From assembly GCA_023228995.1 (NCBI GenBank), contig JALOAD010000015.1, forward strand, positions 2,737 to 66,736: 64,000 nt of DNA. The letters are read 5' to 3'. Source of the DNA: Candidatus Muiribacterium halophilum (GTDB lineage Bacteria; Muiribacteriota; Muiribacteriia; Muiribacteriales; Muiribacteriaceae). The notes under the pieces were generated by a model that did not search any database, was not told where the DNA came from, and was given only the letters and a program-made list of their open reading frames with translations. The first letter of the stretch is position 1. Every line of letters starts with the position of its first letter. This document shows, piece after piece, positions 1 through 64,000 of this stretch. The position numbers were made by a program, and so were the translations under genes.

Positions 1-166
1 TTTCGATTTCTGTTTTTTTAATATTTTTTTCAAATATTTCACAAGCTTTTTCAAAATCAGCTGCTTTGAAATATCTTTTACCTTTTTCTACACTATTAGA
101 ATTTCCACAAGAATTATTAAAAATCAATAGAAAACTCAAAATTAGCATTATTATTTTATTTAACAT
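1..166 (-). CDS. Putative TPR-like lipoprotein, N-terminal part only (runs off the window)
   Basis: Manual translation from ATG at 166 with AGGAG RBS: MLNKIIMLILSFLLIFNNSCGNSNSVEKGKRYFKAADFEKACEIF; hydrophobic signal, Cys, TPR-like helix. Confidence 0.6.
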   Translation of the reverse strand, partial: MLNKIIMLILSFLLIFNNSCGNSNSVEKGKRYFKAADFEKACEIFEKNIKKTEIE

Positions 167-196
167 TTTTAAAACTCCTGATTTATTTTTGTGAAT

Positions 197-1171
197 TTAA
201 CTCTCAAAAAACTTTATTACATCTTTAATAATATAATCAATATTAAATTCAGGATTAAATTCTATATATTTTCGAATTTTATCAAGCAATGGCTGTCTTA
301 CAAGCATATCTTCAAAATTAGAACCATATACTTTATTATAAGGAATATATTCAATCAATGAATCTGATTTAAGCTTAGTAACAATTTTTGTTGCAAGCTC
401 TGTTATAGTAACCTGTATATCGCTACCTATATTAAATACATTTCCGTAACATTCTTTTTTTTCACACAGAGCATAAACAGCATTTACAACATCTTCAACA
501 TGAGTAAAACATCTTGATTGTTTACCATCACCATATATTGTGATTGGTAATCCAAGCATTGCTTGTTTTATAAATTTTGGAACTACCATGCCATATTCTC
601 CGATTTGTCTTGGTCCACAAGTATTAAAAAATCGACCAATAACTACAGGAAGTTTTTTTTCTCTAAAATATGCAAGAGAAAGAAATTCATCTAAAGCTTT
701 TGAGCAAGCATAATTCCATCTTGAAACATTTGTCGAACCTACAACTCTATCATCATCTTCTTTAAGAGGTATATTTGTATTTTTACCATATACTTCTGAT
801 GTTGAAGCTATAAATACTGGTGTTTTATCTATATTAGCTATTTCAAGTATGTTTTCTGTGCCTTTAACATTAGTAATAATACTTTTTATTGGATTTTCAA
901 TTATATATTTAACACCAACTGCTGCTGCAAGGTGAATAATAAGATCAAAATCTTTAATATTTTGTTTAAGAAAATCAAAATCTGTTATATCTCCATATAT
1001 AAAATAGAAATTTTTGTTTTTTTCAAGCTCTTTTATATTTTCTTTTCGTCCAGTGGAAAGATTATCAATAACAGTTACTTTCCAACCATTTTTAATATAT
1101 TTTTCTGAAAGATGAGAACCTATAAAACCCGCACCACCTGTTATTATTACTTTTTTCATACTTTTCTCCAC
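197..1171 (-). CDS. NAD-dependent nucleotide-sugar epimerase/dehydratase (extended SDR)
   Basis: ITGGAGFIGSHL Rossmann motif, STSEVYG, YACSK (YxxxK), RFFNTCGPRQ. Confidence 0.9.
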   Translation of the reverse strand: MEKSMKKVIITGGAGFIGSHLSEKYIKNGWKVTVIDNLSTGRKENIKELEKNKNFYFIYGDITDFDFLKQNIKDFDLIIHLAAAVGVKYIIENPIKSIITNVKGTENILEIANIDKTPVFIASTSEVYGKNTNIPLKEDDDRVVGSTNVSRWNYACSKALDEFLSLAYFREKKLPVVIGRFFNTCGPRQIGEYGMVVPKFIKQAMLGLPITIYGDGKQSRCFTHVEDVVNAVYALCEKKECYGNVFNIGSDIQVTITELATKIVTKLKSDSLIEYIPYNKVYGSNFEDMLVRQPLLDKIRKYIEFNPEFNIDYIIKDVIKFFES

Positions 1172-2034
1172 TCTTTTTTTGAATATCCAAAGATTATATC
1201 ATTTTTTTTAGTACCAGTATACTTACAAATTGCACTACATTTTGATAGAAAGAGAAAAAATATGTGTTTATCTTTAATACTATTTAAACTTTCAAAATTC
1301 CCCTGACCTTTAGATATAACAAAATCAGCATTTTTATATATTTCATTAAACTCATCAGAACACATTTCAAGACATGTTCCAGGAGCGTCATATCCATTAT
1401 CAATTACTTTAACAACCTTGTCTAGTCCAGCAATTTTAGCATCTATCATAGTTGCATCATTTATAACAGTATCACCTCTAACAACAAAAGTTATATCGAG
1501 TCCAAATTCTTTAAGATATTCAATGAAAAATCTATCAAAAAATATTTCTCCAGCATTATCACCAAGATAAAGGAGTTTATTCCCAGGTTTAAGAAATTTT
1601 TTAAAATCATCAATAAAATTAATTACTATATCTTTTTTTATTATTTCATTTACCTTAACATCAATATTAAGATTTTCTCTTTCTTTTTCTGTTTTTATAT
1701 CAATAATATTACCTGCAATAACAAGCTTCACCATAGTTTCTAAATTATTTTTATTTTTTTCGAAATATTTTTTTATACGCTCTGTTTCTTTCAACATAAA
1801 ATCATTGCTTATATCTTTAACATCAGCATAAGGATCTTTTTTTATTATATTACGAAGTTTTCTATGAACATCTGTTGCAATATACATTGGAGCTTTTTGA
1901 GGAAAATTACTTTTAACAAACAATGATATTTCTTCAAGTATATCTTTTTTTTTTTCTTTAGAAAAATCAGTCTGATCAAGTACATAACCTGCTTGTTCTA
2001 TAATACAAGGAACACATTCTAAAAACGAAATCAT
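1156..2034 (-). CDS. DUF89/ARMT1-like damage-control phosphatase
   Basis: ECVPC N-terminus, GNIID, DNAGEIFFD, INDAT, KGQGNFESL. Confidence 0.85.
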   Translation of the reverse strand: MISFLECVPCIIEQAGYVLDQTDFSKEKKKDILEEISLFVKSNFPQKAPMYIATDVHRKLRNIIKKDPYADVKDISNDFMLKETERIKKYFEKNKNNLETMVKLVIAGNIIDIKTEKERENLNIDVKVNEIIKKDIVINFIDDFKKFLKPGNKLLYLGDNAGEIFFDRFFIEYLKEFGLDITFVVRGDTVINDATMIDAKIAGLDKVVKVIDNGYDAPGTCLEMCSDEFNEIYKNADFVISKGQGNFESLNSIKDKHIFFLFLSKCSAICKYTGTKKNDIIFGYSKKEWRKV

Positions 2035-3866
2035 TCTTTTACCTCACAAACTATTAAAGAGTTATTTTTACCAGCAAATTTATTTTCATTTGTATTTTGA
2101 TAACTATAAATTATTCTTTCATTAACATCAAATTCTTTATATTCACCAAGATTTGCATATATCTTATATTTTACTTTTTTATCATGACAAAGTTCAAAAT
2201 ACAAAAGATCATTTTCTGCTGTACAAATTCCAAGTTTCATATCGTTTGCAAAAATTTCATCTCTAAGTTTATTTATAGTTTTTATATGGTTTAAAACATT
2301 ATAGTCTATATTATCCCATTCATAAGTTAAAGTATCATAATTAAAATATGCCAAACTTCTTTTATGTTTTTTTAACTTTATATCAAAATCTTTTTGAGCT
2401 TCCTCTGTAAATCCAAGTCCGTAATTTAAAGGCAATTTATTAGCAATAAGAGTATCTGCTGTAAGCCCAAAACAAGAATTTGGAAATAAAGCTGACAGTG
2501 CTATTTGAAACATTGCTTTTTCTCTGTTTTTGGCAAAAATCGGTACACTATCGCCAATAACAGGCATTGTAAGTATTTTTGTTTTTAATTTATTAGTTTG
2601 ATTTAAAAAATATTTAAGACTTTCAGCTTTTTCATCAATAACAGTAAAAAGATTTCCTGTATAATAATCAAAATTATGCTCAATACTTAATTCATCTCCA
2701 GCTTTATTATCAAGGTTTTCCATTATTAAAACAAAATCTTTTGGTAAATCTTTTACCATTTTATCAATCATGTCAGAAGGAAGTGCATGAAACATATCTC
2801 CTCTCAAACCATCAACTTTATATTCGTTATTATAATACAATGGAATCTGACAAATTTTTTCCCATAAATCATTAATTGGAGATTGACCCGGAAAATTGGA
2901 TGATTTTAAAACTGCTTGTATAAAAAACGGAGGTTTTTGAAGAATTTCTTTACCTGAAAATTGAATTATCTCATCACAATAATCGTTAAAAAGTCTCAAT
3001 GGAGTTACATCAGTCCACGCTGGTTGCGGATCATTTACACAATCACTTGTACAAGGTGGAGTTATAATTCCAAATTCTTTTACAATTTCATCTAAAAAAT
3101 CTTCATTATCACCATGTTTTTTTACAAAATCATTCCATTTTTTTTCATTTTGTCTTTTTGGTGAAAACTCAAATAATTCTGATATTTCTTTAATAGGAAG
3201 ACCTTGTAATACTTTATCAATAACATCTTTTGTCATAGAAACAGATGATTCAAGACCATCTATAGGTGTTTGTAATAATTTTACAAGTTTATTTGTATTT
3301 TTTGGTTTTATCCAATAAAACCAATCTGGATTTTCAAGTATCCATAAAGAATCTCTTGCAGCTGTTCTTGGAACCATATCAATAAATACTTTTATACCAC
3401 ATTTATGACTAGCCTGTATAAAAGCTTTAAAAAGTTCATTTTCAGTCATTTTTGAATAATTATCATTTAAACAACTGTCAATTTTATAATAATCTTTTAC
3501 AGAATATGGACTTCCCTTTGTACCTTTACGAAATATCTCACTTCTCATAAAATTAGGAAGAAGCATAATACTATTAAAACCACATTCAGCTATAAAAGGA
3601 AGCATACATATTGATTTAATTAAATTTCCATTATCAAATTCTTTAACATTATTATGTTTATAAGAAGTAAAATGCTGTAAAAAAAGCTGTAACATATTAT
3701 TATTATTTTTCTTTGTAATTTTAAAATTTTCAATTTTTTCAAGTGATACTTTTAAAAAATCTGCAAAATCTTCATTATTACCAATTCCATATAGGTTTTT
3801 CCAACTTTGTGGTATTATAATATCTTTGAAATTTGAGGTTTTTTTTAATAGTTTTTTTAAAATCAT
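2031..3866 (-). CDS. GH13 alpha-amylase family, Thermotoga maltosyltransferase-like
   Basis: GSPYSVKDYY, DMVPRTAARDS, PDWFYWIK, SDCVNDPQPAWTDVT, DGLRGDMFHALP (catalytic Asp region). Confidence 0.8.
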   Translation of the reverse strand: MILKKLLKKTSNFKDIIIPQSWKNLYGIGNNEDFADFLKVSLEKIENFKITKKNNNNMLQLFLQHFTSYKHNNVKEFDNGNLIKSICMLPFIAECGFNSIMLLPNFMRSEIFRKGTKGSPYSVKDYYKIDSCLNDNYSKMTENELFKAFIQASHKCGIKVFIDMVPRTAARDSLWILENPDWFYWIKPKNTNKLVKLLQTPIDGLESSVSMTKDVIDKVLQGLPIKEISELFEFSPKRQNEKKWNDFVKKHGDNEDFLDEIVKEFGIITPPCTSDCVNDPQPAWTDVTPLRLFNDYCDEIIQFSGKEILQKPPFFIQAVLKSSNFPGQSPINDLWEKICQIPLYYNNEYKVDGLRGDMFHALPSDMIDKMVKDLPKDFVLIMENLDNKAGDELSIEHNFDYYTGNLFTVIDEKAESLKYFLNQTNKLKTKILTMPVIGDSVPIFAKNREKAMFQIALSALFPNSCFGLTADTLIANKLPLNYGLGFTEEAQKDFDIKLKKHKRSLAYFNYDTLTYEWDNIDYNVLNHIKTINKLRDEIFANDMKLGICTAENDLLYFELCHDKKVKYKIYANLGEYKEFDVNERIIYSYQNTNENKFAGKNNSLIVCEVKE

Positions 3867-3886
3867 AAAAATCTCCGTTTATTTAA

Positions 3887-3916
3887 TTGACTTTTACCTG
3901 TTTTTTTATTTATTAT
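3887..3916 (+). promoter_or_regulatory. Sigma70-like promoter TTGACT-18-TATTAT, overlapping a divergent TTGATT-16-TATAAT on the minus strand
   Basis: TTGACT 3887-3892, TATTAT 3911-3916; minus-strand TATAAT is 3912-3917 and TTGATT is 3934-3939. Confidence 0.5.
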
Positions 3917-3922
3917 AAATCA

Positions 3923-4738
3923 ATGTTTGATAAAATCAATGTATTTTTAAATTATTTAAGTAATAAAACAGGAATTTCAAGAGATATTATAAAAATAGCT
4001 CTTATTTTTGTATGTCTTTTTCTTATTACAAATATTCTTGAATCAGGATTTACATTAAATACAAAAGGCATAATGTCAAATGCATTAATATCATTTAGTT
4101 ATATTACAATAATCATAATGTCTGTAATATTTCATGAAACTTCGCACGGTTATGCTGCTTATCTTTTAGGAGATCCGACTGCAAAAAACATGGGCAGACT
4201 TAGTTTAAATCCTTTAAAGCACATAAGATTACCTGCTTTATTTGCAATGTTTGCTGTAATGCTTCTTGGTATAAACAATATTTTTATATACATAATAATT
4301 GGTATTTCTTTTGCAAAACCTGTACCTTTTAATCCAATTTATTTTAAAAATCCTAGAAAACAAAGTGCTTTAGTTGCTTTAGCTGGTCCTTTATCAAATT
4401 TTGTTTTAGTAATAGCAGGTTTTTTAATTTTAAAACTTTTTGTTCAGTTAGGAGTTTTTTCCAATGAAACTCCTTATTTAATATTAACAGTAGAATTTAT
4501 AAAGCTTTTTATTTATATTAATATTTATCTTGCTATGTTTAATCTTGTACCAATACTTCCTCTCGATGGCGGAAGAATACTTTATGGAATATTACCTGAA
4601 GAAATAGCTAAAACTTATGCTACAACTGAAAGCATTGGTTTTATAATAATAATTGTATTATGGTATTTTGATTTATTCAGGTTTATAGCACCTGTTGCAA
4701 TAAATATATTTAACTTTTTAGGGAGAATAATTATATGA
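3923..4738 (+). CDS. Site-2 protease family (M50) membrane metalloprotease
   Basis: HETSH (HExxH), GDPTAK, SLNPLKH, NLVPILPLDGG; the ORF-track TTG start at 3887 is the -35 box, so ATG 3923 is preferred. Confidence 0.9.
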   Translation: MFDKINVFLNYLSNKTGISRDIIKIALIFVCLFLITNILESGFTLNTKGIMSNALISFSYITIIIMSVIFHETSHGYAAYLLGDPTAKNMGRLSLNPLKHIRLPALFAMFAVMLLGINNIFIYIIIGISFAKPVPFNPIYFKNPRKQSALVALAGPLSNFVLVIAGFLILKLFVQLGVFSNETPYLILTVEFIKLFIYINIYLAMFNLVPILPLDGGRILYGILPEEIAKTYATTESIGFIIIIVLWYFDLFRFIAPVAINIFNFLGRIII

Positions 4739-6039
4739 ATATGTACGATCTTATTACAAAAAAAAGAGATGGTGGAACTCATTCTCAAGAAGAGATCAGC
4801 CATATTATTAAAGGATATATTGAAAACAAAATTCCTGATTATCAAATAAGTGCTTGGCTTATGGCAGTGTATTTTTCTGGAATGACTGATGAAGAAGCTG
4901 CAAATCTTACTATGACAATGGCAGAATCAGGTGATATGATGGATCTTAGAGCAATTAAAGGGGCAAAAGTCGATAAACATTCAAGTGGTGGTGTTGGAGA
5001 TAAAACTACTCTTGTACTTGGTCCGATTGTTGCATGTTGTGGCGTAAAAGTTGCAAAAATGTCTGGAAGAGGTCTTGGTCATACTGGCGGAACTCTTGAT
5101 AAACTTGAAGCAATCCCTGGGTTTAAGATAAATATCGATCCTAAATTGTTTTTTGATATTGTAAACACAACAGGTCTTGCAGTTGTTGGTCAGACAGGCA
5201 ATCTTGCTCCTGCTGATAAAAAAATATATGCATTAAGAGATGTTACAGCGACAGTTGACTCTATACCTCTTATTGCAGCTAGTATAATGGGTAAAAAACT
5301 TGCAGCAGGCAATGATGGAATAGTTCTTGATGTAAAATGCGGTAAAGGTGCTTTTATGACAAATCTTGCAGATGCAAAAAAACTTGCAAAATTAATGGTT
5401 GAAATAGGTAAAATAAAAGGTAAAAATATGTCTGCTGTTATATCAGCTATGGATCAACCTCTTGGAAGTAAAATAGGAAATGCTCTTGAAGTAGAAGAAG
5501 CTCTTGATACTCTTAAAGGTAAAGGTCCTGAAGATTTCACTCTTTTATGTATTGAACTTGCAGCAGAAATGCTTAAAGTTGGACATATTGGAAATTCAAA
5601 AGAAGAAAGAATTTCTCTAATTAAAGAAAAAATTTCTAATGGTGAAGCTTTAGAAAAATTCAGAGAAATGATTAAAGCCCAAGGTGGTAATTCTGATGTA
5701 GTTGATAATTATGAAATAATGGGTAAAGCTTCTCATATAATTGATTTTGTTTCAAAAAATTCCGGTTTTATAAGTGAAATCGATGCTCTTAAAGTTGGAA
5801 AAGCTGCTATGTTTCTTGGTGCAGGCCGTGCAACTAAAGAAGATAAAATAGACATGACAGTTGGTATAGAACTTTTCAAAAAAATCGGTGATAAAGTGCA
5901 AAAAGACGAAATACTTGGTAAAATATTCTATAATAGTGATAAAAAACTTGAAGAAGCAAAAAAAATGCTTATGTCAGCATATAAATTTGAAGAAATTAAA
6001 GAAAAATCTCCAGTACTTATATATGACATTATTCATTAG
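4735..6039 (+). CDS. pdp: Pyrimidine-nucleoside phosphorylase
   Basis: DKHSSGGVGDK, KMSGRGLGHTGGTLDKLE, DKKIYALRDVTATV, SIMGKKLA. Confidence 0.95.
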   Translation: MNMYDLITKKRDGGTHSQEEISHIIKGYIENKIPDYQISAWLMAVYFSGMTDEEAANLTMTMAESGDMMDLRAIKGAKVDKHSSGGVGDKTTLVLGPIVACCGVKVAKMSGRGLGHTGGTLDKLEAIPGFKINIDPKLFFDIVNTTGLAVVGQTGNLAPADKKIYALRDVTATVDSIPLIAASIMGKKLAAGNDGIVLDVKCGKGAFMTNLADAKKLAKLMVEIGKIKGKNMSAVISAMDQPLGSKIGNALEVEEALDTLKGKGPEDFTLLCIELAAEMLKVGHIGNSKEERISLIKEKISNGEALEKFREMIKAQGGNSDVVDNYEIMGKASHIIDFVSKNSGFISEIDALKVGKAAMFLGAGRATKEDKIDMTVGIELFKKIGDKVQKDEILGKIFYNSDKKLEEAKKMLMSAYKFEEIKEKSPVLIYDIIH

Positions 6040-6050
6040 AAGGAAATCCA

Positions 6051-6881
6051 ATGATTAGATTTTCATCGTTTTCAGGACAATTTTATGAAGATACAGAATA
6101 TAAATTAAAAAAACAGGTCTCAGACCTGTTTTTTGATTTTAAAACAAATGAAAAAAGAAAAGTACATGGTATAATTGCACCTCATGCTGGATATATATTT
6201 TCAGGCAAAGTCGCAAGTGCTACTTTTTCTAAAATCAATATAGAGCTATATAATAACCCTTTATTTGTGCTTCTAGGACCGAATCATTCAGGAAAAGGTA
6301 GTGCTGTTTCTGTATCAGATGCTGAAAGTTGGCACAATCCTCTTGGAATAGTTAATATAAATAAAAAAATAATAGAATTATTAAAAAAAGATAGCTTTTT
6401 TGATATAGAACCATTAGCTCATAAATTCGAACATTCTCTTGAAGTTCAAATACCGTTTATTCAACATATAATGAAAAATAAAAATTTTGAAATCTTGCCT
6501 ATTACTTTAGCTTTATACAAATTTAGTGAATTAAAAAATTTTAGTGACCGGTTAAATAAAGCTCTGCTTTCGCATTCAGGTGATATAATTTATATAATAT
6601 CAACTGATTTCTCTCATTATGTAAGTCAAGAGGAAGCTTTATTAAAAGATAATATTGCCATTGAAAACATTTTAAACAAAAACAGTGAAAAACTTTTTAA
6701 TGATGTTTTAGAACACGATATTTCAATGTGTGGAATTTCTCCTGTAACAGCTTATTTAAATATAATAGAAGATAATAAAAAAATATATGGAGAAAAAATT
6801 ATTTACCAAACTTCAGGTGATATTATGCCGATGAATGAAGTTGTTGGATATGCAGGAATTGTATTTTATAGAGAGGATTAA
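6051..6881 (+). CDS. amrB: AmmeMemoRadiSam system protein B (MEMO1 family)
   Basis: PHAGYIFSG, LGPNH, EHSLEVQIPF, STDFSHY, SMCG, VVGYAG. Confidence 0.9.
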   Translation: MIRFSSFSGQFYEDTEYKLKKQVSDLFFDFKTNEKRKVHGIIAPHAGYIFSGKVASATFSKINIELYNNPLFVLLGPNHSGKGSAVSVSDAESWHNPLGIVNINKKIIELLKKDSFFDIEPLAHKFEHSLEVQIPFIQHIMKNKNFEILPITLALYKFSELKNFSDRLNKALLSHSGDIIYIISTDFSHYVSQEEALLKDNIAIENILNKNSEKLFNDVLEHDISMCGISPVTAYLNIIEDNKKIYGEKIIYQTSGDIMPMNEVVGYAGIVFYRED

Positions 6882-6884
6882 ACA

Positions 6885-8084
6885 ATGAAAAAAATTTCAC
6901 TTCTTATAGTTTCTATTATTTTTTGTATAACAGTGTTTTCTGATACTTACAACTTTGAGGATAAAGGTAAAAATTTATTTGACGATGCTGTTTCAAATTA
7001 TAAAAACAAAAATCTATATCAATCAAAAGATTTATTTAAACAAATAATATCTGAAGTCCCTGACTCTGATTTTGCAAGACAAAGTTATTTTTATCTTGGT
7101 AAAATAAATAATGAACTTTCAAAAGAACTTGAAAAAGAAAGTATTGAATATTTTTCAAAAACAAGTCTTATATACAGCAAAAATGATGTTGGTCTTGAAG
7201 CTCTTCTTGAAAATGCTAAATTATATAAAGAAAACAATAATATAGAAGAACTTGGAAGAGTTTATAATAAAATAATATCTGAATTTCCTTCTCATTATAA
7301 AAGTGAAAATATATATTTTTTATATTTTGATTATTTAACATTTTTTGAAGAAAAAGAAAATTTATTTTTTAAATATATTGATAATTTCAATGAATCTTTA
7401 AGAGCTTCAGCATTTTATTCAAAAATGTTTGAAAATTATGTTCTTACTGGTTCAACAAAAAAAGCTGAAAGAATATTTGATTATACAGAAAAAGAAAATA
7501 TATCTAAAAAAACATTAGAAACTTATTATACCAATACAAAAGAATTAAAAAAACTTTATCAATTAATTAAAGATAATGACAAAAAAGTTCTGGATTTCAA
7601 TAAAAGACTCTATAATATAAATGAAATTGAAAAAACTTATGAAAAAGTAATTTCTAATGATAATGATACTGCTCTTTTGTTTGAATTTGTAGATTTTTTA
7701 ATTGCTAATAATAATTACGATAAAGCTTCAGAAGTAATAGAAAAAAATATGTATTCGGTTAACGAAGAACAAAGACCGGCTTTTATGCTTAAAGTTGGAA
7801 TAATACAAAATAAAGCAAAATACTATATGTCTGAAGATGGAAAAACTTATGTCAAAGATGTAAGTGATATAATTAAAGCAAAAACTAAATTTGAAGAAAT
7901 TATAATTGAACATAAAAACAGTGAAATTATTCCACAAACTTTATATGAAATAATACTTATAGAAAAAGATCATCTTTTTAATTGGAATAATCTTAAAGAA
8001 AAAGCCCAGATTCTTATAAAAGATTATTCAGAATCTATACAAGCAAAACAAGCGAAAAATATACTTAAAAAATATAGATTATAG
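6885..8084 (+). CDS. Secreted TPR protein (BamD/CpoB-like repeats)
   Basis: Signal peptide; repeated motifs of the type IISEVPDSDFARQSYFYLG and IIKDYSESIQAKQA. Confidence 0.65.
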   Translation: MKKISLLIVSIIFCITVFSDTYNFEDKGKNLFDDAVSNYKNKNLYQSKDLFKQIISEVPDSDFARQSYFYLGKINNELSKELEKESIEYFSKTSLIYSKNDVGLEALLENAKLYKENNNIEELGRVYNKIISEFPSHYKSENIYFLYFDYLTFFEEKENLFFKYIDNFNESLRASAFYSKMFENYVLTGSTKKAERIFDYTEKENISKKTLETYYTNTKELKKLYQLIKDNDKKVLDFNKRLYNINEIEKTYEKVISNDNDTALLFEFVDFLIANNNYDKASEVIEKNMYSVNEEQRPAFMLKVGIIQNKAKYYMSEDGKTYVKDVSDIIKAKTKFEEIIIEHKNSEIIPQTLYEIILIEKDHLFNWNNLKEKAQILIKDYSESIQAKQAKNILKKYRL

Positions 8085-10103
8085 AGTTTTTCCTATTTTT
8101 TCAAGTATCATTTCTTTGTCAAATGGCTTTACAATATAATCTTTTACCATTCCACTCTGAATAGCTCTAACAACTGAAGACTGTTCTCTTTTAGCTGTTA
8201 TCATCATAATAGGTATATTAATTTTATGTAATTTAAGTTGTTCAATAACTTCAAATCCATCCATTATAGGCATCATTATATCTAAAAGTATAAGATCAGG
8301 TCTTTCATTTCTTTCTTTTATTAGTTCAATTGCTTCTGAACCATTTGATGCAGTAATTATTTCAATATTTTCAAATGAATTTTCTATAAGTTTTGTAGCA
8401 ATAAGTCTAATTTCAGGACTATCATCTACAATAAGTATTTTTTTTGGTTCTGGTCCTAAATCTGAAAGATTTTCATCAATATTATTTACATAAAAATCAT
8501 AAAGAGTTTTTACATAACTTTGATCAAATTTAGCTTTATCTTTTTTCATTATTGAATTAAAGACATGATTAATAGAATAACCACCTCTATATACTCTACT
8601 TGATTCCATTGCCTGAAAAACATCAGCAATTCCAACTATTCTAGAATATTTTGGAACTTGTATTCCTTTTTTATTCTTAGGATAACCACTTCCATCAATT
8701 CTTTCATGATGTTGATAAGAAATATAAGCGATATTGCCTTTAAATTTTGACATTTCTGATAAAGTATCTACTCCAAAAATTGTATGTTTTTGAATATCAA
8801 AAAGATCGTTGAATTCTAGTTTTTGAGGATTATTCCAAACAAGATCCCTTACCTTTACCATGCCAATATCATGTAATAATGAGCCTATTGCAAGTTCCAT
8901 AAGTTCATCTTCTGGCATTTTGCTTAAATGACCAATAAGTACTGACATATAAGATACATTTATTGAATGAGATATAACATAATTATTTAAAGTATTGAAT
9001 TCTGCAAGTCTAACTGCTGCAATTGGATCAATTAAAACTTGAGATACTATTTTATTTGCTATTTGAATTATAGATTGTGAATCTATTGCAAGATTTGCTC
9101 TTGCATTTTTTAATAATGATTCGGTTGAATCTACACTTTGCTCATATTCTTTTTTAAACAATTCAACTGAGGGAGCCTCATATTCTATTTTTGTAAAACC
9201 TGTCTCAATAAAATCAGTTTTGCTTGTTAATTTTTTTTGAAGACCATCTTCATCAATATTTTTAAAATCATTTATAACTGGTGTATTTATTTTTATTGAT
9301 AAAAGTTCAGATTTTGCATCTTTTACTTCAATTTTTTTTTCAACTTTAATTACTTTTTTGGTTTCTGGTATTTTAACTTTTACATTTTCAGTATTACCTG
9401 CAATATCAAGTTTTTTCATTAATGTTACTAAATGAGTATTTAATTTTGCATCATTTTCTGAAAGTATTTTAAAACAGATTTTTTGTATATTTTCTTTATC
9501 ATAATCAAGCATTATATTATATATTTCATTATTCGTATAATTATCATTATTTTTCATTGAATATATAAGAGGAGTTATAATATCATCTTCTTTTTTAAGC
9601 TTTTTTATAAATTTAAGTATTTTATTTTTAATATCGCTATTTGATTGTTTAGAATATAAAGCTAAAAAATCAAGTGGTGATTTTTCAGTTAAGTCAGCTT
9701 TTACAATTATATCTAGTACCTGTGAAAGCACTTTTTCGTTTTCTATAGTGTTTATCTTATCAAAAAGAGCATTTCTTATATCATTATTTTGTATATTTTC
9801 TTCAACTGTCTTTAAAAGATTAAGTATTTCCTGATAAGAAATTTCATTAATACTTTCAATTTTTTCTAATATAGGGCTAATATCCTCATCACCATCTTCA
9901 TTTTCTTCTTCTATTATATCTTCGTCTTCAGATTCTTCATCCTCAAGAACAGAAACCATACGAATATTTCTTGAATCAAGTTTTTTTATATAATCATCTG
10001 TCAATGTAATTCCAGCATCTAAAAGTATTTCTTTGTTTTTATCAAAAACAGGTCTTCCTAAAACCATTCCTGGTTTTAATGCTCGAACTGATATTGTTTT
10101 CAT
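8079..10103 (-). CDS. HD-GYP cyclic di-nucleotide phosphodiesterase with C-terminal receiver domain
   Basis: N-terminal LKPGMVLGRPV motif, helical middle, LLHDIG, HHERIDGSGYP, REC (VDDS, LLDIMMP, KPF). Confidence 0.9.
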   Translation of the reverse strand: MKTISVRALKPGMVLGRPVFDKNKEILLDAGITLTDDYIKKLDSRNIRMVSVLEDEESEDEDIIEEENEDGDEDISPILEKIESINEISYQEILNLLKTVEENIQNNDIRNALFDKINTIENEKVLSQVLDIIVKADLTEKSPLDFLALYSKQSNSDIKNKILKFIKKLKKEDDIITPLIYSMKNNDNYTNNEIYNIMLDYDKENIQKICFKILSENDAKLNTHLVTLMKKLDIAGNTENVKVKIPETKKVIKVEKKIEVKDAKSELLSIKINTPVINDFKNIDEDGLQKKLTSKTDFIETGFTKIEYEAPSVELFKKEYEQSVDSTESLLKNARANLAIDSQSIIQIANKIVSQVLIDPIAAVRLAEFNTLNNYVISHSINVSYMSVLIGHLSKMPEDELMELAIGSLLHDIGMVKVRDLVWNNPQKLEFNDLFDIQKHTIFGVDTLSEMSKFKGNIAYISYQHHERIDGSGYPKNKKGIQVPKYSRIVGIADVFQAMESSRVYRGGYSINHVFNSIMKKDKAKFDQSYVKTLYDFYVNNIDENLSDLGPEPKKILIVDDSPEIRLIATKLIENSFENIEIITASNGSEAIELIKERNERPDLILLDIMMPIMDGFEVIEQLKLHKINIPIMMITAKREQSSVVRAIQSGMVKDYIVKPFDKEMILEKIGKTL

Positions 10104-12301
10104 AAACTTAAACCTCTAAAATATTTTGTTATTTCAACCTTATTACCTAAACTATTATACTTTAACTTATCAACTATAGAAGTTACAAGTATTATTCCAC
10201 GACCATTCTCCTCTAAAAGCCGTGATTCATAGTCTGGCATAGAAGAATTTCTAAATCCTTCACCTTGATCTTCAACACATAATTTTATCTTTGATTTAGA
10301 AATATAATAATCAATAAATATTTTTTTATCATTATTATACTTATTACCATGTTTTGCAGCATTAATAAGAATCTCGCTAAATGCGAGTTTTACATCAAAT
10401 ATTTCATCATCAACTATATCAAGTTCTTCAAGTAGTTTTACAATATTATCAACAAAATTGTTAATTTCCTCAATATCACTTGATATTTCAACACTTTTTT
10501 CAACTTTGAAGTATTTTTTATCATTCTTTTTTATAACAATAAGGGTCGTATCATCATGCTGTGGAGCATTTTCTGTAAATTCCTCTATGCTTTTTAAAAT
10601 ATTTCTATGTATAATAGGAGCAGTGTTCTTTGCATTTTTTATAATAATATCATGAAATCTTTCAAAACCATATTCTTCTCTTTCATTATTCATAGCTTCA
10701 TTTATTCCATCTGTATAAAGAATTATTATATCATCTTTTTCTATCTTAACTGATCTATTAGGATATTTAACTCCTTCCATTATTCCTATAGGAAGTGCAT
10801 CTGCCTCAAATTCTATTATTTTTTTTTCTTTTGCTTTATATATAATTGTTGGAAGATGTCCAGCATTAGAAAAATACATCTTATTTTTTAAACAATCAAA
10901 ATAACATGCAAAAAAAGTTATAAATTTCCCTTCATATATATCACCAGCAACAAGATTATTAAGATTTGTTAAAAGCTCTCCTGCTTCGCTACAATTTTTT
11001 ATTTCAACTTTTAACATACTTCTAACCATTGACATAAGTATAGCTGCTGCAATACCTTTGCCAGAAACATCTCCTAATATTGTCCAAAAACTATTTTCAC
11101 TTAGTTTATAAAAATCATAATAATCTCCACCTACTTGTTTTGCCGGTAAACTTGTAGCAACAATATCATAATCATTTATAACCGGAGGGTTTTTAGGAAG
11201 AAGACTTATTTGAATATCACGAGCTAATTCAAGATCTCTTTCAATTTTTTGTTTTTCAACATATTGATTGTAAAGAGCAATATTTTGAAGAGAAAATCCA
11301 GCTTGCTGAACAAGTGAAGAAAATATCTTTTCATCCTGTTCTGAATATGGTTTATTAGTCTTTCTTTCTCCAAGAAGTATAACAGCATATAATTTTTCAT
11401 TATACATAAGAGGTGCTGCAAATGCAGAATTTATACCAAATTGTTTTGATAAATTCTCTTCTTCGATTTCTTTTTGATTAATTATTTCATTACTATTATC
11501 AAAATTATGAAAAAAATCAAAAACAGGATAATTTCTACCAGTTTTTTTGTTATCTGTAGAAATTATAAGTTCAAGATGATGATTTGATCTATCATATTTA
11601 AATATAAAAGCTTTCTCAACACCAAAAGCTCTAATACTCATTTCTTGAAGAATTTTAAAAAGATCTTTTTCATCAAATATTGTACTTACTTTTTTTACAA
11701 ATTCATATACAATTAAAAGTTCATCATAAAGGTCTTTAGTTTCTGACATCTTTATCTCTAAATTATCACTTTTTTCAATAAGCTGTTTATATATCTTTTT
11801 TTTAGCAAAAAACACAGCCAGTATATTAGAGGTTATATTTATAATATTTGATATTTTAGGAGTAATCTCGAAATCTTTAAATACAAGTACAAGAAAACCT
11901 TCAAATTCACTTTCTACAATTAAAGGAGCAACAACATAATAAGAATCATCGACCTGATATACTGTCTGTTTTCCTTCTTTTTTTACCCAAGCAAGTATAT
12001 TATCTTTTTTTAGAATTGAAATATCATCATTGTTTTTTGAAAACATGTTTCTATCCATTATAATATTATTTTCACTATCTGTAATAAAAGAAGAATCAGC
12101 TTCAAGATAATCATGTATTGTATCAAGAATAATATTTAATGTAGCCTCTATATCAATAGATCTTGTGATCTTTTCAAAAAAACTTTTAATAAATTCATCA
12201 AATCCAGTTTTTTCAGCCTTAAAACTATTATATTCTTGAATATCATCATCAATCTCATCAAATACAAGATCGTCTATCAATTGGTCAAATTCATCTATCA
12301 T
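10100..12301 (-). CDS. GAF-GAF-PP2C (SpoIIE/RsbU) phosphatase fused to a RsbW-like HATPase
   Basis: VGGDYYD, GDVSGKG, YTDGINEA, QHDDTT; C-terminal EILINAAKHGN, VEDQGEGF, GRGIIL. Confidence 0.9.
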   Translation of the reverse strand: MIDEFDQLIDDLVFDEIDDDIQEYNSFKAEKTGFDEFIKSFFEKITRSIDIEATLNIILDTIHDYLEADSSFITDSENNIIMDRNMFSKNNDDISILKKDNILAWVKKEGKQTVYQVDDSYYVVAPLIVESEFEGFLVLVFKDFEITPKISNIINITSNILAVFFAKKKIYKQLIEKSDNLEIKMSETKDLYDELLIVYEFVKKVSTIFDEKDLFKILQEMSIRAFGVEKAFIFKYDRSNHHLELIISTDNKKTGRNYPVFDFFHNFDNSNEIINQKEIEEENLSKQFGINSAFAAPLMYNEKLYAVILLGERKTNKPYSEQDEKIFSSLVQQAGFSLQNIALYNQYVEKQKIERDLELARDIQISLLPKNPPVINDYDIVATSLPAKQVGGDYYDFYKLSENSFWTILGDVSGKGIAAAILMSMVRSMLKVEIKNCSEAGELLTNLNNLVAGDIYEGKFITFFACYFDCLKNKMYFSNAGHLPTIIYKAKEKKIIEFEADALPIGIMEGVKYPNRSVKIEKDDIIILYTDGINEAMNNEREEYGFERFHDIIIKNAKNTAPIIHRNILKSIEEFTENAPQHDDTTLIVIKKNDKKYFKVEKSVEISSDIEEINNFVDNIVKLLEELDIVDDEIFDVKLAFSEILINAAKHGNKYNNDKKIFIDYYISKSKIKLCVEDQGEGFRNSSMPDYESRLLEENGRGIILVTSIVDKLKYNSLGNKVEITKYFRGLSL

Positions 12302-12303
12302 TT

Positions 12304-13164
12304 TTATTCCTCTACTAATTTAAGAAAATCATCAACTTTTTTTAATTCTAAATCAAGTTCTTTAGATATATGTTTTATCTGGTCTTTTTCAATATTAAGT
12401 ATTATAAATGGTTCTTTTCTAAGCTTTGGTATTACAGAATCTCCGTCAAAACCAAAGTGTTTAAGTTTGCATACAAGATCTGCAATATAAATTATTGAAG
12501 TTTCTTTTTTACTTTCTCCATAAGCATATTGAGGCTGATGATGAAAACCAATTACATTTCCTAATTTTGATGGAAGTTTCCATATTTCTGCCATTTTTTT
12601 ACCTATCATAGCATGATCGGTTCCAAAAATTTCTTTTTCAGCAATCTCAATTGGAATATTTCTACTTGAAGCTTCTTTTATACATTTTATAAAATCATCA
12701 TGAAAATACTGATCAAGAATTATAAGACCAATATCATGAATAAGACCAGATACAAAAAAATCCTCAGCTTCATTTGCCATTTTTGCATGTTTTGCAACAA
12801 CACCTGTAGCTACAGCAACTCCAACTGAATGTTTCCACAAAGTTCTTCTATCAAAATCAGCATCTGCTTTATTAAAAAGCTCACATATTGATACAGACAA
12901 TGCTAAATTTTTAACAGCATTGAATCCCAATATAACAACAGCTTCTCTGATTTTTTTAACAGTTCTTGGAAAACCATAATAGGCTGAATTAACAAGTTTT
13001 AAAGTTTTAGAAGTCAATGCTTGATCCTGTGATATTATTTTATTAAGATCATTTGCTGTAGTATTTTCTGAATTAGCCATTTCAAGAACTTTTGCCACAA
13101 TTGTAGGTAATGTTGGCAATTCATCTATTATTTGAAGTTGTTTTAAAATATCATTATAACTCAT
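12304..13164 (-). CDS. HDOD domain signal-transduction protein
   Basis: LPTLPTIV, DQALTSKTLKLVNSAYYG, LWKHSVGVA, GLIHDIG, DHAMIG, W-LP, IGFHH. Confidence 0.9.
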   Translation of the reverse strand: MSYNDILKQLQIIDELPTLPTIVAKVLEMANSENTTANDLNKIISQDQALTSKTLKLVNSAYYGFPRTVKKIREAVVILGFNAVKNLALSVSICELFNKADADFDRRTLWKHSVGVAVATGVVAKHAKMANEAEDFFVSGLIHDIGLIILDQYFHDDFIKCIKEASSRNIPIEIAEKEIFGTDHAMIGKKMAEIWKLPSKLGNVIGFHHQPQYAYGESKKETSIIYIADLVCKLKHFGFDGDSVIPKLRKEPFIILNIEKDQIKHISKELDLELKKVDDFLKLVEE

Positions 13165-14879
13165 TATAACTCCTCAACTAAATCTATAAATTTAAACTTT
13201 GTAACATCAACTAATCCTTTATCTGTGAGCTTTATATCGGGAATCACTGGAAGTGCTAAAAAAGCCATAGTTATAAAAGGATCTTTTAAGCTAACTCCAA
13301 GTTCTTTACATATAGAGTGAAGTGATTTAATCTTCTCAGATACTTTTTCAAGACTCCACAAACTCATAAGACCAGCAATAGGCAATGGAAGAACATCAAG
13401 AACTTTACCATCGCATACAACAGCTTGTCCACCATTATTTTCTTTAATAATTTCTGCACATTTTATAATATCTTTATCATTTGTACCAATTACATTTATA
13501 TTATGAGAATCATGACTTACACTAGTACCAATTGCACCTTTTTTTAAACCCAAACCCTTTACAAAACCTGTTCCAATATTTCCAGTCCCATTATGTCTTT
13601 CAAAAACACAAAATTTAAGAATATCATTTTCAACATCACTTTGAGCATATTTGTTTTTTATAAGAGGTTTTACTTTTATTCTTTTGGTTATTATCTGTGA
13701 CGGAATTATTTCAATTACATTAATTATTGACTTATTATTAACTTTTATTTTTATTTTTTCAGGTTCTATAATAGTATTAATAGATGAAAAAACAGATTCA
13801 TCTACAATATCAATGTTTTCAAAAATTGCTTTACCGTTTTGTGCTACAAGTTTTCCATCCTTATATACTTCTTTTATAATCATTTTTGAAAAATCTTCTA
13901 TAACAAGCATATCAGCTTTATAACCTGGAGCAATAGAGCCAAGTTCTTTAAGACCAAAATATTCAGCTGCATTTTTACTTGCAAGTCTTACGGCTCTTAC
14001 AATATTTCCCTGCTCAATCACAAGCATTTTTACCATATTATCAATATGACCTTCTTGTATAAGATCATCAGGATGCCTGTCATCTGTTGAAAAAAAACAA
14101 AATCTTTCATTGAATTTATTTAAAAGCGGCATAAGATCAAGAAGGTTTTTTGTAGCAGAACCTTCTCTTATCATAATATACATACCCATTCTAAGTTTTT
14201 CTAAAGCTTCTTCAACTGTTGTGCATTCATGTTCTGATGTAACTCCAGCAGCCCTATAAGCACATAAATTCATTCCAGTAACCATAGGAGCATGACCATC
14301 TATAATTTTATCATGAAACATTTCTAATTTATCCATAACATCATCACAAGTATTTATAACACCAGGATAATTCATAAATTCACCTAGCCCAAGAACATTA
14401 GGATTATCGTGATATTTTGACAATTTTTCTGCTGAAAGCACAGCTCCTGAAGTCTCAAGATTAGTTGAAGGAACACATGAAGGAAGCATTATAAAAATAT
14501 TAAGAGGAATTTTATCAACAAACGATAATATATAATCAATGCCTTTAAGACCTTTGACATTAGCTATTTCATGAGGATCTGCTATTACTGTAGTTGTTCC
14601 TCTAGGTACAATAGCTTTTGCAAATTCAGAAGGACTAACCATAGAACTCTCAATATGGACATGACCATCAATAAATCCAGGTGAAAGATATTTCCCTTTG
14701 CAGTCTTTTTCGATAATCCCTTTATATCCTGGAACTATTCCTGCAATATAACCATCACAAACAGCAACATCTGTAATATATATTTCTCCTGAAAGTGTAT
14801 TTATAAGATTTACATTTTTAAGGACAAGATCTGCCTTTTCTTTACCTGATGCAACTCTTATAAGTCTTCTTTTATTCAT
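13164..14879 (-). CDS. ade: Adenine deaminase
   Basis: GFIDGHVHIESS, ADPHEIANV, DGHAP, EHEC, REGSA, TDDRHP, SHDSHN. Confidence 0.95.
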   Translation of the reverse strand: MNKRRLIRVASGKEKADLVLKNVNLINTLSGEIYITDVAVCDGYIAGIVPGYKGIIEKDCKGKYLSPGFIDGHVHIESSMVSPSEFAKAIVPRGTTTVIADPHEIANVKGLKGIDYILSFVDKIPLNIFIMLPSCVPSTNLETSGAVLSAEKLSKYHDNPNVLGLGEFMNYPGVINTCDDVMDKLEMFHDKIIDGHAPMVTGMNLCAYRAAGVTSEHECTTVEEALEKLRMGMYIMIREGSATKNLLDLMPLLNKFNERFCFFSTDDRHPDDLIQEGHIDNMVKMLVIEQGNIVRAVRLASKNAAEYFGLKELGSIAPGYKADMLVIEDFSKMIIKEVYKDGKLVAQNGKAIFENIDIVDESVFSSINTIIEPEKIKIKVNNKSIINVIEIIPSQIITKRIKVKPLIKNKYAQSDVENDILKFCVFERHNGTGNIGTGFVKGLGLKKGAIGTSVSHDSHNINVIGTNDKDIIKCAEIIKENNGGQAVVCDGKVLDVLPLPIAGLMSLWSLEKVSEKIKSLHSICKELGVSLKDPFITMAFLALPVIPDIKLTDKGLVDVTKFKFIDLVEEL

Positions 14880-14894
14880 TTTTTCCTCTAATTA

Positions 14895-16214
14895 CTATAG
14901 TTTTACCATAAAATCTCTTAATATAACATTTGCATCTTTTACAAGATGTTCTGTATTAATTGTTAAATGCTTTCCATTATTATAAACAACTTTTCCATCA
15001 ATAAATACTTTATCAACATTTGAAAAAGCTGCTGAATATACTATTGAAGAAACAGGGTCAAAATAAGGAGAAGAGTTGATTTTCTCAAGATCTAAAATAA
15101 CTATATCAGCTTTTTTACCTTCTTCAATACTTCCAATTTCATTTTCCATACCAACTACTTTTGCACCTCCAAGTGTAGCCATTTTAAAAGCTTCACCTGC
15201 ATTCATGCAAGTTGGACCATGAAATGGTTTTTGAATAAGTGCAGCAAGTTTCATCTCTTTGAACATAGAAAGATTGTTATTACATGGAGCTCCATCTGCA
15301 CCAAGTCCTACTGTTATTTTATCTTTAAGATATTTAGGTATAGGAGCAATTCCAGAAGCTAATTTCATATTTGCAGACGGACAATGTATTACTTTAATAT
15401 TGTATTTTTTTAAAATTTCTCTTTCTTCATCATCTACCCATACACAATGTGCAAGAAGAAGATTTTCTCCAGCTATTTCTTTTTTTTCAAAATATTCTAT
15501 ATTTTTCATACCTGTCAATTCTTTGACTAATTCTATTTCTTTTTTGTTTTCAGAAGCATGAGTATGAAAAAGAAGACCTTTATCTTTACAAATATCTGAA
15601 ACTTGTTTTAATAATTCATCAGTGCAAGAAACTGCAAATCTTGGAGCAAAAGCATATTTTATTCTTCCATCACCCTTTCCATGATATTTATTATATAAAT
15701 CAAGTGAATCCTCTATTGATTTTTGAGTATCTTCTTTAAGAAAATCAGGCAAACCTTTCCTATCCATCATAGTTTTTCCAAAAAAAGCCCTTATTCCACT
15801 ATTTACAAGTTCCTCAGCTATATATTCAGTATGTCTTATAGTTCCCATATCAACTACAGTAGTAGTTCCACCCGACATAAGTTCAGCAATACCCATTTTT
15901 GCAGATATACTAATAGATTCAGCTGTATGCATAGCTTCAAGAGGCCATATTCTTTTTTCAAGCCAATCCATTAATTCCATGTCATCTGCCGAGCCTTTAA
16001 AAAGAACCTGACATAAATGAATATGACTTTGAACAAATCCAGGAATTATATATTTATCTTCAACATTTTCAATAATAGCGTCTTTAAATTCTTTTTGAAG
16101 ATTTTTTCCAATTTTTTTTATTTTTGTATCTTTAATAAGAACATCAGTTTTTTCACAGTAAAATTTCCCATTATTCAAATATGTAAGTACTGTTCCGCCT
16201 TTAAGAATTAACAT
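14895..16214 (-). CDS. 5'-deoxyadenosine/MTA-SAH deaminase-like amidohydrolase
   Basis: PGFVQSHIHLCQ, FAPRF, HTHASE, AHCVW, CPSANMKLASG, GADGAPCNN. Confidence 0.85.
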   Translation of the reverse strand: MLILKGGTVLTYLNNGKFYCEKTDVLIKDTKIKKIGKNLQKEFKDAIIENVEDKYIIPGFVQSHIHLCQVLFKGSADDMELMDWLEKRIWPLEAMHTAESISISAKMGIAELMSGGTTTVVDMGTIRHTEYIAEELVNSGIRAFFGKTMMDRKGLPDFLKEDTQKSIEDSLDLYNKYHGKGDGRIKYAFAPRFAVSCTDELLKQVSDICKDKGLLFHTHASENKKEIELVKELTGMKNIEYFEKKEIAGENLLLAHCVWVDDEEREILKKYNIKVIHCPSANMKLASGIAPIPKYLKDKITVGLGADGAPCNNNLSMFKEMKLAALIQKPFHGPTCMNAGEAFKMATLGGAKVVGMENEIGSIEEGKKADIVILDLEKINSSPYFDPVSSIVYSAAFSNVDKVFIDGKVVYNNGKHLTINTEHLVKDANVILRDFMVKL

Positions 16215-16227
16215 AAATCACTCCCGT

Positions 16228-17607
16228 CTAAATATATTGTCTTTTTATGTAATTGCCTGATATTTCTCCTAATATACCTTTATTTATATCATAAACAATT
16301 TTACCATTTAAAATAGTATTCTCTATTGCACAATTAAAAGTCATTCCTTCAAATATTGAAAATCCAGCTTTTGAAGTTAATTTACTTTTTTCAACAACAT
16401 GCTTTTTTTTTGGATTTAATATGATAATATCAGCATCACTACCTTTTCTCAACAAACCTTTTTTCGGAGATATACCAAATCTTTTAGCAGGATTTTCAGA
16501 TAAAACTCTGTTTAAATTGTTCAAAGATATTCTATGTTTTAAAAAACCTTCACTAAATAAATATAACAAAGTATGCTCCAATTCTGGAGTTCCTGCATAT
16601 ATATTCCATATATTTGAACCTTCAAACTGTTTTTCTGTCCTGTATTCAAATGGATTATGAGAACTTGATACAATATCAATATCACCTTTTACTATAGATT
16701 GCCATAAAAAAATATTATTATGTTTTTTTCTAAGTGGAGGTATAAGCTTTGACAAATTACCAAGACGATCACAATCTTCATCACAAAATTCAAGATAATG
16801 TAAAGCTGTAGAACAAGTTACATCAACATTATTTTTCTTTGCTTCAGAAATAATTTTTACGGATTTTTCACATGATATATCGTTAAAATGTATTCTAATA
16901 TCAAATTCTTTAGCTAATCTCATTATTGTAGATACAGCTATTTCTTCAGCAATCTCAGGTCTTGCTTCAGACCATGCTTTTGGAAAGTTTTTATTTTTCA
17001 TTTTAAATTTTCTAATATTATAATCACAAATAAAAAAATCTTCAGAATGAATAATAAAAATATATCCACTATTTTTAAACTGATTAAATAACTCATAAAG
17101 ATGACCATTATCTAAATGTTTTATACCTGAAACAGTTGTACTTGTATAAAGTTCAATGCCACATGCTCCAGAATCCATAAGAAGTGAAATATCTTTAAAT
17201 TGTCTTTTATCAACTTCGTCTGCTGTAACTAAAGCTGCTAAAACATAATCGCAATAAGATTTATTTTTAATAATATCAAATTTTGCATTTAAAAGATCTA
17301 TATTTTTTATATATGGTACATTGGCAGAACCCATATCAACCACAGTTGTTACTCCGCCCTTTATAGCAGCCTTTGAACCTGTAGTAAAATCCTCTCTGTG
17401 AGTATATCCTGGATCATTAAAAAAAACATGAGAATCTATTACTCCTGGCAAAAGATACTTGTCTGTTGCATCTATTATTTTGGCATTTATATCAACTATA
17501 TTTGGAGCAATTTTTTCGATTTTACCAGAAGATATCAAAATATCAGTTTGAATTATATTACTTTCAAAATCAATAAAACCATTTTTTATTAATAAATTTT
17601 CAGACAT
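16228..17607 (-). CDS. Allantoinase/dihydroorotase-like cyclic amidohydrolase with degenerate metal site
   Basis: Fold motifs PGVID-H, GGVTTVVDM, HSED, PPLR, SENPAKRFG are present but several catalytic ligands are replaced (see findings). Confidence 0.8.
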   Translation of the reverse strand: MSENLLIKNGFIDFESNIIQTDILISSGKIEKIAPNIVDINAKIIDATDKYLLPGVIDSHVFFNDPGYTHREDFTTGSKAAIKGGVTTVVDMGSANVPYIKNIDLLNAKFDIIKNKSYCDYVLAALVTADEVDKRQFKDISLLMDSGACGIELYTSTTVSGIKHLDNGHLYELFNQFKNSGYIFIIHSEDFFICDYNIRKFKMKNKNFPKAWSEARPEIAEEIAVSTIMRLAKEFDIRIHFNDISCEKSVKIISEAKKNNVDVTCSTALHYLEFCDEDCDRLGNLSKLIPPLRKKHNNIFLWQSIVKGDIDIVSSSHNPFEYRTEKQFEGSNIWNIYAGTPELEHTLLYLFSEGFLKHRISLNNLNRVLSENPAKRFGISPKKGLLRKGSDADIIILNPKKKHVVEKSKLTSKAGFSIFEGMTFNCAIENTILNGKIVYDINKGILGEISGNYIKRQYI

Positions 17608-17629
17608 AATTATACCTCATAATCTGGCA

Positions 17630-17658
17630 ATTATACATTAAAAATAATTATTTGTAAA
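17630..17658 (-). promoter_or_regulatory. Sigma70-like promoter TTTACA-17-TATAAT for the amidohydrolase/signalling operon
   Basis: Minus-strand TTTACA 17653-17658 and TATAAT 17630-17635, 22 nt before the ATG at 17607. Confidence 0.55.
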
Positions 17659-17727
17659 AAAATATTAATAAAAGAAAATACTAAAAAAAAGTTAACTCTT
17701 TCAACACTTTACTATATTTTTATTTTA

Positions 17728-18057
17728 TCAAAAATCCTTTAATGCATCATCTATATTTTCAAATACATCAATGATTTTGCCTATTCCAATTATTGAAAGC
17801 AAACGATCTATATAAGTGTTTTTATTAACAATTCTTATATCACCTTCTTTTTCTCTCAATTTTTTAGTTTTTATAATAATTATGCCTAATACTTGGCTAA
17901 CGACAAAATTCACTTTTTCAAAGTTTATTATTATTTTATTAATGTTTTCAGAAAGCACTGTATCAAAAACATCTTCAAATTCTTTAACATTTTCTTTTGT
18001 CATATCATTATTAATATTTATGACAAAAACCTCACCGTATTTTTCAATTTTTACCAT
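17728..18057 (-). CDS. STAS-domain anti-sigma factor antagonist
   Basis: IIINFEKVNFVVSQVLG, GDIRIV, LLSIIGI; start moved to MVKIEK (GGAGGGG RBS). Confidence 0.8.
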   Translation of the reverse strand: MVKIEKYGEVFVININNDMTKENVKEFEDVFDTVLSENINKIIINFEKVNFVVSQVLGIIIIKTKKLREKEGDIRIVNKNTYIDRLLSIIGIGKIIDVFENIDDALKDF

Positions 18058-18403
18058 TTTCCCCTCCAATGTAAAAACCATCTATCGCATTTTCCACACT
18101 ATCGAATATATCAAAAATCTTATCAAGCCTAAGGTTTTTGACCATGTTAAGAATATCAGCCGAAACTCTTATAAATTTTATATCTCCTGAATTATCCTTA
18201 CATTCAATAAGTTTATTTATGAGAACACTCAAACCATTACTACCAATATATTCAACACTCTCAAAATCTATAATAATCTTAAAATTACCTTTACTAATTC
18301 TGTTTTCAAGAATTTTATCAAGAAACTGACTTGAAATAAAATCTATTCGACCACTCAATTCAATAATGCAAACTTCATTAAAATACTTTATTGCATATTT
18401 CAA
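18044..18403 (-). CDS. STAS-domain anti-sigma factor antagonist
   Basis: LSGRIDF, IDFESVEYIGSNGLSVL, GDIKF, LRLDKIFDIF. Confidence 0.85.
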   Translation of the reverse strand: MKYAIKYFNEVCIIELSGRIDFISSQFLDKILENRISKGNFKIIIDFESVEYIGSNGLSVLINKLIECKDNSGDIKFIRVSADILNMVKNLRLDKIFDIFDSVENAIDGFYIGGENGKN

Positions 18404-18406
18404 AAA

Positions 18407-20398
18407 TTACTCTCCAAATACAAGGAATCTTTCAATGATATTATTGTCAGTTATTTTCTTTTTACCAGTACCATCAGAGTCCATTACCCATATTTCATCA
18501 TTGCCTTCTCTGTCAGAAACAAAAAATACTTTTGTACCATCTGTTGAAAAACATGGATATCTATTATCATAACTATCATCTGTTAATTTTATCACTATAC
18601 CTGTAATAAGTTCAAGCTTATAAATATTTCCTTTTCCACCACTTCCTTTTCTGAAAAAGACAAGGTATTTCCCATCTTTTGAAAACTTTGGATAATAATC
18701 ATCTTTACCGCTTGACACATTATGCGGAATTAAATTTAAAGCATTTACTATTTTTCCGTATTCATCAAGATCAGCAACATAAAGTTCGTATTCTGCTATT
18801 GAATTTCTATTTGACACAAAAGCAATCTTTCTAGTATCAGCAGTTATGATAACATCAGGAAACTTTATACTTTTACCTTCAAACGATAATTCTTCTCTTT
18901 TTTCTGAACCTGAAGATGACATTGAATAGAGTGAATTTCCATAAATATAATAAACTCTTCCTTCCTGACTCTCAACAGGATAAAATTCATCTCGATTTAT
19001 AAACTCAGAATTTTCAGTCTGAGTTATTCTCACTTTATTTGCTCCATTCTTATCCATAACATAAAGGTCATAATTACCAGAACTATCTTTATCTGATGCA
19101 AAAAACACACCAGAATAATCTGCTGTAGTTTCTGGACAAGTAGATACATAAGAACTTTCAGTTAACATTGTTGTAGCACCTGACTGAGTATTTAATCTGT
19201 ATATTACACTATCTCCTTCATAATATAAAAATCCATCAGCTACTCCACCAACAGTATCTCCGACTCCAGGATCATCTCCACCACCTTCTCCAGCATCTAT
19301 ATTTATCCTCGCAGCAATACTAACACTTTTTGTATCACTAGCAAAAAAATCAAAAACATAACTATTTCCTGTTATTGGCATAAAAGTCATTTTAGAAATC
19401 GGATTTTGACCGGTTAAATCTTCTGAAATATTCATTATGACATCTGGACCAGATACTTGTTCCCATGAATAAGTTAATCTTGTACCAGTTGTAAGATCAT
19501 AATCTATTCCATATCCTTCTATTGTAACATTACTACCACCGGCAACTTTAATATAACCATCATTTACACCATCATTTTCTTTAATATAAGCAACTGGCCT
19601 AAAATTAGTATGAGTAATATCTGTAGAAACATAAACATTAAAACTATCCATACCAATTCCACCCATATTATCAACCATTTTAATATTTACTTTATGAATT
19701 CCAGGAGTATTGAAATAATCTTTTCTATTTGAACATACATATCTTGTTTTAAAAACATCATGTAAATCCCAAATCATATCATTGTTAAAATCAAGATAAA
19801 CATCAGTAATCTTTCCATTCATATCAGGATCATAACTTTTTTCTGTATATATTTTTATATAATCATTTGAATAAGTGTAAGTATAAACATCAGGTCCAGC
19901 ATCTACAATAGGAAATCTATTTTTTATTGTTGTTCTATCCTGAGAATCTATTTCTATAACTTCATTTTTTGCATCACCAAATAATTTAATTCTATAAAGT
20001 TTCACATCATTTTCACGAAAATTAAGGTATAATCTGCCATATTCATAAGTTAAAGTATTATTTTTGAATGTAATTGCCCTGAATCCAAGAATATTTCTAT
20101 CTGAAGTTTCTATTTTAAAATAACCTGAAGAATCGGTAACTGTACTTATTGAAGTCCCGTCAACAACTACTTTTACACCCGCTAACGGAGTTTCACCACT
20201 AACTGGTGCTATTGAACTGCTTTTTAAAACAGGAGAACTGTTCAAAGAAGAACTTTTAAATGCATAACCTTCAATTTTTGAGTAAAAAGTAGCTGAACTC
20301 ATAACTGAAAAATCATCTTTACCGCTTGAATCGCAACCAGTAAGAACAAAAAATAATAATGCTATAATCAAAATGCTATATAAAAAAAAATTACGCAT
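18407..20398 (-). CDS. Lipoprotein with Ig/PKD-like domains and C-terminal TolB-like (PD40) beta-propeller
   Basis: Lipobox VLTGC, TVTDSSGYF, PIVDAGPD, YSWEQVSGP, PKFSKDGK, PCFSTDGTKVFFVSDREG. Confidence 0.75.
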   Translation of the reverse strand: MRNFFLYSILIIALLFFVLTGCDSSGKDDFSVMSSATFYSKIEGYAFKSSSLNSSPVLKSSSIAPVSGETPLAGVKVVVDGTSISTVTDSSGYFKIETSDRNILGFRAITFKNNTLTYEYGRLYLNFRENDVKLYRIKLFGDAKNEVIEIDSQDRTTIKNRFPIVDAGPDVYTYTYSNDYIKIYTEKSYDPDMNGKITDVYLDFNNDMIWDLHDVFKTRYVCSNRKDYFNTPGIHKVNIKMVDNMGGIGMDSFNVYVSTDITHTNFRPVAYIKENDGVNDGYIKVAGGSNVTIEGYGIDYDLTTGTRLTYSWEQVSGPDVIMNISEDLTGQNPISKMTFMPITGNSYVFDFFASDTKSVSIAARINIDAGEGGGDDPGVGDTVGGVADGFLYYEGDSVIYRLNTQSGATTMLTESSYVSTCPETTADYSGVFFASDKDSSGNYDLYVMDKNGANKVRITQTENSEFINRDEFYPVESQEGRVYYIYGNSLYSMSSSGSEKREELSFEGKSIKFPDVIITADTRKIAFVSNRNSIAEYELYVADLDEYGKIVNALNLIPHNVSSGKDDYYPKFSKDGKYLVFFRKGSGGKGNIYKLELITGIVIKLTDDSYDNRYPCFSTDGTKVFFVSDREGNDEIWVMDSDGTGKKKITDNNIIERFLVFGE

Positions 20399-20459
20399 AA
20401 ATCCCCCAATATTTTTATTATATATATCGGAAAATCAGGAGATTAATTTAAAAAAACAA

Positions 20460-20851
20460 GAATTATAGAAAAAACTGTGAAGCTGTGACAGATAAAGCGT
20501 GACATGTCACTTTGTGACATTAGTGACAAAAACAAAGTCATGCCGGGATGACAGGTTTTTAATTTCCAATGTCGAATGTTGAATGTCGAATTTTTAGAGG
20601 CGTTAGAAAATTTTCAATTAAAATAAAGTATGAAGGATTTTCTATAAACAAAAGCAAAAAAAAATCTACTCGGTAACTTGAGTGAACGTTGCGAAGCATA
20701 TAATATACGGATGTATTATAAGTGAACGAAGGTAAAGAGATATTTTATATGGATGTAAAATATCGAATGGTACCGAATGATTATTTTTTTGCGTTATTGT
20801 AATGAAAAAAATCAAAAACAGATCCCGGCTCAGAGTCATGCCGGGATGACA
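20460..20851. repeat. Mosaic hairpin repeat, copy A (module order M4-M3-M1-M2)
   Basis: About 270 bp in four modules nearly identical to 52756-53245; REP/dRS3-like GTCATGCCGGGATGAC at 20537 and 20835. Confidence 0.85.
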
Positions 20852-20854
20852 GGT

Positions 20855-20950
20855 TTTTCCCATTTCCCAGTTTCATCCCGGTTTTATCCCTTCACTCTCT
20901 CGCTCTCACTCTCAACTCTTTAACCTTCTTTTAACCCTTTAACCTTCTTT
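20855..20950. repeat. Run of short tandem repeats (TTTCCCA, TTTYATCCC, CTCTCR, TTTAACC types)
   Basis: Read directly from the sequence just 3' of the PLD stop codon. Confidence 0.6.
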
Positions 20951-20954
20951 ATAT

Positions 20955-22613
20955 TCACTTAACTTCCCCTGGTGTTGGTGAATCATTAACAACCCAGTCA
21001 TTAAGTGAGTTTGTATCAATAAATTCTATTTTTTCAGAAGAACCAAAACCTGTTTTATTATATCTTCTCATTATACTAAAATTACCAGAAGGAACTGCTG
21101 TAGAATCAACACATTCTCTTTCATTCGGAGAATTCCACTCTTTTAAATTATAAACTACTCTTACATCTTCTTCTTCTCCAGGAGAAAAACTGCCATCATG
21201 ATTTGACCAACAAACAGCATCAAGTATTTTTCCGCTACCTTTTGCTTTAAAAATAATTTGCTCATCAGTTGATACAAACGCAGTTTTTTCTGCAAAAACA
21301 TAAAGTTTTTTATTATCAGCTTTTTTAAAGTCTTTATACCAACCCTGTGCTACTACAATAAAATCACCAGTCTTTACAATTGTATCGTCTCCAAACATCT
21401 TAACAAGACCATCGTCTTCAATGTAATATCCGCCAATATCTATACCATTACCATTATTTGCATCGTCAGCACAATATATTTCTACCCAATCACCACTTGG
21501 ATCGTTAAAAACAACTTCAGATATATAAAATGTAGGTTCTTTAATATCAATTTGAGGAATTTCAACAACACTTCCATTTTCAGAATCAAATCCATCACCA
21601 TAACATTTAGCAACTTCATAATAATATTTCATTGCTATTTCATTATTATTTTTTAACACAACAGTACTTTCATCATTTACTTTACCAGCAGCTGATGTCC
21701 AGTTATAAGAACCTGTTATTACAGTAGGATCACTATTTGTATTAGGATCTATAACCATAAATTTATGATGAAGAAAACCTTTATTAGTGTCTTTTTTTAC
21801 ATTAAGTCCAGCTTCTTTCATTGGCTTATAAGAGCTATAGCTAGAATTACCCTGGAAAGCATCAAAAACACCATATACTTTGACACCACGATTTCTTTTA
21901 TCAATTATAGCATTCATTATATCTTCATCAGTAAACGTAAATATACAAAAATAAATACTATGATGTGCATTTTGTATTTCATTAATAATAACGGATTTTA
22001 CATCCTGTTTAGGAGAAAAATAGTTTTTAACCTTAGTATCATCAACAATTATTTCAGGATGATCATAAGCTTCTTTTTTTATGCTAAATTTACCTTCATC
22101 AAACATTTGTTCGAATTCTTTTTTGTATATTTTTGCCATAATTGGAGAATCAAATTTAAGAGCATTATTATTATTTGAATAAGTACCTTTAACAGTAACA
22201 TTATAAGAACCCATCCAAACATATCTATCATCAATTATTACAAATTTGTTATGGCATTGTCCTCTATCGATTCCATCACCCATTTTATCTGTCATTATTT
22301 TAATACCAGCATTTTTAATTGGTTCAAAAACTTCTTTATATTTATCTGTTTGAAAATAATGATCTTCGGTAATAAGTTTTACTTTTGACGAACCTAGTCT
22401 TTCTGATCCTCTAACAAGCGCATTTACAATATCCATATTACCCATTTGATATAAATGTGCATAAATATAATACTCTGCACTATCTATAAGCTTTATAAGT
22501 TCAACATCAATTCCTCCACTTTCTGGCGGATTATTAAAATAACTATTTATCTTTGCAGCAAAAGTAAATACCACACATAATATTATTACTAAGATTACCA
22601 TGCTTTTTTTCAT
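20955..22613 (-). CDS. Secreted phospholipase D/nuclease-family protein with lamin-tail domain
   Basis: Signal peptide; two HKD motifs (HNKFVIID, HHKFMVID), GSYN twice; LTD motif YISEVVFN..DWVEIY. Confidence 0.85.
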   Translation of the reverse strand: MKKSMVILVIILCVVFTFAAKINSYFNNPPESGGIDVELIKLIDSAEYYIYAHLYQMGNMDIVNALVRGSERLGSSKVKLITEDHYFQTDKYKEVFEPIKNAGIKIMTDKMGDGIDRGQCHNKFVIIDDRYVWMGSYNVTVKGTYSNNNNALKFDSPIMAKIYKKEFEQMFDEGKFSIKKEAYDHPEIIVDDTKVKNYFSPKQDVKSVIINEIQNAHHSIYFCIFTFTDEDIMNAIIDKRNRGVKVYGVFDAFQGNSSYSSYKPMKEAGLNVKKDTNKGFLHHKFMVIDPNTNSDPTVITGSYNWTSAAGKVNDESTVVLKNNNEIAMKYYYEVAKCYGDGFDSENGSVVEIPQIDIKEPTFYISEVVFNDPSGDWVEIYCADDANNGNGIDIGGYYIEDDGLVKMFGDDTIVKTGDFIVVAQGWYKDFKKADNKKLYVFAEKTAFVSTDEQIIFKAKGSGKILDAVCWSNHDGSFSPGEEEDVRVVYNLKEWNSPNERECVDSTAVPSGNFSIMRRYNKTGFGSSEKIEFIDTNSLNDWVVNDSPTPGEVK

Positions 22614-22686
22614 ATATATACTCCTTTACTACTATACTAATTTCTTTAATTATAAGAGGGATTCTTCAGAGTTTCAACAAGTATTT

Positions 22687-24006
22687 TTAATTTATACCGG
22701 AAAGCTTGAGAATTATGCTTCCAATATCTGTATTATCATGAAACCCTCTGAAAAATTCAGAATGTTTTCCCATAGCCCAAACAGGAGTAACTGTAGAAGT
22801 TCTTCTATTATACATTTCAGGCGAAAGAGTGTTTATACCAGCTCTTTTACATAATACATTTGATACTGTTCTTCTAAAATGTTTTGTATTCATTGAACTT
22901 TGAACTAAATTATATTCACTTTTTGACAAATTTACGCCAGAATATACAGCAACTATCTCCTCTGCATTTGTTCCGGCAGAATTTATCTTTGAAGTCATAT
23001 CAAGTATAGATACTTTTAATGTATCAAATACAATAGGATTAAAATCAGCTGTTACGTATAAACCACCACAATCAAAACCAGAAAGTATCAAAAATAGAGT
23101 GTTTTCATCTTTTTTTATAAATTCTTCAACCATGCCTGTAATTCTATCAATTTGTGCAATTTCCTCAACAGAAGATTTTACATCAAAATCATCAAGAGTT
23201 CGATAAAGATTACTGTTTTCTATAAGAAGAAAAAATCCATTTTTAGATTCAGCTAACATATCAAGAGATTTTTTTACCATTTCAGAAAGCGATATATTAC
23301 TATCTTTTCTATCAATTTCATAAGGAAGATTTTCTTCTGCAAATACTCCAAGCATTTTTTCAGAAAAAGAGAAGTTTCTTAAACCATCTTTTGAATTAAT
23401 AAATCTATATCCAAGTCTCTGAGCTTCTTCAATATAATTTTTCTGATCTGTTCTAACTCCACCTTCAGCTTGAGGAATAAAAACTCTTTCTCCACCGCAC
23501 ATTATAATATCTATATTTCTTTTAAATAAAAAATCAATTATATTATTGATATCTTCAGATGAATCAGCATGAGAATAAAATGGTGCTAATGCTTCAGAAG
23601 ATATTCTACCATCAGTTACTATTGCTGTCTTTCTATCTATAACACCCATTCTTTCAAAAAGATTACTTTTAACCTTTCCATTTGGAAGAACTGATACTTT
23701 TCCATTATCTGTCTTAAAACCTGTTGACAAAGCTGTTGAATTTGCAGCCGAGTCGGAAACCCAAAAATCTGCACTGTGATTTGTCATATAGCCAGTATTA
23801 TCTATTTTATCAATATTAAGAGAACCATAAGGACCTGCTTTAAAAATTCTTGCTATGGTCTTGTTATTAAGACTTAAACCATCGGCTAGAAGAACTATTA
23901 TATTTTTTACCGGTGTTATGGTCGATACTTTATTTTCTATTTCTGTATCTATTGCAAATATTACAAAACTATAAATAACAATAAAGCAAATTATAAGTTT
24001 TTTCAT
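22687..24006 (-). CDS. Alkaline phosphatase-fold protein lacking most Zn ligands
   Basis: KNIIVLLADG, SDSAANSTALSTG, DIIMCGG, GFFLLIE, FRGFHDNTDIG; start at 24006 overlaps the ribF stop (ATGA). Confidence 0.8.
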   Translation of the reverse strand: MKKLIICFIVIYSFVIFAIDTEIENKVSTITPVKNIIVLLADGLSLNNKTIARIFKAGPYGSLNIDKIDNTGYMTNHSADFWVSDSAANSTALSTGFKTDNGKVSVLPNGKVKSNLFERMGVIDRKTAIVTDGRISSEALAPFYSHADSSEDINNIIDFLFKRNIDIIMCGGERVFIPQAEGGVRTDQKNYIEEAQRLGYRFINSKDGLRNFSFSEKMLGVFAEENLPYEIDRKDSNISLSEMVKKSLDMLAESKNGFFLLIENSNLYRTLDDFDVKSSVEEIAQIDRITGMVEEFIKKDENTLFLILSGFDCGGLYVTADFNPIVFDTLKVSILDMTSKINSAGTNAEEIVAVYSGVNLSKSEYNLVQSSMNTKHFRRTVSNVLCKRAGINTLSPEMYNRRTSTVTPVWAMGKHSEFFRGFHDNTDIGSIILKLSGIN

Positions 24007-24929
24007 GTATTCTCCCAATTTGTTATTATTTTTTTTGCATTTTCAATATCTTTCATCATATTAATTCTTAATTCATTAAGGTCTTCAAATTTCCTTTCTT
24101 CTCTTAAAAACTCAAGAAATTCTACTTTTATTTTTTTATTATACATATTTTCAAGTTTTTTATCAAAAACATAAGTTTCAATCTTATCATCTTTTTCAAA
24201 ATTTATAGTAGGTGCTCCGCCAATATTAGTTATACTTGAATAAATCTCATTATCAATATGAGTTTTTGTAATATAAACTCCTGGAAAAGGTACCAGTTTT
24301 CCACTTTGATTGTTTTCAATATTTAATGTAGGAACTCCAAGCTGATTGCCTAGCATATTGCCTTTTTTAACAATTCCCTGAACAAAGTAATTATAACCTA
24401 GAAAAAGATTTGCATGTTTTATATTATGTTCTCTAAGATATTGTCTTATTTTTGATGAAGATATTCGATTTCCATTAATCTCAACTGGTTTTATTATAAT
24501 TGCATTTTCTTTAAAATAATCTAAAATATCTTCAGCTTGACCTTTTCTTTGATAACCAAAATTAAAATTTTCACCGACAATTATTCTTTTAGGATTATAA
24601 TTTTTTATTAAAAAAAGAATAAATTCCTTTTTATCCATATTTTTAAAATAATCATCAAAAAAAGGAGATATAATATAATCAACACCAGCATTTTCAATTA
24701 TTTCAAGTTTTTCATCTGGTTCAGTAATATAATAAGTTTTAAGTTTATTTATATAAATAAGAGGATGATTATAAAAAGAAAAAACAACTGAAGGTATATT
24801 ATCAGCTTTTGAAAGCTCTATAAGTTTGTTTAAAAGAAATCTATGTCCTTTATGAACTCCATCAAAATTTCCAATTGCTATATTACATTCTTTAAATAAA
24901 TTTTGTTTTATATTTTTTAAAATACTCAT
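24003..24929 (-). CDS. ribF: Riboflavin kinase/FAD synthetase
   Basis: IGNFDGVHKGH, VGENFNFG, ISSSKIR, LGVPTLN, PGVY, NIGGAPT, IETY, FLREE. Confidence 0.95.
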   Translation of the reverse strand: MSILKNIKQNLFKECNIAIGNFDGVHKGHRFLLNKLIELSKADNIPSVVFSFYNHPLIYINKLKTYYITEPDEKLEIIENAGVDYIISPFFDDYFKNMDKKEFILFLIKNYNPKRIIVGENFNFGYQRKGQAEDILDYFKENAIIIKPVEINGNRISSSKIRQYLREHNIKHANLFLGYNYFVQGIVKKGNMLGNQLGVPTLNIENNQSGKLVPFPGVYITKTHIDNEIYSSITNIGGAPTINFEKDDKIETYVFDKKLENMYNKKIKVEFLEFLREERKFEDLNELRINMMKDIENAKKIITNWENT

Positions 24930-25792
24930 ATAAGCATTATATCCGGCTTTAAAAACTCTCCCTCAGTTTTATATATTGCAAGTAATCTACCAGTTCCTAT
25001 CTCTAATATTTTTATTTTTTCATCATTATTGAATTTTTCTTTATTTCTTATAAAAACACCATTACTTAATCTCTCTGTATCAGAATAATATAAACATGGA
25101 AGATCAATATATTTTGAAGGGTCAATAATATTATTTTTTATATCTTCAATAGTATTAATATTTTGAAGTTCTTTTGAATCATCAATTAAAAAATCACCAG
25201 TACTTGTTCTTGTAAGAGCTGAAAGACAGCTTGGAATATTAAAATGTTCTCCTATATCTCTTGCAATACTTCTTATATAAGTACCTTTTGAACATTCAAC
25301 TTCAATTATTATATCAGGGGATAAAGTATCAATAAGTTTTATAGAATAAATATGTACTTTAACAGGTTTAAGTTTTGGTTTTAATCCGCTTCTTTGAAGT
25401 TCATAAGCTCTTTTTCCGTTTATTTTTTTAGCAGATATGTCAGGAGGAAGTTGCATTATACTACCTGTTATGCTTTTTAGATATTTTTTTATACTCTGAT
25501 TATCAGGAAATACAAAATCTTCTTTAACTTCAAATTTTTCTCCTGTAATATCAAGTGAATCTGTGGAAAAACCAAAAGTAATCCTACCAATATAACTTTT
25601 TTTTCCTGTCATAAAAAAATCAGCTAATTTTGTAGTCTTCCCTAACATTACAAGCAAAACACCTTTTGCCATAGGATCAAGCGTACCAAGATATCCAATT
25701 TTAAATTTTTTTGGAAGAATTTTTTTAAGTTTTCTAATAACATCAAATGAACTTATTCCACGAGGTTTATTTATATTAAGAAGTCCAAACAT
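24926..25792 (-). CDS. truB: tRNA pseudouridine(55) synthase
   Basis: NKPRGISSFD, GYLGTLDPMAKGVL, SAKKING, CSKGTYIRSIARDIG. Confidence 0.95.
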   Translation of the reverse strand: MFGLLNINKPRGISSFDVIRKLKKILPKKFKIGYLGTLDPMAKGVLLVMLGKTTKLADFFMTGKKSYIGRITFGFSTDSLDITGEKFEVKEDFVFPDNQSIKKYLKSITGSIMQLPPDISAKKINGKRAYELQRSGLKPKLKPVKVHIYSIKLIDTLSPDIIIEVECSKGTYIRSIARDIGEHFNIPSCLSALTRTSTGDFLIDDSKELQNINTIEDIKNNIIDPSKYIDLPCLYYSDTERLSNGVFIRNKEKFNNDEKIKILEIGTGRLLAIYKTEGEFLKPDIMLI

Positions 25793-25793
25793 T

Positions 25794-26993
25794 TTAAAAT
25801 TTCATAACGACAAGAGAAACATCATCGTCAATATCCTTTTTTCTGAAATCATAATATTCTTCAAAAATTTTTTCCATTATAAATTCAGGTTCAAGCTTTG
25901 TATGAGATACAACTACATTTTCAAATCTTTCTTTTTCATTAATATAATTATCTCTGCTTGAATTATACTCAATTGCTCCATCTGAATATAAAACAAGAAC
26001 ATCACCCTCTTTCCAATTACATTTTTCAACAGTAAATTCCTCATTATTAAACGAACCAAGGAAAATACCGCCAGACTTAAGATTATTAACCTTTTTATCA
26101 CTTATTAAAAAAGGATAATTATGTCCAGCATTCACATACTGTATTTCTCTTTTTTTTGTATTAAATATTCCTGTAAATAATGTAATAAAAGTTGTTTCAT
26201 TACCAATTTCTTTATAAAGCATTTTATTAAGGTCTTTTACAAAATCACTTACTTTAAAATCTATTCCTCTATCTAAATATGCACTTATAAGAGAATGTAC
26301 AATAACCATTGTCATAGAAGCATAAATACCTTTACCTGATACATCTCCTATACAAAACATAAAATTATCATTGTCAATAGGAAAAATCTTAAAATAATCT
26401 CCACCAACTTCAAATGCAGTTCTATAAAAAGAATACATCTTTATATTTTTATAATTATCAAGAGAACACACTATTTTTTCTTGAAATTTTCTCGCTAGAT
26501 CCATTTCTCTACTAATTTTTTCCATTTGAACTATATTTTTATGAAATCTGATATTTTCAATAGCATGACCAATTTGAGTAGAAAGAATTTCCATAAGATT
26601 TTTTTCATTTTCAGTAAACGGCTGTTTATTATTTCTTTCTGTAACATTAATTATTCCAAGTGCTCTATTATCATTTATAATAGGAACACACATAAAATTT
26701 CTTTCTTGATCTATTACCGAACATAATGAATTAAGTACTTTTTGAGTAACCGAACCAGCTTTTTTAATCTTTTCATTTTCAATAAAACCAGATGTATCAA
26801 AACCTTTTCCAAGCTTTATAAAAGGGATATTTTTATCATCGAGTAAAACTATAGAACATCTTGAACAATTCATTATTTTAAGAATTTTTTCTATTACTAT
26901 ACGAAGAAGTGCATCAAAATTAAATACAGTAGCAACTGACGCACTTATTTCCTGTAAAAATTTAAGTCTATCAAGTTCATTATTATCTGCCAT
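25794..26993 (-). CDS. GAF-PP2C (RsbU/SpoIIE-like) serine phosphatase
   Basis: GAF (CVPI..LGIINV..FTENE), VGGDYF, GDVSGKG, VNAGHNYP, YSDG, DDDVS. Confidence 0.9.
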   Translation of the reverse strand: MADNNELDRLKFLQEISASVATVFNFDALLRIVIEKILKIMNCSRCSIVLLDDKNIPFIKLGKGFDTSGFIENEKIKKAGSVTQKVLNSLCSVIDQERNFMCVPIINDNRALGIINVTERNNKQPFTENEKNLMEILSTQIGHAIENIRFHKNIVQMEKISREMDLARKFQEKIVCSLDNYKNIKMYSFYRTAFEVGGDYFKIFPIDNDNFMFCIGDVSGKGIYASMTMVIVHSLISAYLDRGIDFKVSDFVKDLNKMLYKEIGNETTFITLFTGIFNTKKREIQYVNAGHNYPFLISDKKVNNLKSGGIFLGSFNNEEFTVEKCNWKEGDVLVLYSDGAIEYNSSRDNYINEKERFENVVVSHTKLEPEFIMEKIFEEYYDFRKKDIDDDVSLVVMKF

Positions 26994-27951
26994 TTAAATT
27001 AATCTCTTTAATAACATTTAATATTTTTTTAATATTATCAAGTGTATTGCCTTTTACATTAAATCCAGCTGCGTTTTTATGTCCTCCACCACCAAATCTG
27101 ACAGCAACTTCAGATATATCAGTTTTTTTGGACCTTATACTAACTTTTTGCTGTTCTTTAGAAATTTCCATAAGAACAAAAGCAATATCAATCTCTTTAT
27201 ATATTGTAAACTGATTAACTATCCCATCAGTATCTTCCTGAAAACAATTTGTTTCTTCAAAATCTTCAATAGTTATATAAGAATACATAGCATTATCTAC
27301 TTTTTGCGATCTAGAAAAAGCTTTTTTTATAAGTTCAAACTTTCTTGCAGGAAAAGATCCATAAAGTTTTTCCATAAGCTGAGGGTAATTGACTCCAGTA
27401 GCAATAAGATGTGAAACAGCATCAAAAACATCACTTTTAGTATTTTGATATCTAAAAGCTCCCGTATCTGTAATAATTCCAGTAAGAAGACACAAAGCTA
27501 TGTTAATATCAATATGTTCTAAATAATGCTCTCTAAAAAATTCACATAAAATAAGTGCAGTAGCTGCTTTTTCAGAATCTATTAGATTATGTCTTGCAAA
27601 ACCTGAGTTAGTATGATGATGATCTATACATACTATTTTTTTTCCTCTCAAATCACTTTCCTCGAGACCTATACGGCTTATTTCAGAAATATCAAGAACA
27701 AACAATACATCAAAATCCCGAGCTTCAAAATCATCCAAGTCATAAATATTTTTTGTTTCTGGTAAAAAACTATACACTTCAGGTACTTCATCTCTAAAAA
27801 ATACTTTTGAATTTTTGCCAAGTTTTTTCAACAGAAGATCTAAAGCTATAGAAGAACCTATAGAATCACCATCTGGTCTCATATGAGAAAAAATTGCAAA
27901 ATCTTGATTTTCTTGTATTAATTCATTAATCCTGTTCTGGACGTCTTTCAT
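26983..27951 (-). CDS. nrnA: DHH family oligoribonuclease/pAp phosphatase
   Basis: HMRPDGDSIGS, IDHH, GIITDTG, SIRSK, FGGGGHKNAAG. Confidence 0.9.
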   Translation of the reverse strand: MKDVQNRINELIQENQDFAIFSHMRPDGDSIGSSIALDLLLKKLGKNSKVFFRDEVPEVYSFLPETKNIYDLDDFEARDFDVLFVLDISEISRIGLEESDLRGKKIVCIDHHHTNSGFARHNLIDSEKAATALILCEFFREHYLEHIDINIALCLLTGIITDTGAFRYQNTKSDVFDAVSHLIATGVNYPQLMEKLYGSFPARKFELIKKAFSRSQKVDNAMYSYITIEDFEETNCFQEDTDGIVNQFTIYKEIDIAFVLMEISKEQQKVSIRSKKTDISEVAVRFGGGGHKNAAGFNVKGNTLDNIKKILNVIKEINLNGR

Positions 27952-28294
27952 CGTTTAACCTCTTAAAAAGTCTATTAAGATAATCAACCTGTTCTGGAGA
28001 ATCATCATATATAAAATTTAATTTTGGTGTAAATTTTATCTTTATTCTGCTTGAAAATTCTTTTTGTATAAAACCTCTTGCATTTTCAAATACAGTTTTA
28101 GCCTGTTCTTTTTCTTCATCTGTTAAAGAATATATACTATAATATACTTTTGCATTTCGCATATCAGGAGAAATATCAACAGAAGTTATTGTAACAAAAG
28201 ACATTCTAGGATCTCCCATTCTTGTCTCAAGAATGTTAACAATAATATTCATTATATCTTGATTTGATCTTTTTAATTTCCATTCAAGCGACAT
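27926..28294 (-). CDS. rbfA: 30S ribosome-binding factor A
   Basis: DPRMSFVTITSVDISPDMRNAKVY, GFIQKE, PKLNFIYD; follows infB. Confidence 0.92.
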   Translation of the reverse strand: MSLEWKLKRSNQDIMNIIVNILETRMGDPRMSFVTITSVDISPDMRNAKVYYSIYSLTDEEKEQAKTVFENARGFIQKEFSSRIKIKFTPKLNFIYDDSPEQVDYLNRLFKRLNDERRPEQD

Positions 28295-28297
28295 ATA

Positions 28298-30517
28298 TTA
28301 TCTTTCCTCTTCTCTTTCCTCAATTATCTCAATTATATCACCTTCTTTGAGATCATTAAAGTTTTCTATTCCAATACCACATTCAAATCCTGTAGCAACT
28401 TCAGATACATCGTCTTTAAATCTTTTTAAAGATGAAAGTTTAGATTGATATATTTCTGTACCATCTCTAATAAGTTTAACTTTTGATTTTCTTTTAACAA
28501 CTCCGTTATCAACTTTACAGCCTGCAATAGTTCCATGCTTAGGCACTTTGAAAGTCTGAAGAACAACAGCCTGACCAATTACAACATCTTTATATATTGC
28601 AGCATACATGCCTTTAAGAATAGCTCTAATATCATCAATCACTTCATAAATTATTTTATAAGTTCTTATTTCAACACCTTCTTTTTCAGCAAGTTTTGTA
28701 GCATTAGAACTCTCTCTTATATTAAAACCAATTATTATTGCATTTGATGCAACAGCAAGGTTTACATCTGTTTCACTGATTATTCCAACTCCAAGATGTA
28801 TTACATTTACATCAACTTCTTCATCAGAAAGTTTTTCAAGACTATCTTTTAAAGCTGTTCCAGTTCCACCAACATCTGACTTAAGTATTATACTTAATTT
28901 CTTCTTTTCAGCTCCAACATTCATGCTTAAAAGTTCTTCAAGAGTTTTTCCTTTATTGCCACCTGAAAGTGCTTTATATTTTATAATAGCTTTCTGAACT
29001 ATTTCACGAGCTATTTTTTCATTATGAACTACTTTAAACTTGTCTCCAGAACGAGGAACATCATTTAATCCCATTATTTCAACTGCTTTTGAAGGTTCTG
29101 CTCTTTCAACTAATTTACCATGTTCATCAAACATTGCTTTGATTTTTCCATAAGTCATTCCAGAAACAACAATATCACCTTTATGAAGAACACCTTTTTG
29201 GACAATTATAGTAGCTAAAGGACCTTTTCCTTTATGTTTATATGATTCAACTACAATTCCTTGAGAAGGTACATCATAATCAGCTTTAAGATCTTCCATT
29301 TCCGAAACTAAAATTATCATTTCAAGAAGTTCTTCAATATTTATACCGTTTTTGGCAGAAAGTTCTACCATTATAGTTGTACCACCCCAATTTTCAGCAA
29401 CAAGACCAATATTTGATAATTCTTGTCTTACTTTATCAGGATTAGCACCAGGTCTATCTATTTTATTTATAGCAATTATTATAGGTACTTTTGCAGCTCT
29501 AGCATGATCTATAGCCTCAAGGGTCTGTGGTTTTAAACCATCATCAGCAGCAATTACTATTATTGCAATATCAGTTGCAGTAGCACCCTGGGCTCTCATT
29601 TCAGTAAAAGCTTCATGACCTGGAGTATCAATAAATGTAATAAGATTTTTATTCCATGTTATCTGATAAGCTCCAATATGCTGAGTTATTCCACCAGCTT
29701 CTCTTCCTGCAACATTAGTATGCCTTATATTATCAAGCAAAGTAGTTTTGCCATGATCAACATGACCCATAATAGTTACAACTGGTGGTCTTGCTCTAAG
29801 TTCATTGCTTATATTTTTATTAGCAGATTTTTCATCTATTTTTAATTCAGTATCAAAACCAAAATCTTCTGCAATAAGTGATGCAAGGTCATAATCTAAT
29901 GGTTGAGCTACATTAGTTACACCAAGAAGCATAAGTTTTTTTATTATTTCATTCTGAGGAAGTTTTATCATTTCAGAAAATTCTTTTAATCCAATTAATT
30001 CAGGTATTAAAATTTTTTCTTTTACTTCTTCAATTTTGTGTATGTCTTCCTGCTGTTCTGGTTTTTTCTTATCATTTACAATTTCTTTTGCATCATATTC
30101 TTCTTTTTTGGATTTCATAGCTTGTCTTTTATGTCTTTCTTCTTTGGAAAACTTTTTACCTGTTTCCATTTCAATAATTTCAAGTTCATCAATAATATCC
30201 TGATCAATTATAGTTTCATCTTCATCAATTTCACCAGGTTTTATATCTGCATTAATAACTATTTCACCTTCTGTTATAAGTTTAGGTACTTTCTTTTTTG
30301 CAGTTTTGGCAGCAGCTTTAGCCTTTGTAAGAGGCTTTTTTGGCAGGTTTTTTTTATATGTTTCAGCAGAAGCATTTTTTTTAAGAAGTTCATACTCCTC
30401 GTCTGATATCGTAGAAGCATGATGTCTTTTATTCAAAGTTATATCAAGCTTTTCACACATATCATAAATGTCTTTATATTCCATTCCCAATTCTTTTTTT
30501 ATTTCAGATATCTTCAC
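28298..30517 (-). CDS. infB: Translation initiation factor IF-2
   Basis: RPPVVTIMGHVDHGKTTLLD, GGITQHIGAY, DTPGHEAF, NKID, GFECGI. Confidence 0.98.
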   Translation of the reverse strand: MKISEIKKELGMEYKDIYDMCEKLDITLNKRHHASTISDEEYELLKKNASAETYKKNLPKKPLTKAKAAAKTAKKKVPKLITEGEIVINADIKPGEIDEDETIIDQDIIDELEIIEMETGKKFSKEERHKRQAMKSKKEEYDAKEIVNDKKKPEQQEDIHKIEEVKEKILIPELIGLKEFSEMIKLPQNEIIKKLMLLGVTNVAQPLDYDLASLIAEDFGFDTELKIDEKSANKNISNELRARPPVVTIMGHVDHGKTTLLDNIRHTNVAGREAGGITQHIGAYQITWNKNLITFIDTPGHEAFTEMRAQGATATDIAIIVIAADDGLKPQTLEAIDHARAAKVPIIIAINKIDRPGANPDKVRQELSNIGLVAENWGGTTIMVELSAKNGINIEELLEMIILVSEMEDLKADYDVPSQGIVVESYKHKGKGPLATIIVQKGVLHKGDIVVSGMTYGKIKAMFDEHGKLVERAEPSKAVEIMGLNDVPRSGDKFKVVHNEKIAREIVQKAIIKYKALSGGNKGKTLEELLSMNVGAEKKKLSIILKSDVGGTGTALKDSLEKLSDEEVDVNVIHLGVGIISETDVNLAVASNAIIIGFNIRESSNATKLAEKEGVEIRTYKIIYEVIDDIRAILKGMYAAIYKDVVIGQAVVLQTFKVPKHGTIAGCKVDNGVVKRKSKVKLIRDGTEIYQSKLSSLKRFKDDVSEVATGFECGIGIENFNDLKEGDIIEIIEEREEER

Positions 30518-30530
30518 GATAAGCCCCCTA

Positions 30531-31598
30531 TTAATCTAATAATTTTTCAACTTTCTTTCTCTTTTGAGACTCACTTACAATGTCTATTCTTGCACCAACT
30601 AATCTTGCTGCAAGTCTAACATTCTGTCCCTCTTTTCCGATAGCCAGAGAAAGATGGTGGTCAGGCACTACTACCTCGGTATTAATACCACCAGTTTCAT
30701 CTCTAATTTCAATAGAGACAACTTCAGATGGAGCGAGAGCGTTGGTTATATATCGTTTGATGTCTTCATTGTATCTTATAACATCTATTTTCTCGCCTCT
30801 AAGTTCATTAACTATCTGTTGTATTCTAACACCTTTTACTCCAACACAAGCACCAACAGCATCAACTTTTTCATTTAAAGAGACTACTGCTATCTTTGAT
30901 CTGCTTCCTGGTTCTCTTGATACGGAAATTATTTCAATTACACCATCTATTATTTCAGGTATTTCATTTTCAAACAATCTTTTTAAAAAATCTGTATTAG
31001 CTCTTGAAAGAAAAACCATTGAACCTCTTATATTTCTTTTCACATCAGCAATTACAGCTTTTATAAGTTGTCCGGTACGAAATCTCTCTCCAGGTATCTG
31101 ATCTTTTTTCATTATAACAGCTTCAACCTGTCCTATATCAACTAAAATACTTTCATCAGTTTGAACTTTCTGCACTTTACCCTGAATAAGACATCCAAGT
31201 TTTGACATAAAATCATTAAAAAGATTGTCTTTTTCAGCTTCTTTAATCTTCTGCACAATTATTTGTCTAGCAGTTTGAGCTGCAATTCTACCAACACTTT
31301 CAGGAGAAAGTTCAATATTAATAAAATCTCCTATTTTAATATCAGGATCATGTTCTCTAGCTACTTGAAGTCCCATTTCATTAATATTTTTAGCACTGCC
31401 TTTGACAACTTTCTTACTTGCATATACTTTTATCTCTCCATCTTTCTCATCAAATTCAATATGAAGATTTTCGATATCTGCAAATTTTCTTTTAATAGCC
31501 ATTACAACTGAACTTTTTATTGCGTCAATAACTACATCCTTTTCTATGCCTTTTTCATTTAAAAGCTGTTCTACTGCTTGAAGGATTTGAGCATTCAT
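30531..31598 (-). CDS. nusA: Transcription termination/antitermination factor NusA
   Basis: GRIAAQTARQII, SREPGSRSKIAV, GACVGVKGVRI, LSLAIGKEGQNVRLAARL. Confidence 0.98.
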   Translation of the reverse strand: MNAQILQAVEQLLNEKGIEKDVVIDAIKSSVVMAIKRKFADIENLHIEFDEKDGEIKVYASKKVVKGSAKNINEMGLQVAREHDPDIKIGDFINIELSPESVGRIAAQTARQIIVQKIKEAEKDNLFNDFMSKLGCLIQGKVQKVQTDESILVDIGQVEAVIMKKDQIPGERFRTGQLIKAVIADVKRNIRGSMVFLSRANTDFLKRLFENEIPEIIDGVIEIISVSREPGSRSKIAVVSLNEKVDAVGACVGVKGVRIQQIVNELRGEKIDVIRYNEDIKRYITNALAPSEVVSIEIRDETGGINTEVVVPDHHLSLAIGKEGQNVRLAARLVGARIDIVSESQKRKKVEKLLD

Positions 31599-31620
31599 CG
31601 TAAACCTCCATTTTTTTATG

Positions 31621-31647
31621 AAAAATTAAAGGGCGACATAATCGCCC
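31621..31647 (-). terminator. Terminator-like hairpin in the nusA leader (rimP-leader-like attenuator)
   Basis: Minus strand GGGCGA-TTATG-TCGCCC followed by TTTAATTTTT, about 25 nt upstream of the nusA start. Confidence 0.6.
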
Positions 31648-31734
31648 CCAATTTATACATTATTGGACTATTTGGATAAATATAATACAAAAAAAATTCT
31701 TTTTCAAGTCACATTATTTTCAAAAGGGAAAAAT

Positions 31735-33504
31735 TCATCTTACTATCAGCATATAAAGGGAAAATAAAAAAAGAAATATAAATATTAGAATTTTTGAATT
31801 TAATGGATTAAATATCTTTAAAGTATAAGAATTTTGTTCAAGTTTATCTATTACAAGCTCAATATTATCTTCGTCAAATACAAAACCTCCATTTTTTTTA
31901 CTTATATTTTCAAGAAAAACCATATCAGGTTTTAAATTAGATATCTCACTTAAAGAATCAAATACACTAAAAAAATATGTTTTTTCATAAATAATCTTTG
32001 AATTAGCTTCAATTCTTGCATCAACACGATAATCTCCAGTGTTTTCTAGTAAATATTCAAGATTATTCTCACCTTTTTTTTCTCCATTAATATAAAGAGA
32101 TATGTTTTCAGAAAGATTACTTTTCACATCAATAAATAGTTTTTCTCCAATAACATAAGTTTTTCTATTATGAGAAAACCTAATACTTTCACTTGAACTT
32201 GAATAATATGAAATAAGACCAGAAAAAAATTTTTCATAAATATTAACAGGTATATCAGATACATTTACAGCTTGTGAAAGAGATATCCTATATAAAGGAC
32301 CAAATTTGAAAAGAATATATTTTCCTTTACCAAAACTAAAAACAGAAAGTAAATTTTTTTTAGTTGATGAATCATAAAGAAGATCTATTGAAGGTTTATT
32401 TATATCAATATCAACAAAATAATCATAATCTGATATTTTATCCCAAACTAAATTATTAGTTAAAATTTTAGAAGATATTTCAAAAAAAGGAAATCTTCTG
32501 TATTTATCAGGAATTGAAAATGTATTTCTTTTTTTTACAATATTATCAGGTTTTCCAAAAAACGGAATTGTAAAATCTAATGAATTTTCACCTACAAAAA
32601 ACATATAAAGCCCACCGTTTTCTATATATTCCCTAATTGTATCTTCTGAAAATAAAGAACTTTCAAATTCAATAACTGCATTATAAGAAGAATCAATGTT
32701 TTCTGATTTTTCATTTTTTATATCAAGTTTTCCGTGTTTTTTTAAAAAATTACCTAAAAAAGCTTTTTCAGGTCCAGGATAAACATAAGAAAGCAAGAAT
32801 TTTTTAGTATCTTCAATAACAGTTATTTTAAATTCCCTTGTATTATTATCTTTATCTGTTTCTTCTTTAAATGGTATAACAGAAACTCTAAGATTATAAA
32901 TACCTTTTTTTAATGAAATTCTTTTTTTGATTATATTAAGTCCTTTATATAATAATATTTCTTCTTTTTCACCATTAAATTCCAATATTGAATTTTTACT
33001 TTCATTTCCTTGTAAAAACACTTTAAAAACAAATTCATTTTCAATATTTTCAAATATATTTTCCGGCAAATCAATATCAGATATACTTATATCAAAATTT
33101 TCCTTTCTATCTTTTAGTCTTAAAGAAAATATTTTTGAAGCTGAATTAATCGATTTTTCAGGTGGATTCTGATTTCCATCACTAAGAAGTATTATATTTG
33201 AAAATAAAGGTGAAATTTCTGATACAGCTTTACTTATATCTGAAAGACCATTGTATTTTAGAGCTTTATTTTTATTTTTACTTAATATTCCAGAAAAAAA
33301 ATAAACATTATCAATTCCTGTTTTTTTTTGAATTTGAATTCTTTTTTCATCAAGATCTTCAACACTTAAAGAAACATCCTGAAGAATAACTGTATTTTTT
33401 GTAAAAGAAATTTTATTTTTTAATGAAATATCAATATCTACAATCAGAAAAATAATTAAAATTAATAAAACTATTCTTAAAATCAATTTATAATTTAATT
33501 TCAA
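31735..33504 (-). CDS. Membrane-anchored VWA-like protein of the MoxR operon
   Basis: N- and C-terminal TM segments, DVSLS (DxSxS), LLSDG, Ig-like ETDKDNN segment. Confidence 0.6.
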   Translation of the reverse strand: MKLNYKLILRIVLLILIIFLIVDIDISLKNKISFTKNTVILQDVSLSVEDLDEKRIQIQKKTGIDNVYFFSGILSKNKNKALKYNGLSDISKAVSEISPLFSNIILLSDGNQNPPEKSINSASKIFSLRLKDRKENFDISISDIDLPENIFENIENEFVFKVFLQGNESKNSILEFNGEKEEILLYKGLNIIKKRISLKKGIYNLRVSVIPFKEETDKDNNTREFKITVIEDTKKFLLSYVYPGPEKAFLGNFLKKHGKLDIKNEKSENIDSSYNAVIEFESSLFSEDTIREYIENGGLYMFFVGENSLDFTIPFFGKPDNIVKKRNTFSIPDKYRRFPFFEISSKILTNNLVWDKISDYDYFVDIDINKPSIDLLYDSSTKKNLLSVFSFGKGKYILFKFGPLYRISLSQAVNVSDIPVNIYEKFFSGLISYYSSSSESIRFSHNRKTYVIGEKLFIDVKSNLSENISLYINGEKKGENNLEYLLENTGDYRVDARIEANSKIIYEKTYFFSVFDSLSEISNLKPDMVFLENISKKNGGFVFDEDNIELVIDKLEQNSYTLKIFNPLNSKILIFIFLFLFSLYMLIVR

Positions 33505-35253
33505 TTATATCCTCCATTTATCACAAAGATAAAATTCAAATAACATAAGAATTAAAGCTAATACAAGAAGTATTTTATCTATTTTTATTTTTTTAAGAGA
33601 TTTTTCAATATCATCGTATACAAAAATATCTTTTGTATATACAGATTTATTACTTTCTTCAATTGGAATATTGAGAAATATCCTTTCTCCTTCAAAATCA
33701 TAAATACCAGGTTTTACAAAACAAACACTTTCATTTGAAGAAGAAATACATCTAAAAGGAATATTTTCTTGTCTAACATTATAATATCCTATTTTTTCTT
33801 CAAGAATAATATTTAATACTTCATATACAAAATATGGTGAAAATACTATATCTGTAGATTCTTCTGATAATATTCTATTAAAAAAATATACTGTACTTTT
33901 TCCTATATTATATTTTATAAGAGCTGGATTTCTATCATTATAATAAGCTATAACTTCTTCCTCATTAAAATCTTTTAAAAAAAATATATTAAAAAAAGAA
34001 AGATTTTCAAAACCAAGTTTATTTTCAATTTTTCTTGTACCACCTGTTTTTTCAATTATTTTAGCTTTTAATATTCCTTTTTCATTAAGAAGATTAAACT
34101 TATTTACATTATCTTGAGGAAATATAAGTATTGTTTTACCTTTTTCTATAATTTCCTCAATATCAGATATAGAATTTTCCAAATTATTTGTATCATTAAT
34201 TATAAGTATATGACTTTCATCAACTCTTGCATTATTAATAGAACTAATATTAAACGGGTTATAGTTTGAATTTGAAAGAAAAAGATTTTTCAAAAAATAA
34301 TTAAGTTTTTCCCCTGAATAAAGAATGTTTATATTATTTATTGATTTTAAACCAAAATAATAAGTATTATCCCATTCAATAATATCACCTGAAATTTTAA
34401 CATAAAAATCATGAATAGAATTGTTTTCAAGTTTTATATTAAAAAATAATTTTTTTTCAAATTGTGCTTCTATTATATCACTTTTTTCAGCAATAAGAAC
34501 ATCATTATAATAAAGTTCTGACTTAAAAGGAATAGAATAATCAGAATCATTAAAAAAATTAATTCCAATCAAGTTTTCTTGACCTGAAAAAGCTGGTGAA
34601 GGTAAAATTATATTTTTTACATATATATTACTTTTCCAATTTTTGCCAATATTAACAAAATTAATATTTTTAAGATTATTATTATCTCTAATATTTTTAA
34701 AATTTATTTCTTGATTATCTGAAAACACAATAATCTTACCATTCAAAGACGATTCTGAATATATAAATCTTAAATTCTCTTCAACATCAAATATACCTTT
34801 ATAAATTTCCATTGAAGAAAGATTTCTTTCTACTGAAGGTATTCCATTTTTATAAAAAATATAAAATATATTGTTTTTTTTATTTTGCTTTTTAATTGTT
34901 TTGAGTTGTCTTTCAATTTCATTTACATAATAATCTTTATCTTTATAAGAACTTAAAACAGAAGTTGAATTATCAACAATTACAATGATTTTAGCTGAAT
35001 TTACAGTTGACATTGTATTTAATGATAGTGAAGCTGCTGCAAAGACAACATTACAAATTATTAAAATTCTTAAAAGCATTAAAAACAACGCTTTATAATC
35101 TAATTTTTTCTTTGTCTTTTTCATAACATCTTTTATAAATCTTGAAGTAGGAAAAAATATTTCTTCAATTTGAGTTCTTCTAAGAAAAAACAGTATTATT
35201 GGAATTATTGCAAATAGCAAAAAATACAAAAAAACAGCATTTAATACGCTCAT
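33505..35253 (-). CDS. BatA/VWA domain membrane protein
   Basis: BatA-like N-terminus (IPIILFFLRR..FPTSRF..LLRIL), IVDNSTS MIDAS-like motif, C-terminal TM. Confidence 0.7.
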   Translation of the reverse strand: MSVLNAVFLYFLLFAIIPIILFFLRRTQIEEIFFPTSRFIKDVMKKTKKKLDYKALFLMLLRILIICNVVFAAASLSLNTMSTVNSAKIIVIVDNSTSVLSSYKDKDYYVNEIERQLKTIKKQNKKNNIFYIFYKNGIPSVERNLSSMEIYKGIFDVEENLRFIYSESSLNGKIIVFSDNQEINFKNIRDNNNLKNINFVNIGKNWKSNIYVKNIILPSPAFSGQENLIGINFFNDSDYSIPFKSELYYNDVLIAEKSDIIEAQFEKKLFFNIKLENNSIHDFYVKISGDIIEWDNTYYFGLKSINNINILYSGEKLNYFLKNLFLSNSNYNPFNISSINNARVDESHILIINDTNNLENSISDIEEIIEKGKTILIFPQDNVNKFNLLNEKGILKAKIIEKTGGTRKIENKLGFENLSFFNIFFLKDFNEEEVIAYYNDRNPALIKYNIGKSTVYFFNRILSEESTDIVFSPYFVYEVLNIILEEKIGYYNVRQENIPFRCISSSNESVCFVKPGIYDFEGERIFLNIPIEESNKSVYTKDIFVYDDIEKSLKKIKIDKILLVLALILMLFEFYLCDKWRI

Positions 35254-36125
35254 GTTCTTCTACCAAAAAAACTATTTAAAATTTCTACAGGATTATCATC
35301 TGTTGAAACATTTATATAACCAATACCACTTTCATAACATATATTTCTGATTTTTTCTTGATTTTTTTTAAATGCTTCTTTATAATTTTCTCTAATATTA
35401 TCAGCATTTACTCTGAATCTTTCATTAGTTTCAGAATCTATAAATATTTTTTCACGACTATATGGAAAATCTTTTTCTCTTTTATCATATATATGAAATA
35501 CAATTACTTGATTTTTTCTATGCTTAAAATAACTTATAGACTTTTTAAGGTTTTCAGAATCATCTATCATATCAGAAATAAGTATTATAAGACCTCTTTT
35601 TTTCATTATTCTTGAAAAATTTAAAAACGAGTATGAAAAATCTGTATTGCCAGATATTTTAATGTTTTCTAGAAATTTAATAAGATTTGAAAAATGTTGA
35701 CCTTTGTTTGAAGCTGGAAGAACTGATTTGATTTTTTCTGAAAAATCAGCCATACCAACAACATCCATCTGTCTCATAAAAATATAAGCAAGACTTGCTG
35801 ACAGCATTTTAGCATAAAAAAGCTTTGAAATATCTTTTGAGTTTTCAAATTTCATAGATTTTGAAGAATCCAGTAATATCCATACATGCATATTAGTTTC
35901 TTCTTCAAATTTTTTAACATATAACTTATCTGTCTTACCCCAGAGTTTCCAATCAATATTTTTAAGCTCATCTCCAAATTCATATGGCCTATACTCAGAA
36001 AACTCAATATTAACACCAGAATATGGACTTTTATGAAATCCATATAAAAATCCTTCAACAACTTTATCAGCCACAAATTTAAGATTTTTTAATTTATATA
36101 ATTCTTCAGGATTAAAAAAACTCAT
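35250..36125 (-). CDS. DUF58 protein
   Basis: GFHKSPYSG..EFSEYRPY..GDELKNIDWK, YVKKFEEET, LDSSKSM, ISD. Confidence 0.9.
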   Translation of the reverse strand: MSFFNPEELYKLKNLKFVADKVVEGFLYGFHKSPYSGVNIEFSEYRPYEFGDELKNIDWKLWGKTDKLYVKKFEEETNMHVWILLDSSKSMKFENSKDISKLFYAKMLSASLAYIFMRQMDVVGMADFSEKIKSVLPASNKGQHFSNLIKFLENIKISGNTDFSYSFLNFSRIMKKRGLIILISDMIDDSENLKKSISYFKHRKNQVIVFHIYDKREKDFPYSREKIFIDSETNERFRVNADNIRENYKEAFKKNQEKIRNICYESGIGYINVSTDDNPVEILNSFFGRRT

Positions 36126-37084
36126 AATTTTTCAAGAATTTCTTCAATTATAGTATTTTTACTCACACCATCAGCTTCTGCTGAAAAATTGGAAATTATT
36201 CTGTGTTTTAAAACAGGTTTTACCATATCAATAATATCTTTTTCACATACAGCAAATCTACCTGATAAAACTGCATTAGCTTTTGCAGCAAGTATAAGAC
36301 TTTGAGAAGCCCTTGGACCAGCACCATAAGAAAGCCATTTTACAGCAGTAGCATTTCCTTCCGAAGGTCTTGTAGCTCGTATTATATCAACAGCCATCTC
36401 AACATACTCAGAAGATACCGGAACTTGTCTAATTATATTTTGCACATCAATTATATCTTGTTTTGATAGTACTTTTTCACAAATTGCTTTATATGCAGAA
36501 GTAGTATTGTTTACAATCTCGATTTCTTCTTGTCTTTGAGGATAATCAATATCAATCTGAAAAATAAATCTATCAAGTTGAGCTTCAGGTAAAGGATATG
36601 TGCCTTCTTGCTCAATTGGATTTTGAGTTGCAAGTACAAGAAAAGGTTCATCCATTATATAATCATTGCCGTTTACTGTAACAATATGCTCTTGCATTGC
36701 CTGCAAAAGTGCTGCTTGAGTCTTTGGAGGTGTTCTATTTATTTCATCTGCTAGAATTATATTTGAAAACACAGGACCTTTAATAAATCTGTAATATCTA
36801 CTTTTATCAGATTTTTCCTCAATTATTTCAGAACCAGTTATATCTGATGGCATAAGATCAGGCGTAAACTGAATTCTTTTAAAATCAAGTCCAAGACATT
36901 CACAAAGTGTAGATACCATAAGAGTTTTAGCAAGACCCGGAACTCCAACTATAAGACAATGTCCTCTGGTCATAAGTGCTATAAGCAATAGTTTTACTAT
37001 ATGCTGCTGACCAATTATAACTTTTGACATTTCAATTTTTAGTTTTTCATAAGAATTATTGACTTTTTCTATTTTTTCTATCAT
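36122..37084 (-). CDS. moxR: MoxR family AAA+ ATPase
   Basis: GVPGLAKT, RIQFTPDLMPSDITG, LADEINRTPPKTQAALL, ATQNPIEQEGTYPLPEAQLDRF, GAGPRA. Confidence 0.95.
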   Translation of the reverse strand: MIEKIEKVNNSYEKLKIEMSKVIIGQQHIVKLLLIALMTRGHCLIVGVPGLAKTLMVSTLCECLGLDFKRIQFTPDLMPSDITGSEIIEEKSDKSRYYRFIKGPVFSNIILADEINRTPPKTQAALLQAMQEHIVTVNGNDYIMDEPFLVLATQNPIEQEGTYPLPEAQLDRFIFQIDIDYPQRQEEIEIVNNTTSAYKAICEKVLSKQDIIDVQNIIRQVPVSSEYVEMAVDIIRATRPSEGNATAVKWLSYGAGPRASQSLILAAKANAVLSGRFAVCEKDIIDMVKPVLKHRIISNFSAEADGVSKNTIIEEILEKL

Positions 37085-37104
37085 TCTTCCTCCAAAAAAA
37101 ATGA

Positions 37105-37146
37105 GGTAATACTTACTCTGCTCTATTTATTCAGAAGAGTATTACC
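37105..37146 (-). terminator. Stem-loop plus T tract between pilC and moxR
   Basis: GGTAATACT 37105-37113 pairs with AGTATTACC 37138-37146; the minus strand continues TCATTTTTTTT directly before the moxR GGAGG. Confidence 0.5.
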
Positions 37147-37154
37147 CCAATACA

Positions 37155-37233
37155 TAATTATTCATTATTTATTCTTAATTTTTCATTATTCATTATTAAT
37201 TATTAATTTTTCATTTTTCATTTTTCATTATTT
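37155..37233. repeat. Degenerate heptamer tandem repeats (TTCATTA/TTCATTT)
   Basis: Read directly, immediately 3' of the pilC stop codon. Confidence 0.55.
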
Positions 37234-37237
37234 ATCA

Positions 37238-38440
37238 CTAACCAGCCTGATTAATCATTTCAAGCATAGGCATAAATATAGCAAGTACTATTCCCCCAAT
37301 AACAACACCCATGAATACAATAACAATCGGCTCAATTATAGAAGTAAGTCCTTTTACCGCTGTATCAACTTCCTGATCATAAAAATCAGCAACTTTACTT
37401 AACATTACATCAAGTTCACCTGTTTCTTCACCAACTGCTATCATCTGAATAACCATTGGAGGAAACACTGCACTTTGTTTAAGAGGTTCAGATATACTTT
37501 CCCCTTCTTTAATAGATACTCTTGTTTTAAGAACAGCTTCTGTAATAATTACATTGCCAGCTGTATTTGCTGTAACCTCAAGAGCTTGAAGTATAGGAAC
37601 ACCGGCTGATATCAATGTACCTAATGTTCTTGTAAACTTAGATACAGCAACTTTTCTTAGTAAATTACCAATACCTGGTAATACAAGAGAATAAGTATCA
37701 AGAAGTCTTCTCCCTTGTTTAGTATCAAAGAATTTTTTTACACCCCATATTCCAAAACCAATTCCAATTATAATAATTATAAAATATTTCTGGAAAAAAG
37801 ATGAAAGTCCTAATAATATCCTAGTTGGAAGCGGTAATGTTGCATCTCCCATACCTTCGAATATTTGCTGGAAATTCGGAAGTACAAAAGTTATAAGAAA
37901 TATAACAACAAGTATTGCAACTGAAAATACAACTGCTGGATATGTCAAAGCACCTTTTACTTTTGCTTTAAGCTGTTCTGAACTTTCTAGATAATTTGCC
38001 AATCTTTCAAGAATCTGATCAAGAATACCACCAGCTTCACCAGCTCTAACTAAATCGCAAAATAAAACACTAAAAACCAAAGGATGTCGTCCTAAAGCTG
38101 ATGAGAATGTAGAACCTGATTCAACATCATTTCTAACTTGAATCACTATTTCTCTAAAAGCTGGGTTTTCAACTTGATCTTCCATAATATTAAGACATCT
38201 TACAAGATTAACTCCTGATCCTATCATTGTCGCAAACTGTCTTGCAAAAATTGATACTTCAGAAGTTTTAACCTTTTTTTTAAAAAAAGTCATTTCTTTG
38301 CTTTTCTCTTTTAGAGGGCCAACGATAAAATATCCTTTTTCTTTTAACTTCGCAATAGCCATATCTTTACTAGAACTATCAATTTCTCCAGTAAGAGTTT
38401 TTCCATCACGGGTCTTGACCTTGTAAGTATATTTTGGCAT
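37238..38440 (-). CDS. pilC: Type IV pilus platform protein PilC (T2SS F family)
   Basis: FARQFATMIGSG, AGEAGGILD, ALTYP, MIAVGEETGELD, IEPIVI. Confidence 0.95.
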   Translation of the reverse strand: MPKYTYKVKTRDGKTLTGEIDSSSKDMAIAKLKEKGYFIVGPLKEKSKEMTFFKKKVKTSEVSIFARQFATMIGSGVNLVRCLNIMEDQVENPAFREIVIQVRNDVESGSTFSSALGRHPLVFSVLFCDLVRAGEAGGILDQILERLANYLESSEQLKAKVKGALTYPAVVFSVAILVVIFLITFVLPNFQQIFEGMGDATLPLPTRILLGLSSFFQKYFIIIIIGIGFGIWGVKKFFDTKQGRRLLDTYSLVLPGIGNLLRKVAVSKFTRTLGTLISAGVPILQALEVTANTAGNVIITEAVLKTRVSIKEGESISEPLKQSAVFPPMVIQMIAVGEETGELDVMLSKVADFYDQEVDTAVKGLTSIIEPIVIVFMGVVIGGIVLAIFMPMLEMINQAG

Positions 38441-38503
38441 TTTACTGAACTCTCCCTATATAGTTTTGTGCAATAAAGAATCAATCTTTTATATAGTATT
38501 TTA

Positions 38504-39568
38504 TTACATAGAAGATTTAAGCATTCTCTTTAATTCGTCAGGATACATAGTAGCATTAAGTGCATTATCCATAGTTACCAACCCTTTATGATACAATGTG
38601 GCAAGACTCTGTTCAAAAGTCTGCATACCTTGATTCTGACTAGTCTGCATAACAGTATATATCTGATGCACCTTAGATTCTCTAATAAGATTCTGCACTG
38701 CTGAATTGTTTATAAGAACTTCACATGCAGGAATTCTACCTTTACCGCTTGCAAGCGGAAGAAGATTCTGAGCTACAACAGCCTGAATAACAAAAGATAA
38801 CTGAGTTCTTATCTGTTGTTGTTGATAAGAAGGAAACACATCAATAATTCTGTTTATAGTCTGAGCAGCATCTGTTGTATGCAAAGTAGCAAAAACAAGA
38901 TGTCCTGTTTCTGCAAGGGTCAATGCTGATTCAAATGTTTCAAGATCTCGCATTTCTCCAATAAGTATAACATCAGGATCCTGTCTTAGAACATGCTTAA
39001 GAGCACCTTTAAAACTTGTTGTATCCTGACCTAATTCTCTCTGATTTATAATTGATTTTTTATGATAATGTAAATATTCTATTGGATCTTCAATTGTAAG
39101 AATATGACATTTTCTTGTTCTGTTTATTATGTCTATTACAGCAGCAAGAGAAGTCGATTTTCCTGAACCTGTAGGTCCTGTTACAAGAACAAGTCCTTTA
39201 GCAAGTTTTGCGAATTCTTTAACTTTATCAGGAAGACTCAATTCTTCAATACTAGGTATTTTAGATGGAATAACCCTAAAAGCAGCTCCAATACATCCTC
39301 TTTGTTTATAAACATTTACCCTAAATCTACCAAACCCATGAACAGAATAAGAAAGATCAAGTTCTTTTTTTTCTTCAAATTCTTTTTGCTGATCAGCATT
39401 TAGCATATTATATATAAGACTTCTAGTATCCATTGGAGTAAGAATATCAAGATCAGTTGCTATAAGTTCGCCATCGACCCTAATAATAGGCGATGCTCCA
39501 ACTGTAAGATGTAGATCTGATGCTTCATTATCGATTACCAAATTTAACAGATCATTTAAAACAAACAT
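38504..39568 (-). CDS. pilT: Type IV pilus retraction ATPase
   Basis: SDLHL, GRFRVN, GPTGSGKSTSL, TIEDPIEY, LRQDPDVILIGEMRD, AETGHLVFATLHT. Confidence 0.95.
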   Translation of the reverse strand: MFVLNDLLNLVIDNEASDLHLTVGASPIIRVDGELIATDLDILTPMDTRSLIYNMLNADQQKEFEEKKELDLSYSVHGFGRFRVNVYKQRGCIGAAFRVIPSKIPSIEELSLPDKVKEFAKLAKGLVLVTGPTGSGKSTSLAAVIDIINRTRKCHILTIEDPIEYLHYHKKSIINQRELGQDTTSFKGALKHVLRQDPDVILIGEMRDLETFESALTLAETGHLVFATLHTTDAAQTINRIIDVFPSYQQQQIRTQLSFVIQAVVAQNLLPLASGKGRIPACEVLINNSAVQNLIRESKVHQIYTVMQTSQNQGMQTFEQSLATLYHKGLVTMDNALNATMYPDELKRMLKSSM

Positions 39569-39581
39569 TATTCCTCCTAAA

Positions 39582-41312
39582 TTATGCTACGGTAACTGAA
39601 GTTACTTGTTCGACTGTTGTTGTTCCTAAAAGAAGTTTTCTTAAACCTGATTCTCTAAGAGTGTACATTCCTTCAGCTCTTGCAACTTTTCTTACTTCGG
39701 TGACTGATTTTTTTTGAATTATCATTTCTTTTAAATTTTCGCTTATAGGCATAACTTCATAAACACCAGTTCTACCTTTATAACCTTCGTTATTACACAT
39801 TTCACAGCCTTTCCCTTTATAAAATACCAGATTGTTAAGATCTATATTTTTCATACCTAATTTTATTAGAAGTTCTGGAGTCAAACCAAGGCTTTTCACA
39901 AGTTCAGGTTTTGGTTTATATTCAATTTTACAATTATTACATATAGTTCTAACAAGTCTCTGTGCCTGAACTAGTATAACAGAAGTAGCAACCATATACG
40001 ATTCCACACCCATATCAATAAGTCTTCCAACAGTTGACGCAGCATCATTTGTATGTAGAGTGGAAAGCACTAGATGTCCTGTAAGAGAAGCTTTAATCGC
40101 AATCTCAGCAGTTTCATAATCTCGAATCTCTCCAACCATTATAATATCAGGATCTTGTCTCAAAAATGATCTTAAGGCTGCTGCAAAAGTAAGTCCAATC
40201 TCTGGTCTACACTGAACTTGATTTATACCATGAAGATTATACTCAACAGGGTCTTCAGCAGTCATTATATTAACATCTGGTGTATTTAGTCTATGAAGTC
40301 CTGAATAAAGTGTAGTTGATTTACCAGAACCGGTCGGACCTGTCACTAGAAGAATTCCATTAGGCTGTTCTAAAGCTCTATTGAATCTTTTAAGCGATTC
40401 AGGTTCAAAACCTGATTTTGTAAGGTCAACATTAAGATTTGACTGATCAAGTATTCTCATAACTATTTTTTCACCATATTGACATGGTAATGAAGAAACT
40501 CGAAGATCTATTGGTTTACCATTAACTTTTATTTTTATCTTTCCATCCTGCGGAAGTCTTTTTTCTGCAATATCAAGTTTACTCATAATCTTTACACGAG
40601 AAGTTATAGCAGCCTGAGCTTTTTTAGGTGGATTCATTCTATTATGGAGAACACCATCATATCTAAACCTAACTCTAAGATCTTTTTCATAAGGTTCAAT
40701 ATGAATATCAGAAATTCCGCCTTCAACAGCTTGAGTTATTAAAAGGTTAACAAGTTTGATTATGGGAGCATCATTTTCGCCAAGTTCTGCATCAAGATCA
40801 TCAAGATTATCAAGAGATTCTTTCTCTTTACCAATATCTGCAAGATCTTCAATAAGATTACTAACCTGACTATCTGCTCCAAACGCATTATCAAGTGCAG
40901 TACCTATATCTGAAGAAGTAGCAACAACAGGTTTTACAGACAAACCGGTCATAAGCTGTATATCATCAATTGCAAGTATATTGAGTGGATCTACCATTGC
41001 AACAGTAAGTTTATTTCCAACTTTATTAATTGGAATAAGCTGATATCTTCTTGCAATATGCTCAGGTACAGTCCTAGCAATTGCAGGGTCAATAAGGTAA
41101 GTTGCAAGATTGACATAAGGAATTTTCATCTGTTTTGCCAATGCTTCAACCATATCAGTTTCTGATACAAGATCCATTTCTACAAAAATCTTTCCTAGTC
41201 TTTTACCAGTCTTTTTTTGAATCTGCAAAGCTTTTTGAAGTTGTTCCTCGTCTATAAGCCCTTCCTCAAGAAGAGCATCTCCAATCCTGAGTCTTTTAAT
41301 TGGCATTACCAT
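39582..41312 (-). CDS. pilB: Type IV pilus assembly ATPase
   Basis: MshEN-like N-terminus RIGDALLEEGLI, SDIHIEP, EKRLPQDG, GPTGSGKSTTLY, LRQDPD, CNNC..CEMC zinc motif. Confidence 0.95.
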   Translation of the reverse strand: MVMPIKRLRIGDALLEEGLIDEEQLQKALQIQKKTGKRLGKIFVEMDLVSETDMVEALAKQMKIPYVNLATYLIDPAIARTVPEHIARRYQLIPINKVGNKLTVAMVDPLNILAIDDIQLMTGLSVKPVVATSSDIGTALDNAFGADSQVSNLIEDLADIGKEKESLDNLDDLDAELGENDAPIIKLVNLLITQAVEGGISDIHIEPYEKDLRVRFRYDGVLHNRMNPPKKAQAAITSRVKIMSKLDIAEKRLPQDGKIKIKVNGKPIDLRVSSLPCQYGEKIVMRILDQSNLNVDLTKSGFEPESLKRFNRALEQPNGILLVTGPTGSGKSTTLYSGLHRLNTPDVNIMTAEDPVEYNLHGINQVQCRPEIGLTFAAALRSFLRQDPDIIMVGEIRDYETAEIAIKASLTGHLVLSTLHTNDAASTVGRLIDMGVESYMVATSVILVQAQRLVRTICNNCKIEYKPKPELVKSLGLTPELLIKLGMKNIDLNNLVFYKGKGCEMCNNEGYKGRTGVYEVMPISENLKEMIIQKKSVTEVRKVARAEGMYTLRESGLRKLLLGTTTVEQVTSVTVA

Positions 41313-42078
41313 TTTTTATCACCTCGGTCAAATACTTGTCTATACAATAATAATCGTCAAAAACATCTATTCCGGTAAATATTTTAAAGTTTATCAAAGC
41401 TTGCTCAATCAATAATATTACACCATTATAAAAGGCTAAATTATTGATATTATAGTTAACATCAAAGATTTTATCACAATCAAAATTCGTTTTCAATTTA
41501 TTGTCAATAACATTTACCGGTGTCGAATTTACAAAAAAATAACCTCTATACCTTTTTATATCATTATATTCAATTAAATCATTTGAATATTTTTTTAAAA
41601 ACTCATCTTTATTTGCTTTATACTTGTTTCTTGTAATAAAAACAGGTTTTATATTAAAATTTTTGTATAAAGAGTAAGCTATGCTTTTTGCCGTTATACC
41701 GGTTCCTGCAATAATAAAGTTTTTGGAAAGTATTTTATTTCTTTTAATAAAATTCACAAATCCATCTCCGTCTGTGTTAAAAGAAAAAAATCTATTTTTA
41801 ATTTTTATTACTGTATTTGCACCACCAATAATCTTTACATCCTCTGAAGGTTCAGTATATTTAACTATTTCTTTTTTAAAAGGATATGTTACATTGAATC
41901 CTTGCAGATTTTTAATTTTTATCAATGCACTTATAACTTCATCAAATACATTTATAGAAAATGAAAAGCCTGAATAACAATTATTTAGGTTGTATTTTTT
42001 AAAAAGAAAATTATAGATTTCAGGCGATAATGAACGAGAAATATCTTCCCCAATTAAAAAATAAGAATCAATAAACAT
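41296..42078 (-). CDS. aroE: Shikimate dehydrogenase
   Basis: SLSP, GFNVTYPFK, ANT, NTDGDGF, AGTG, EQALINF. Confidence 0.8.
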   Translation of the reverse strand: MFIDSYFLIGEDISRSLSPEIYNFLFKKYNLNNCYSGFSFSINVFDEVISALIKIKNLQGFNVTYPFKKEIVKYTEPSEDVKIIGGANTVIKIKNRFFSFNTDGDGFVNFIKRNKILSKNFIIAGTGITAKSIAYSLYKNFNIKPVFITRNKYKANKDEFLKKYSNDLIEYNDIKRYRGYFFVNSTPVNVIDNKLKTNFDCDKIFDVNYNINNLAFYNGVILLIEQALINFKIFTGIDVFDDYYCIDKYLTEVIKNGNAN

Positions 42079-42442
42079 TCTTATCTAAAGAAATTTTTGC
42101 AGAATTAATTGCACTATCAAGTGTGTCATGAAGTTCAAAAACTCTGGTTAATTTAGATATTTCCAGAATGTTTCTAATTATCTTATTAACTTCAGCAAGT
42201 TTTATCTCACCATCAATTTTTCTTGCATTTTTAAGAAAACCCGCAAGAAGTCCTAAACCAGAACTATTGATATAAATAACATCTCTCATGTTAAGAATAA
42301 AATGTTTTTTTCCCTGCTCAATAAAGTTATTGAATTCTCTTTTAAAATTATCATTAGCAATTTCTGTTATTTCGCCTTTGAGATTAAAAATCACAATATT
42401 TTCAACAGGTTCTGAAAAATCAAACTCAAACCTATCAGTCAT
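42068..42442 (-). CDS. STAS-domain anti-sigma factor antagonist
   Basis: LKGEI, LNMRDVIYINSSGLGLL, ILEISKLTRVF. Confidence 0.88.
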   Translation of the reverse strand: MTDRFEFDFSEPVENIVIFNLKGEITEIANDNFKREFNNFIEQGKKHFILNMRDVIYINSSGLGLLAGFLKNARKIDGEIKLAEVNKIIRNILEISKLTRVFELHDTLDSAINSAKISLDKNVY

Positions 42443-43644
42443 CAGTATCTCCCTGTTTGCGTCTTTTTAATTTTGTTTTCAAGAGTTTTGAGTAATTCAT
42501 AAGCTCTGCTCTCAAAATCCAAAACTGAAGCTTTTCTTACAATTTCTTTAAAGTCTGAAATTTTTAAAAGCTTATAGTAACAATACCCTAAATAATAGTA
42601 AGCATTAATGTTCTTATTGTCAATTTTTATTGCATATTCAAAAAATTTTGAAGCCTGAACATAATCTTCTTCAATTATTTTCTTTTTACCTAATATAAAC
42701 ATCTCAGGCGAAAAAACAAAAACTTTGTTAAAAAACGAATCACTAACATATACTTTCCCAGCATTGTCTACCGTCACAAATTCAGGATTTTTTAGAATAC
42801 CATTTCCAATTTCTGACATAAATATATTATTTTTATCAAACTTTTGAACTCTTCCATTGTATTTGTCACATATATAAACATTTTCAGAATTATCTCCAGC
42901 TATACCCGCTGGTCCTCTAAATTGAGTGGGATTTAATCCTCTTTCACCTATATAACCTTTAAACCTATATTTATCATCTAATATTTCAACCCTATCATTT
43001 CCATAATTTGTTATAAGAATATCACCATCAGCTCTTACAAATATATCAAATGGCTGATCAAGATTACCCGGTTCTCTACCACTTTTATTATATTCTTCAT
43101 ATAAATTCATATATCTATCAACAACTTTTATATTATCATTAAGTCTATCAGTTAAAAAAATATTATATTTATCATCAATAAAACTTCCAGAAATCATAGA
43201 AAAATTCAAACCTCTAATACCAACATCTCCACCGTATTCAGCTAATATTTTACCATCTCTAAATATTATTTTAAATGAATAATTTCCAGTATCAGTAATA
43301 AGATATCTTTCTGTTCCAGGTATTTTTTGAATATCTGAAGGTTTTTTTAAAGCAGCATCTATAATAAATAAAAATTTACCATCTTCAAAAACGCTTATTC
43401 TATTATTTTCTCTTTCAGCCACATACAAACGGTTATACCCGTCATGAGCTACTCCTGTTGGATAATATAACTGACCTTCTTTATTTCCTTTTTCACCATA
43501 AGTTGCGGTATGATGATAATAATTTGCATTAAAATTGTTTTCTATATTAATATATTTATAATCATCTATAAGTTCGGTAAGTGGAAATGAAAATCCTGTA
43601 ATAAAAAATATAAAAATATAGAAACATAATATTAATTTTCTCAT
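42442..43644 (-). CDS. Secreted NHL-repeat beta-propeller protein with C-terminal TPR
   Basis: Repeated G.G.G.L..P.G.A.D...YVAD..N.RI units; C-terminal AYYYLGYCYY; start probably MRKLILCF at 43644 (ORF track extends to 43752). Confidence 0.8.
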   Translation of the reverse strand: MRKLILCFYIFIFFITGFSFPLTELIDDYKYINIENNFNANYYHHTATYGEKGNKEGQLYYPTGVAHDGYNRLYVAERENNRISVFEDGKFLFIIDAALKKPSDIQKIPGTERYLITDTGNYSFKIIFRDGKILAEYGGDVGIRGLNFSMISGSFIDDKYNIFLTDRLNDNIKVVDRYMNLYEEYNKSGREPGNLDQPFDIFVRADGDILITNYGNDRVEILDDKYRFKGYIGERGLNPTQFRGPAGIAGDNSENVYICDKYNGRVQKFDKNNIFMSEIGNGILKNPEFVTVDNAGKVYVSDSFFNKVFVFSPEMFILGKKKIIEEDYVQASKFFEYAIKIDNKNINAYYYLGYCYYKLLKISDFKEIVRKASVLDFESRAYELLKTLENKIKKTQTGRY

Positions 43645-43778
43645 AAGTCTATTTTCGGTTATAAATATATTATTGTTAAGTTTATTGGATGCTTTTATAA
43701 CATTCCTTGTATAACTCATGTTATTATTGTAATATTTAATCATAGAATTCAAATGATTTTTTTATAAAGGAGTTTTTT

Positions 43779-44570
43779 ATGAAAGTAGGATATATTCAAA
43801 ACAACCCTGAATTTGGAAATATTAAAAAAAATGTAGACAATATCTATAATAAACTTGAAAATATAAATAACACCCTTATAGTACTTCCTGAATTATTTGC
43901 TAGCGGTTACAATTTTACCGACATTTCAGAAGTAAAAGCATTAAGTTCACAAAAAGATAAAGGTTATATATGGGAAGCTCTTTCTCATATATCAAAAAAA
44001 AATAACATTACAATTGTATATGGTTTTGCTGAAAAAGATATAGATAAATTCTTCAATTCATGTAATATAATAGAAAAAGGAAAATTATTATCAACATACA
44101 GAAAATCTCATCTTTTTTATAAAGAAAAATTATTTTTTTCCAAAGGAGATTCACTTCTTGAACCTGTTAAATTATCTAACGGTGTAAATATTGGCCTTAT
44201 GATATGTTTTGACTGGATATTTCCTGAAACTGCAAGAACTCTCGCTCTTAATGGTGCTCATATTATAGCCCACTGTACAAATCTTGTTCTTCCGTTTTGT
44301 CCTGATGCAACTATTACAAGATGTATTGAAAACAAAGTCTTCACAATACTTTCAAATAGAATAGGAAATGAAAACAGAGGAAATAATAATCATACATTTA
44401 TAGGATTAAGCGAAATAGTCAATCCAAACGGAAGTATAATAAACAGGTCATCAAAAGACAAAGAAGATTTATTTGTAACCGAAATAAATCCTTTTGAAGC
44501 TGAAAACAAAGAAATCAATAATTTTAATAATTTATTTGAAGATAGAAGAACTGATTTGTATTTTGAATAA
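43779..44570 (+). CDS. Carbon-nitrogen hydrolase (nitrilase/amidase family)
   Basis: Glu-Lys-Cys triad motifs LPELF, YRKSHLF, MICFDWIFPE. Confidence 0.9.
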   Translation: MKVGYIQNNPEFGNIKKNVDNIYNKLENINNTLIVLPELFASGYNFTDISEVKALSSQKDKGYIWEALSHISKKNNITIVYGFAEKDIDKFFNSCNIIEKGKLLSTYRKSHLFYKEKLFFSKGDSLLEPVKLSNGVNIGLMICFDWIFPETARTLALNGAHIIAHCTNLVLPFCPDATITRCIENKVFTILSNRIGNENRGNNNHTFIGLSEIVNPNGSIINRSSKDKEDLFVTEINPFEAENKEINNFNNLFEDRRTDLYFE

Positions 44571-44733
44571 GAGTTAAATAGCGAGATGGTGAAGTGGTGA
44601 AATAGTTAAAGCTTTAAATCCATTTCGCTAATCAAAATATTCAGTGAATATTTTGTTTTATGTTCATTGAACATTTTGACCTTTAACCCTTTAACCCTTT
44701 AACTATTTAACCCTTTAACTATTTAACTATTTT
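44571..44733. repeat. Hairpin cluster and octamer repeats between convergent genes (probable bidirectional terminator)
   Basis: TAGCGAGATGG/CCATTTCGCTA, CAAAATATTCA-G-TGAATATTTTG, ATGTTCA-T-TGAACAT, then (TTTAACCC/TTTAACTA)n. Confidence 0.7.
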
Positions 44734-47700
44734 TATTGCTTTTATCGCTTCACTTAAATCATTTAGAGTAAAAGGTTTATTTACAATTGAAGAAAAGCCA
44801 TATTTTCTATAATTTTCAGCAATATCGTTTTGTGAATAACCACTTGCTACAATAACTTTTATATTTTTATCAATATGCAATAATTCTTTCATAGTCTCAA
44901 CACCACCAAGACCACCTTTTATAGTAAGATCCATTACAGCAAAATCAAATCTTAAACCAGCTTTATATTTTGCAATAAGTTCCTCTCCTTTTTCACATTC
45001 TTCAACCTCATAACCAAGCTCTTCAAGCATATATTTTATAACTTCTCTTACATCCTGTTCATCATCCATTACAACAACTCTTCCCTTGCCTTTGACAAGA
45101 ATTTCATTTTCATAATTTTTTTCTTTTATAATCCCCTCAATTACAGCTGGAAGAAATATATCAAATCTTGTTCCTTGATTTTTTTCAGAAAAAACTTCAA
45201 TAAATCCTTCATGATTTTTTACAATTGCAAGAACTGATGCAAGACCTAATCCTGTACCTTCTTTTTTGGTTGTAAAATAAGGATCAAATATTCTTGAAAT
45301 ATCATTTTTTTCAATTCCATTTCCAGTATCTTTTACTGATATTTTAACAAAATTTCCCGATTTCCCACCTTCATTAAAAAGCGCCTGATTTGTAGCTCCA
45401 AGATATACATTTCCTCCATCTAACATAGCTTGACAAGAATTAATAATCACATTATTTATCACCTGTTTTATCTTTCCGATATCTGCTTCAATATTCCATA
45501 ATTTATCTTCTATATCAAGTACAAGCCTATTATTTGTACCTCTAATTGAAAACTCAGCTGTATCTTTTATTGCTTTTTTAAGATTTATAAGTTCTTTGTT
45601 AGGAGTTTCTCTCTTTGCAAAAGTAAGAAGCTGCATTGTAAGTTCCTTTGCATTCATACATGCATTTTCAGCATTTTTTAAATGTTGATATATTTTTTCA
45701 TTTTTATTGAAATTTTTTTCAACAATTGAAATATTTCCTAAAACACTTGTTAAAATATTGTTAAAATCATGAGCTATTCCTGCGGCAAAAAGTCCAATTG
45801 ATTCAAGTTTTTGAAGATTAATCATTTCTTCTTCTATCTTTTTTTCAACCCTTATATCTCTAAAAGCAATTACTGCACCATTTACTTTACCTAAATTGTT
45901 AAATGTAGGTGCGATATTCATATAAATTGGGATATTTTCTGGACCTATTGTAATATTTTTAATTATTTTGTTATTTTTTTCTGTAGTAACAACTTTTAAA
46001 ATAGGATTATACTCATTATTATTTAATTTTATATTGCATATACTTATGTTTTTCCCTATTGAAACATCACCTTTGGATTTTATAATATTTTGTGCAATTT
46101 TATTTATTAAGAGAATATTTCCTTTTTTATCAGTATTTATAACTCCCTCTTCTATTGAATTTATTGTAACAATTATTCTTTCTTGTTCTTCATAAAGTTC
46201 TCTTTCCATTCTTCGCTCTTCTGTAATATCAACTCCTATAAATATTATATTGTCATTATCAATAGGAGAAAGCATTATCAAAAGTTGTTTATCATAATTA
46301 TTATCATAAGGAGTGAATAATATTTCTCTTATAAATATTTTCCCAGATAATATTTTATCTTTTACATGCTGAATCTCATTTTTATCTAAATTTTTCCAGA
46401 AAGTAAAAAGATCAATATCAGAAAAATCATTTTGTGAAAGTCCTGAAACCCAAGAAAACTTTCTATTCATCTCAAGAAACCTGAATTTTTTATCAAGAAG
46501 ACCAATCATATTTGGAGAATTTTCAAAAAGAGTTCTGTATTTTTTCTCAGAACCGATAACTGATCTTATATATGAATATTCCTTTCTCAAAAAATCAAAT
46601 AAAATTAAAAGAATAACAAAAAGTATAATTATAAATATATAACTAAAATTTCTATAATTTGTAACAAGAGAATTATTAGCAAGAAAAATAACTTTCCAAT
46701 TAGCATATTTCAAATTTGCTTCTTCCATATAATAAGTGAAACCATTTAATTTAACATTTTTATGATTTATTTGTGAAAATAAACTTGTATTTTTTAAACC
46801 TTCAAACTGTCTTGAATCAACAATATTATTAAAATCATATTCATCTAACTCTTTAATAACTTTTAGAACATATTCTTTATTATTACTCATAAGTATTACA
46901 CCTAAATCATTTACAATAAAAATAGGATTTTCATCAGGAATTATACTTTCAACTATATCAAGATTTTTTTTAATAACAGCAACTCCCTTTATTTCACCAT
47001 CTTTCTTAAAAGGAAAACTTGTATAAAAACCTCGTTCATTTGTTGTAATTCCAACAGCAAAGTAGTATGTAATAATACCTTCCATAGCTGTTTTAAAATA
47101 ATTTCTAAAACTATAATTATAACCTAAAATTGATGTTGTAGAATCTCGATTTGAAGACACAACAGTATTCCCATTTTTATCCATAACATAAACTACAGAA
47201 GCTTTAAGAATATCAAAATACCTATCAACAATAATATTACTTTTTAAATAATCCTCTTGCTTTTTTTCATCAAGATAATCAAAAATAATATCTTCTTCCG
47301 CAAGAAGTCTAACTCCTTTCATATAAATCTCGAGATTATCATTTAATACTTTTGATATTTCACGACTTTTAAATTTTGCATCTTTAATAAGAATGTTTTC
47401 AGCAATATTCTCAGATATATTTATAATAAAAACAGATATAATAATCAATATTACAATGCTGGATAAAAAAGATATCCATATTATCTTTTTATTGAAAACA
47501 TTATCTTTTTTATTATAAATTTTTTGTAAAATATATAAAAAAACTCCTAAAGAAATAAATAATAAACTATATAACGATATAACTGATATATCTACAATTA
47601 ATCTTAATGTTGACGCTAAAGCAATTAACAAAAAAAATAAATATATATTTTTTTCAGGATTTTTTTTATTTATCTTTTTCATAAAAAACGGAATACTTGA

Positions 47701-48087
47701 ATTAACAATAGTGAATATTGACAATATAAAAACAAAATTGTTATTTAAAAAAACAGAGAAAACTTTTGAAAACAGATAAAGTAAAGAAAATAAAAGAAAA
47801 AATACAATAAAAATATTTCTTCTTAAATATGGTTTTAAATAATAAAGAGCTAAAAATATACTCAAACTTATAATTAAAAATATTTGAATTTCAATTACAA
47901 TTCCAACGATTTTAGAATTCATATTAAAAGCTTCTAATAACTTATATGAAGCAAAAATAAATACAATAAAAGAAGAAAATCTTATATGAGAATTTTTTTT
48001 AAGTTTTAATAAGTAAGAAATTATTAAAAATAATATCCCTATAGAAAAATTATAATATACTATATTTTCAGAAATAATATTATTCAT
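44719..48087 (-). CDS. Hybrid sensor histidine kinase (multi-TM, Cache, 2 PAS, HisKA, HATPase, REC)
   Basis: YSFRNYF Cache motif, GIAHDFNNIL, INSCQAM, DTGNGI, FDPYFTTK, GTGLGL, MDDE..MDL..KPF. Confidence 0.92.
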   Translation of the reverse strand: MNNIISENIVYYNFSIGILFLIISYLLKLKKNSHIRFSSFIVFIFASYKLLEAFNMNSKIVGIVIEIQIFLIISLSIFLALYYLKPYLRRNIFIVFFLLFSLLYLFSKVFSVFLNNNFVFILSIFTIVNSSIPFFMKKINKKNPEKNIYLFFLLIALASTLRLIVDISVISLYSLLFISLGVFLYILQKIYNKKDNVFNKKIIWISFLSSIVILIIISVFIINISENIAENILIKDAKFKSREISKVLNDNLEIYMKGVRLLAEEDIIFDYLDEKKQEDYLKSNIIVDRYFDILKASVVYVMDKNGNTVVSSNRDSTTSILGYNYSFRNYFKTAMEGIITYYFAVGITTNERGFYTSFPFKKDGEIKGVAVIKKNLDIVESIIPDENPIFIVNDLGVILMSNNKEYVLKVIKELDEYDFNNIVDSRQFEGLKNTSLFSQINHKNVKLNGFTYYMEEANLKYANWKVIFLANNSLVTNYRNFSYIFIIILFVILLILFDFLRKEYSYIRSVIGSEKKYRTLFENSPNMIGLLDKKFRFLEMNRKFSWVSGLSQNDFSDIDLFTFWKNLDKNEIQHVKDKILSGKIFIREILFTPYDNNYDKQLLIMLSPIDNDNIIFIGVDITEERRMERELYEEQERIIVTINSIEEGVINTDKKGNILLINKIAQNIIKSKGDVSIGKNISICNIKLNNNEYNPILKVVTTEKNNKIIKNITIGPENIPIYMNIAPTFNNLGKVNGAVIAFRDIRVEKKIEEEMINLQKLESIGLFAAGIAHDFNNILTSVLGNISIVEKNFNKNEKIYQHLKNAENACMNAKELTMQLLTFAKRETPNKELINLKKAIKDTAEFSIRGTNNRLVLDIEDKLWNIEADIGKIKQVINNVIINSCQAMLDGGNVYLGATNQALFNEGGKSGNFVKISVKDTGNGIEKNDISRIFDPYFTTKKEGTGLGLASVLAIVKNHEGFIEVFSEKNQGTRFDIFLPAVIEGIIKEKNYENEILVKGKGRVVVMDDEQDVREVIKYMLEELGYEVEECEKGEELIAKYKAGLRFDFAVMDLTIKGGLGGVETMKELLHIDKNIKVIVASGYSQNDIAENYRKYGFSSIVNKPFTLNDLSEAIKAIKIVK

Positions 48088-48114
48088 TAAATTATTATAA
48101 CATAACTGTTTATA

Positions 48115-49263
48115 CTATTGCTTAAAGTTTTTTTTATAAATATAAAATTTATTGTCTGATATTTGTTCTTGAAATATTATTTTTTCATCATCAAATAACA
48201 GATTATTAAGACTTGCAGGTAAAATATTTCCATAACAAAAAACCGGTTTTTCTTTATCTTTTAAATCGTAAACAAATAAATAATCTCTACTATTATTAGA
48301 ACATATAAATCCAAAATAATTATTGTTAATAGCATAATCTTGTATTTTATATAAATTGTTAAATGAATTTAATAAATTAAAACTCAATCCATTATTTTCG
48401 CTCTTATATAAACTAAGCAATTTATTATTATCGATTACTATATATAAATTACCACCACTTTCAAATATATGTTTTTCTCCATCAGTTAAAGTATTTATAA
48501 CTGGTTTTTTTACAAATGTTCTACCATTATTATAGCTAAAAAAACTAAAACAAGAATTATCTTTTATAAATGAAAAAGATAAAATGTTTTTTACAGAACT
48601 TAAAGCTATGTTTTTAATATCATCAATTTTTTCAAATTCTATAAAATTAGAATATATATTATTCAAATCTTTGTCAGCAACACTTATATAAATACCTTTT
48701 CTTTCATCAATAAATGATTTTTTAGTAGCATCAACTTCATAAAGAGTATGATCTTGTTTTTGAACAATATTACTATCTTTATATTTTTCAATAATATGGT
48801 TTATTTTATTATTATATTCAAAATATATAGAAGGAGTCTTTTTTGACATTATAATATGCTTTTCATCTATTAAATAATTATCAATATCCCAAAAAGGATT
48901 TGTATAAATACCAAAATATTCATCAAATGAATCAGAATATTTTATAAAAGATTTTTCTGCTTTTAAATCTTTTTTAGAAATAATTTCACATGCATAAGGT
49001 TTTTTTAATAAATTTATACATTTAGGAATTTCAAGTTTTTTTATATTAAAATCTTTTGTAACAACATTTAATTTTATAATATTATACTTTTCATCAATAA
49101 TAAATAAATTTTCATTATTTAAAGCTATATTAAAAAACCCCATATTTGATTCATAAGAGTAAATTTTATGTATATCTGAGTATATATTAATATAATATGC
49201 TGAAAATATTGCTAGAATAAAAAAAATAAATAAAAGTACTAAAAATCGTTTATATTTTTTCAT
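48115..49263 (-). CDS. Hypothetical membrane-anchored protein with Asp-box (BNR)-like motifs
   Basis: N-terminal TM; SYNNGRTF and SENNGLSF resemble SxDxGxTW. Confidence 0.5.
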   Translation of the reverse strand: MKKYKRFLVLLFIFFILAIFSAYYINIYSDIHKIYSYESNMGFFNIALNNENLFIIDEKYNIIKLNVVTKDFNIKKLEIPKCINLLKKPYACEIISKKDLKAEKSFIKYSDSFDEYFGIYTNPFWDIDNYLIDEKHIIMSKKTPSIYFEYNNKINHIIEKYKDSNIVQKQDHTLYEVDATKKSFIDERKGIYISVADKDLNNIYSNFIEFEKIDDIKNIALSSVKNILSFSFIKDNSCFSFFSYNNGRTFVKKPVINTLTDGEKHIFESGGNLYIVIDNNKLLSLYKSENNGLSFNLLNSFNNLYKIQDYAINNNYFGFICSNNSRDYLFVYDLKDKEKPVFCYGNILPASLNNLLFDDEKIIFQEQISDNKFYIYKKNFKQ

Positions 49264-49840
49264 AATTAAGCTTCTCCTTTATATTTTTATAAAATAAATT
49301 ACTTTGTTTTTTTAAACAGTTCATTTTATTAGAGATTTTTCCTTTTAAAACAATACTATTTAGAAATTCAATATTAAATAATACATTATAACAACATGCA
49401 TTTAAAGCACATTTCAAAAAATCAACTCCAGACATTATATCACATTCAGTATTATTAATATAATTTTGTGTTATTTCTTCTGTTAAAGAAAATACAATTA
49501 AAATATTTTCTATAATTTCAAGAGGAATTTCACAACTTTCTAAAACAACTTTTTCTTTATACTCATTTGAAAGTTCTTCAAATTTAAGAAATTTTTCAAA
49601 AATATAGCTATCTTTATTCATAAGAATAAACAAATTACCTTTTATTAAATCAAGTTTTTCAATATAATTATAAAAAATATCTTTTACATTATCATTATTT
49701 TTTAAAATAATTACACAAGACATTCTTATTAGAGAAATACCTAAATTTGCAACATAACACGCTGAAGCTCCACCACCAGGTGGATTTTTAGAATTACCAA
49801 CATTAAAAGCAAAATCAAAAAGATTCATTTTTTCAAGCAT
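49250..49840 (-). CDS. Cyclodeaminase/cyclohydrolase (FTCD C-terminal) family protein
   Basis: PPGGGASAC..LG.SL..M, D...F, SCEIPLEI, CDIMSG..L..A. Confidence 0.75.
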   Translation of the reverse strand: MLEKMNLFDFAFNVGNSKNPPGGGASACYVANLGISLIRMSCVIILKNNDNVKDIFYNYIEKLDLIKGNLFILMNKDSYIFEKFLKFEELSNEYKEKVVLESCEIPLEIIENILIVFSLTEEITQNYINNTECDIMSGVDFLKCALNACCYNVLFNIEFLNSIVLKGKISNKMNCLKKQSNLFYKNIKEKLNYEKI

Positions 49841-49849
49841 ATAAAATCC

Positions 49850-50827
49850 TCAAATAAAAAATTCATTTATTCTTTTGATTTCTTCATGGATTTCATTGTC
49901 TTTAGGCTTTCGTGGAAAATTATACCAATCACCAGTAACTTTTTCATTATAAAAAGGTCTATTACAACCTTCGCAACCACTTGTTCTAAAAAACTCTCCA
50001 TCCCCAAGAATTCCTGGAATTTTTTTATAATTTACTTTTTTTACAAAATTATTTTCATCAAAAACAATATCATTAAATTCAATTTCTTTTTTCTTTAAAA
50101 GATAAAATATAGCCTGACATAATCTATAATATTTAATATCAGGGGATTTTTTTTCCTCTAAATATCCTTTCTTTTTAATAGGAGTATAAGCAAAAAGACT
50201 TACATTAATTTGTTTTAAAAGAAAAGAGTTTATTAACGAGAAAAGTTCATAACTAGTCTCACCTAAACCAATAATCAAATGAGCAGATATTCTATCTGGA
50301 AATTTTTCAACAGATTCATATAAAAACTCAATATTTTTTTTAAAATTTTTATGTTTTATAAAGAAAAATTCTTTTTCTGAAGCTACATCTATTGCAATAC
50401 CAATTCTATTAACACCACATTCAATAAACTTATACATAAGTTCTGGATAATTCATAAGATCTATAGAAACATTTATATTTATATTAAATTTAATATTATC
50501 TCTTAAATATTTAATAATATTTAATGTCATAATTGAGGTTTTCTCAGATTTTGTAACTTGAATGCATATATTTTTAAATTTATAACCTTTTTTATTAAAA
50601 GCTTGAACAAAAGTATAAATATCGAATTCAGGCCACATTACTCTTGAAAGCCTTGTTTCGCCTTCAGATTGAGAACAAAACTCACAATTATTATTACATT
50701 TATCACCAAACATTAAATAAGCAGTAGTTGGATCAACAAGATTTTTAACCCTATTCAAACCAAGAACAGCTCCAGTTCCCTGAGATATTTTTATTTTATA
50801 AAACACAACATTCATAACTATACTCAA
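49850..50827 (-). CDS. lipS2: Radical SAM protein, LipS2-type lipoyl synthase subunit
   Basis: CNNNCEFCSQ (CxxxCxxC), LSRVMWP, HLIIGLGET, FAYTP, C-terminal TSGCEGCNRPFYNE. Confidence 0.7.
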   Translation of the reverse strand: MSIVMNVVFYKIKISQGTGAVLGLNRVKNLVDPTTAYLMFGDKCNNNCEFCSQSEGETRLSRVMWPEFDIYTFVQAFNKKGYKFKNICIQVTKSEKTSIMTLNIIKYLRDNIKFNININVSIDLMNYPELMYKFIECGVNRIGIAIDVASEKEFFFIKHKNFKKNIEFLYESVEKFPDRISAHLIIGLGETSYELFSLINSFLLKQINVSLFAYTPIKKKGYLEEKKSPDIKYYRLCQAIFYLLKKKEIEFNDIVFDENNFVKKVNYKKIPGILGDGEFFRTSGCEGCNRPFYNEKVTGDWYNFPRKPKDNEIHEEIKRINEFFI

Positions 50828-51593
50828 TTAAAAATTTATTTTCTAAAGCATATTTTTCAGCTTCTTTTGAAGGCATTACAATTTTATCAACACCAAGCTT
50901 TAAAGCTTCAATATCAAGCTTTCTTCTATAAATCCCACCAGGTCTCATACAACCAAGAGAAACATTTTTAATTTTACTTTTTCCATACTTTATAATATCA
51001 AGAACATCTTCAATATTAGGCGATTTAAATAATGCAAAATCAGTATTTTTATTTACTATAAGAACTAAAAAAACAATTTCATCAAATCTTTCAGATAAAT
51101 AATCAATAGCTTGTTTTTCACCTAAAATTTCACCTTCATTCACTCCAATCATAACATGAGGAACAACTCTTATTTTATTTTTTAAAAAATTATCAATAGA
51201 ATGAGTAAAATCCTTTTGAGTAAAAAAATCACCATATATTCTTTTGATTGTTTCTTTATGAATTAAAAAATCAAAAGATACGCAATCTGCAATTTCTTTA
51301 AGCTTAATAAAATCAGAATTGTTTTTTATTATACCTGTATGAATATTTAATTTGATATTTTTATTTTTTAAATCTAAAAGTTCATTAAAATGTTCTATAA
51401 AAGGAACACAACCTTTATCGTTCATACCACCGCTTACAAGTATAGAAGAATATTTATCATTTTTTATATCACTAATTTTTTTCATATTTATAAGATAATG
51501 TTTATTACAATAAGGACAATTAAGAAAACAATTTTTATTAGTAAGAGATATTGAAATAGTTTGTGAAGGTTTTACAAATTTAATATTATTCAC
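50796..51593 (-). CDS. lipS1: Radical SAM protein, LipS1-type lipoyl synthase subunit
   Basis: CFLNCPYC, LVSGG, NIHTG, VPHVMIG, LGCMRP and terminal ECC; GTG at 51593 overlapping the BMC stop is the likely start (ORF track 51680). Confidence 0.7.
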   Translation of the reverse strand: MNNIKFVKPSQTISISLTNKNCFLNCPYCNKHYLINMKKISDIKNDKYSSILVSGGMNDKGCVPFIEHFNELLDLKNKNIKLNIHTGIIKNNSDFIKLKEIADCVSFDFLIHKETIKRIYGDFFTQKDFTHSIDNFLKNKIRVVPHVMIGVNEGEILGEKQAIDYLSERFDEIVFLVLIVNKNTDFALFKSPNIEDVLDIIKYGKSKIKNVSLGCMRPGGIYRRKLDIEALKLGVDKIVMPSKEAEKYALENKFLIEYSYECCVL

Positions 51594-52401
51594 GTCTGTC
51601 TGGACATTCAAGATCATCACAGAGTGCACATATGTAATTACAATCTTTTCTTTTTTCTTTTTCTTTTTCCTTCTTAACACCTACAACTTCTTGAGATTTT
51701 TTCATTTCATTTTTTGTTTGATTTTTTATTTCAACAATTACTGCTTTAGGTTTTTCTTTTATTTCTTCTTCTTCTTTTTCTTCTTTTTTTTCTTCTTCTT
51801 CTTGTTTTTCAATAAAATCACTATAAACATTTTTATATTCTTCATTTATATCAGATAAATTCTCATCTTTTATAATATTCGGAATTTCTATATTTTCTTC
51901 AATTATTTTTATATCTTCATCTTTTACAAATTCCAGATTATCAATTGTTTCTTCTCTTGCCGCTTCTTCTCTTGCCGCTTCTTCTTTCACAGTTTCTTCT
52001 CTCACAGTTTCTTCTCTCACAGCTTCTTCTTTCACAGCTTCTTCTTTCACAGCTTCTTCTTTCACAGCTTCTTCTCTCACAGCTTCTTCTCTCACAGCTT
52101 TTTTTCTCACCGGAGCATATTGACTTCCCATGTATTTTTCACCATTTATAATACCAATTAGCTGAGAATCAGGTTTAGCAATAACATGACTTGAAATAAG
52201 AGTATTATATTTTGTTGCTACTTCAATACCACATTGTATAGATGATTGAACCGCACCAACATCACCTTCAATCTTTATAGTTACACAACCAAAATTTGCT
52301 TCATAATTTAATAATTTAACATCTGCTGCTTTAAGGCAAGCATCTAAAGTTTCTATAGAACTTGAAAAACCCTTTATCTCAATCATTCCCAAAGCTTTCA
52401 T
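51586..52401 (-). CDS. BMC-H shell protein with repetitive acidic linker and Cys-rich C-terminus (PduK-like)
   Basis: ALGMIEIKG..DACLKAADV..IEGDVGAVQSS..SHVIAKP; tail CNYICALCDDLECP. Confidence 0.85.
   Translation of the reverse strand: MKALGMIEIKGFSSSIETLDACLKAADVKLLNYEANFGCVTIKIEGDVGAVQSSIQCGIEVATKYNTLISSHVIAKPDSQLIGIINGEKYMGSQYAPVRKKAVREEAVREEAVKEEAVKEEAVKEEAVREETVREETVKEEAAREEAAREETIDNLEFVKDEDIKIIEENIEIPNIIKDENLSDINEEYKNVYSDFIEKQEEEEKKEEKEEEEIKEKPKAVIVEIKNQTKNEMKKSQEVVGVKKEKEKEKRKDCNYICALCDDLECPDRRE
51946..52110 (-). repeat. 15-bp coding tandem repeat (about 11 units, EE[A/T][V/A][K/R])
   Basis: cacagcttcttct(c/t)t units read directly. Confidence 0.95.
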
Positions 52402-52410
52402 GAAAAAAAC

Positions 52411-52686
52411 CTACCCTGTTATATTAAATTCGTTGTATTTACCCGTACTATTATAATACTGAACACTTACTTTTTCAACATTTGAATGTACCGACCCCTT
52501 TTTTACCGACTCAATAAACATTTTAACCTGCACATCATTTCCTTCACAGCAAATTGTAACAGATCTATCAGGATTATTTCTTACAAAACCAGTCAAGCTT
52601 AGATTTTTTGCTATATTATAAACAAAATGTCTAAATCCAACTCCTTGAACTTTTCCTCTAACAGTAATTTGAGCAGCTTTTGGCAT
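52411..52686 (-). CDS. acyP: Acylphosphatase
   Basis: VRGKVQGVGFR, LTGFVRNNPDRSV, GS. Confidence 0.95.
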   Translation of the reverse strand: MPKAAQITVRGKVQGVGFRHFVYNIAKNLSLTGFVRNNPDRSVTICCEGNDVQVKMFIESVKKGSVHSNVEKVSVQYYNSTGKYNEFNITG

Positions 52687-52718
52687 ATTATTTACCTCTC
52701 AGTAAATCATAAAATTAA

Positions 52719-52747
52719 ATACTACAACACATCGAAGAAATAGACAA
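52719..52747 (-). promoter_or_regulatory. Sigma70-like promoter TTGTCT-17-TAGTAT for the acyP-BMC-lipS operon
   Basis: Minus-strand TTGTCT 52742-52747 and TAGTAT 52719-52724. Confidence 0.5.
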
Positions 52748-52755
52748 GAATTTAT

Positions 52756-53271
52756 AAAAAAATCTACTCGATAACTTGAGTGAACGTTGCGAAGCATATA
52801 ATATACGGATGTATTATAAGTGAACGAAGGTAACAGAGGCTGTTGAAAAACTAAAAAGAAGAAACATTGATGCAGAATAGGGTCTGTGCCGATCTCAAAT
52901 TTTAGCTTACATAGGTCGGCCTGACCATGCTGTTTGATTTTAAAGTTAAGTTTAAAAAAAAGAAAACCTGTTTTTTTCAACAGCCTCTAAAATACCGAAT
53001 GATTATTTTTTTGCGTTATTGTAATGATAAAAAAATCAAAAACAGATCCCGGCTCAGAATCATGCCGGGATGACATTTTCTCAGAATAGTACCGGAATGA
53101 CATTTTCTCAGAATAGTACCGGAATGACAGGTTTTTAATTTCCAATGTCGAATTAAAAGAAAAAACTTTGAAGCTGTGACAGATAAAGCGTGACATGTCA
53201 CTTTGTGACATTAGTAACAAAAACAAAGTCATGCCGGGATGACAGTTTCTCAGAATCATGCATGGATGACA
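52756..53271. repeat. Mosaic hairpin repeat, copy B (M1-MITE-M2-27mers-M3-M4-27mer)
   Basis: Modules nearly identical to 20460-20851; 27-bp units CTCAGAAT(CATG/AGTA)CCGGRATGACATTTT at 53053, 53080, 53107 and 53249. Confidence 0.85.
52835..52988. mobile_element. 154-bp MITE-like element with perfect 16-bp terminal inverted repeats
   Basis: AGAGGCTGTTGAAAAA (52835-52850) / TTTTTCAACAGCCTCT (52973-52988); absent from copy A; no ORF and no clear target duplication. Confidence 0.7.
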
Positions 53272-53313
53272 TTATATTAATTTTTTGTTTATTTAATCAT
53301 AGAACTCTATTAT

Positions 53314-53341
53314 TAATCTTTTCAATTTTATTTGCCGATAA
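53314..53341 (+). promoter_or_regulatory. Putative sigma28 (FliA/SigD) promoter of flgBC
   Basis: Perfect -10 GCCGATAA at 53334-53341; imperfect -35 TAAT 16 nt upstream. Confidence 0.55.
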
Positions 53342-53375
53342 TAGAATTATAATAATATTTAATGAGAGGATGCCA

Positions 53376-53795
53376 ATGATTTCAAGACTAGAGTCAGCAA
53401 AAACTTTAAGACTTCTTGAACAAGGACTTGATTGTGCTTCTTTTAGACATAGAATAATCTCAAACAATATCGCAAATGTTGATACTCCAGGGTTTAAAAT
53501 ATCTGGTGTAAAGTTTGAAGATAAATTAAGAAAAGTTTTAAACGATGATGGTATAAAAGGAGTCAGAACTCACGCAAATCACATGCCTGTTGGACTTCCA
53601 CAATATAATGAAGTTATTCCACAAAAAATCATGTTCACAGATACTAATTATAGAAACGATAAAAACAATGTTGATATTGATGTTGAAATGGCAAAAATGA
53701 GTAAAAACTCTATTTATTATGAAGCATGTATAACAAGAACAAATAGTTTTTTCACTAATCTTGATGAAGCTATAACTAAAGGCGGAGGTAGATAA
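53376..53795 (+). CDS. flgB: Flagellar basal-body rod protein FlgB
   Basis: RHRIISNNIANVDTPGFK, RNDKNNVDIDVEM; ATG 53376 after GAGAGGA (ORF-track extension is translated repeat). Confidence 0.95.
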   Translation: MISRLESAKTLRLLEQGLDCASFRHRIISNNIANVDTPGFKISGVKFEDKLRKVLNDDGIKGVRTHANHMPVGLPQYNEVIPQKIMFTDTNYRNDKNNVDIDVEMAKMSKNSIYYEACITRTNSFFTNLDEAITKGGGR

Positions 53796-53797
53796 AA

Positions 53798-54241
53798 ATG
53801 AGAATATTTGGAGCAATTGATGCTGCATCTTCAGGTCTTACAGCTCAGAGATTAAGAATGGACTGTATTTCAAACAATATAGCTAATGTTAATACAACTA
53901 GAACTAAAGAAGGTGGACCTTATAGAAGACAAGTTCCTGTGTTTTTACCAAGACAAGAGCAAAAATTTAATATACCATTTCCACCAAGAAAAGGTATTGA
54001 TTCAATAGGAGAAGGAGTAAGAATTGGAGGAATTCAATCTGATAATTCTGAATTAAGAAAAGTTTTTGAACCTGGTCATCCTGATGCTGACAAAGACGGT
54101 TATGTACAGTATCCAAATGTTCAGATAGTCAAAGAAATGGTTGACATGATATCTGCAAATAGATCTTATGAAGCAAATGTATCTACAATAACTACAGCGC
54201 AAAACATGGCACAAAAAGCAATTGGTATTGGTAGTCGTTAA
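53798..54241 (+). CDS. flgC: Flagellar basal-body rod protein FlgC
   Basis: SGLTAQRLRMDCISNNIAN, GPYRR, PGHPDADKDGYVQYPNV, EMVDMISANRSYEAN. Confidence 0.97.
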   Translation: MRIFGAIDAASSGLTAQRLRMDCISNNIANVNTTRTKEGGPYRRQVPVFLPRQEQKFNIPFPPRKGIDSIGEGVRIGGIQSDNSELRKVFEPGHPDADKDGYVQYPNVQIVKEMVDMISANRSYEANVSTITTAQNMAQKAIGIGSR

Positions 54242-54870
54242 TGACAGCTAATATTAATTGGGTAACTGCATTTGTAACGATTTTTACAATAATAGATCCT
54301 TTTGGTCTAATTCCAATATTTCTTGGAGTAGCTGGAAAACTTGAAAAAAAACAAAGGATTAAAACAATTTTTTTATCATGTACAATAGCATTGATTGTTT
54401 CTTCGTTTTTTTTATTTTTAGGAAAACCTTTATTAAAAGTATTAGGACTATCTTTTGAAAGTTTTTATATAGCAGGAGGAATATTACTTTTTCTTGTAGC
54501 ATTAGATATGCTTTTTGCAAGGCCAAGAAGAACAAGAAACTCTCCTGAAGAACAGGATGAAATAACTGATAATTATCTTGACATTTCAGTGTTTCCTCTT
54601 GCAATACCAATGCTTGCAGGACCAGGGACAATTGCTACAATAATAATGTTCGCTTCTTCAGCAAAAAACATATTGGATTACGCAATAATTTTTGGATGTT
54701 TCGCAGTTTCACTATTAATATGCATGTTTTCAATGTTGTTTTCTGAATTTATTTTAAAATTACTAAAAAACACTGGACTAAATGTTATAGACAGACTTAT
54801 GGGAATGATACTTTCAGCTATGGCTGTACAATTTGTTTTAAATGCATTAAAAAATCTTTCGATTATTTAA
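54241..54870 (+). CDS. MarC family membrane protein
   Basis: IIDPFG..P.F, FYIAGGILLF, VFPLAIPMLAGPG, RLMGMIL.AMAVQF. Confidence 0.92.
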   Translation: MTANINWVTAFVTIFTIIDPFGLIPIFLGVAGKLEKKQRIKTIFLSCTIALIVSSFFLFLGKPLLKVLGLSFESFYIAGGILLFLVALDMLFARPRRTRNSPEEQDEITDNYLDISVFPLAIPMLAGPGTIATIIMFASSAKNILDYAIIFGCFAVSLLICMFSMLFSEFILKLLKNTGLNVIDRLMGMILSAMAVQFVLNALKNLSII

Positions 54871-55710
54871 AGATATTTTTATAAAAATTAACAATAAAAG
54901 AAATAATAATAATTTCCATTCTATATAACTTTTTTCCCATAAAAATTTTGAATCAAAATGTTCATGTTTATGATGATGATGTTCATCTTTATCATGATTG
55001 TGAAAAACACCATGTTCACCATCTTCTATAAAATAAACAGGATGTTCTTCATGAAATTCACTATCTGAAAAATTAAATTTAATTTTCATATCTTTTATAA
55101 CATTATCATAAAATTCAAACTGTTCATTATTTTCTGTAGTTTTATATAACATACGTAACATTTTAATGTAATTTCCGTAAAATAAATATTCTAATGGATC
55201 TTCTTTTTCAACCTTTTTTGTCTTTGAAAGCTCAAAAGCTATGAGAAGCGCTTGTTCAGCATTTTCATAATCTTTTGTAAAAAAAAGATTAATAAATCCA
55301 ATTTCACCAAGTATTTTATGAATTTTATTATGTTTTGGATTTTTATGAATAAATTCGTTAAGTATATTTAAAGCTTTATCATAATTTTTTAAATTTTTTG
55401 AATACATATAAGAAAGGTATATTGCTCCAATGTGATTATCTTTACTTAATGTATTAAACATTTCAAGCATTGATATCTGCTTGTAAATATCATTTCTAAA
55501 ATCCTTTTTTATATGATAGAATTCATCAATTCTTACCCATAATATAGAAGCATAATATTTTTGAAAAGCATTTTTTAATATTCTAACAATATAAAAATCA
55601 TCAAATTCATTGTTTTTAGTAAAGTTATATTTTGGAAAATAAAAAACATTAATTAAAATAAAACTAATTAAAAAAATTAAAAATATATTTCTTTTACTAG
55701 TTAATATCAT
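54847..55710 (-). CDS. Membrane protein with TPR-like helices and His-rich segment (pilin-ABC associated)
   Basis: Terminal TM helices, ILWVRIDEFYH, HGVFHNHDKDEHHHHKHEH. Confidence 0.55.
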   Translation of the reverse strand: MILTSKRNIFLIFLISFILINVFYFPKYNFTKNNEFDDFYIVRILKNAFQKYYASILWVRIDEFYHIKKDFRNDIYKQISMLEMFNTLSKDNHIGAIYLSYMYSKNLKNYDKALNILNEFIHKNPKHNKIHKILGEIGFINLFFTKDYENAEQALLIAFELSKTKKVEKEDPLEYLFYGNYIKMLRMLYKTTENNEQFEFYDNVIKDMKIKFNFSDSEFHEEHPVYFIEDGEHGVFHNHDKDEHHHHKHEHFDSKFLWEKSYIEWKLLLFLLLLIFIKISLNNRKIF

Positions 55711-56444
55711 ATTTCCTTTCTCTCAAAAAAATAAGAAAAAATATTTATTATTAAAAAAGAATATAAAAATGAAAAAATCAATATATATATAATATAAGTA
55801 AATGGAATGTGTTTTCCTGATATATAAGCTCTTATTATCTCAGAATAAAAATTAGAATCAGGTATTAAAAAACCAGATATTTTTTTAAGAAAAATATACT
55901 GAGTATTTGTTGATATATTTAAAACAACAGTATAAAAAAATAAAAAATAACTTAAAAAAAAGCCTTTAATAAAAGAAAAAACAAGAAATATACCAGATAT
56001 TATAGAAATCCATACAAAAAATTTCAAAAGATAACTTATAAAAACATAAATAAATGCAAGCTTTAATCCATCAAAAACAACACTTTCAAAAAATAATAAC
56101 AAAAATATAATCAATAAATTTAAAGATAAAGTTAAAAAAATACCTTTTATTTTCCCAATAAAATACTTTTGTTTTGAAATTCCTCTTCCTAAAAGTAAAT
56201 AAATTCTTTTTTCTTTTAAATCCACACCAATTTCAGAATATATCCATAATACAAGGAAAAAAAACACTAAAAAAGATAAAAATGATAAGTTAATTCCAAT
56301 AAATATTTCCCAAACAAAATGTTCTGAAAGAGTATTTATGTAAATATAACTTAAAAGATTAAACAATAAAAAAAATACAATCAATGAATAGCTTTTTTTC
56401 TTAAATAAAGATATAAAAGTATATTTTGAAATAGTATCTAACAT
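55707..56444 (-). CDS. ABC-2-type permease-like membrane protein
   Basis: Six hydrophobic segments, EKRIYLLLGRGISKQKYFIGK motif; follows the ABC ATPase. Confidence 0.75.
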   Translation of the reverse strand: MLDTISKYTFISLFKKKSYSLIVFFLLFNLLSYIYINTLSEHFVWEIFIGINLSFLSFLVFFFLVLWIYSEIGVDLKEKRIYLLLGRGISKQKYFIGKIKGIFLTLSLNLLIIFLLLFFESVVFDGLKLAFIYVFISYLLKFFVWISIISGIFLVFSFIKGFFLSYFLFFYTVVLNISTNTQYIFLKKISGFLIPDSNFYSEIIRAYISGKHIPFTYIIYILIFSFLYSFLIINIFSYFFERKEI

Positions 56445-57118
56445 CCTATAGCCTCTTTTTCAAAAATATTTCTCAAACTTTCAAAATCTAAAAACTCTTT
56501 AGTTTCTTTGATTTTTTTTATATTTGAATTATGAAGTATTATAAATCTATCAGAAATATCCCATACAAGCTCAAGATTATGCGATGTAAAAAAAACTGTT
56601 TTACCTTTTTCTTTCATATCTAAAATTGATTTTTTAAGATTTCGCTGCGCAGTTATATCAAGACCAGAATACGGTTCATCCATAAGAATAGTATTTCTTT
56701 TAGATAATTCACATATTACAATACCTGTTTTTTGTCTCATACCTTTAGAAAAATCAATAATTTTTTTATCAAATTCATTTATACCATAACTTTCAAGTTT
56801 TTCTTCAACTAACTTTTTATTAGTTTTAATTCCTTCAAGCTCAAGCAGATAATTAATACATTCAATTGCAGTGAAATCTTCAAAAAAGTAAGGTAATTCA
56901 GGTAAAAATATAAAATCTTCTTTTTCTTTAAAAAATATATCACCTTTATCAGGTTTTGAAATTCCACTTATAAGTTTTAAAGTTGTAGTCTTACCTTGTC
57001 CGTTAAGTGCAATAAAAGAAACAATTTCATTTTTATATATATCAAAAGAAACATTTTCAAGTATTATTTTATTAGAGTATTTTTTTGAAATATTATTTAG
57101 ACTGAAATTTATATTCAT
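56438..57118 (-). CDS. ABC transporter ATP-binding protein
   Basis: ALNGQGKTT (variant Walker A), FSKGMRQK, LMDEP, SHNL. Confidence 0.9.
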   Translation of the reverse strand: MNINFSLNNISKKYSNKIILENVSFDIYKNEIVSFIALNGQGKTTTLKLISGISKPDKGDIFFKEKEDFIFLPELPYFFEDFTAIECINYLLELEGIKTNKKLVEEKLESYGINEFDKKIIDFSKGMRQKTGIVICELSKRNTILMDEPYSGLDITAQRNLKKSILDMKEKGKTVFFTSHNLELVWDISDRFIILHNSNIKKIKETKEFLDFESLRNIFEKEAIGC

Positions 57119-57153
57119 AATTGAATCCTTTATAAAAAAAATTCTTTATAATA

Positions 57154-57182
57154 ATTTTACAAACAAAAAAAAACCTTGTCAA
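57154..57182 (-). promoter_or_regulatory. Sigma70 promoter TTGACA-17-TAAAAT for the ABC genes
   Basis: Minus-strand TTGACA 57177-57182 and TAAAAT 57154-57159. Confidence 0.65.
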
Positions 57183-57193
57183 ATACACTAAAA

Positions 57194-57222
57194 AAAAAAG
57201 CCTCCATAATAGAGGCTTTTTT
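57194..57222 (-). terminator. Intrinsic terminator after the pilin gene
   Basis: AAAAAAGCCTC-CATAATA-GAGGCTTTTTT. Confidence 0.85.
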
Positions 57223-57244
57223 ATAAAATATAAATTACAAATAA

Positions 57245-57631
57245 TTAGGATTGACCTGGTTCGTTATTAGCATTACCATGAATACTACAAACAACACCTT
57301 TTTTACCTTCATATGAATAAGAACCGCCACCAGTACAAGTTGGAAATTTACCACCTGCAAGATAATCCATTATTGCAGACTGATCTCCATCACCAGTAAG
57401 TGCTACTGTATCTGTACCACCAACTTTAATAGTATCACCTTTTGTAGACTCCATATTAACCATTTCTATAGCAGCCTCAAGGTTTTTTGAGTTACCCCAA
57501 CAAGTTTTTTTCTTAGCTTCTTCTCTTGCTTTTGAGAATCTTGGTAGAGCCATACCGGCAAGAATACCGATAATTGCAATAACAATCATAAGTTCAATAA
57601 GTGTAAAACCTTTTTTCTTTCTAATAAACAT
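57245..57631 (-). CDS. pilA: Type IV pilin (probable major pilin)
   Basis: KKKG|FTLIELMIVIAIIGILAGMALP prepilin motif, CSIHG; monocistronic with its own promoter and terminator. Confidence 0.85.
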   Translation of the reverse strand: MFIRKKKGFTLIELMIVIAIIGILAGMALPRFSKAREEAKKKTCWGNSKNLEAAIEMVNMESTKGDTIKVGGTDTVALTGDGDQSAIMDYLAGGKFPTCTGGGSYSYEGKKGVVCSIHGNANNEPGQS

Positions 57632-57672
57632 ATTCTGCCTCCTTTATTTTTTTGGTTTTTATACCTAATTTA

Positions 57673-57720
57673 ATTATAACACATATAGTTTGAAAGACGC
57701 AATAGGAAATTAAATCCTAT
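57673..57720 (-). promoter_or_regulatory. Pilin promoter (TTGCGT-18-TATAAT, extended -10) with adjacent palindrome
   Basis: TGT-TATAAT (hexamer 57673-57678), TTGCGT 57697-57702; ATAGGA-N7-TCCTAT at 57702-57720. Confidence 0.55.
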
Positions 57721-57746
57721 TTAATTGAAAAACTTAAAAATGTAAT

Positions 57747-57775
57747 TAGACAAATTTAACTATATGTTATACAAT
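57747..57775 (+). promoter_or_regulatory. Sigma70-like promoter TAGACA-17-TACAAT of the STAS gene
   Basis: TAGACA 57747-57752, TACAAT 57770-57775. Confidence 0.5.
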
Positions 57776-57817
57776 ATAATATGTTCTATAATAAAGTATA
57801 AATTTACTGAGGTAAAT

Positions 57818-58126
57818 ATGAAAAGTATAAATTATAAAAAAACCAATGATCATATAATATCATTTGAAGGTTTTATTGACTCAATAGAAGATGCTGCAAC
57901 TGTATCTGAAATTTTTGATAAAATATCAAAAGATAAACCAGAAAACATAATAATAAATCTTGAAAAAGCAGAATATATAAACAGTTCTATTCTCGGTGTT
58001 TTTATGAAATATTATAGATTAATGCCATATTCAAAAATTTCAATAAAATGTTGCAATCCTTATATAAGAGATTTGTTAAGAATAACAGCACTTGATAAAT
58101 TTTTTATACTAGATCCATCTGAATAA
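57818..58126 (+). CDS. STAS-domain anti-sigma factor antagonist
   Basis: IINLEKAEYINSSILG, LLRITALDKFF; ATG 57818 after GAGG. Confidence 0.8.
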   Translation: MKSINYKKTNDHIISFEGFIDSIEDAATVSEIFDKISKDKPENIIINLEKAEYINSSILGVFMKYYRLMPYSKISIKCCNPYIRDLLRITALDKFFILDPSE

Positions 58127-58134
58127 ATTTATTT

Positions 58135-58716
58135 TCAAAGTGTATTATAAAGATTTTTAACTAATTTAATATCTTGCCATGTCTGTTTTTTTATTATACT
58201 TGAATTTTCATTTCTCTCATTCCTAACAATATAACTTGGATGATACATTGGAATAACCTTAATATCGTTCCAATCATAAACATTACCTCTAAGTTTTGAT
58301 ATACCATCTTTTTTATCAAGAAAAAATTTTGTAGCAGCATTTCCCAGAGTTATTATAATAGAAGGTTTCATAATCTCAATAATATAAAAAAGATAAGGAG
58401 AACACAAAGCAATTTCATCTTTTTCAGGATTTCTGTTTTCAGGAGGTCTACATTTAACAATATTAGTAATAAACATATCTTTTTCTCTATCAAACTCAAC
58501 AGCTTCAAATATCTTTGTTAATAATTGTCCAGCTTTACCAACAAATGGAATTCCAGATTTATCCTCTTCTTCTCCAGGACCTTCTCCAACAACCAATATC
58601 TTTGACTCTATATTACCCATACCCGGAACAGTTTTTATTCTAGTCTCACTTAATCTACATAAAGTACAATTTTCTATAGTATTGCAAAGTTCATTTATTT
58701 CTAATTTTTTATCCAT
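58135..58716 (-). CDS. udg: Uracil-DNA glycosylase, family 4
   Basis: C..C.LC Fe-S motif, VVGEGPG, PFVGKAGQLL, NIVKCRPPENR, YHPSY. Confidence 0.95.
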   Translation of the reverse strand: MDKKLEINELCNTIENCTLCRLSETRIKTVPGMGNIESKILVVGEGPGEEEDKSGIPFVGKAGQLLTKIFEAVEFDREKDMFITNIVKCRPPENRNPEKDEIALCSPYLFYIIEIMKPSIIITLGNAATKFFLDKKDGISKLRGNVYDWNDIKVIPMYHPSYIVRNERNENSSIIKKQTWQDIKLVKNLYNTL

Positions 58717-58725
58717 AATCTCTTA

Positions 58726-60405
58726 TCATTCCCCTTGTTGAATCTTTTTGTGTTTCTTAATAAATTCAATCGCATTATCTATATTTCTAAATATCTTATC
58801 TTCGCCTATTTTTAATATAAGTTTTGATTTTTTAAATGCAATCATTGGTTGTGCATTCACACCAGATAATAGAATAATAATACCTTTTTTTTCACAATTT
58901 TCAATAAAATCTTCCAAAGCTTTAAGACCTGTAGCATCAATTGCAGGAACATGTCTCATTCTAACAATTAAATACTCAGGAAATTCTGACATTTGATACA
59001 AAGCTGTTTTAAATTTTTCAGCAGCTCCAAAAAAGAAAGGACCATTTATCTCAAAAACAAGTACATTTTCAGGAATCTGCCTATTAACTATAGAAAAAGC
59101 ATCTTTTGCTATATCTTCCATATCATCTATATCTTTACCAATAAAATCAGCATTTGATACTTCAGACATTCTCTTCATAAACAAAAGTCCAGCCATAAAA
59201 ACACCTGCCTGAATAGCAACAGTAAGATCAATCAAAACTGTAAGAAGAAAAGTTGTAAGCAATACAAAAACGTCACTCTTAGGCGATTTCAATATTTTTA
59301 AAAACAACCTCCACTCACTCATATGATATGCAACCACTATAAGAATTGCTGATAAAAGACACATAGGTATCAAAGCAGCCATTTTTCCAAAGAAAAGAAG
59401 AATCAATAACAATGTAAAAGCATGTACAATACCTGAAATTGGAGAAAAAGCACCATTTTTAATATTAGTAGCTGTTCTTGCAATTGCTCCAGTTGCAGGA
59501 ATACCCATAAACATAGGACAAATAATATTAGCTATTCCTTGTGCAACAAGCTCCATATTAGAACGATGTTTTCTACCAGTCATACCATCTGCTACTACTG
59601 CTGAAAGTAAAGATTCAATTCCACCAAGAAGTGCAATCGTTATTGCAGCTGGAAAAACAAGCTTTATTTTATCAAATGACATATCAGGTAAAACAAATGC
59701 CGGAAAAGCCGAACTAACTTCACCAAATCTTGAACCAATTGTTTCAACAGGTATTTTAAAAATTTTAACCAACAATGTAACAAATACAAGTGTAAATATT
59801 GTTGAAGGTATTTTTTTAGTTATTTTAGGAAAATATACAATAAGAAAAAGTGATAATATTCCTAATAAAGTTGAATACAAATCTATATTATTAAAATTTT
59901 CAATTAAAAACTTTATTTTTTGATGAAATTCTGCTGGGAAAGTACCTTTTACAATTCCTAAAAAATCTTTCAACTGACTAGAAAAAATTATCAATGCAAT
60001 ACCAGAAGTAAAACCAACAGTAACCGGATATGGTATAAATTTAATAATACTACCCATTCCAGAAAAACCCATAATTAAAAGTAAAATACCAGCAATTACA
60101 GTCGCTGTAGCCAGTCCTTCATAGCCAAAATCAGACACAACTTTAAAAATAACAACAATAAATGCACCTGTTGGACCACCTATTTGAAACCTTGAACCGC
60201 TAAATATTGAAATAAGAAATCCAGCTATTATAGCAGTATATAATCCTTGTTCAGGTTTAACACCAGAAGCTATTGCAAATGCAATTGCCAAAGGAAGTGC
60301 AACTATACCTACAATAAAACCAGCAGATAAATCTTTAAAAAAATGTTTTGAAGTATAACCTTCTTTTAACGAACTGATAAGTTTTGGCACAAATTCATTC
60401 TTCAT
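58726..60405 (-). CDS. SulP/SLC26 anion permease with STAS domain
   Basis: DLSAGFIVGIVALPLAIAFA, GGPTGAF, IESLLSAV, GAIARTATN, FEINGPFFFGAA, IDATG. Confidence 0.95.
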   Translation of the reverse strand: MKNEFVPKLISSLKEGYTSKHFFKDLSAGFIVGIVALPLAIAFAIASGVKPEQGLYTAIIAGFLISIFSGSRFQIGGPTGAFIVVIFKVVSDFGYEGLATATVIAGILLLIMGFSGMGSIIKFIPYPVTVGFTSGIALIIFSSQLKDFLGIVKGTFPAEFHQKIKFLIENFNNIDLYSTLLGILSLFLIVYFPKITKKIPSTIFTLVFVTLLVKIFKIPVETIGSRFGEVSSAFPAFVLPDMSFDKIKLVFPAAITIALLGGIESLLSAVVADGMTGRKHRSNMELVAQGIANIICPMFMGIPATGAIARTATNIKNGAFSPISGIVHAFTLLLILLFFGKMAALIPMCLLSAILIVVAYHMSEWRLFLKILKSPKSDVFVLLTTFLLTVLIDLTVAIQAGVFMAGLLFMKRMSEVSNADFIGKDIDDMEDIAKDAFSIVNRQIPENVLVFEINGPFFFGAAEKFKTALYQMSEFPEYLIVRMRHVPAIDATGLKALEDFIENCEKKGIIILLSGVNAQPMIAFKKSKLILKIGEDKIFRNIDNAIEFIKKHKKIQQGE

Positions 60406-60499
60406 AATCCGCTCCTATTGAAAAACCCTGGCTCAATTACTTTTATCTAATTATTATATTAATACAACAACATAACATAAACAAGAAAAAGGATAATGT

Positions 60500-63400
60500 T
60501 TATTTTGGACCTTTAATCCCAGAACCAGTAATTACACTATTCCCATTTTTAGAAGGAATTACATTAATCTGAAGTGGAATTCTGTCTTTTAAAGCTTGAA
60601 CATGCGATATTAAACCAATTATTTTACCAGAATGTTTTATTGCAGCCAGTGTATTAAGTGCTGTATGCATAGTTTCATCGTCTAGAGTACCAAATCCTTC
60701 ATCAAGAAAAAGTGATTCAACACTTACCTTACCTGAATTAATCTCAGAAAGACCTAATGCAAGTGCAAGACTTACAATAAAACTCTCTCCACCCGATAGA
60801 TTTTTTGTACTTCTAATAATCCCAGCTTGATAATTATCAATTATATTTAATTCTAATGGTTTTTCTTTATCTCTAATTAAAAGATATCTGTCAGAAAGTT
60901 TTTTAAGCTGATTATTTGCATATCTGACTACTATTTCAAAAGTTAAACCTTGGGCAAAATTTCTAAACTTTTTACCATCAGCTGAACCAATAAGTTCATT
61001 AAAATCATAAAATTCACTATAAACTTTTATATGTTTTTCCAACTGATTTGATTTATCACAATGTTTTTTTTTCTTTTCTAAATCAGATTTTAATTTTTCA
61101 TTTATTGCTCCAGTTTTCTGATTTATCTCATTAATTATATTATTAATATTTAAAATTTCTTCAGGTAAATTCGTTATATCAATATTTTTTAATTCCTCTG
61201 ATTTATTCAATTCTTCTGAAGTAATTTTAAATTTATTCAAATTAACATCAATATCATTTAATTTTGAATTTAAAATTTTGCTTTCACTATATAAAAGCTC
61301 TTTTTTTTCATTTAATTTACTTATTTCATTTTTTTGAAAATAACATTCAAATAATTCATCTAAATTTTTAAAATTATTATCAATACAAATTTTATTGATA
61401 ATTTTATCTATTTTATCAAATTCATTATTATATTTTTCAATTTTAATTTTTACTTCTTCATATTTATTTTTTTTAATTTTAATTTCATTTAAAATTTCAT
61501 TTAATACATTATTAAAATCTTTTATCTCTATATCTTTTTCATTAAACTTATTTTCTATTCTATTCTTTTCTTCATCAGTATTCTTTTCACCAAATATATT
61601 TAATCTTTGTATTTTTAGATTTTCAAAATCAATTTTATAATCAAGAACTTCCTTTTCAATAAAATCCAAATTATCACTTTTATTTTTAAATAATTTTCCT
61701 ATTGAAACTAATTCTAATTCTTTTAATTTTTTTTCATTTTCAGCTTTATCTTTTTCGATTTTTGTATTTTTAAAATCATCATATTTATTAAAAAATTCAG
61801 ACATTATATTTTCATAAATGTTTAACTCTAAAATTTCATTAGTTAATAAAACTCCACTTTTAGTTATTTTTTGGTTATTTAAAGTTATATTTTCTTTGTT
61901 ATCGGTTATTTTTTTTAAGTTTTCAGCTAAAAGATCTTTTGAGTTATTTAAACCTTTTTTTTCGACAGATTTTTTTTTGTCCAATACATTATATTCTTCA
62001 TTAAAAACTTTTTTATTTTCTTCTAAATCATATAACTTTTTTTTATTAATTTTTAAATTTAAAAGTTTTTCATTAAATTCTTTTAATATAATCTGTTTTT
62101 GCTCTTTTAAATCTTTTAGAAATACAATAATATTTTCATCAATAATATTTTTGGGAAGAATATTAATTTTATTTAATTTTCTTTGAATTGTAATTATTTC
62201 ATGTTGTATAAATTCATTATCTTTATTAAGGTAATTGTTAATATTATCAAGTTCTGTAATTTTATTTTTCAAATTATTTATTTCAGACAATTTATTCTGC
62301 ATAGAAATTCTATTTTCCTCAAGAGCATTTTTTTCTTTATCAAATACTTTTATATTTTCTTTTTCAGAAAACGGATGTTTTTTTGAACCGCATAAAGGAC
62401 AAGGAACACCATTAACAAGATTGTTTCGCAATTCTTTAAGATTTTTTATATTATTTGATAGAATAAATTTTTTTTCAAGTAAAGAAACAGTTTCCTTTAA
62501 AATATTATAATTTTTTTCTAATAATTTTAATTCATTATTTTTATTTTCAATTTCCTTAGAATTCAGTTGTGTTTGTTGAATATTTTTAGAAATTTTTTCT
62601 TTCTTAATATTTAATTCTTTGTATATTTCACTTACATTATCAATGTTTCTAATATAATTTTTATTTTCTTCAATAAAATCAATTATAAAATCTTCATCTT
62701 TTTCTTTTAAAATATTAATAATATCATCGTTTAATTTAGTAATTTCTTTTTCAATTTCTTTCATATTTATTGAATTTTCAATCAAATTTTTTTCATTAAT
62801 TTTTAATTCACTTTCATAATCTAAAATATCTTTTTTTAATTTTTCAGAATTTTCCTCTAATATATTAACTTCTTTATAATTATTAAGATTATTTGAGTGT
62901 AAAATTTTCAAATTAGTATATTTTTCTTCTGATATTTCAACAATTTCAAGAGAATTCAACTTTTTTCCCATTTCTTTAATTTTAAAAATCAAATCATTTA
63001 TGAAATGCTGATTTTTATCAAAATCCAATTTCACATTTTTAACAATTTGTTTTTCTTCATTAATTACTTTTTCTTTATTAAAAATAGTTTTGTTCAGATC
63101 GTTTAATTTAATATCAATTGGAATTATCTTATTAATATTTTCATAAACAATTAATTTTTCCTCTTTTACTTTTTTAAATTCCTCTTCCAATTTAACTCTT
63201 AAAAATTCTTTCGTTTTTATTTGTGATTCAATATTTTTAATTTCATTTTCTAATAAAACCAATCTTTCCATTTCATTTTTTTTAAATTCAATATTATTTT
63301 TATATAAATTTATTTCATCAGAAAAATTCATTGATTTTATAATTTTATTTAATTTAAGAATTTCAGGTTCAAAATCTATTATCTTTTTTTTATTATTTTG

Positions 63401-64000
63401 AATATCATTTAATATATTTTCCCGATTATTTTCATTTTCTGCAATTTTTTTCATAAAAGATAATTTATCTTCTAATATATTCTTCTTTTTTAAAAGTAAT
63501 TCTTCTTCATTTTTTTTAACTTTCAAAACATTATTAAAATCATCAATTTCCTGTTGAGAAAAAAGTATAATATTACTTAACTCAGACTTTATAATTTCTA
63601 ATTCAGATTTTTTAATTTTATTTATTTCATGAACTTTTTTTGAAATATCACTATATATCTTTGTACCAGTTATCTGTTCAAGCATTGGAGCTTTTTCATC
63701 ACCAGAAGATTTAAGAAAATCTGCAAAACTATTTTGTGCAAGCAACATAGAACGAGTAAATCTTTCAAAATCCATACCAGTTTTTTTTACAATCTCTAAA
63801 CTAACTTCCTTTAATTTATTTGCTATAATAATTCCAGTTTTATAATCCGAAAGTTCGTGTTTTGGAGACTGCAAATTACCATTAAGATTTTTTTTAGCTT
63901 TATTTTGAGAAAAATGACTCAAAAACTTACCTTCATCTGTTTCAAAAAGTAATTCAGAAAAAAAATACCCAGTATTTCTAGTCATAACTTCATTTGAACC
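60500..64000 (-). CDS. sbcC: SbcC/Rad50-like ATPase (5' end outside the window)
   Basis: Long coiled coil, CPLCG zinc hook, LSGGESF, LFLDEGFGTLD; frame is open to the window edge and Walker A is not in the window. Confidence 0.9.
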   Translation of the reverse strand, partial: GSNEVMTRNTGYFFSELLFETDEGKFLSHFSQNKAKKNLNGNLQSPKHELSDYKTGIIIANKLKEVSLEIVKKTGMDFERFTRSMLLAQNSFADFLKSSGDEKAPMLEQITGTKIYSDISKKVHEINKIKKSELEIIKSELSNIILFSQQEIDDFNNVLKVKKNEEELLLKKKNILEDKLSFMKKIAENENNRENILNDIQNNKKKIIDFEPEILKLNKIIKSMNFSDEINLYKNNIEFKKNEMERLVLLENEIKNIESQIKTKEFLRVKLEEEFKKVKEEKLIVYENINKIIPIDIKLNDLNKTIFNKEKVINEEKQIVKNVKLDFDKNQHFINDLIFKIKEMGKKLNSLEIVEISEEKYTNLKILHSNNLNNYKEVNILEENSEKLKKDILDYESELKINEKNLIENSINMKEIEKEITKLNDDIINILKEKDEDFIIDFIEENKNYIRNIDNVSEIYKELNIKKEKISKNIQQTQLNSKEIENKNNELKLLEKNYNILKETVSLLEKKFILSNNIKNLKELRNNLVNGVPCPLCGSKKHPFSEKENIKVFDKEKNALEENRISMQNKLSEINNLKNKITELDNINNYLNKDNEFIQHEIITIQRKLNKINILPKNIIDENIIVFLKDLKEQKQIILKEFNEKLLNLKINKKKLYDLEENKKVFNEEYNVLDKKKSVEKKGLNNSKDLLAENLKKITDNKENITLNNQKITKSGVLLTNEILELNIYENIMSEFFNKYDDFKNTKIEKDKAENEKKLKELELVSIGKLFKNKSDNLDFIEKEVLDYKIDFENLKIQRLNIFGEKNTDEEKNRIENKFNEKDIEIKDFNNVLNEILNEIKIKKNKYEEVKIKIEKYNNEFDKIDKIINKICIDNNFKNLDELFECYFQKNEISKLNEKKELLYSESKILNSKLNDIDVNLNKFKITSEELNKSEELKNIDITNLPEEILNINNIINEINQKTGAINEKLKSDLEKKKKHCDKSNQLEKHIKVYSEFYDFNELIGSADGKKFRNFAQGLTFEIVVRYANNQLKKLSDRYLLIRDKEKPLELNIIDNYQAGIIRSTKNLSGGESFIVSLALALGLSEINSGKVSVESLFLDEGFGTLDDETMHTALNTLAAIKHSGKIIGLISHVQALKDRIPLQINVIPSKNGNSVITGSGIKGPK

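Follow-up and report, generated by a model that had tools for sequence, protein, structure and literature searches.

Hairpin-rich intergenic arrays of Candidatus Muiribacterium halophilum as probable phases of one collinear composite repeat

The stretch of DNA analyzed here (the window) comprises 64,000 nucleotides from Candidatus Muiribacterium halophilum, an uncultured flagellated bacterium of 26–27% GC from landfill leachate. It contains two copies of a hairpin-rich intergenic array, of which copy A joins a PLD gene to a gene of 663 aa. The first-pass annotation had divided the arrays into four recurring modules, M1 to M4, and direct reading together with a repeat search confirms these at 95–99% identity, far above chance: M4 at 20467–20557 matches 53158–53248 at 97% (95% over 99 nt when taken from 20460), M3 at 20543–20577 matches 53119–53153 at 97%, M1 at 20658–20735 matches 52756–52833 over 78 nt with one mismatch, and M2 at 20771–20851 matches 52993–53075 at 96.4% over 83 columns that include a 2-nt indel and substitutions. 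The orders M4-M3-M1-M2 in copy A and M1-M2-M3-M4 in copy B, in one common orientation, are also as first described, as is the near-palindrome in which both M2 and M4 end; GTCATGCCGGGATGAC has exact matches at 20537, 20835 and 53228, a further match with one mismatch at 53059, and nine in total when up to three mismatches are allowed, where shuffled sequences predict 0.01. The repeated DNA is larger than earlier noted, extending over 20460–20858 and 52756–53319 as judged by the depth of BLAST matches to 36 further loci of this population; the additional elements of copy B are a 159-nt palindromic insert (52834–52992), 2.9 copies of a 27-nt repeat (53053–53129) and a right-terminal module at about 53272–53319. 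Three minus-strand open reading frames called over the repeats (20666–20863, 52699–52980 and 52987–53259) are spurious.

Copy A, read on the plus strand, begins with M4c (20460–20536), an AT-rich module that contains five GTGACA/TGTCAC words (the palindrome GTGACATGTCAC among them) and is present in 17 copies in the sampled loci. It is followed by HPr (20537–20554), a half REP that lacks the left arm and retains the right arm, the GACA tag and the 3' portion of the loop (GTCATGCCGGGATGACAG); by M3 (20552–20600), the linker that follows a hairpin block, with 3.4 copies of the heptamer AATGTCG at 20568–20591; and by the spacer spA (20601–20653), which has a weak hairpin formed by TAGAAAAT (20604–20611) and ATTTTCTA (20637–20644). 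The E1 core (20654–20792) is a MITE-like palindrome of 139 nt composed of M1 (20658–20735), hpA (20736–20770) and the 5' part of M2, with imperfect terminal inverted repeats (TIRs) of 22 nt (GCAAAAAAAAATCTACTCGGTA / TACCGAATGATTATTTTTTTGC). The 3' part of M2L (20793–20821) is an A-rich run that on the minus strand constitutes the T-run after the hairpin. The full REP hairpin, HP, lies on the minus strand at 20822–20851 and reads (c)TGTC-ATCCCGGC-ATGACTCTGA-GCCGGGAT-CTG, then T5-N3-T7. From there to the stop codon of the PLD gene runs a low-complexity segment, tailA (20852–20954, plus strand), which is essentially single-copy and contains words of TTTAACC type together with GGGAT words that resemble decayed arms.

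Copy B, likewise on the plus strand, opens directly with M1 (52756–52833), the left part of the E1 core, with no spA upstream. In place of hpA it has insB (52834–52992), a palindromic element of 159 nt with TIRs of 16 nt (AGAGGCTGTTGAAAAA) and an inner inverted repeat (GGTCTGTGCCGA / AGGTCGGCCTGACC); two of the 15 known copies of insB are free-standing. M2L (52993–53045) supplies the right inverted repeat of E1 and the A-rich run, and HP follows on the minus strand at 53046–53075 (ATCCCGGC at 53046–53053, loop at 53054–53063, GCCGGGAT at 53064–53071, GACA tag). Two r27 units (TTTTCTCAGAATAGTACCGGAATGACA) occupy 53076–53129; these are tandem copies of a half hairpin that start within the loop, and TRF describes the tract as 2.9 copies of period 27 with 92% matches. 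The array continues on the plus strand with the M3 linker (53127–53157), M4c with HPr (53158–53245, the half REP at 53228–53245), and a degenerate r27 (to 53272) plus the right-terminal module RT (TTATATTAATTTTTTGTTTATTTAATCATAGAACTC...), together at 53246–53319; RT closes many arrays.

The description of the arrays as a four-module hairpin mosaic holds for some of the modules and not for others. Folding is significant relative to shuffled sequences for the REP hairpin (−8.8 kcal/mol in copy A, z −3.4), for the palindrome M1-hpA-M2 (z −4.0) and for insB (z −4.7), but M4 and spA have no significant fold (z −1.4 and −1.5).

The annotation had also proposed a multi-copy non-coding element family, and this is borne out by at least 40 copies in contigs of the same population. 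A pattern for the M1 core matched about 41 copies at 36 metagenome loci; the 24 contigs that carry them add up to 1.31 Mb. Loci are designated here by L numbers, and as an example of common origin L203 and L087 share 99.8% identity over 6.9 kb. In 276 kb of same-population contigs plus the window (about 340 kb), the modules number HP 49, M1 46, M2L 46, r27 38, hpA 36, spA 26, M4c 17, insB 15 and M3 14. In about 384 kb of population DNA there are 53 full hairpins versus 77 half sites, all intergenic, as are all copies of the family. Tabulation of module order over 54 clusters, far more copies than the two in the window, shows that in 51 of the 54 the modules are collinear and of constant orientation, with three exceptions. 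The series reads spA-M1-(hpA or insB)-M2L-HP-(27-nt half-hairpin repeats)n-M3-[M4-half hairpin]-M3-spA-M1..., it repeats in tandem, and RT is its usual end; the tandem unit measures 354 nt in L203, and tandem arrangements are present in L212 and L217 also. The "permuted" orders of copies A and B therefore represent two phases of the same cyclic series, A being cut from M4 to HP and B from M1 to M4-RT. This result does not sustain the shuffling of cassettes proposed earlier, nor the role of M3 as exchange point, since M3 is the normal linker after a hairpin block.

Variation within this framework concerns unit number and flanks. The number of units differs between assemblies (L087 vs L203, L079 vs L194), and at the copy A locus L087 reads M4-M3-spA-M1-hpA-M2-HP-r27-r27-M3-M4. 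Junctions between modules lie directly 3' of ...GGGATGACA; the sequence that follows GGGATGACA at 130 hairpin-type arms is r27 in 67 cases, M3 in 28, RT in 11 and other in 24. Conservation is at least 90% in the core (spA through HP), and 22 copies of E1 share more than 98% identity while their flanks vary; decayed and truncated copies are present as well. The near-invariance of E1 fits a recent burst, and would also fit purifying selection on a function. The orientation of arrays relative to flanking genes has no bias (divergent 7, convergent 5, co-directional 5). Beyond the population, a search of 185,579 species genomes for the M1 core returned a single 5.5-kb contig, L004, which is identical to a JGI contig, and the labelling of its MAG as Absconditabacterales is probably mis-binning. 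Exact matches to the 17-mer of the palindrome in genome contigs are mostly chance matches in GC-rich genomes, L004, L054 and L060 being informative. M1, M4 and the 399-nt array have no copy in viral contigs, plasmids or phages. No tRNA or tmRNA was found. For taxonomic placement, the best matches to IF-2 come from Bacteroidota, Ignavibacteria and Dehalococcoidia, at no more than about 50% identity.

The hairpin itself, with its TGTC tag and the architecture ATCCCGGC-N10-GCCGGGAT, can be compared with the CGTC-tagged REP superfamily of Di Nocera, De Gregorio & Rocco 2013 (PMC3733652), in which CGTC-1 is dRS3 and which includes Rickettsia RPE-4/-6. Its members have an unpaired tag at one end (CGTC, with TGTC or CCTC accepted), a stem of 8–9 bp with complementary A and T at the first and second positions, a loop of 4–5 nt (other lengths in a few families) and, at the end without the tag, a short unpaired tail that is CCA in most cases; they occur mainly as head-to-head dimers (PMC3733652). 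The tag is present on the minus strand of both full window hairpins (cTGTC-ATCCCGGC...), the stem ATCCCGGC/GCCGGGAT has 8 bp starting with AT, and stem variants in other taxa are compensatory. The REP-like architecture that had been likened to dRS3 is thus upheld with respect to tag and stem, and the short GC-rich palindrome, high-copy extragenic occurrence (the 53 full hairpins and 77 half sites), distribution (multi-copy in more than 12 phyla) and lack of a transposase gene flanked by the repeats are further likenesses. Unlike most CGTC-tagged REPs, HP has a loop of 10 nt (TCAGAGTCAT / TCAGAATCAT; 9–11 nt in relatives), a tail of CTG or CTC in the window and population (GGGATCTG; CCA or CCT in most relatives from other phyla, TGGATCCC on the other strand), and a head-to-tail arrangement with tandem half-site repeats, all hairpins within one array sharing one orientation. 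Apart from the long loop, then, HP fits membership of the CGTC/TGTC-tagged superfamily as judged from its sequence.

At the level of the whole array the closest parallels are found in known mosaics. In the NIMEs of Neisseria, dRS3 hairpins flank RS repeat families and were proposed as recombinase sites by Bentley et al. 2007 (PMC1797815); Nf phages integrate there. Common to NIMEs and the present arrays are GC-rich hairpins alternating with AT-richer modules of 20–270 nt, other palindromes embedded among them (Correia-like MITEs in NIMEs, E1 and insB in this family), a suggested function as substrates for recombination, and hairpins set between repeat families of 50–150 bp whose number varies between strains, as in the two pairs of assemblies above. 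The host and the module sequences are unrelated except for the hairpin type (dRS3 is ATTCCC-N8-GGGAAT, of the same hairpin class and other sequence), and unlike the more than 100 freely combined RS families of NIMEs the modules here keep a fixed cyclic order, and neither genes for surface antigens nor DNA uptake are tied to them. BOX elements of Streptococcus pneumoniae (boxA-boxBn-boxC) and BIMEs of E. coli are likewise modular, collinear, intergenic, hairpin-rich and non-coding, with an internal module in variable number (boxB in BOX, r27 here); however, BOX is without the REP hairpin, and BIMEs have REPs that alternate regularly in orientation and bind IHF and gyrase, unlike the uniformly oriented hairpins here. 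E1 (139 nt, 22-nt imperfect TIRs, n=46) and insB (159 nt, 16-nt TIRs, n=15) have the size, ends and copy number of MITEs, and E1 resembles Correia elements in its many near-identical, non-coding intergenic copies, but it is almost always tied to the same downstream A-run and REP hairpin. The E1 ends have no consistent target-site duplication, a possible one (GTAAC) occurs at one free insB copy only, and the sampled DNA contains no parent autonomous IS for E1. The family is thus a new instance of a REP/MITE mosaic, NIME-like, with a kind of hairpin already known from many bacteria.

It had been suggested that the elements are mobilized by a recombinase encoded elsewhere. A Pfam scan of the 58 nearest flanking ORFs identified no recombinase beside the arrays, all being ordinary chromosomal genes, so any enzyme must act in trans; that part of the suggestion stands, whereas a dedicated site-specific recombinase is unneeded, recombination and slippage between hairpin and half-hairpin copies being enough, and none was found. 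REPtron-like genes flanked by hairpins are absent from 93 loci of other phyla; the single match to such an architecture (a gene between inverted hairpins) among all sampled loci is a non-transposase ORF. The same population does encode a Y1 transposase, found with two probes in about 384 kb, on another contig (L200:4994–5983, minus strand; PF01797, E 1.3e-14, 54.8 bits with a cutoff of 23; 63 bits against NF047646, below its cutoff of 80). A second, weak probe match, in L212, has no Pfam domain. The L200 gene is single, as in REPIN/RAYT systems (Bertels & Rainey 2011), and its product combines the HUH (HYH) and YIHLNP motifs with a DnaA_C-like HTH at the C terminus. It is bounded by 28-nt TIRs starting GGGGTCGG, a feature it shares with TIRYT/TIRtron elements (TIR consensus GGGGWSAS in subclass 2.1; Quentin et al. 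2018, PMC6006769), and an insB copy, itself a dispersed palindromic doublet with the same GGTCGG core, lies within the unit. The 7-mer AGGTCGG hardly occurs outside insB and this TIR, and the TIR as such (GGGGTCGGTCC) is not dispersed in the sampled DNA. Unlike in REPIN/RAYT and TIRYT systems, the link between gene and repeat consists of one adjacency and a shared core of 8–9 nt, and HP and E1 are neither located at the gene nor similar to its TIR. On these sequence features the RAYT/TIRYT-type Y1 (HUH) transposase of L200 is a candidate enzyme for insB.

The interpretation we favor, with a probability of about 0.72, is that the arrays are lineage-specific, non-coding, intergenic composite repeats built on one collinear cyclic unit, a selfish mosaic of REP and MITE-like parts. 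Each locus holds about 0.5 to 2.5 copies of a unit made up of spA, E1 (M1, hpA or insB, 5' M2), the A-run, HP, r27 in variable number, M3 and optionally M4 with a half hairpin, usually ending in RT. The family would be non-autonomous DNA derived from a REP hairpin and MITE-like palindromes, whose arrays may grow, shrink and swap flanks by slippage and by homologous or unequal recombination among copies of HP, half-HP and r27. Spread to new intergenic sites would take place in trans, the L200 transposase being the candidate for the insB module. Mobility itself we infer, since the sampled loci include no pair of occupied and empty sites. Side effects on the host, such as a minus-strand terminator (hairpin plus T-run) or recombination hot spots, are likely but incidental.

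Three other readings invoke a specific activity or function. If hairpin-ended cassettes were cut and rejoined by a trans-encoded site-specific recombinase (IS110/Piv-like, Y1 or other), cassette orders should be locus-specific, as would be seen with integrons or with a system that targets dRS3. Both types of unit (X, spA-E1-M2L-HP, and Y, M4c-HPr) do end in the hairpin motif, junctions fall exactly after GGGATGACA, several combinations exist (M3 followed by spA or M4c, M4c-HPr by M3 or RT), flanks are swapped at HP and M2 between assemblies, and dRS3 offers a precedent both as proposed recombinase site and for Nf phage integration (PMC1797815). However, order and orientation are essentially fixed in the 51 of 54 clusters, and the variation is limited to copy number and optional modules, which is explained by homology-driven slippage; the excess of half sites without a left arm over full hairpins fits tandem duplication better than precise exchange, and neither the 58 flanks nor the 93 loci from other phyla yielded a recombinase or a REPtron-like gene. 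Precise exchange is therefore unlikely. A similarly doubtful alternative is that E1, perhaps together with M2 and HP beside it, encodes a small RNA or is under selection as a cis-regulatory promoter or terminator module, HP with its T-run being a minus-strand intrinsic terminator. This would accord with the near-identity of the 22 E1 copies amid variable flanks, with good folding of the whole unit on both strands (z −3.2 and −3.9), with weak sigma-70-like matches in M2L on the minus strand, and with the placement of the minus-strand HP stem, followed by CTGTTTTTGATTTTTTT (T5N3T7), just downstream of PLD in copy A and of lysS in L004. Against it, Rfam 15 gave no match at the gathering score in the 64 kb (and, with E relaxed to 5, only matches of chance level in the two loci), covariation lends no support, with a single compensatory pair among the 45 predicted (the copies of the unit are too similar), promoter and terminator matches are not above shuffled expectation (in a terminator scan whose loop limit excludes a 10-nt loop), orientation relative to neighboring genes is random (17 vs 12, besides the arrangement counts given above), and decayed and truncated copies exist. 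There is, finally, a small but real chance that the hairpin is the footprint of a widespread enzyme that nicks or processes single-stranded hairpins and that builds the arrays here instead of passive recombination. The long-loop form (TGG)ATCCCGGC-N9-11-GCCGGGATGAC(A) is multi-copy in more than 12 phyla with tag, stem and part of the loop (TCARAAKCAT) kept, and in many of these phyla a tandem run of half-site copies, each beginning inside the loop, lies behind it. Di Nocera et al. suspected an orphan REP system for CGTC repeats (PMC3733652), and the long-loop TGTC/CGTC hairpin would be such a system if the enzyme exists.

The last alternative, that the repeat or its arrangement results from metagenome mis-assembly, is very improbable as a general explanation, and the doubt is limited to one junction. 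The source samples are landfill metagenomes from Southern Ontario (JGI 3300015214 / Ga0172382 and Ga0265293; ENA ERZ27247346 and ERZ27247376; SRR8449813). The modules occur in at least five independent assemblies (ENA x2, JGI x2, NCBI MAG, Logan) on contigs of up to 154 kb; copy B is identical base for base in the independent assembly L083 (GCA_023230945.1, contig JALNWI010000068), L087 shows the same succession of modules as copy A between M4 and the hairpin (as far as 20851), and reads support the L079 junction, since it is placed beyond a repeat of 86 nt by an assembly with k=141. Seven contigs (L080, L081, L082, L084–L086 and L088) do end inside repeats, and the adjacency of PLD and the 663-aa gene is contradicted by ERZ27247346, in which the two genes lie on separate contigs and are joined instead to radical-SAM genes of 889 aa and 1312 aa, and by JGI Ga0265293, in which the copy A flanks have yet other partners (L194, L203). 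As seen from tailA, three other assemblies disagree on the partner beyond the hairpin, and in all differences of the copy A flanks between assemblies the break is at the hairpin or in M2. Since other assemblies join these flanks differently, the PLD-side junction of copy A (20851/20852) may be chimeric or polymorphic; the differences could reflect short-read chimeras across arrays of 350–900 nt, not real recombination.

It follows for this organism that contigs may be mis-joined, or truly rearranged, at the arrays, and that gene order around 20.85 kb is not reliable without long reads. An apparent "shuffling" system in the window thereby becomes an ordinary modular repeat family. The CGTC-type REP hairpin is extended to an uncultured lineage of 26% GC and to many further phyla, and a recurrent half-hairpin "stutter" beside these hairpins is documented. 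With at least 40 arrays and polymorphic junctions, the family offers a well-sampled case usable for studying how REPs spread without a transposase of their own, a question standing since 2013.

Reading of both regions, together with a repeat search over the whole window, recovers the four modules that the first-pass annotation had described as shared by two loci: M4 (20467-20557 and 53158-53248, 97% identity), M3 (20543-20577 and 53119-53153, 97%), M1 (20658-20735 and 52756-52833, one mismatch in 78 nt) and M2 (20771-20851 and 52993-53075, 96%, with a 2-nt indel). None of the four changes orientation between the loci, and their order was also described correctly: copy A reads M4-M3-M1-M2, copy B M1-M2-M3-M4. 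High-copy DNA within the window is exactly these two loci (20460-20858 and 52756-53319). Copy A has a Tricorn-like 663-aa gene (18407-20398, minus) on one side and a phospholipase-D-family gene (PLD; 20955-22613, minus) on the other; the neighbors of copy B are an acylphosphatase gene (52411-52686, minus) and flgB (53376-53795, plus). Counting near copies, the 16-mer GTCATGCCGGGATGAC has 9 matches, against 0.01 in shuffles; the GC content is 60% in the full hairpin (HP) and 26.6% in the window. Three minus-strand ORFs lying wholly inside repeat modules (20666-20863, 52699-52980 and 52987-53259; 65, 93 and 90 codons) are almost certainly spurious; gene calling would report many copies of them across the genome. 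Adjoining copy B, a 271-codon ORF (51586-52401, minus) whose protein has no Pfam domain contains a 15-nt tandem repeat (51949-52110, 10.8 copies, 92% matches), that is, a five-residue coding repeat. A separate AT-rich heptamer array (ATTATTC x10.9, 37157-37232, higher-order periods 21, 28 and 35) is intergenic, upstream of the gene at 37238-38440 (minus), and has weakly similar counterparts in three other loci (L206, L182, L196).

The repeats are a large family and not a mere pair. The M1 core pattern matches 36 loci in JGI landfill metagenomes, with about 41 exact copies on 24 contigs (1.31 Mb in total, reaching 154 kb); these contigs represent the window's population, since loci L203 and L087 are 99.8% identical across 6.9 kb and L194 and L079 are 99.6% identical. 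BLAST of a module library against 276 kb of JGI loci plus the window counted 49 HP, 46 M1, 46 M2L, 38 r27, 36 HPr, 36 hpA, 26 spA, 17 M4c, 15 insB, 14 M3 and a single tailA. No copy of the M1 core occurs in the viral contigs, plasmids and phages searched, and among 185,579 species genomes it is found on one 5.5-kb contig only (L004, JALOAF010000039.1), which is identical to a JGI landfill contig (L214) and belongs to a MAG labelled Candidatus Absconditabacterales. Under table 11 the ORFs of this contig (the long ones including lysS and STAS) read through, as do those of the window, a behavior at odds with that label; the contig is probably mis-binned.

When 54 clusters were each written as a module string oriented on M1, they formed one collinear series, spA-M1-(hpA or insB)-M2L-HP-(r27)n-M3-[M4c-HPr-(r27)n-M3]-spA-M1..., with an inverted module in only 3 of the 54. 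The L203 string is HP r27 M3 spA M1 hpA M2L HP r27 r27 M3 spA M1 hpA M2L HP r27 M3 M4c HPr, and includes a perfect tandem of two 354-nt units; L212 and L217 have similar strings, and L198, L209 and L200 read M4c (HPr) spA M1 hpA M2L HP M3 M4c. Many arrays are closed, after the final GGGATGACA, by a shared right-terminal module, RT (TTATATTGATTTTTGTTTATTTAATCAGAAGACTC; ~53272-53319 in copy B). The sequences that follow GGGATGACA fall into recurrent classes (r27 67, M3 28, RT 11, other 24), which bears out the earlier placement of the module boundary at the 3' end of the hairpin. At the copy A locus in L087 the array runs on beyond the hairpin as r27-r27-M3-M4-HPr (full string M4-M3-spA-M1-hpA-M2-HP-r27-r27-M3-M4); copies A and B are thus two phases of one repeating series, and the cassette shuffling proposed by the first-pass annotation is not needed to explain a cyclic order that is fixed.

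On the minus strand HP reads cTGTC-ATCCCGGC-ATGACTCTGA-GCCGGGAT-CTG followed by T5-N3-T7; its stem is 8 bp and its loop 10 nt (folding energy as DNA -8.8 kcal/mol, z -3.4). HPr and r27, the latter a tandem repeat of 27 nt, are half hairpins: they lack the left arm and keep the right arm, the GACA tag and, of the loop, only the 3' part. In the population 53 full hairpins stand against 77 half sites, and r27 follows 38 of the 53. E1 (20654-20792) is a 139-nt palindrome: an imperfect inverted repeat of 22 nt, formed by the 5' end of M1 (GCAAAAAAAAATCTACTCGGTA) and the 5' part of M2 (TACCGAATGATTATTTTTTTGC), encloses two inner hairpins (fold z -4.0). In an alignment of 22 copies this core is almost invariant, with conservation limits that coincide with its inverted repeats at both ends; variation is seen in spA, in the A-run and around the hairpin. 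In 11 units hpA is replaced by insB (52834-52992), a palindromic element in its own right, bounded by 16-nt terminal repeats and containing an inner inverted repeat (z -4.7); insB is also free-standing in L200 and L208. M4c contains five GTGACA/TGTCAC words and its fold is not significant, nor has spA a significant fold. Beyond the copy A hairpin, tailA (20852-20954) is low-complexity and essentially single-copy. A third intergenic region (44570-44735) has tailA-like TTTAACC/CCTTTAAC word arrays (period 8, 6 copies) and a palindrome, AAAATATTCAGTGAATATTTT, a near copy of which abuts M4c in L004; this family is low-copy (depth 1-7).

No recombinase is encoded among the 58 ORFs nearest the arrays, all of which are ordinary chromosomal genes, including dnaA/yidC, ssb, mutS2, lytB, ABC transporters and radical-SAM genes. 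At L195:5736-6065 an array, spA-M1-insB-M2L, lies between dnaA (minus) and yidC (plus), the expected place of the replication origin. When ~384 kb was searched with probes, a single Y1 gene came up (L200:4994-5983, minus). It matches Pfam Y1_Tnp with E 1.3e-14 and the NCBIfam REP-associated tyrosine transposase with 63 bits, short of the cutoff of 80, and its protein has HUH (HYH) and YIHLNP motifs and a DnaA_C-like HTH at its C-terminus. The unit (4601-6139) is bounded by 28-nt inverted repeats, TGGGGTCGGTCC[T/A]CTC[G/A]ATGTTTACAAA, the left one duplicated (4602 and 4773), and includes an insB copy (4789-4930). Gene and terminal repeats have the architecture of TIRYT / TnpA_REP subclass 2.1, for which the TIR consensus is GGGGWSAS (Quentin et al. 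2018, PMC6006769). The 7-mer AGGTCGG occurs 14 times in the 384 kb: in 11 annotated insB copies, a partial insB-like fragment (L202), an inner TIR copy and one site elsewhere. With moderate confidence we infer from these sequences that insB derives from the TIR and is carried by the L200 enzyme as a REPIN-like passenger; no link of that enzyme to HP or E1 was found.

Beyond module boundaries, assemblies from one population (99.6% identity or more) continue differently. In L079 (11848) PLD-tailA-HP-M2L is joined directly to an 889-aa radical-SAM gene, leaving the window sequence at 20766; L081 and L082 support PLD-tailA-HP-M2L-hpA-M1, and in L194 what comes after the 889-aa gene is M2L-HP-M4c-spA-M1-hpA-M2L, a string consistent with L081 and L082 and one that fits L079 as a contraction by one unit. 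Because the repeat in L079 (86 nt) is shorter than k = 141, its join is read-supported, so that at least one assembly backed by reads places the 889-aa gene next to PLD. L087 (9543) links the 663-aa gene via the array to a 1312-aa radical-SAM gene, which L203 (7376) links via a longer array to another gene. Across four assemblies of one population, five genes (PLD, the 663-aa gene, both large radical-SAM genes and one more) are thus paired differently, reflecting either real rearrangement at repeats or repeated chimeric joins. Radical-SAM/SPASM genes often adjoin arrays (L079, L087, L202, L203, L213; window 49850-50827), with three around one array pair in L213, an adjacency that may merely reflect the number of such genes in the genome.

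The best-supported model, to which we assign a probability of roughly 0.7, is a selfish, non-autonomous mosaic of REP hairpin and MITE-like palindromes, in which arrays would grow, shrink and exchange flanks by slippage and by homologous or unequal recombination between hairpin and half-hairpin copies, and would spread to new sites in trans. NIMEs are a comparable mosaic, in which repeat number varies from strain to strain (defined in Bentley et al. 2007, PMC1797815). True site-specific cassette exchange at the hairpin is unlikely, given the fixed module order and the excess of half sites over full hairpins. A functional RNA or regulatory module, suggested by the invariance of E1 and by the hairpin with its T-run, is no more probable, as it has neither an Rfam match nor covariation and its orientation is random. 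Pure assembly artefact applies to the junction 20851/20852 only, which is either a chimera or a real rearrangement; as an explanation it is very improbable, and the internal order of copy A up to 20851 and the whole of copy B are independently confirmed in other assemblies.

The class to which the hairpin belongs is already known and very widespread. In the species-genome collection the pattern GATCCCGGCT-N7-10-GCCGGGATGACA matches at least 95 loci, with several genomes multi-copy, in Shewanella, Nocardia, Aliiglaciecola, Elusimicrobiota, Latescibacterota, Ignavibacteria, Nitrospira, Chloroflexia, Rhodovibrionaceae, FCPU426, Acidimicrobiia and others. Stem variants are compensatory (e.g., ATCCCCGC/GCGGGGAT, ATTCCGGC/GCCGGAAT, ACCCCGGC/GCCGGGGT), and a perfectly complementary left arm accompanies 43 right arms with one substitution and 26 with two. 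We take the spurious peptide motifs WIPAFAGMT and VIPAKAGIQ to stem from the DNA of this hairpin; searching the literature for the motif gave no match. CGTC-tagged REPs, of which CGTC-1 is the Neisseria dRS3, have a terminal CGTC (or TGTC/CCTC) tag, an 8-9-bp stem beginning with AT, a 4-5-nt loop and a CCA tail, are clustered in intergenic mosaics with other repeats lying between them, and have no known dedicated transposase (Di Nocera et al. 2013, PMC3733652). The window hairpin shares their tag and stem and differs in its loop; its tail in this organism is CTG or CTC, most relatives in other phyla having CCA or CCT. The first-pass comparison with dRS3 is therefore sound as a class resemblance. 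In a contig binned as Gammaproteobacteria (L054:4677-5226), a tandem array of ~110-nt units between two convergent genes alternates the window-type hairpin with a second CGTC-type hairpin, CGTCATACCCGCATGCCTCTAGCGGGTATCCAG, and in an Ignavibacteriaceae contig (L060:1-420) the flanks of the hairpin are long, degenerate arrays of heptamers (CAGTGAA/CAGTTAA... and TTCTAGA/TTCTTGA...) that resemble the short-word tails beside the window hairpin.

Outside the window organism, r27-like tandem copies of the right half (3' part of the loop, right arm, GAC tag) follow full hairpins in Shewanella, Aliiglaciecola, Chloroflexia and others (L155, L157, L121, L124, L160, L094, L116, L123), and in many phyla half-site copies beside full hairpins start inside the loop; at a deltaproteobacterial locus (L156:7470-7515) the left half is iterated instead (CTCTGGATCCCGG x4). 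We know of no description of this tandem half-hairpin pattern. Together with the conservation of tag, stem and part of the loop across phyla, it might conceivably, at rather long odds, be the footprint of an as yet unidentified hairpin-processing activity. The most interesting residue of the analysis is this conservation along with the recurrent half-site copies.

Follow-up and report, generated by a model that had tools for sequence, protein, structure and literature searches.

A gene for a BMC-H protein that, by its sequence, is PduK-like was found directly in front of lipS1 and lipS2 in the window (the whole 64-kb stretch of DNA analyzed here), and this linkage is conserved phylum-wide in the poorly studied Muiribacteriota. 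We tentatively favor the reading, which we regard as quite possible, that this protein is a dedicated partner of LipS1/LipS2, serving as a multivalent Fe-S-bearing hub outside a closed microcompartment. The features of the locus are as follows.

52719..52747, minus strand: promoter-like element TTGTCT-17-TAGTAT of the first-pass annotation, 8 of 12 positions matching
52411..52686, minus strand: acyP, stand-alone acylphosphatase of 91 aa that opens the cluster (PF00708, 91 bits, full length)
51586..52401, minus strand: BMC-H gene, encoding a 271-aa shell-type protein (PF00936, 75.9 bits, residues 3-77)
52174..52401, minus strand: BMC-H domain, residues 1-76, canonical and non-permuted
52108..52173, minus strand: conserved post-domain segment PDSQLIGIINGEKYMGSQYAPV, residues 77-98
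51646..52107, minus strand: E/K-rich hypervariable linker, residues 99-252
51586..51645, minus strand: C-terminal tetra-cysteine tail DCNYICALCDDLECPDRRE and stop codon, CX3CX2CX4CP, a variant of the PduK-type motif
50796..51617, minus strand: lipS1, 273 aa from the ATG at 51617 (NF053742, 249.2 bits)
49850..50815, minus strand: lipS2, 321 aa from the ATG at 50815 (NF053743, 289.5 bits)
49250..49840, minus strand: FTCD_C-family protein, 196 aa (PF04961, 76.9 bits)
48115..49263, minus strand: lineage-specific protein of 382 aa, carrying a membrane helix at its N-terminus and a single Asp-box-like motif
44719..48087, minus strand: hybrid sensor histidine kinase with PAS, HisKA, HATPase_c and Response_reg domains

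All genes named in the first-pass annotation are present on the minus strand and had been read correctly. A 9-nt gap separates acyP from the BMC-H gene, which overlaps lipS1 by 32 nt, and lipS1 in turn overlaps lipS2 by 20 nt; after another 9-nt gap the FTCD_C gene follows, overlapping the gene for the 382-aa protein by 14 nt, and a 27-nt gap precedes the histidine kinase gene. Gaps in the cluster thus range from 9 to 27 nt and overlaps from 14 to 32 nt. The histidine kinase gene, for which synteny is kept in all relatives, is possibly co-transcribed with the cluster. The promoter that had been proposed at 52747-52719 did not hold up; it falls below the scan threshold of 9 matches and is indistinguishable from chance, and since the scan (53 sites versus 42.8 +/- 6.5 expected in shuffles) was not enriched either, this element does not count as evidence. 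A dispersed repeat element adjoins it.

The radical SAM pair represents bona fide LipS1 and LipS2, as had been supposed from the motifs LGCMRP...ECC (LipS1) and TSGCEGCNRP (LipS2), both of which were confirmed. The two proteins score above the NCBIfam equivalog cut-offs (230 for NF053742, LipS1; 270 for NF053743, LipS2), and they retain, without variation, all the radical SAM and auxiliary-cluster ligands that mutagenesis of the Thermococcus kodakarensis enzymes has mapped (PMC9585515). Specifically, C30/C34/C37, H154, C223 and C270/C271 of LipS1 correspond to C27/31/34, H159, C230 and C276/277, and C40/C44/C47, C84, H179 and C281/C284 of LipS2 correspond to C39/43/46, C85, H178 and C276/279. 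The cluster encodes an ordinary two-component lipoyl synthase, in which LipS2 thiolates C8 and LipS1 then C6 of octanoyl-lysine on a lipoyl carrier whose gene lies elsewhere, with the sulfur of the auxiliary [4Fe-4S] cluster of each enzyme being consumed. As the inserted sulfur comes from the enzymes' own clusters, LipS1 and LipS2 require an external Fe-S supply (PMC9585515, PMC12442378).

The PduK-like protein combines a BMC-H domain, an E/K-rich linker and a tetra-cysteine tail, a character that had been overlooked in the first-pass annotation, tail included. The domain matches HO BMC-H, CcmK, PduA and EutM among PDB sequences (E 1e-16 to 1e-10), retains the edge lysine of D-A-x-x-K and is modeled by AF2 with pLDDT > 90 across residues 1-70. 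In the segment that follows, G87, Y90, G92, Y95, P97 and V98 are invariant in orthologs, and PduK-like proteins carry a similar stretch, (K/G)-I-I-x-(S/G)-x-x-(T/Y)-(V/M)-G. The linker, which has low AF2 confidence, contains 46 E and 26 K in 155 residues and includes a 15-nt tandem repeat (10.8 copies, 51949-52110); it cannot be aligned among orthologs, and a 99.7% identical contig shows a difference of two repeat units. The tail DCNYICALCDDLECPDRRE is invariant at 14 of 19 positions across five lineages, and its motif was limited to Muiribacteriota in a search of 185,579 species genomes. It aligns to the PduK-like CN[LY]CxDPxCPRRKG, with a 4-residue insertion that brings an extra Cys. The PduK-like Cys motif is regarded as a probable Fe-S site, and PduK is known from PDU and, rarely, GRM loci (PMC6325248, PMC12058022).

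At least six diverged lineages of Muiribacteriota share the order acyP-BMC-lipS1-lipS2 (in L105 as far as lipS1), and the lipS linkage is thus kept in related genomes; as the relatives are all metagenome assemblies from one phylum, "conserved" here means vertical inheritance within one clade and not independent recurrence. acyP lies directly upstream of the BMC gene wherever the flank exists (L009, L010, L011, L020, L100-L102, L104, L105 and L106). In the window, L011/L102/L106, L012/L013, L020 and L104 the BMC gene immediately precedes lipS1, with lipS2 next; in L105 it precedes lipS1, and the contig ends before the lipS2 position. Identity to the window across lineages is 58-83% for the BMC domain and 36-64% for LipS1, and the translational overlap of the BMC gene with lipS1 is approximately 30 nt in every lineage. 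Of the LipS1 loci in GTDB species genomes, the best 80 were compared, and BMC or acyP within 7 kb was confined to the Muiribacterium locus, the other 79 having neither; in a sampled subset of these other loci, 92 flanking ORFs were scanned and were mostly gcvPB upstream (32 ORFs) and the lipoate ligase LplA/B downstream (30 ORFs). An exhaustive HMMER search of 1.84e9 representatives returned four full-length clusters and one fragment, after which scores fall from 290 to 170 bits. The tailed family was seen only in front of lipS1 (1.84e9 representatives; 185,579 species genomes), and all more distant BMC homologs that could be placed lie within ordinary eut/pdu-like loci. The linkage of BMC and lipS genes, of which the first-pass annotation knew no example, is unreported in the LipS and BMC surveys consulted. 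Its constancy suggests that a shell protein has been co-opted to assist an enzyme of cofactor synthesis.

Under the hub reading, the partner protein would derive from a PduK-type BMC-H shell protein. Its BMC domain would form hexamers, and a long, flexible tether rich in E and K would lead to the CX3CX2CX4CP tail, most likely the site of an Fe-S cluster. The tethered tails could re-load the sacrificial auxiliary clusters of LipS1/LipS2 or, alternatively, pass electrons to the radical SAM clusters, and the hub may also keep LipS1 and LipS2 together. Physical contact of the BMC protein with the two enzymes is suggested by gene order, the sole tie between them, and a shell would be absent. The best argument for the earlier idea of an Fe-S scaffold, which is strengthened but unproven, is the tail with its near-invariant, PduK-like set of four cysteines. 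Against the hub reading, metal binding has been no more than "partly demonstrated" even for the PduK motif, and a four-Cys knuckle could hold zinc instead. All other PduK-like proteins that could be placed belong to true BMC loci, so that a shell role is conceivable here too. acyP, a constant companion of the cluster that is linked as tightly as lipS1, is not accounted for by the hub model.

It is unlikely, in our judgment, that the PduK-like protein is a minor shell part of a conventional metabolosome with its main locus elsewhere, its position before lipS1 reflecting shared regulation or accident. Satellite loci with shell genes apart from the main locus are common (PMC8217296), and such an origin would fit the canonical domain with its edge lysine, the eut/pdu-like setting of distant homologs and the placement of PduK by the literature. 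Against it stand the overlap with lipS1, maintained in every lineage despite deep divergence, and the restriction of the tailed family to positions in front of lipS1. Moreover, six-frame tblastn gave a single BMC domain in the 64 kb, so that the gene is an orphan in the window as first described, and in six relatives the flanking 10-20 kb likewise gave no second shell gene. A Pfam scan of all ORFs >= 120 aa agreed with the first-pass annotation that a further BMC, BMC-P, GcvH, ligase or lipoyl-domain gene is missing from the 64 kb, and six-frame tblastn found neither EutN nor GcvH there, the GcvH check being the weaker one. The text and part of the supplements of the 2021 BMC catalog contain no Muirbacteria entry, which is weak negative evidence (PMC8217296).

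A metal-independent or zinc-stabilized scaffold is improbable. Here the BMC hexamer and its tethers would join LipS1 and LipS2 and pass on the 8-mercapto-octanoyl intermediate, and the tail would serve as a zinc knuckle or docking peptide and not as an Fe-S carrier. One protein-bound substrate is processed first by LipS2 and then by LipS1 (PMC9585515), the BMC protein is multivalent with a long tether, and four closely spaced cysteines can bind Zn; however, Fe-S is favored by the terminal C-P and by the likeness of the tail to the PduK motif, and hundreds of other LipS1/S2 pairs function without such a scaffold.

We consider it very improbable that LipS1/S2, FTCD_C and a lipoylated glycine-cleavage-type system form a lipoylation or one-carbon pathway in an oxygen-shielding microcompartment, as the first-pass annotation had proposed. 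In its favor, a BMC-H gene runs in the same direction as genes for oxygen-sensitive radical SAM enzymes and for a folate-enzyme domain. Encapsulation is unsupported because the 64 kb contains neither a BMC-P nor a second shell gene, and also lacks an encapsulation peptide and a lipoylatable substrate protein; in addition, acyP, LipS1 and LipS2 carry no Muiribacteriota-specific encapsulation-type extension, and a lone BMC-H protein does not suffice to close an icosahedral shell (PMC8217296). The C-terminal helix of LipS2, the only candidate targeting signal, was rejected, being a general LipS2 feature shared with 70-odd unrelated loci. FTCD_C is present in L012 and L020 but missing from two lineages (L011/L102/L106 and L104) and hence is not a core part but a dispensable accessory. 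Least probable of all, and barely credible, is that the Cys-rich C-terminus is a RiPP-like substrate modified by both radical SAM enzymes; the variable N-terminal region, invariant Cys-rich C-terminal peptide and adjacent radical SAM genes match the usual RiPP layout, but both enzymes score above the equivalog cut-offs for LipS and keep all ligands of the sulfur-donor clusters, have no extra SPASM or RRE domain (Pfam, NCBIfam) and diverge no further than LipS pairs of other bacteria (35-45% identity), and the homologous PduK motif exists without such enzymes.

Among the remaining genes, acyP encodes the VxGxVQGVGFR motif and the Asn of GFVRN. The FTCD_C protein matches PDB 1o5h (E 5.9e-9) and scores 26 bits against the FchA equivalog (cut-off 275). 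For the 382-aa protein, previously called an Asp-box protein, one S-x-N-x-G-R-T-F motif is present but a significant Pfam match is not; it has no Pfam or NCBIfam match and no PDB relative, and the best Pfam E-values of its orthologs for BNR families are 0.067-0.11. These orthologs are 21-28% identical by alignment and always follow lipS2 or FTCD_C; the AF2 pLDDT is 39.

Returning to the proposed Fe-S hub, NfuA reportedly regenerates the cluster of E. coli LipA (McCarthy and Booker 2017). SmsBC (SmsB2C2) re-loads the T. kodakarensis LipS1/S2 clusters in vitro. The job proposed here for the BMC protein is the same, the provision of a fresh [4Fe-4S] for an enzyme whose own cluster is lost with every turnover (PMC12442378). 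The BMC protein of the window has no sequence relationship to these carriers and lacks any domain of the Nfu, A-type or SUF kind, and both cluster binding and transfer by it are proposals. PduT and GrpU are Fe-S-ligating shell proteins for electron or cluster traffic (PMC6325248), as the window protein may be through its tail, but they bind the cluster at the tile pore and not on a tether. As in PduK, a canonical BMC-H domain is followed directly by a similar conserved stretch, a long acidic low-complexity linker and a short C-terminal Cys motif ending C-P-x-R. In contrast to PduK (CN[LI]CxDPxCPRRKGx5CIHY), the motif is CNYICALCDDLECPDRRE-stop, in which the 4-residue insertion supplies the fourth Cys and the distal half is lacking, and the gene lies in front of lipS1, outside a PDU or other BMC locus. 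The shell gene resembles those of satellite loci in lying away from a main locus (PMC8217296), although a satellite locus is defined by the company of a main locus with BMC-P, and none was seen here. LipS1 and LipS2 share with T. kodakarensis TK2109/TK2248 the CX3CX2C motifs and all auxiliary-cluster ligands at near-identical residue numbers, and their genes lie side by side with an overlap, the usual arrangement in bacteria, for which the sLpl(AB)-LipS1/S2 pathway of Hyphomicrobium and Thioalkalivibrio provides comparison systems. While LipS1/S2 loci usually have GcvH/gcvP, LplA/B ligase, LipT or LipM neighbors (PMC10332631), the window cluster has none of these and instead carries an acylphosphatase and a BMC-H gene upstream and genes for FTCD_C and a membrane protein downstream.

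The gene for the 271-aa shell-type (BMC) protein lies in a run of seven head-to-tail genes on the minus strand (52686 to 44719), in a window that has a G+C content of about 25% and is most closely related to metagenome-assembled genomes carrying the labels Candidatus Muiribacteriota, Muiribacteriaceae or Muiribacterium halophilum.

Genes of the cluster, with profile matches where found
Gene 1, minus strand: acylphosphatase (acyP); PF00708, 91 bits
Gene 2, minus strand: 271-aa protein with one BMC domain; PF00936, 75.9 bits, residues 3-77
Gene 3, minus strand: LipS1; NCBIfam NF053742, 249.2 bits, cut-off 230
Gene 4, minus strand: LipS2; NCBIfam NF053743, 289.5 bits, cut-off 270
Gene 5, minus strand: FTCD_C protein; PF04961, 76.9 bits
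Gene 6, minus strand: 382-aa protein without a family match
Gene 7, minus strand: hybrid sensor kinase

Genes 1 and 2 lie 9 nt apart, genes 2 and 3 overlap by 32 nt and genes 3 and 4 by 20 nt; a gap of 9 nt separates genes 4 and 5, genes 5 and 6 overlap by 14 nt, and 27 nt lie between genes 6 and 7. A sequence scan found no terminator-like sites on the minus strand inside the cluster. Pfam, NCBIfam and the junctions read from the sequence bear out the gene list and the motif quotations of the first-pass annotation. The promoter that it had proposed, TTGTCT-17-TAGTAT, has 8 of 12 matches and falls under the scan threshold; since the scan moreover yields 53 sites in this AT-rich DNA against 42.8 +/- 6.5 in shuffled sequences, this promoter was not taken as evidence. 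No riboswitch or leader was found upstream of acyP with Rfam.

The same upstream region (52690-53420) has three segments of 83-99 nt in common with positions 20460-20851, which are 95-98% identical and in the same orientation. Both intergenic regions carry a 27-nt direct repeat, CAGAATMRTRCCGGRATGACA, with 7 copies where none would be expected by chance. The match of a 99.995% identical contig to the window ends at 20766, inside the element that carries the 27-nt repeat, which makes the element a dispersed repeat located at a strain-level breakpoint. The neighboring flgB, flgC and marC genes (53190-54870) run divergently from the acyP cluster both in the window and in two related loci (L011 and L106) and co-directionally with it in the Ca. 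Muiribacterium halophilum locus L020 (69-1551), which indicates that one block was inverted between genera while its adjacency was kept. Elsewhere, the window is rich in partner-switching parts (10100-12301, 25794-26993, 42068-42442, 57764-58126 and 58726-60405): two SpoIIE-type phosphatases with GAF domains, of which one is fused to an anti-sigma-like kinase of the HATPase_c_2 type, a SulP-STAS transporter and two proteins with STAS as their single domain. Three amidohydrolase-family genes in a row (13164-17607), including an adenine deaminase, are found near a pyrimidine-nucleoside phosphorylase gene (4735-6039) and probably represent a nucleobase salvage or catabolism cluster. A MoxR-DUF58-BatA (Bat/aerotolerance-like) operon adjoins genes for type II secretion / type IV pilus ATPase and platform proteins (33505-37084 and 37238-41312).

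Among the genes around the lipS pair, acyP encodes a protein that covers PF00708 over its full length (profile positions 2-85 of 85) and carries the catalytic Arg (VxGxVQGVxFR) and Asn, while its scores against organism-specific NCBIfam equivalogs are under the cut-off. The FTCD_C protein matches PF04961 with 76.9 bits (gathering score 24.5) and PDB 1o5h with an E-value of 5.9e-9; it reaches only 26.4 bits against the FchA equivalog NF045657, for which the cut-off is 275, and neither formimino-THF cyclodeaminase nor methenyl-THF cyclohydrolase activity can therefore be assigned to it. The 382-aa protein, called an Asp-box protein in the first-pass annotation, contains one conserved S-x-[ND]-x-G-[RK]-[TS]-F motif. 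Permissive Pfam scans of its orthologs gave best E-values of 0.067 (BNR_2) and 0.11 (BNR_6), neither of them significant, a homolog search returned the protein itself only, a profile search against the PDB gave nothing significant, and a single-sequence AF2 model (pLDDT 39) was unusable.

The two radical SAM proteins are genuine LipS1 and LipS2, as had been proposed: both exceed the NCBIfam equivalog cut-offs, over model positions 1-268 of 268 and 1-292 of 292, respectively, and both keep all of the cluster ligands that were mapped by mutagenesis in Thermococcus kodakarensis (PMC9585515). In LipS1, the CX3CX2C cysteines C30/C34/C37, H154, C223 (LGCMRP) and C270/C271 (ECC) correspond to C27/31/34, H159, C230 and C276/277 of T. 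kodakarensis; in LipS2, the CX3CX2C cysteines C40/C44/C47, C84, H179 and C281/C284 (SGCEGCNRP) correspond to C39/43/46, C85, H178 and C276/279. The LipS1 ligand positions are invariant in 19 homologs and the GCxxC[ND]RP motif of LipS2 recurs in every one of the 70-odd loci examined. With 35-45% identity to LipS1 of Firmicutes, Chloroflexota, Thermotogota and archaea, the pair is not unusually diverged, and lipoyl synthesis is predicted as its function with high confidence; LipS1 would insert sulfur at C6 of 8-mercapto-octanoyl-lysine, and lipoyl carriers and an octanoyl-transferase would have to be encoded in the genome. Each of the two enzymes uses up an auxiliary [4Fe-4S] cluster as sulfur donor, and external Fe-S re-loading is needed (PMC9585515, PMC12442378).

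The N-terminal 76 residues of the BMC protein form a single, canonical, non-permuted BMC-H domain (75.9 bits against a PF00936 gathering score of 24.5), which aligns colinearly with the HO BMC-H, CcmK, PduA and EutM structures and is modeled by AF2 as beta-alpha-beta-beta-alpha-beta with a pLDDT above 90. The edge Lys (D-A-C-L-K) is kept and the equivalent of PduA Arg79 is Lys or Gln; PduK itself showed non-hexameric behavior in one screen (PMC12058022). A short segment after the domain, with G87, Y90, G92, Y95, P97 and V98 invariant, leads into a linker of about 155 residues with 46 Glu and 26 Lys, which is unalignable between orthologs. Within the linker, a 15-nt tandem repeat (10.8 copies, 51949-52110) encodes (A/T)V(K/R)EE units; it is two units shorter in a 99.7% identical sister contig, replaced by 100 N in another assembly and frameshifted in yet another. 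The linker is hypervariable and breaks both assemblies and gene calls. The E-A-V-K-E-E units were considered as a lipoyl-lysine mimic and rejected, as they are not conserved in orthologs.

The protein ends in a 19-residue tetra-cysteine tail, DCNYICALCDDLECPDRRE, in which 14 of the 19 positions are invariant across five lineages and which was found only in Muiribacteriota among the 185,579 species genomes searched. A profile search with the BMC protein family, covering 1.84 billion representatives, showed that this family is tiny (four full-length clusters and one fragment), with scores then dropping from 290 to 170 bits. Of the next 145 matches, 21 have the same three-part build and end in CN[LI]CxDPxCPRRKGx5CIHY, and a C-x2-C-x4-C-P-x-R core is common to these PduK-like representatives and the BMC protein. 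PduK-type proteins are defined by a BMC-H domain, a long C-terminal extension and a terminal tetra-cysteine motif (PMC6325248); the extension of PduK is regarded as a probable Fe-S site (PMC6325248, PMC12058022), and Fe-S binding through the Salmonella PduK tail has been described as "partly demonstrated" (PMC12058022). Judged by architecture predicted from sequence, the BMC protein is therefore a PduK-type BMC-H protein, which the first-pass annotation had missed.

The proposed linkage is kept in related genomes: lipS1 comes immediately after the BMC gene and lipS2 after lipS1, and acyP is the next gene upstream of BMC in all contigs that extend that far. This order is found in the window and two near-identical contigs (L009, L010), in the L011/L100/L102/L106 lineage (61% identity to the window in the BMC domain, 50% in LipS1), in L012/L013 (58% and 36%), whose contigs start inside the BMC gene so that the acyP flank lies outside the assembly, in Ca. 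Muiribacterium halophilum L020 (69% and 45%) and in L104 (59% and 42%). In L105 (83% and 64%), acyP-BMC-lipS1 is found on a 1,964-bp contig that ends inside lipS1, before lipS2. The BMC gene abuts or overlaps lipS1 wherever both gene ends were assembled, and the 382-aa protein and the kinase are constant in all relatives; FTCD_C is found in three lineages and missing from two. The linkage is clade-specific and is one of gene order, within one uncultivated phylum.

Among the best 80 LipS1 loci in GTDB species genomes, retrieved with an 8-sequence LipS1 alignment, that of Muiribacterium was the only one with BMC or acyP at a distance of up to 7 kb; locus searches with the BMC protein or LipS1 as single proteins gave low-complexity matches or nothing. 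About 49 of the remaining LipS1 loci were sampled, with 92 flanking ORFs in total; the typical upstream neighbor was a glycine-cleavage P-protein subunit (32 ORFs) and the typical downstream neighbor a lipoate-protein ligase (30 ORFs), in agreement with published LipS genome-neighborhood analyses (PMC10332631, PMC9585515). Across these loci (L021-L099), lipS1-lipS2 lies between gcvPB and the lipoate ligase gene in most Firmicutes and Chloroflexota genomes, and in three Peptostreptococcaceae-type loci the upstream gene is instead RACo-like (corrinoid reductive activase). BMC homologs that are more distant from the window protein are encoded in eut/pdu-like loci of the ordinary kind, alongside BMC-P, aldehyde dehydrogenase, PTAC or EutABC. 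The available text of the LipS surveys (PMC10332631, PMC9585515) and of the 2021 BMC catalog (PMC8217296) does not mention a BMC-LipS link, and the literature found on Muirbacteria/Muiribacterium consists of taxonomy papers.

Starting from the observed gene identities, architecture and linkage, we infer that the BMC protein binds a cluster, interacts with LipS1/LipS2 and is independent of a shell. Our preferred reading, tentative and held with somewhat less than even confidence, is that it could be a dedicated hub for Fe-S (or electron) hand-over to LipS1/LipS2, since a multivalent, tethered, probable Fe-S site coincides with the lipS1 overlap and with a phylum-wide arrangement that does without the usual gcv/lplA neighborhood. 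A multivalent BMC protein whose probable Fe-S site sits on a long and flexible tether would serve LipS1/LipS2 by re-loading their clusters or by handing them electrons, and might also scaffold the two proteins. LipS1/LipS2 also require a low-potential electron donor. That exaptation turned the shell protein, in the complete absence of a microcompartment, into a hexameric hub whose six tethered Fe-S tails would re-arm or reduce the LipS1/LipS2 clusters, seems somewhat unlikely.

The main rival is that the BMC gene is a satellite shell gene of a microcompartment encoded elsewhere in the genome. In the window, the gene is an orphan, as first described: the 64 kb hold one BMC domain and no BMC-P, GcvH, lipoyl-domain or ligase gene, PF03319 (BMC-P) was found neither in ORFs of at least 120 aa nor by six-frame tblastn of the 64 kb, the flanks of relatives added no BMC-P or other shell gene, and by the definition of Sutter et al. 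2021 the window holds no main BMC locus. The sole hint against a satellite gene is that the phylum ("Muirbacter*") is absent from the accessible text and supplements of the 2021 BMC catalog (PMC8217296), and we consider this rival rather unlikely. Improbable, in our judgment, is a scaffold that would be metal-free or stabilized by zinc. Lipoylation inside a microcompartment, which the first-pass annotation had offered as one of two options, is very improbable; one shell-type gene is all that speaks for it, whereas BMC-P, GcvH, lipoyl-domain and ligase genes are missing from the window and acylphosphatase and LipS1 are without extensions. The amphipathic C-terminal helix of LipS2 was considered as an encapsulation peptide and rejected, as it is a universal family feature that LipS2 also shows in about 70 unrelated genomes. 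A RiPP-like substrate is scarcely credible. The constant acylphosphatase has no place in the hub reading or in any of its rivals.

If the exapted hub were true, the BMC protein would give the BMC domain its first role in cofactor biosynthesis, and it would hint that the PduK tail in propanediol microcompartments has a role in Fe-S or electron hand-over to cluster-dependent enzymes. How destroyed auxiliary clusters are restored in vivo, in LipS1/LipS2 and in lipoyl synthases generally, is known for few organisms, and an operon-encoded dedicated partner would give a clean system for studying LipS cluster regeneration. What the PduK tail does has been a question ever since the dissection of the Pdu shell; in this cluster, such a tail is tied to two well-understood Fe-S enzymes, and its pairing with LipS1/LipS2 alone makes the question directly testable in vitro. 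LipS cluster regeneration and the purpose of the PduK tail thereby both become bench experiments. Uses of the BMC fold would also extend beyond closed organelles, which is relevant to engineers of shell-protein scaffolds. A satellite shell gene would be an ordinary result, yet it would draw attention to a BMC, so far unrecorded, in this candidate phylum.

Compared with known systems, LipS1/LipS2 belong to a known family. The window tail aligns with that of PduK-like proteins (CNY----C-DDLE-CP-DRR and CNYC-GDPA-CP-RRK, respectively) given a 4-residue insertion (I-C-A-L), and its fourth Cys comes from this insertion, whereas that of PduK sits further downstream. The window tail also lacks the RKG...C-I-H-Y half, and with it the full motif CN[LI]CxDPxCPRRKGx5C. 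Moreover, PduK is encoded in a PDU/GRM locus, while the window locus is without pdu or grm genes. On the evidence of its sequence, the BMC protein belongs to the poorly understood PduK type and is divergent within it.
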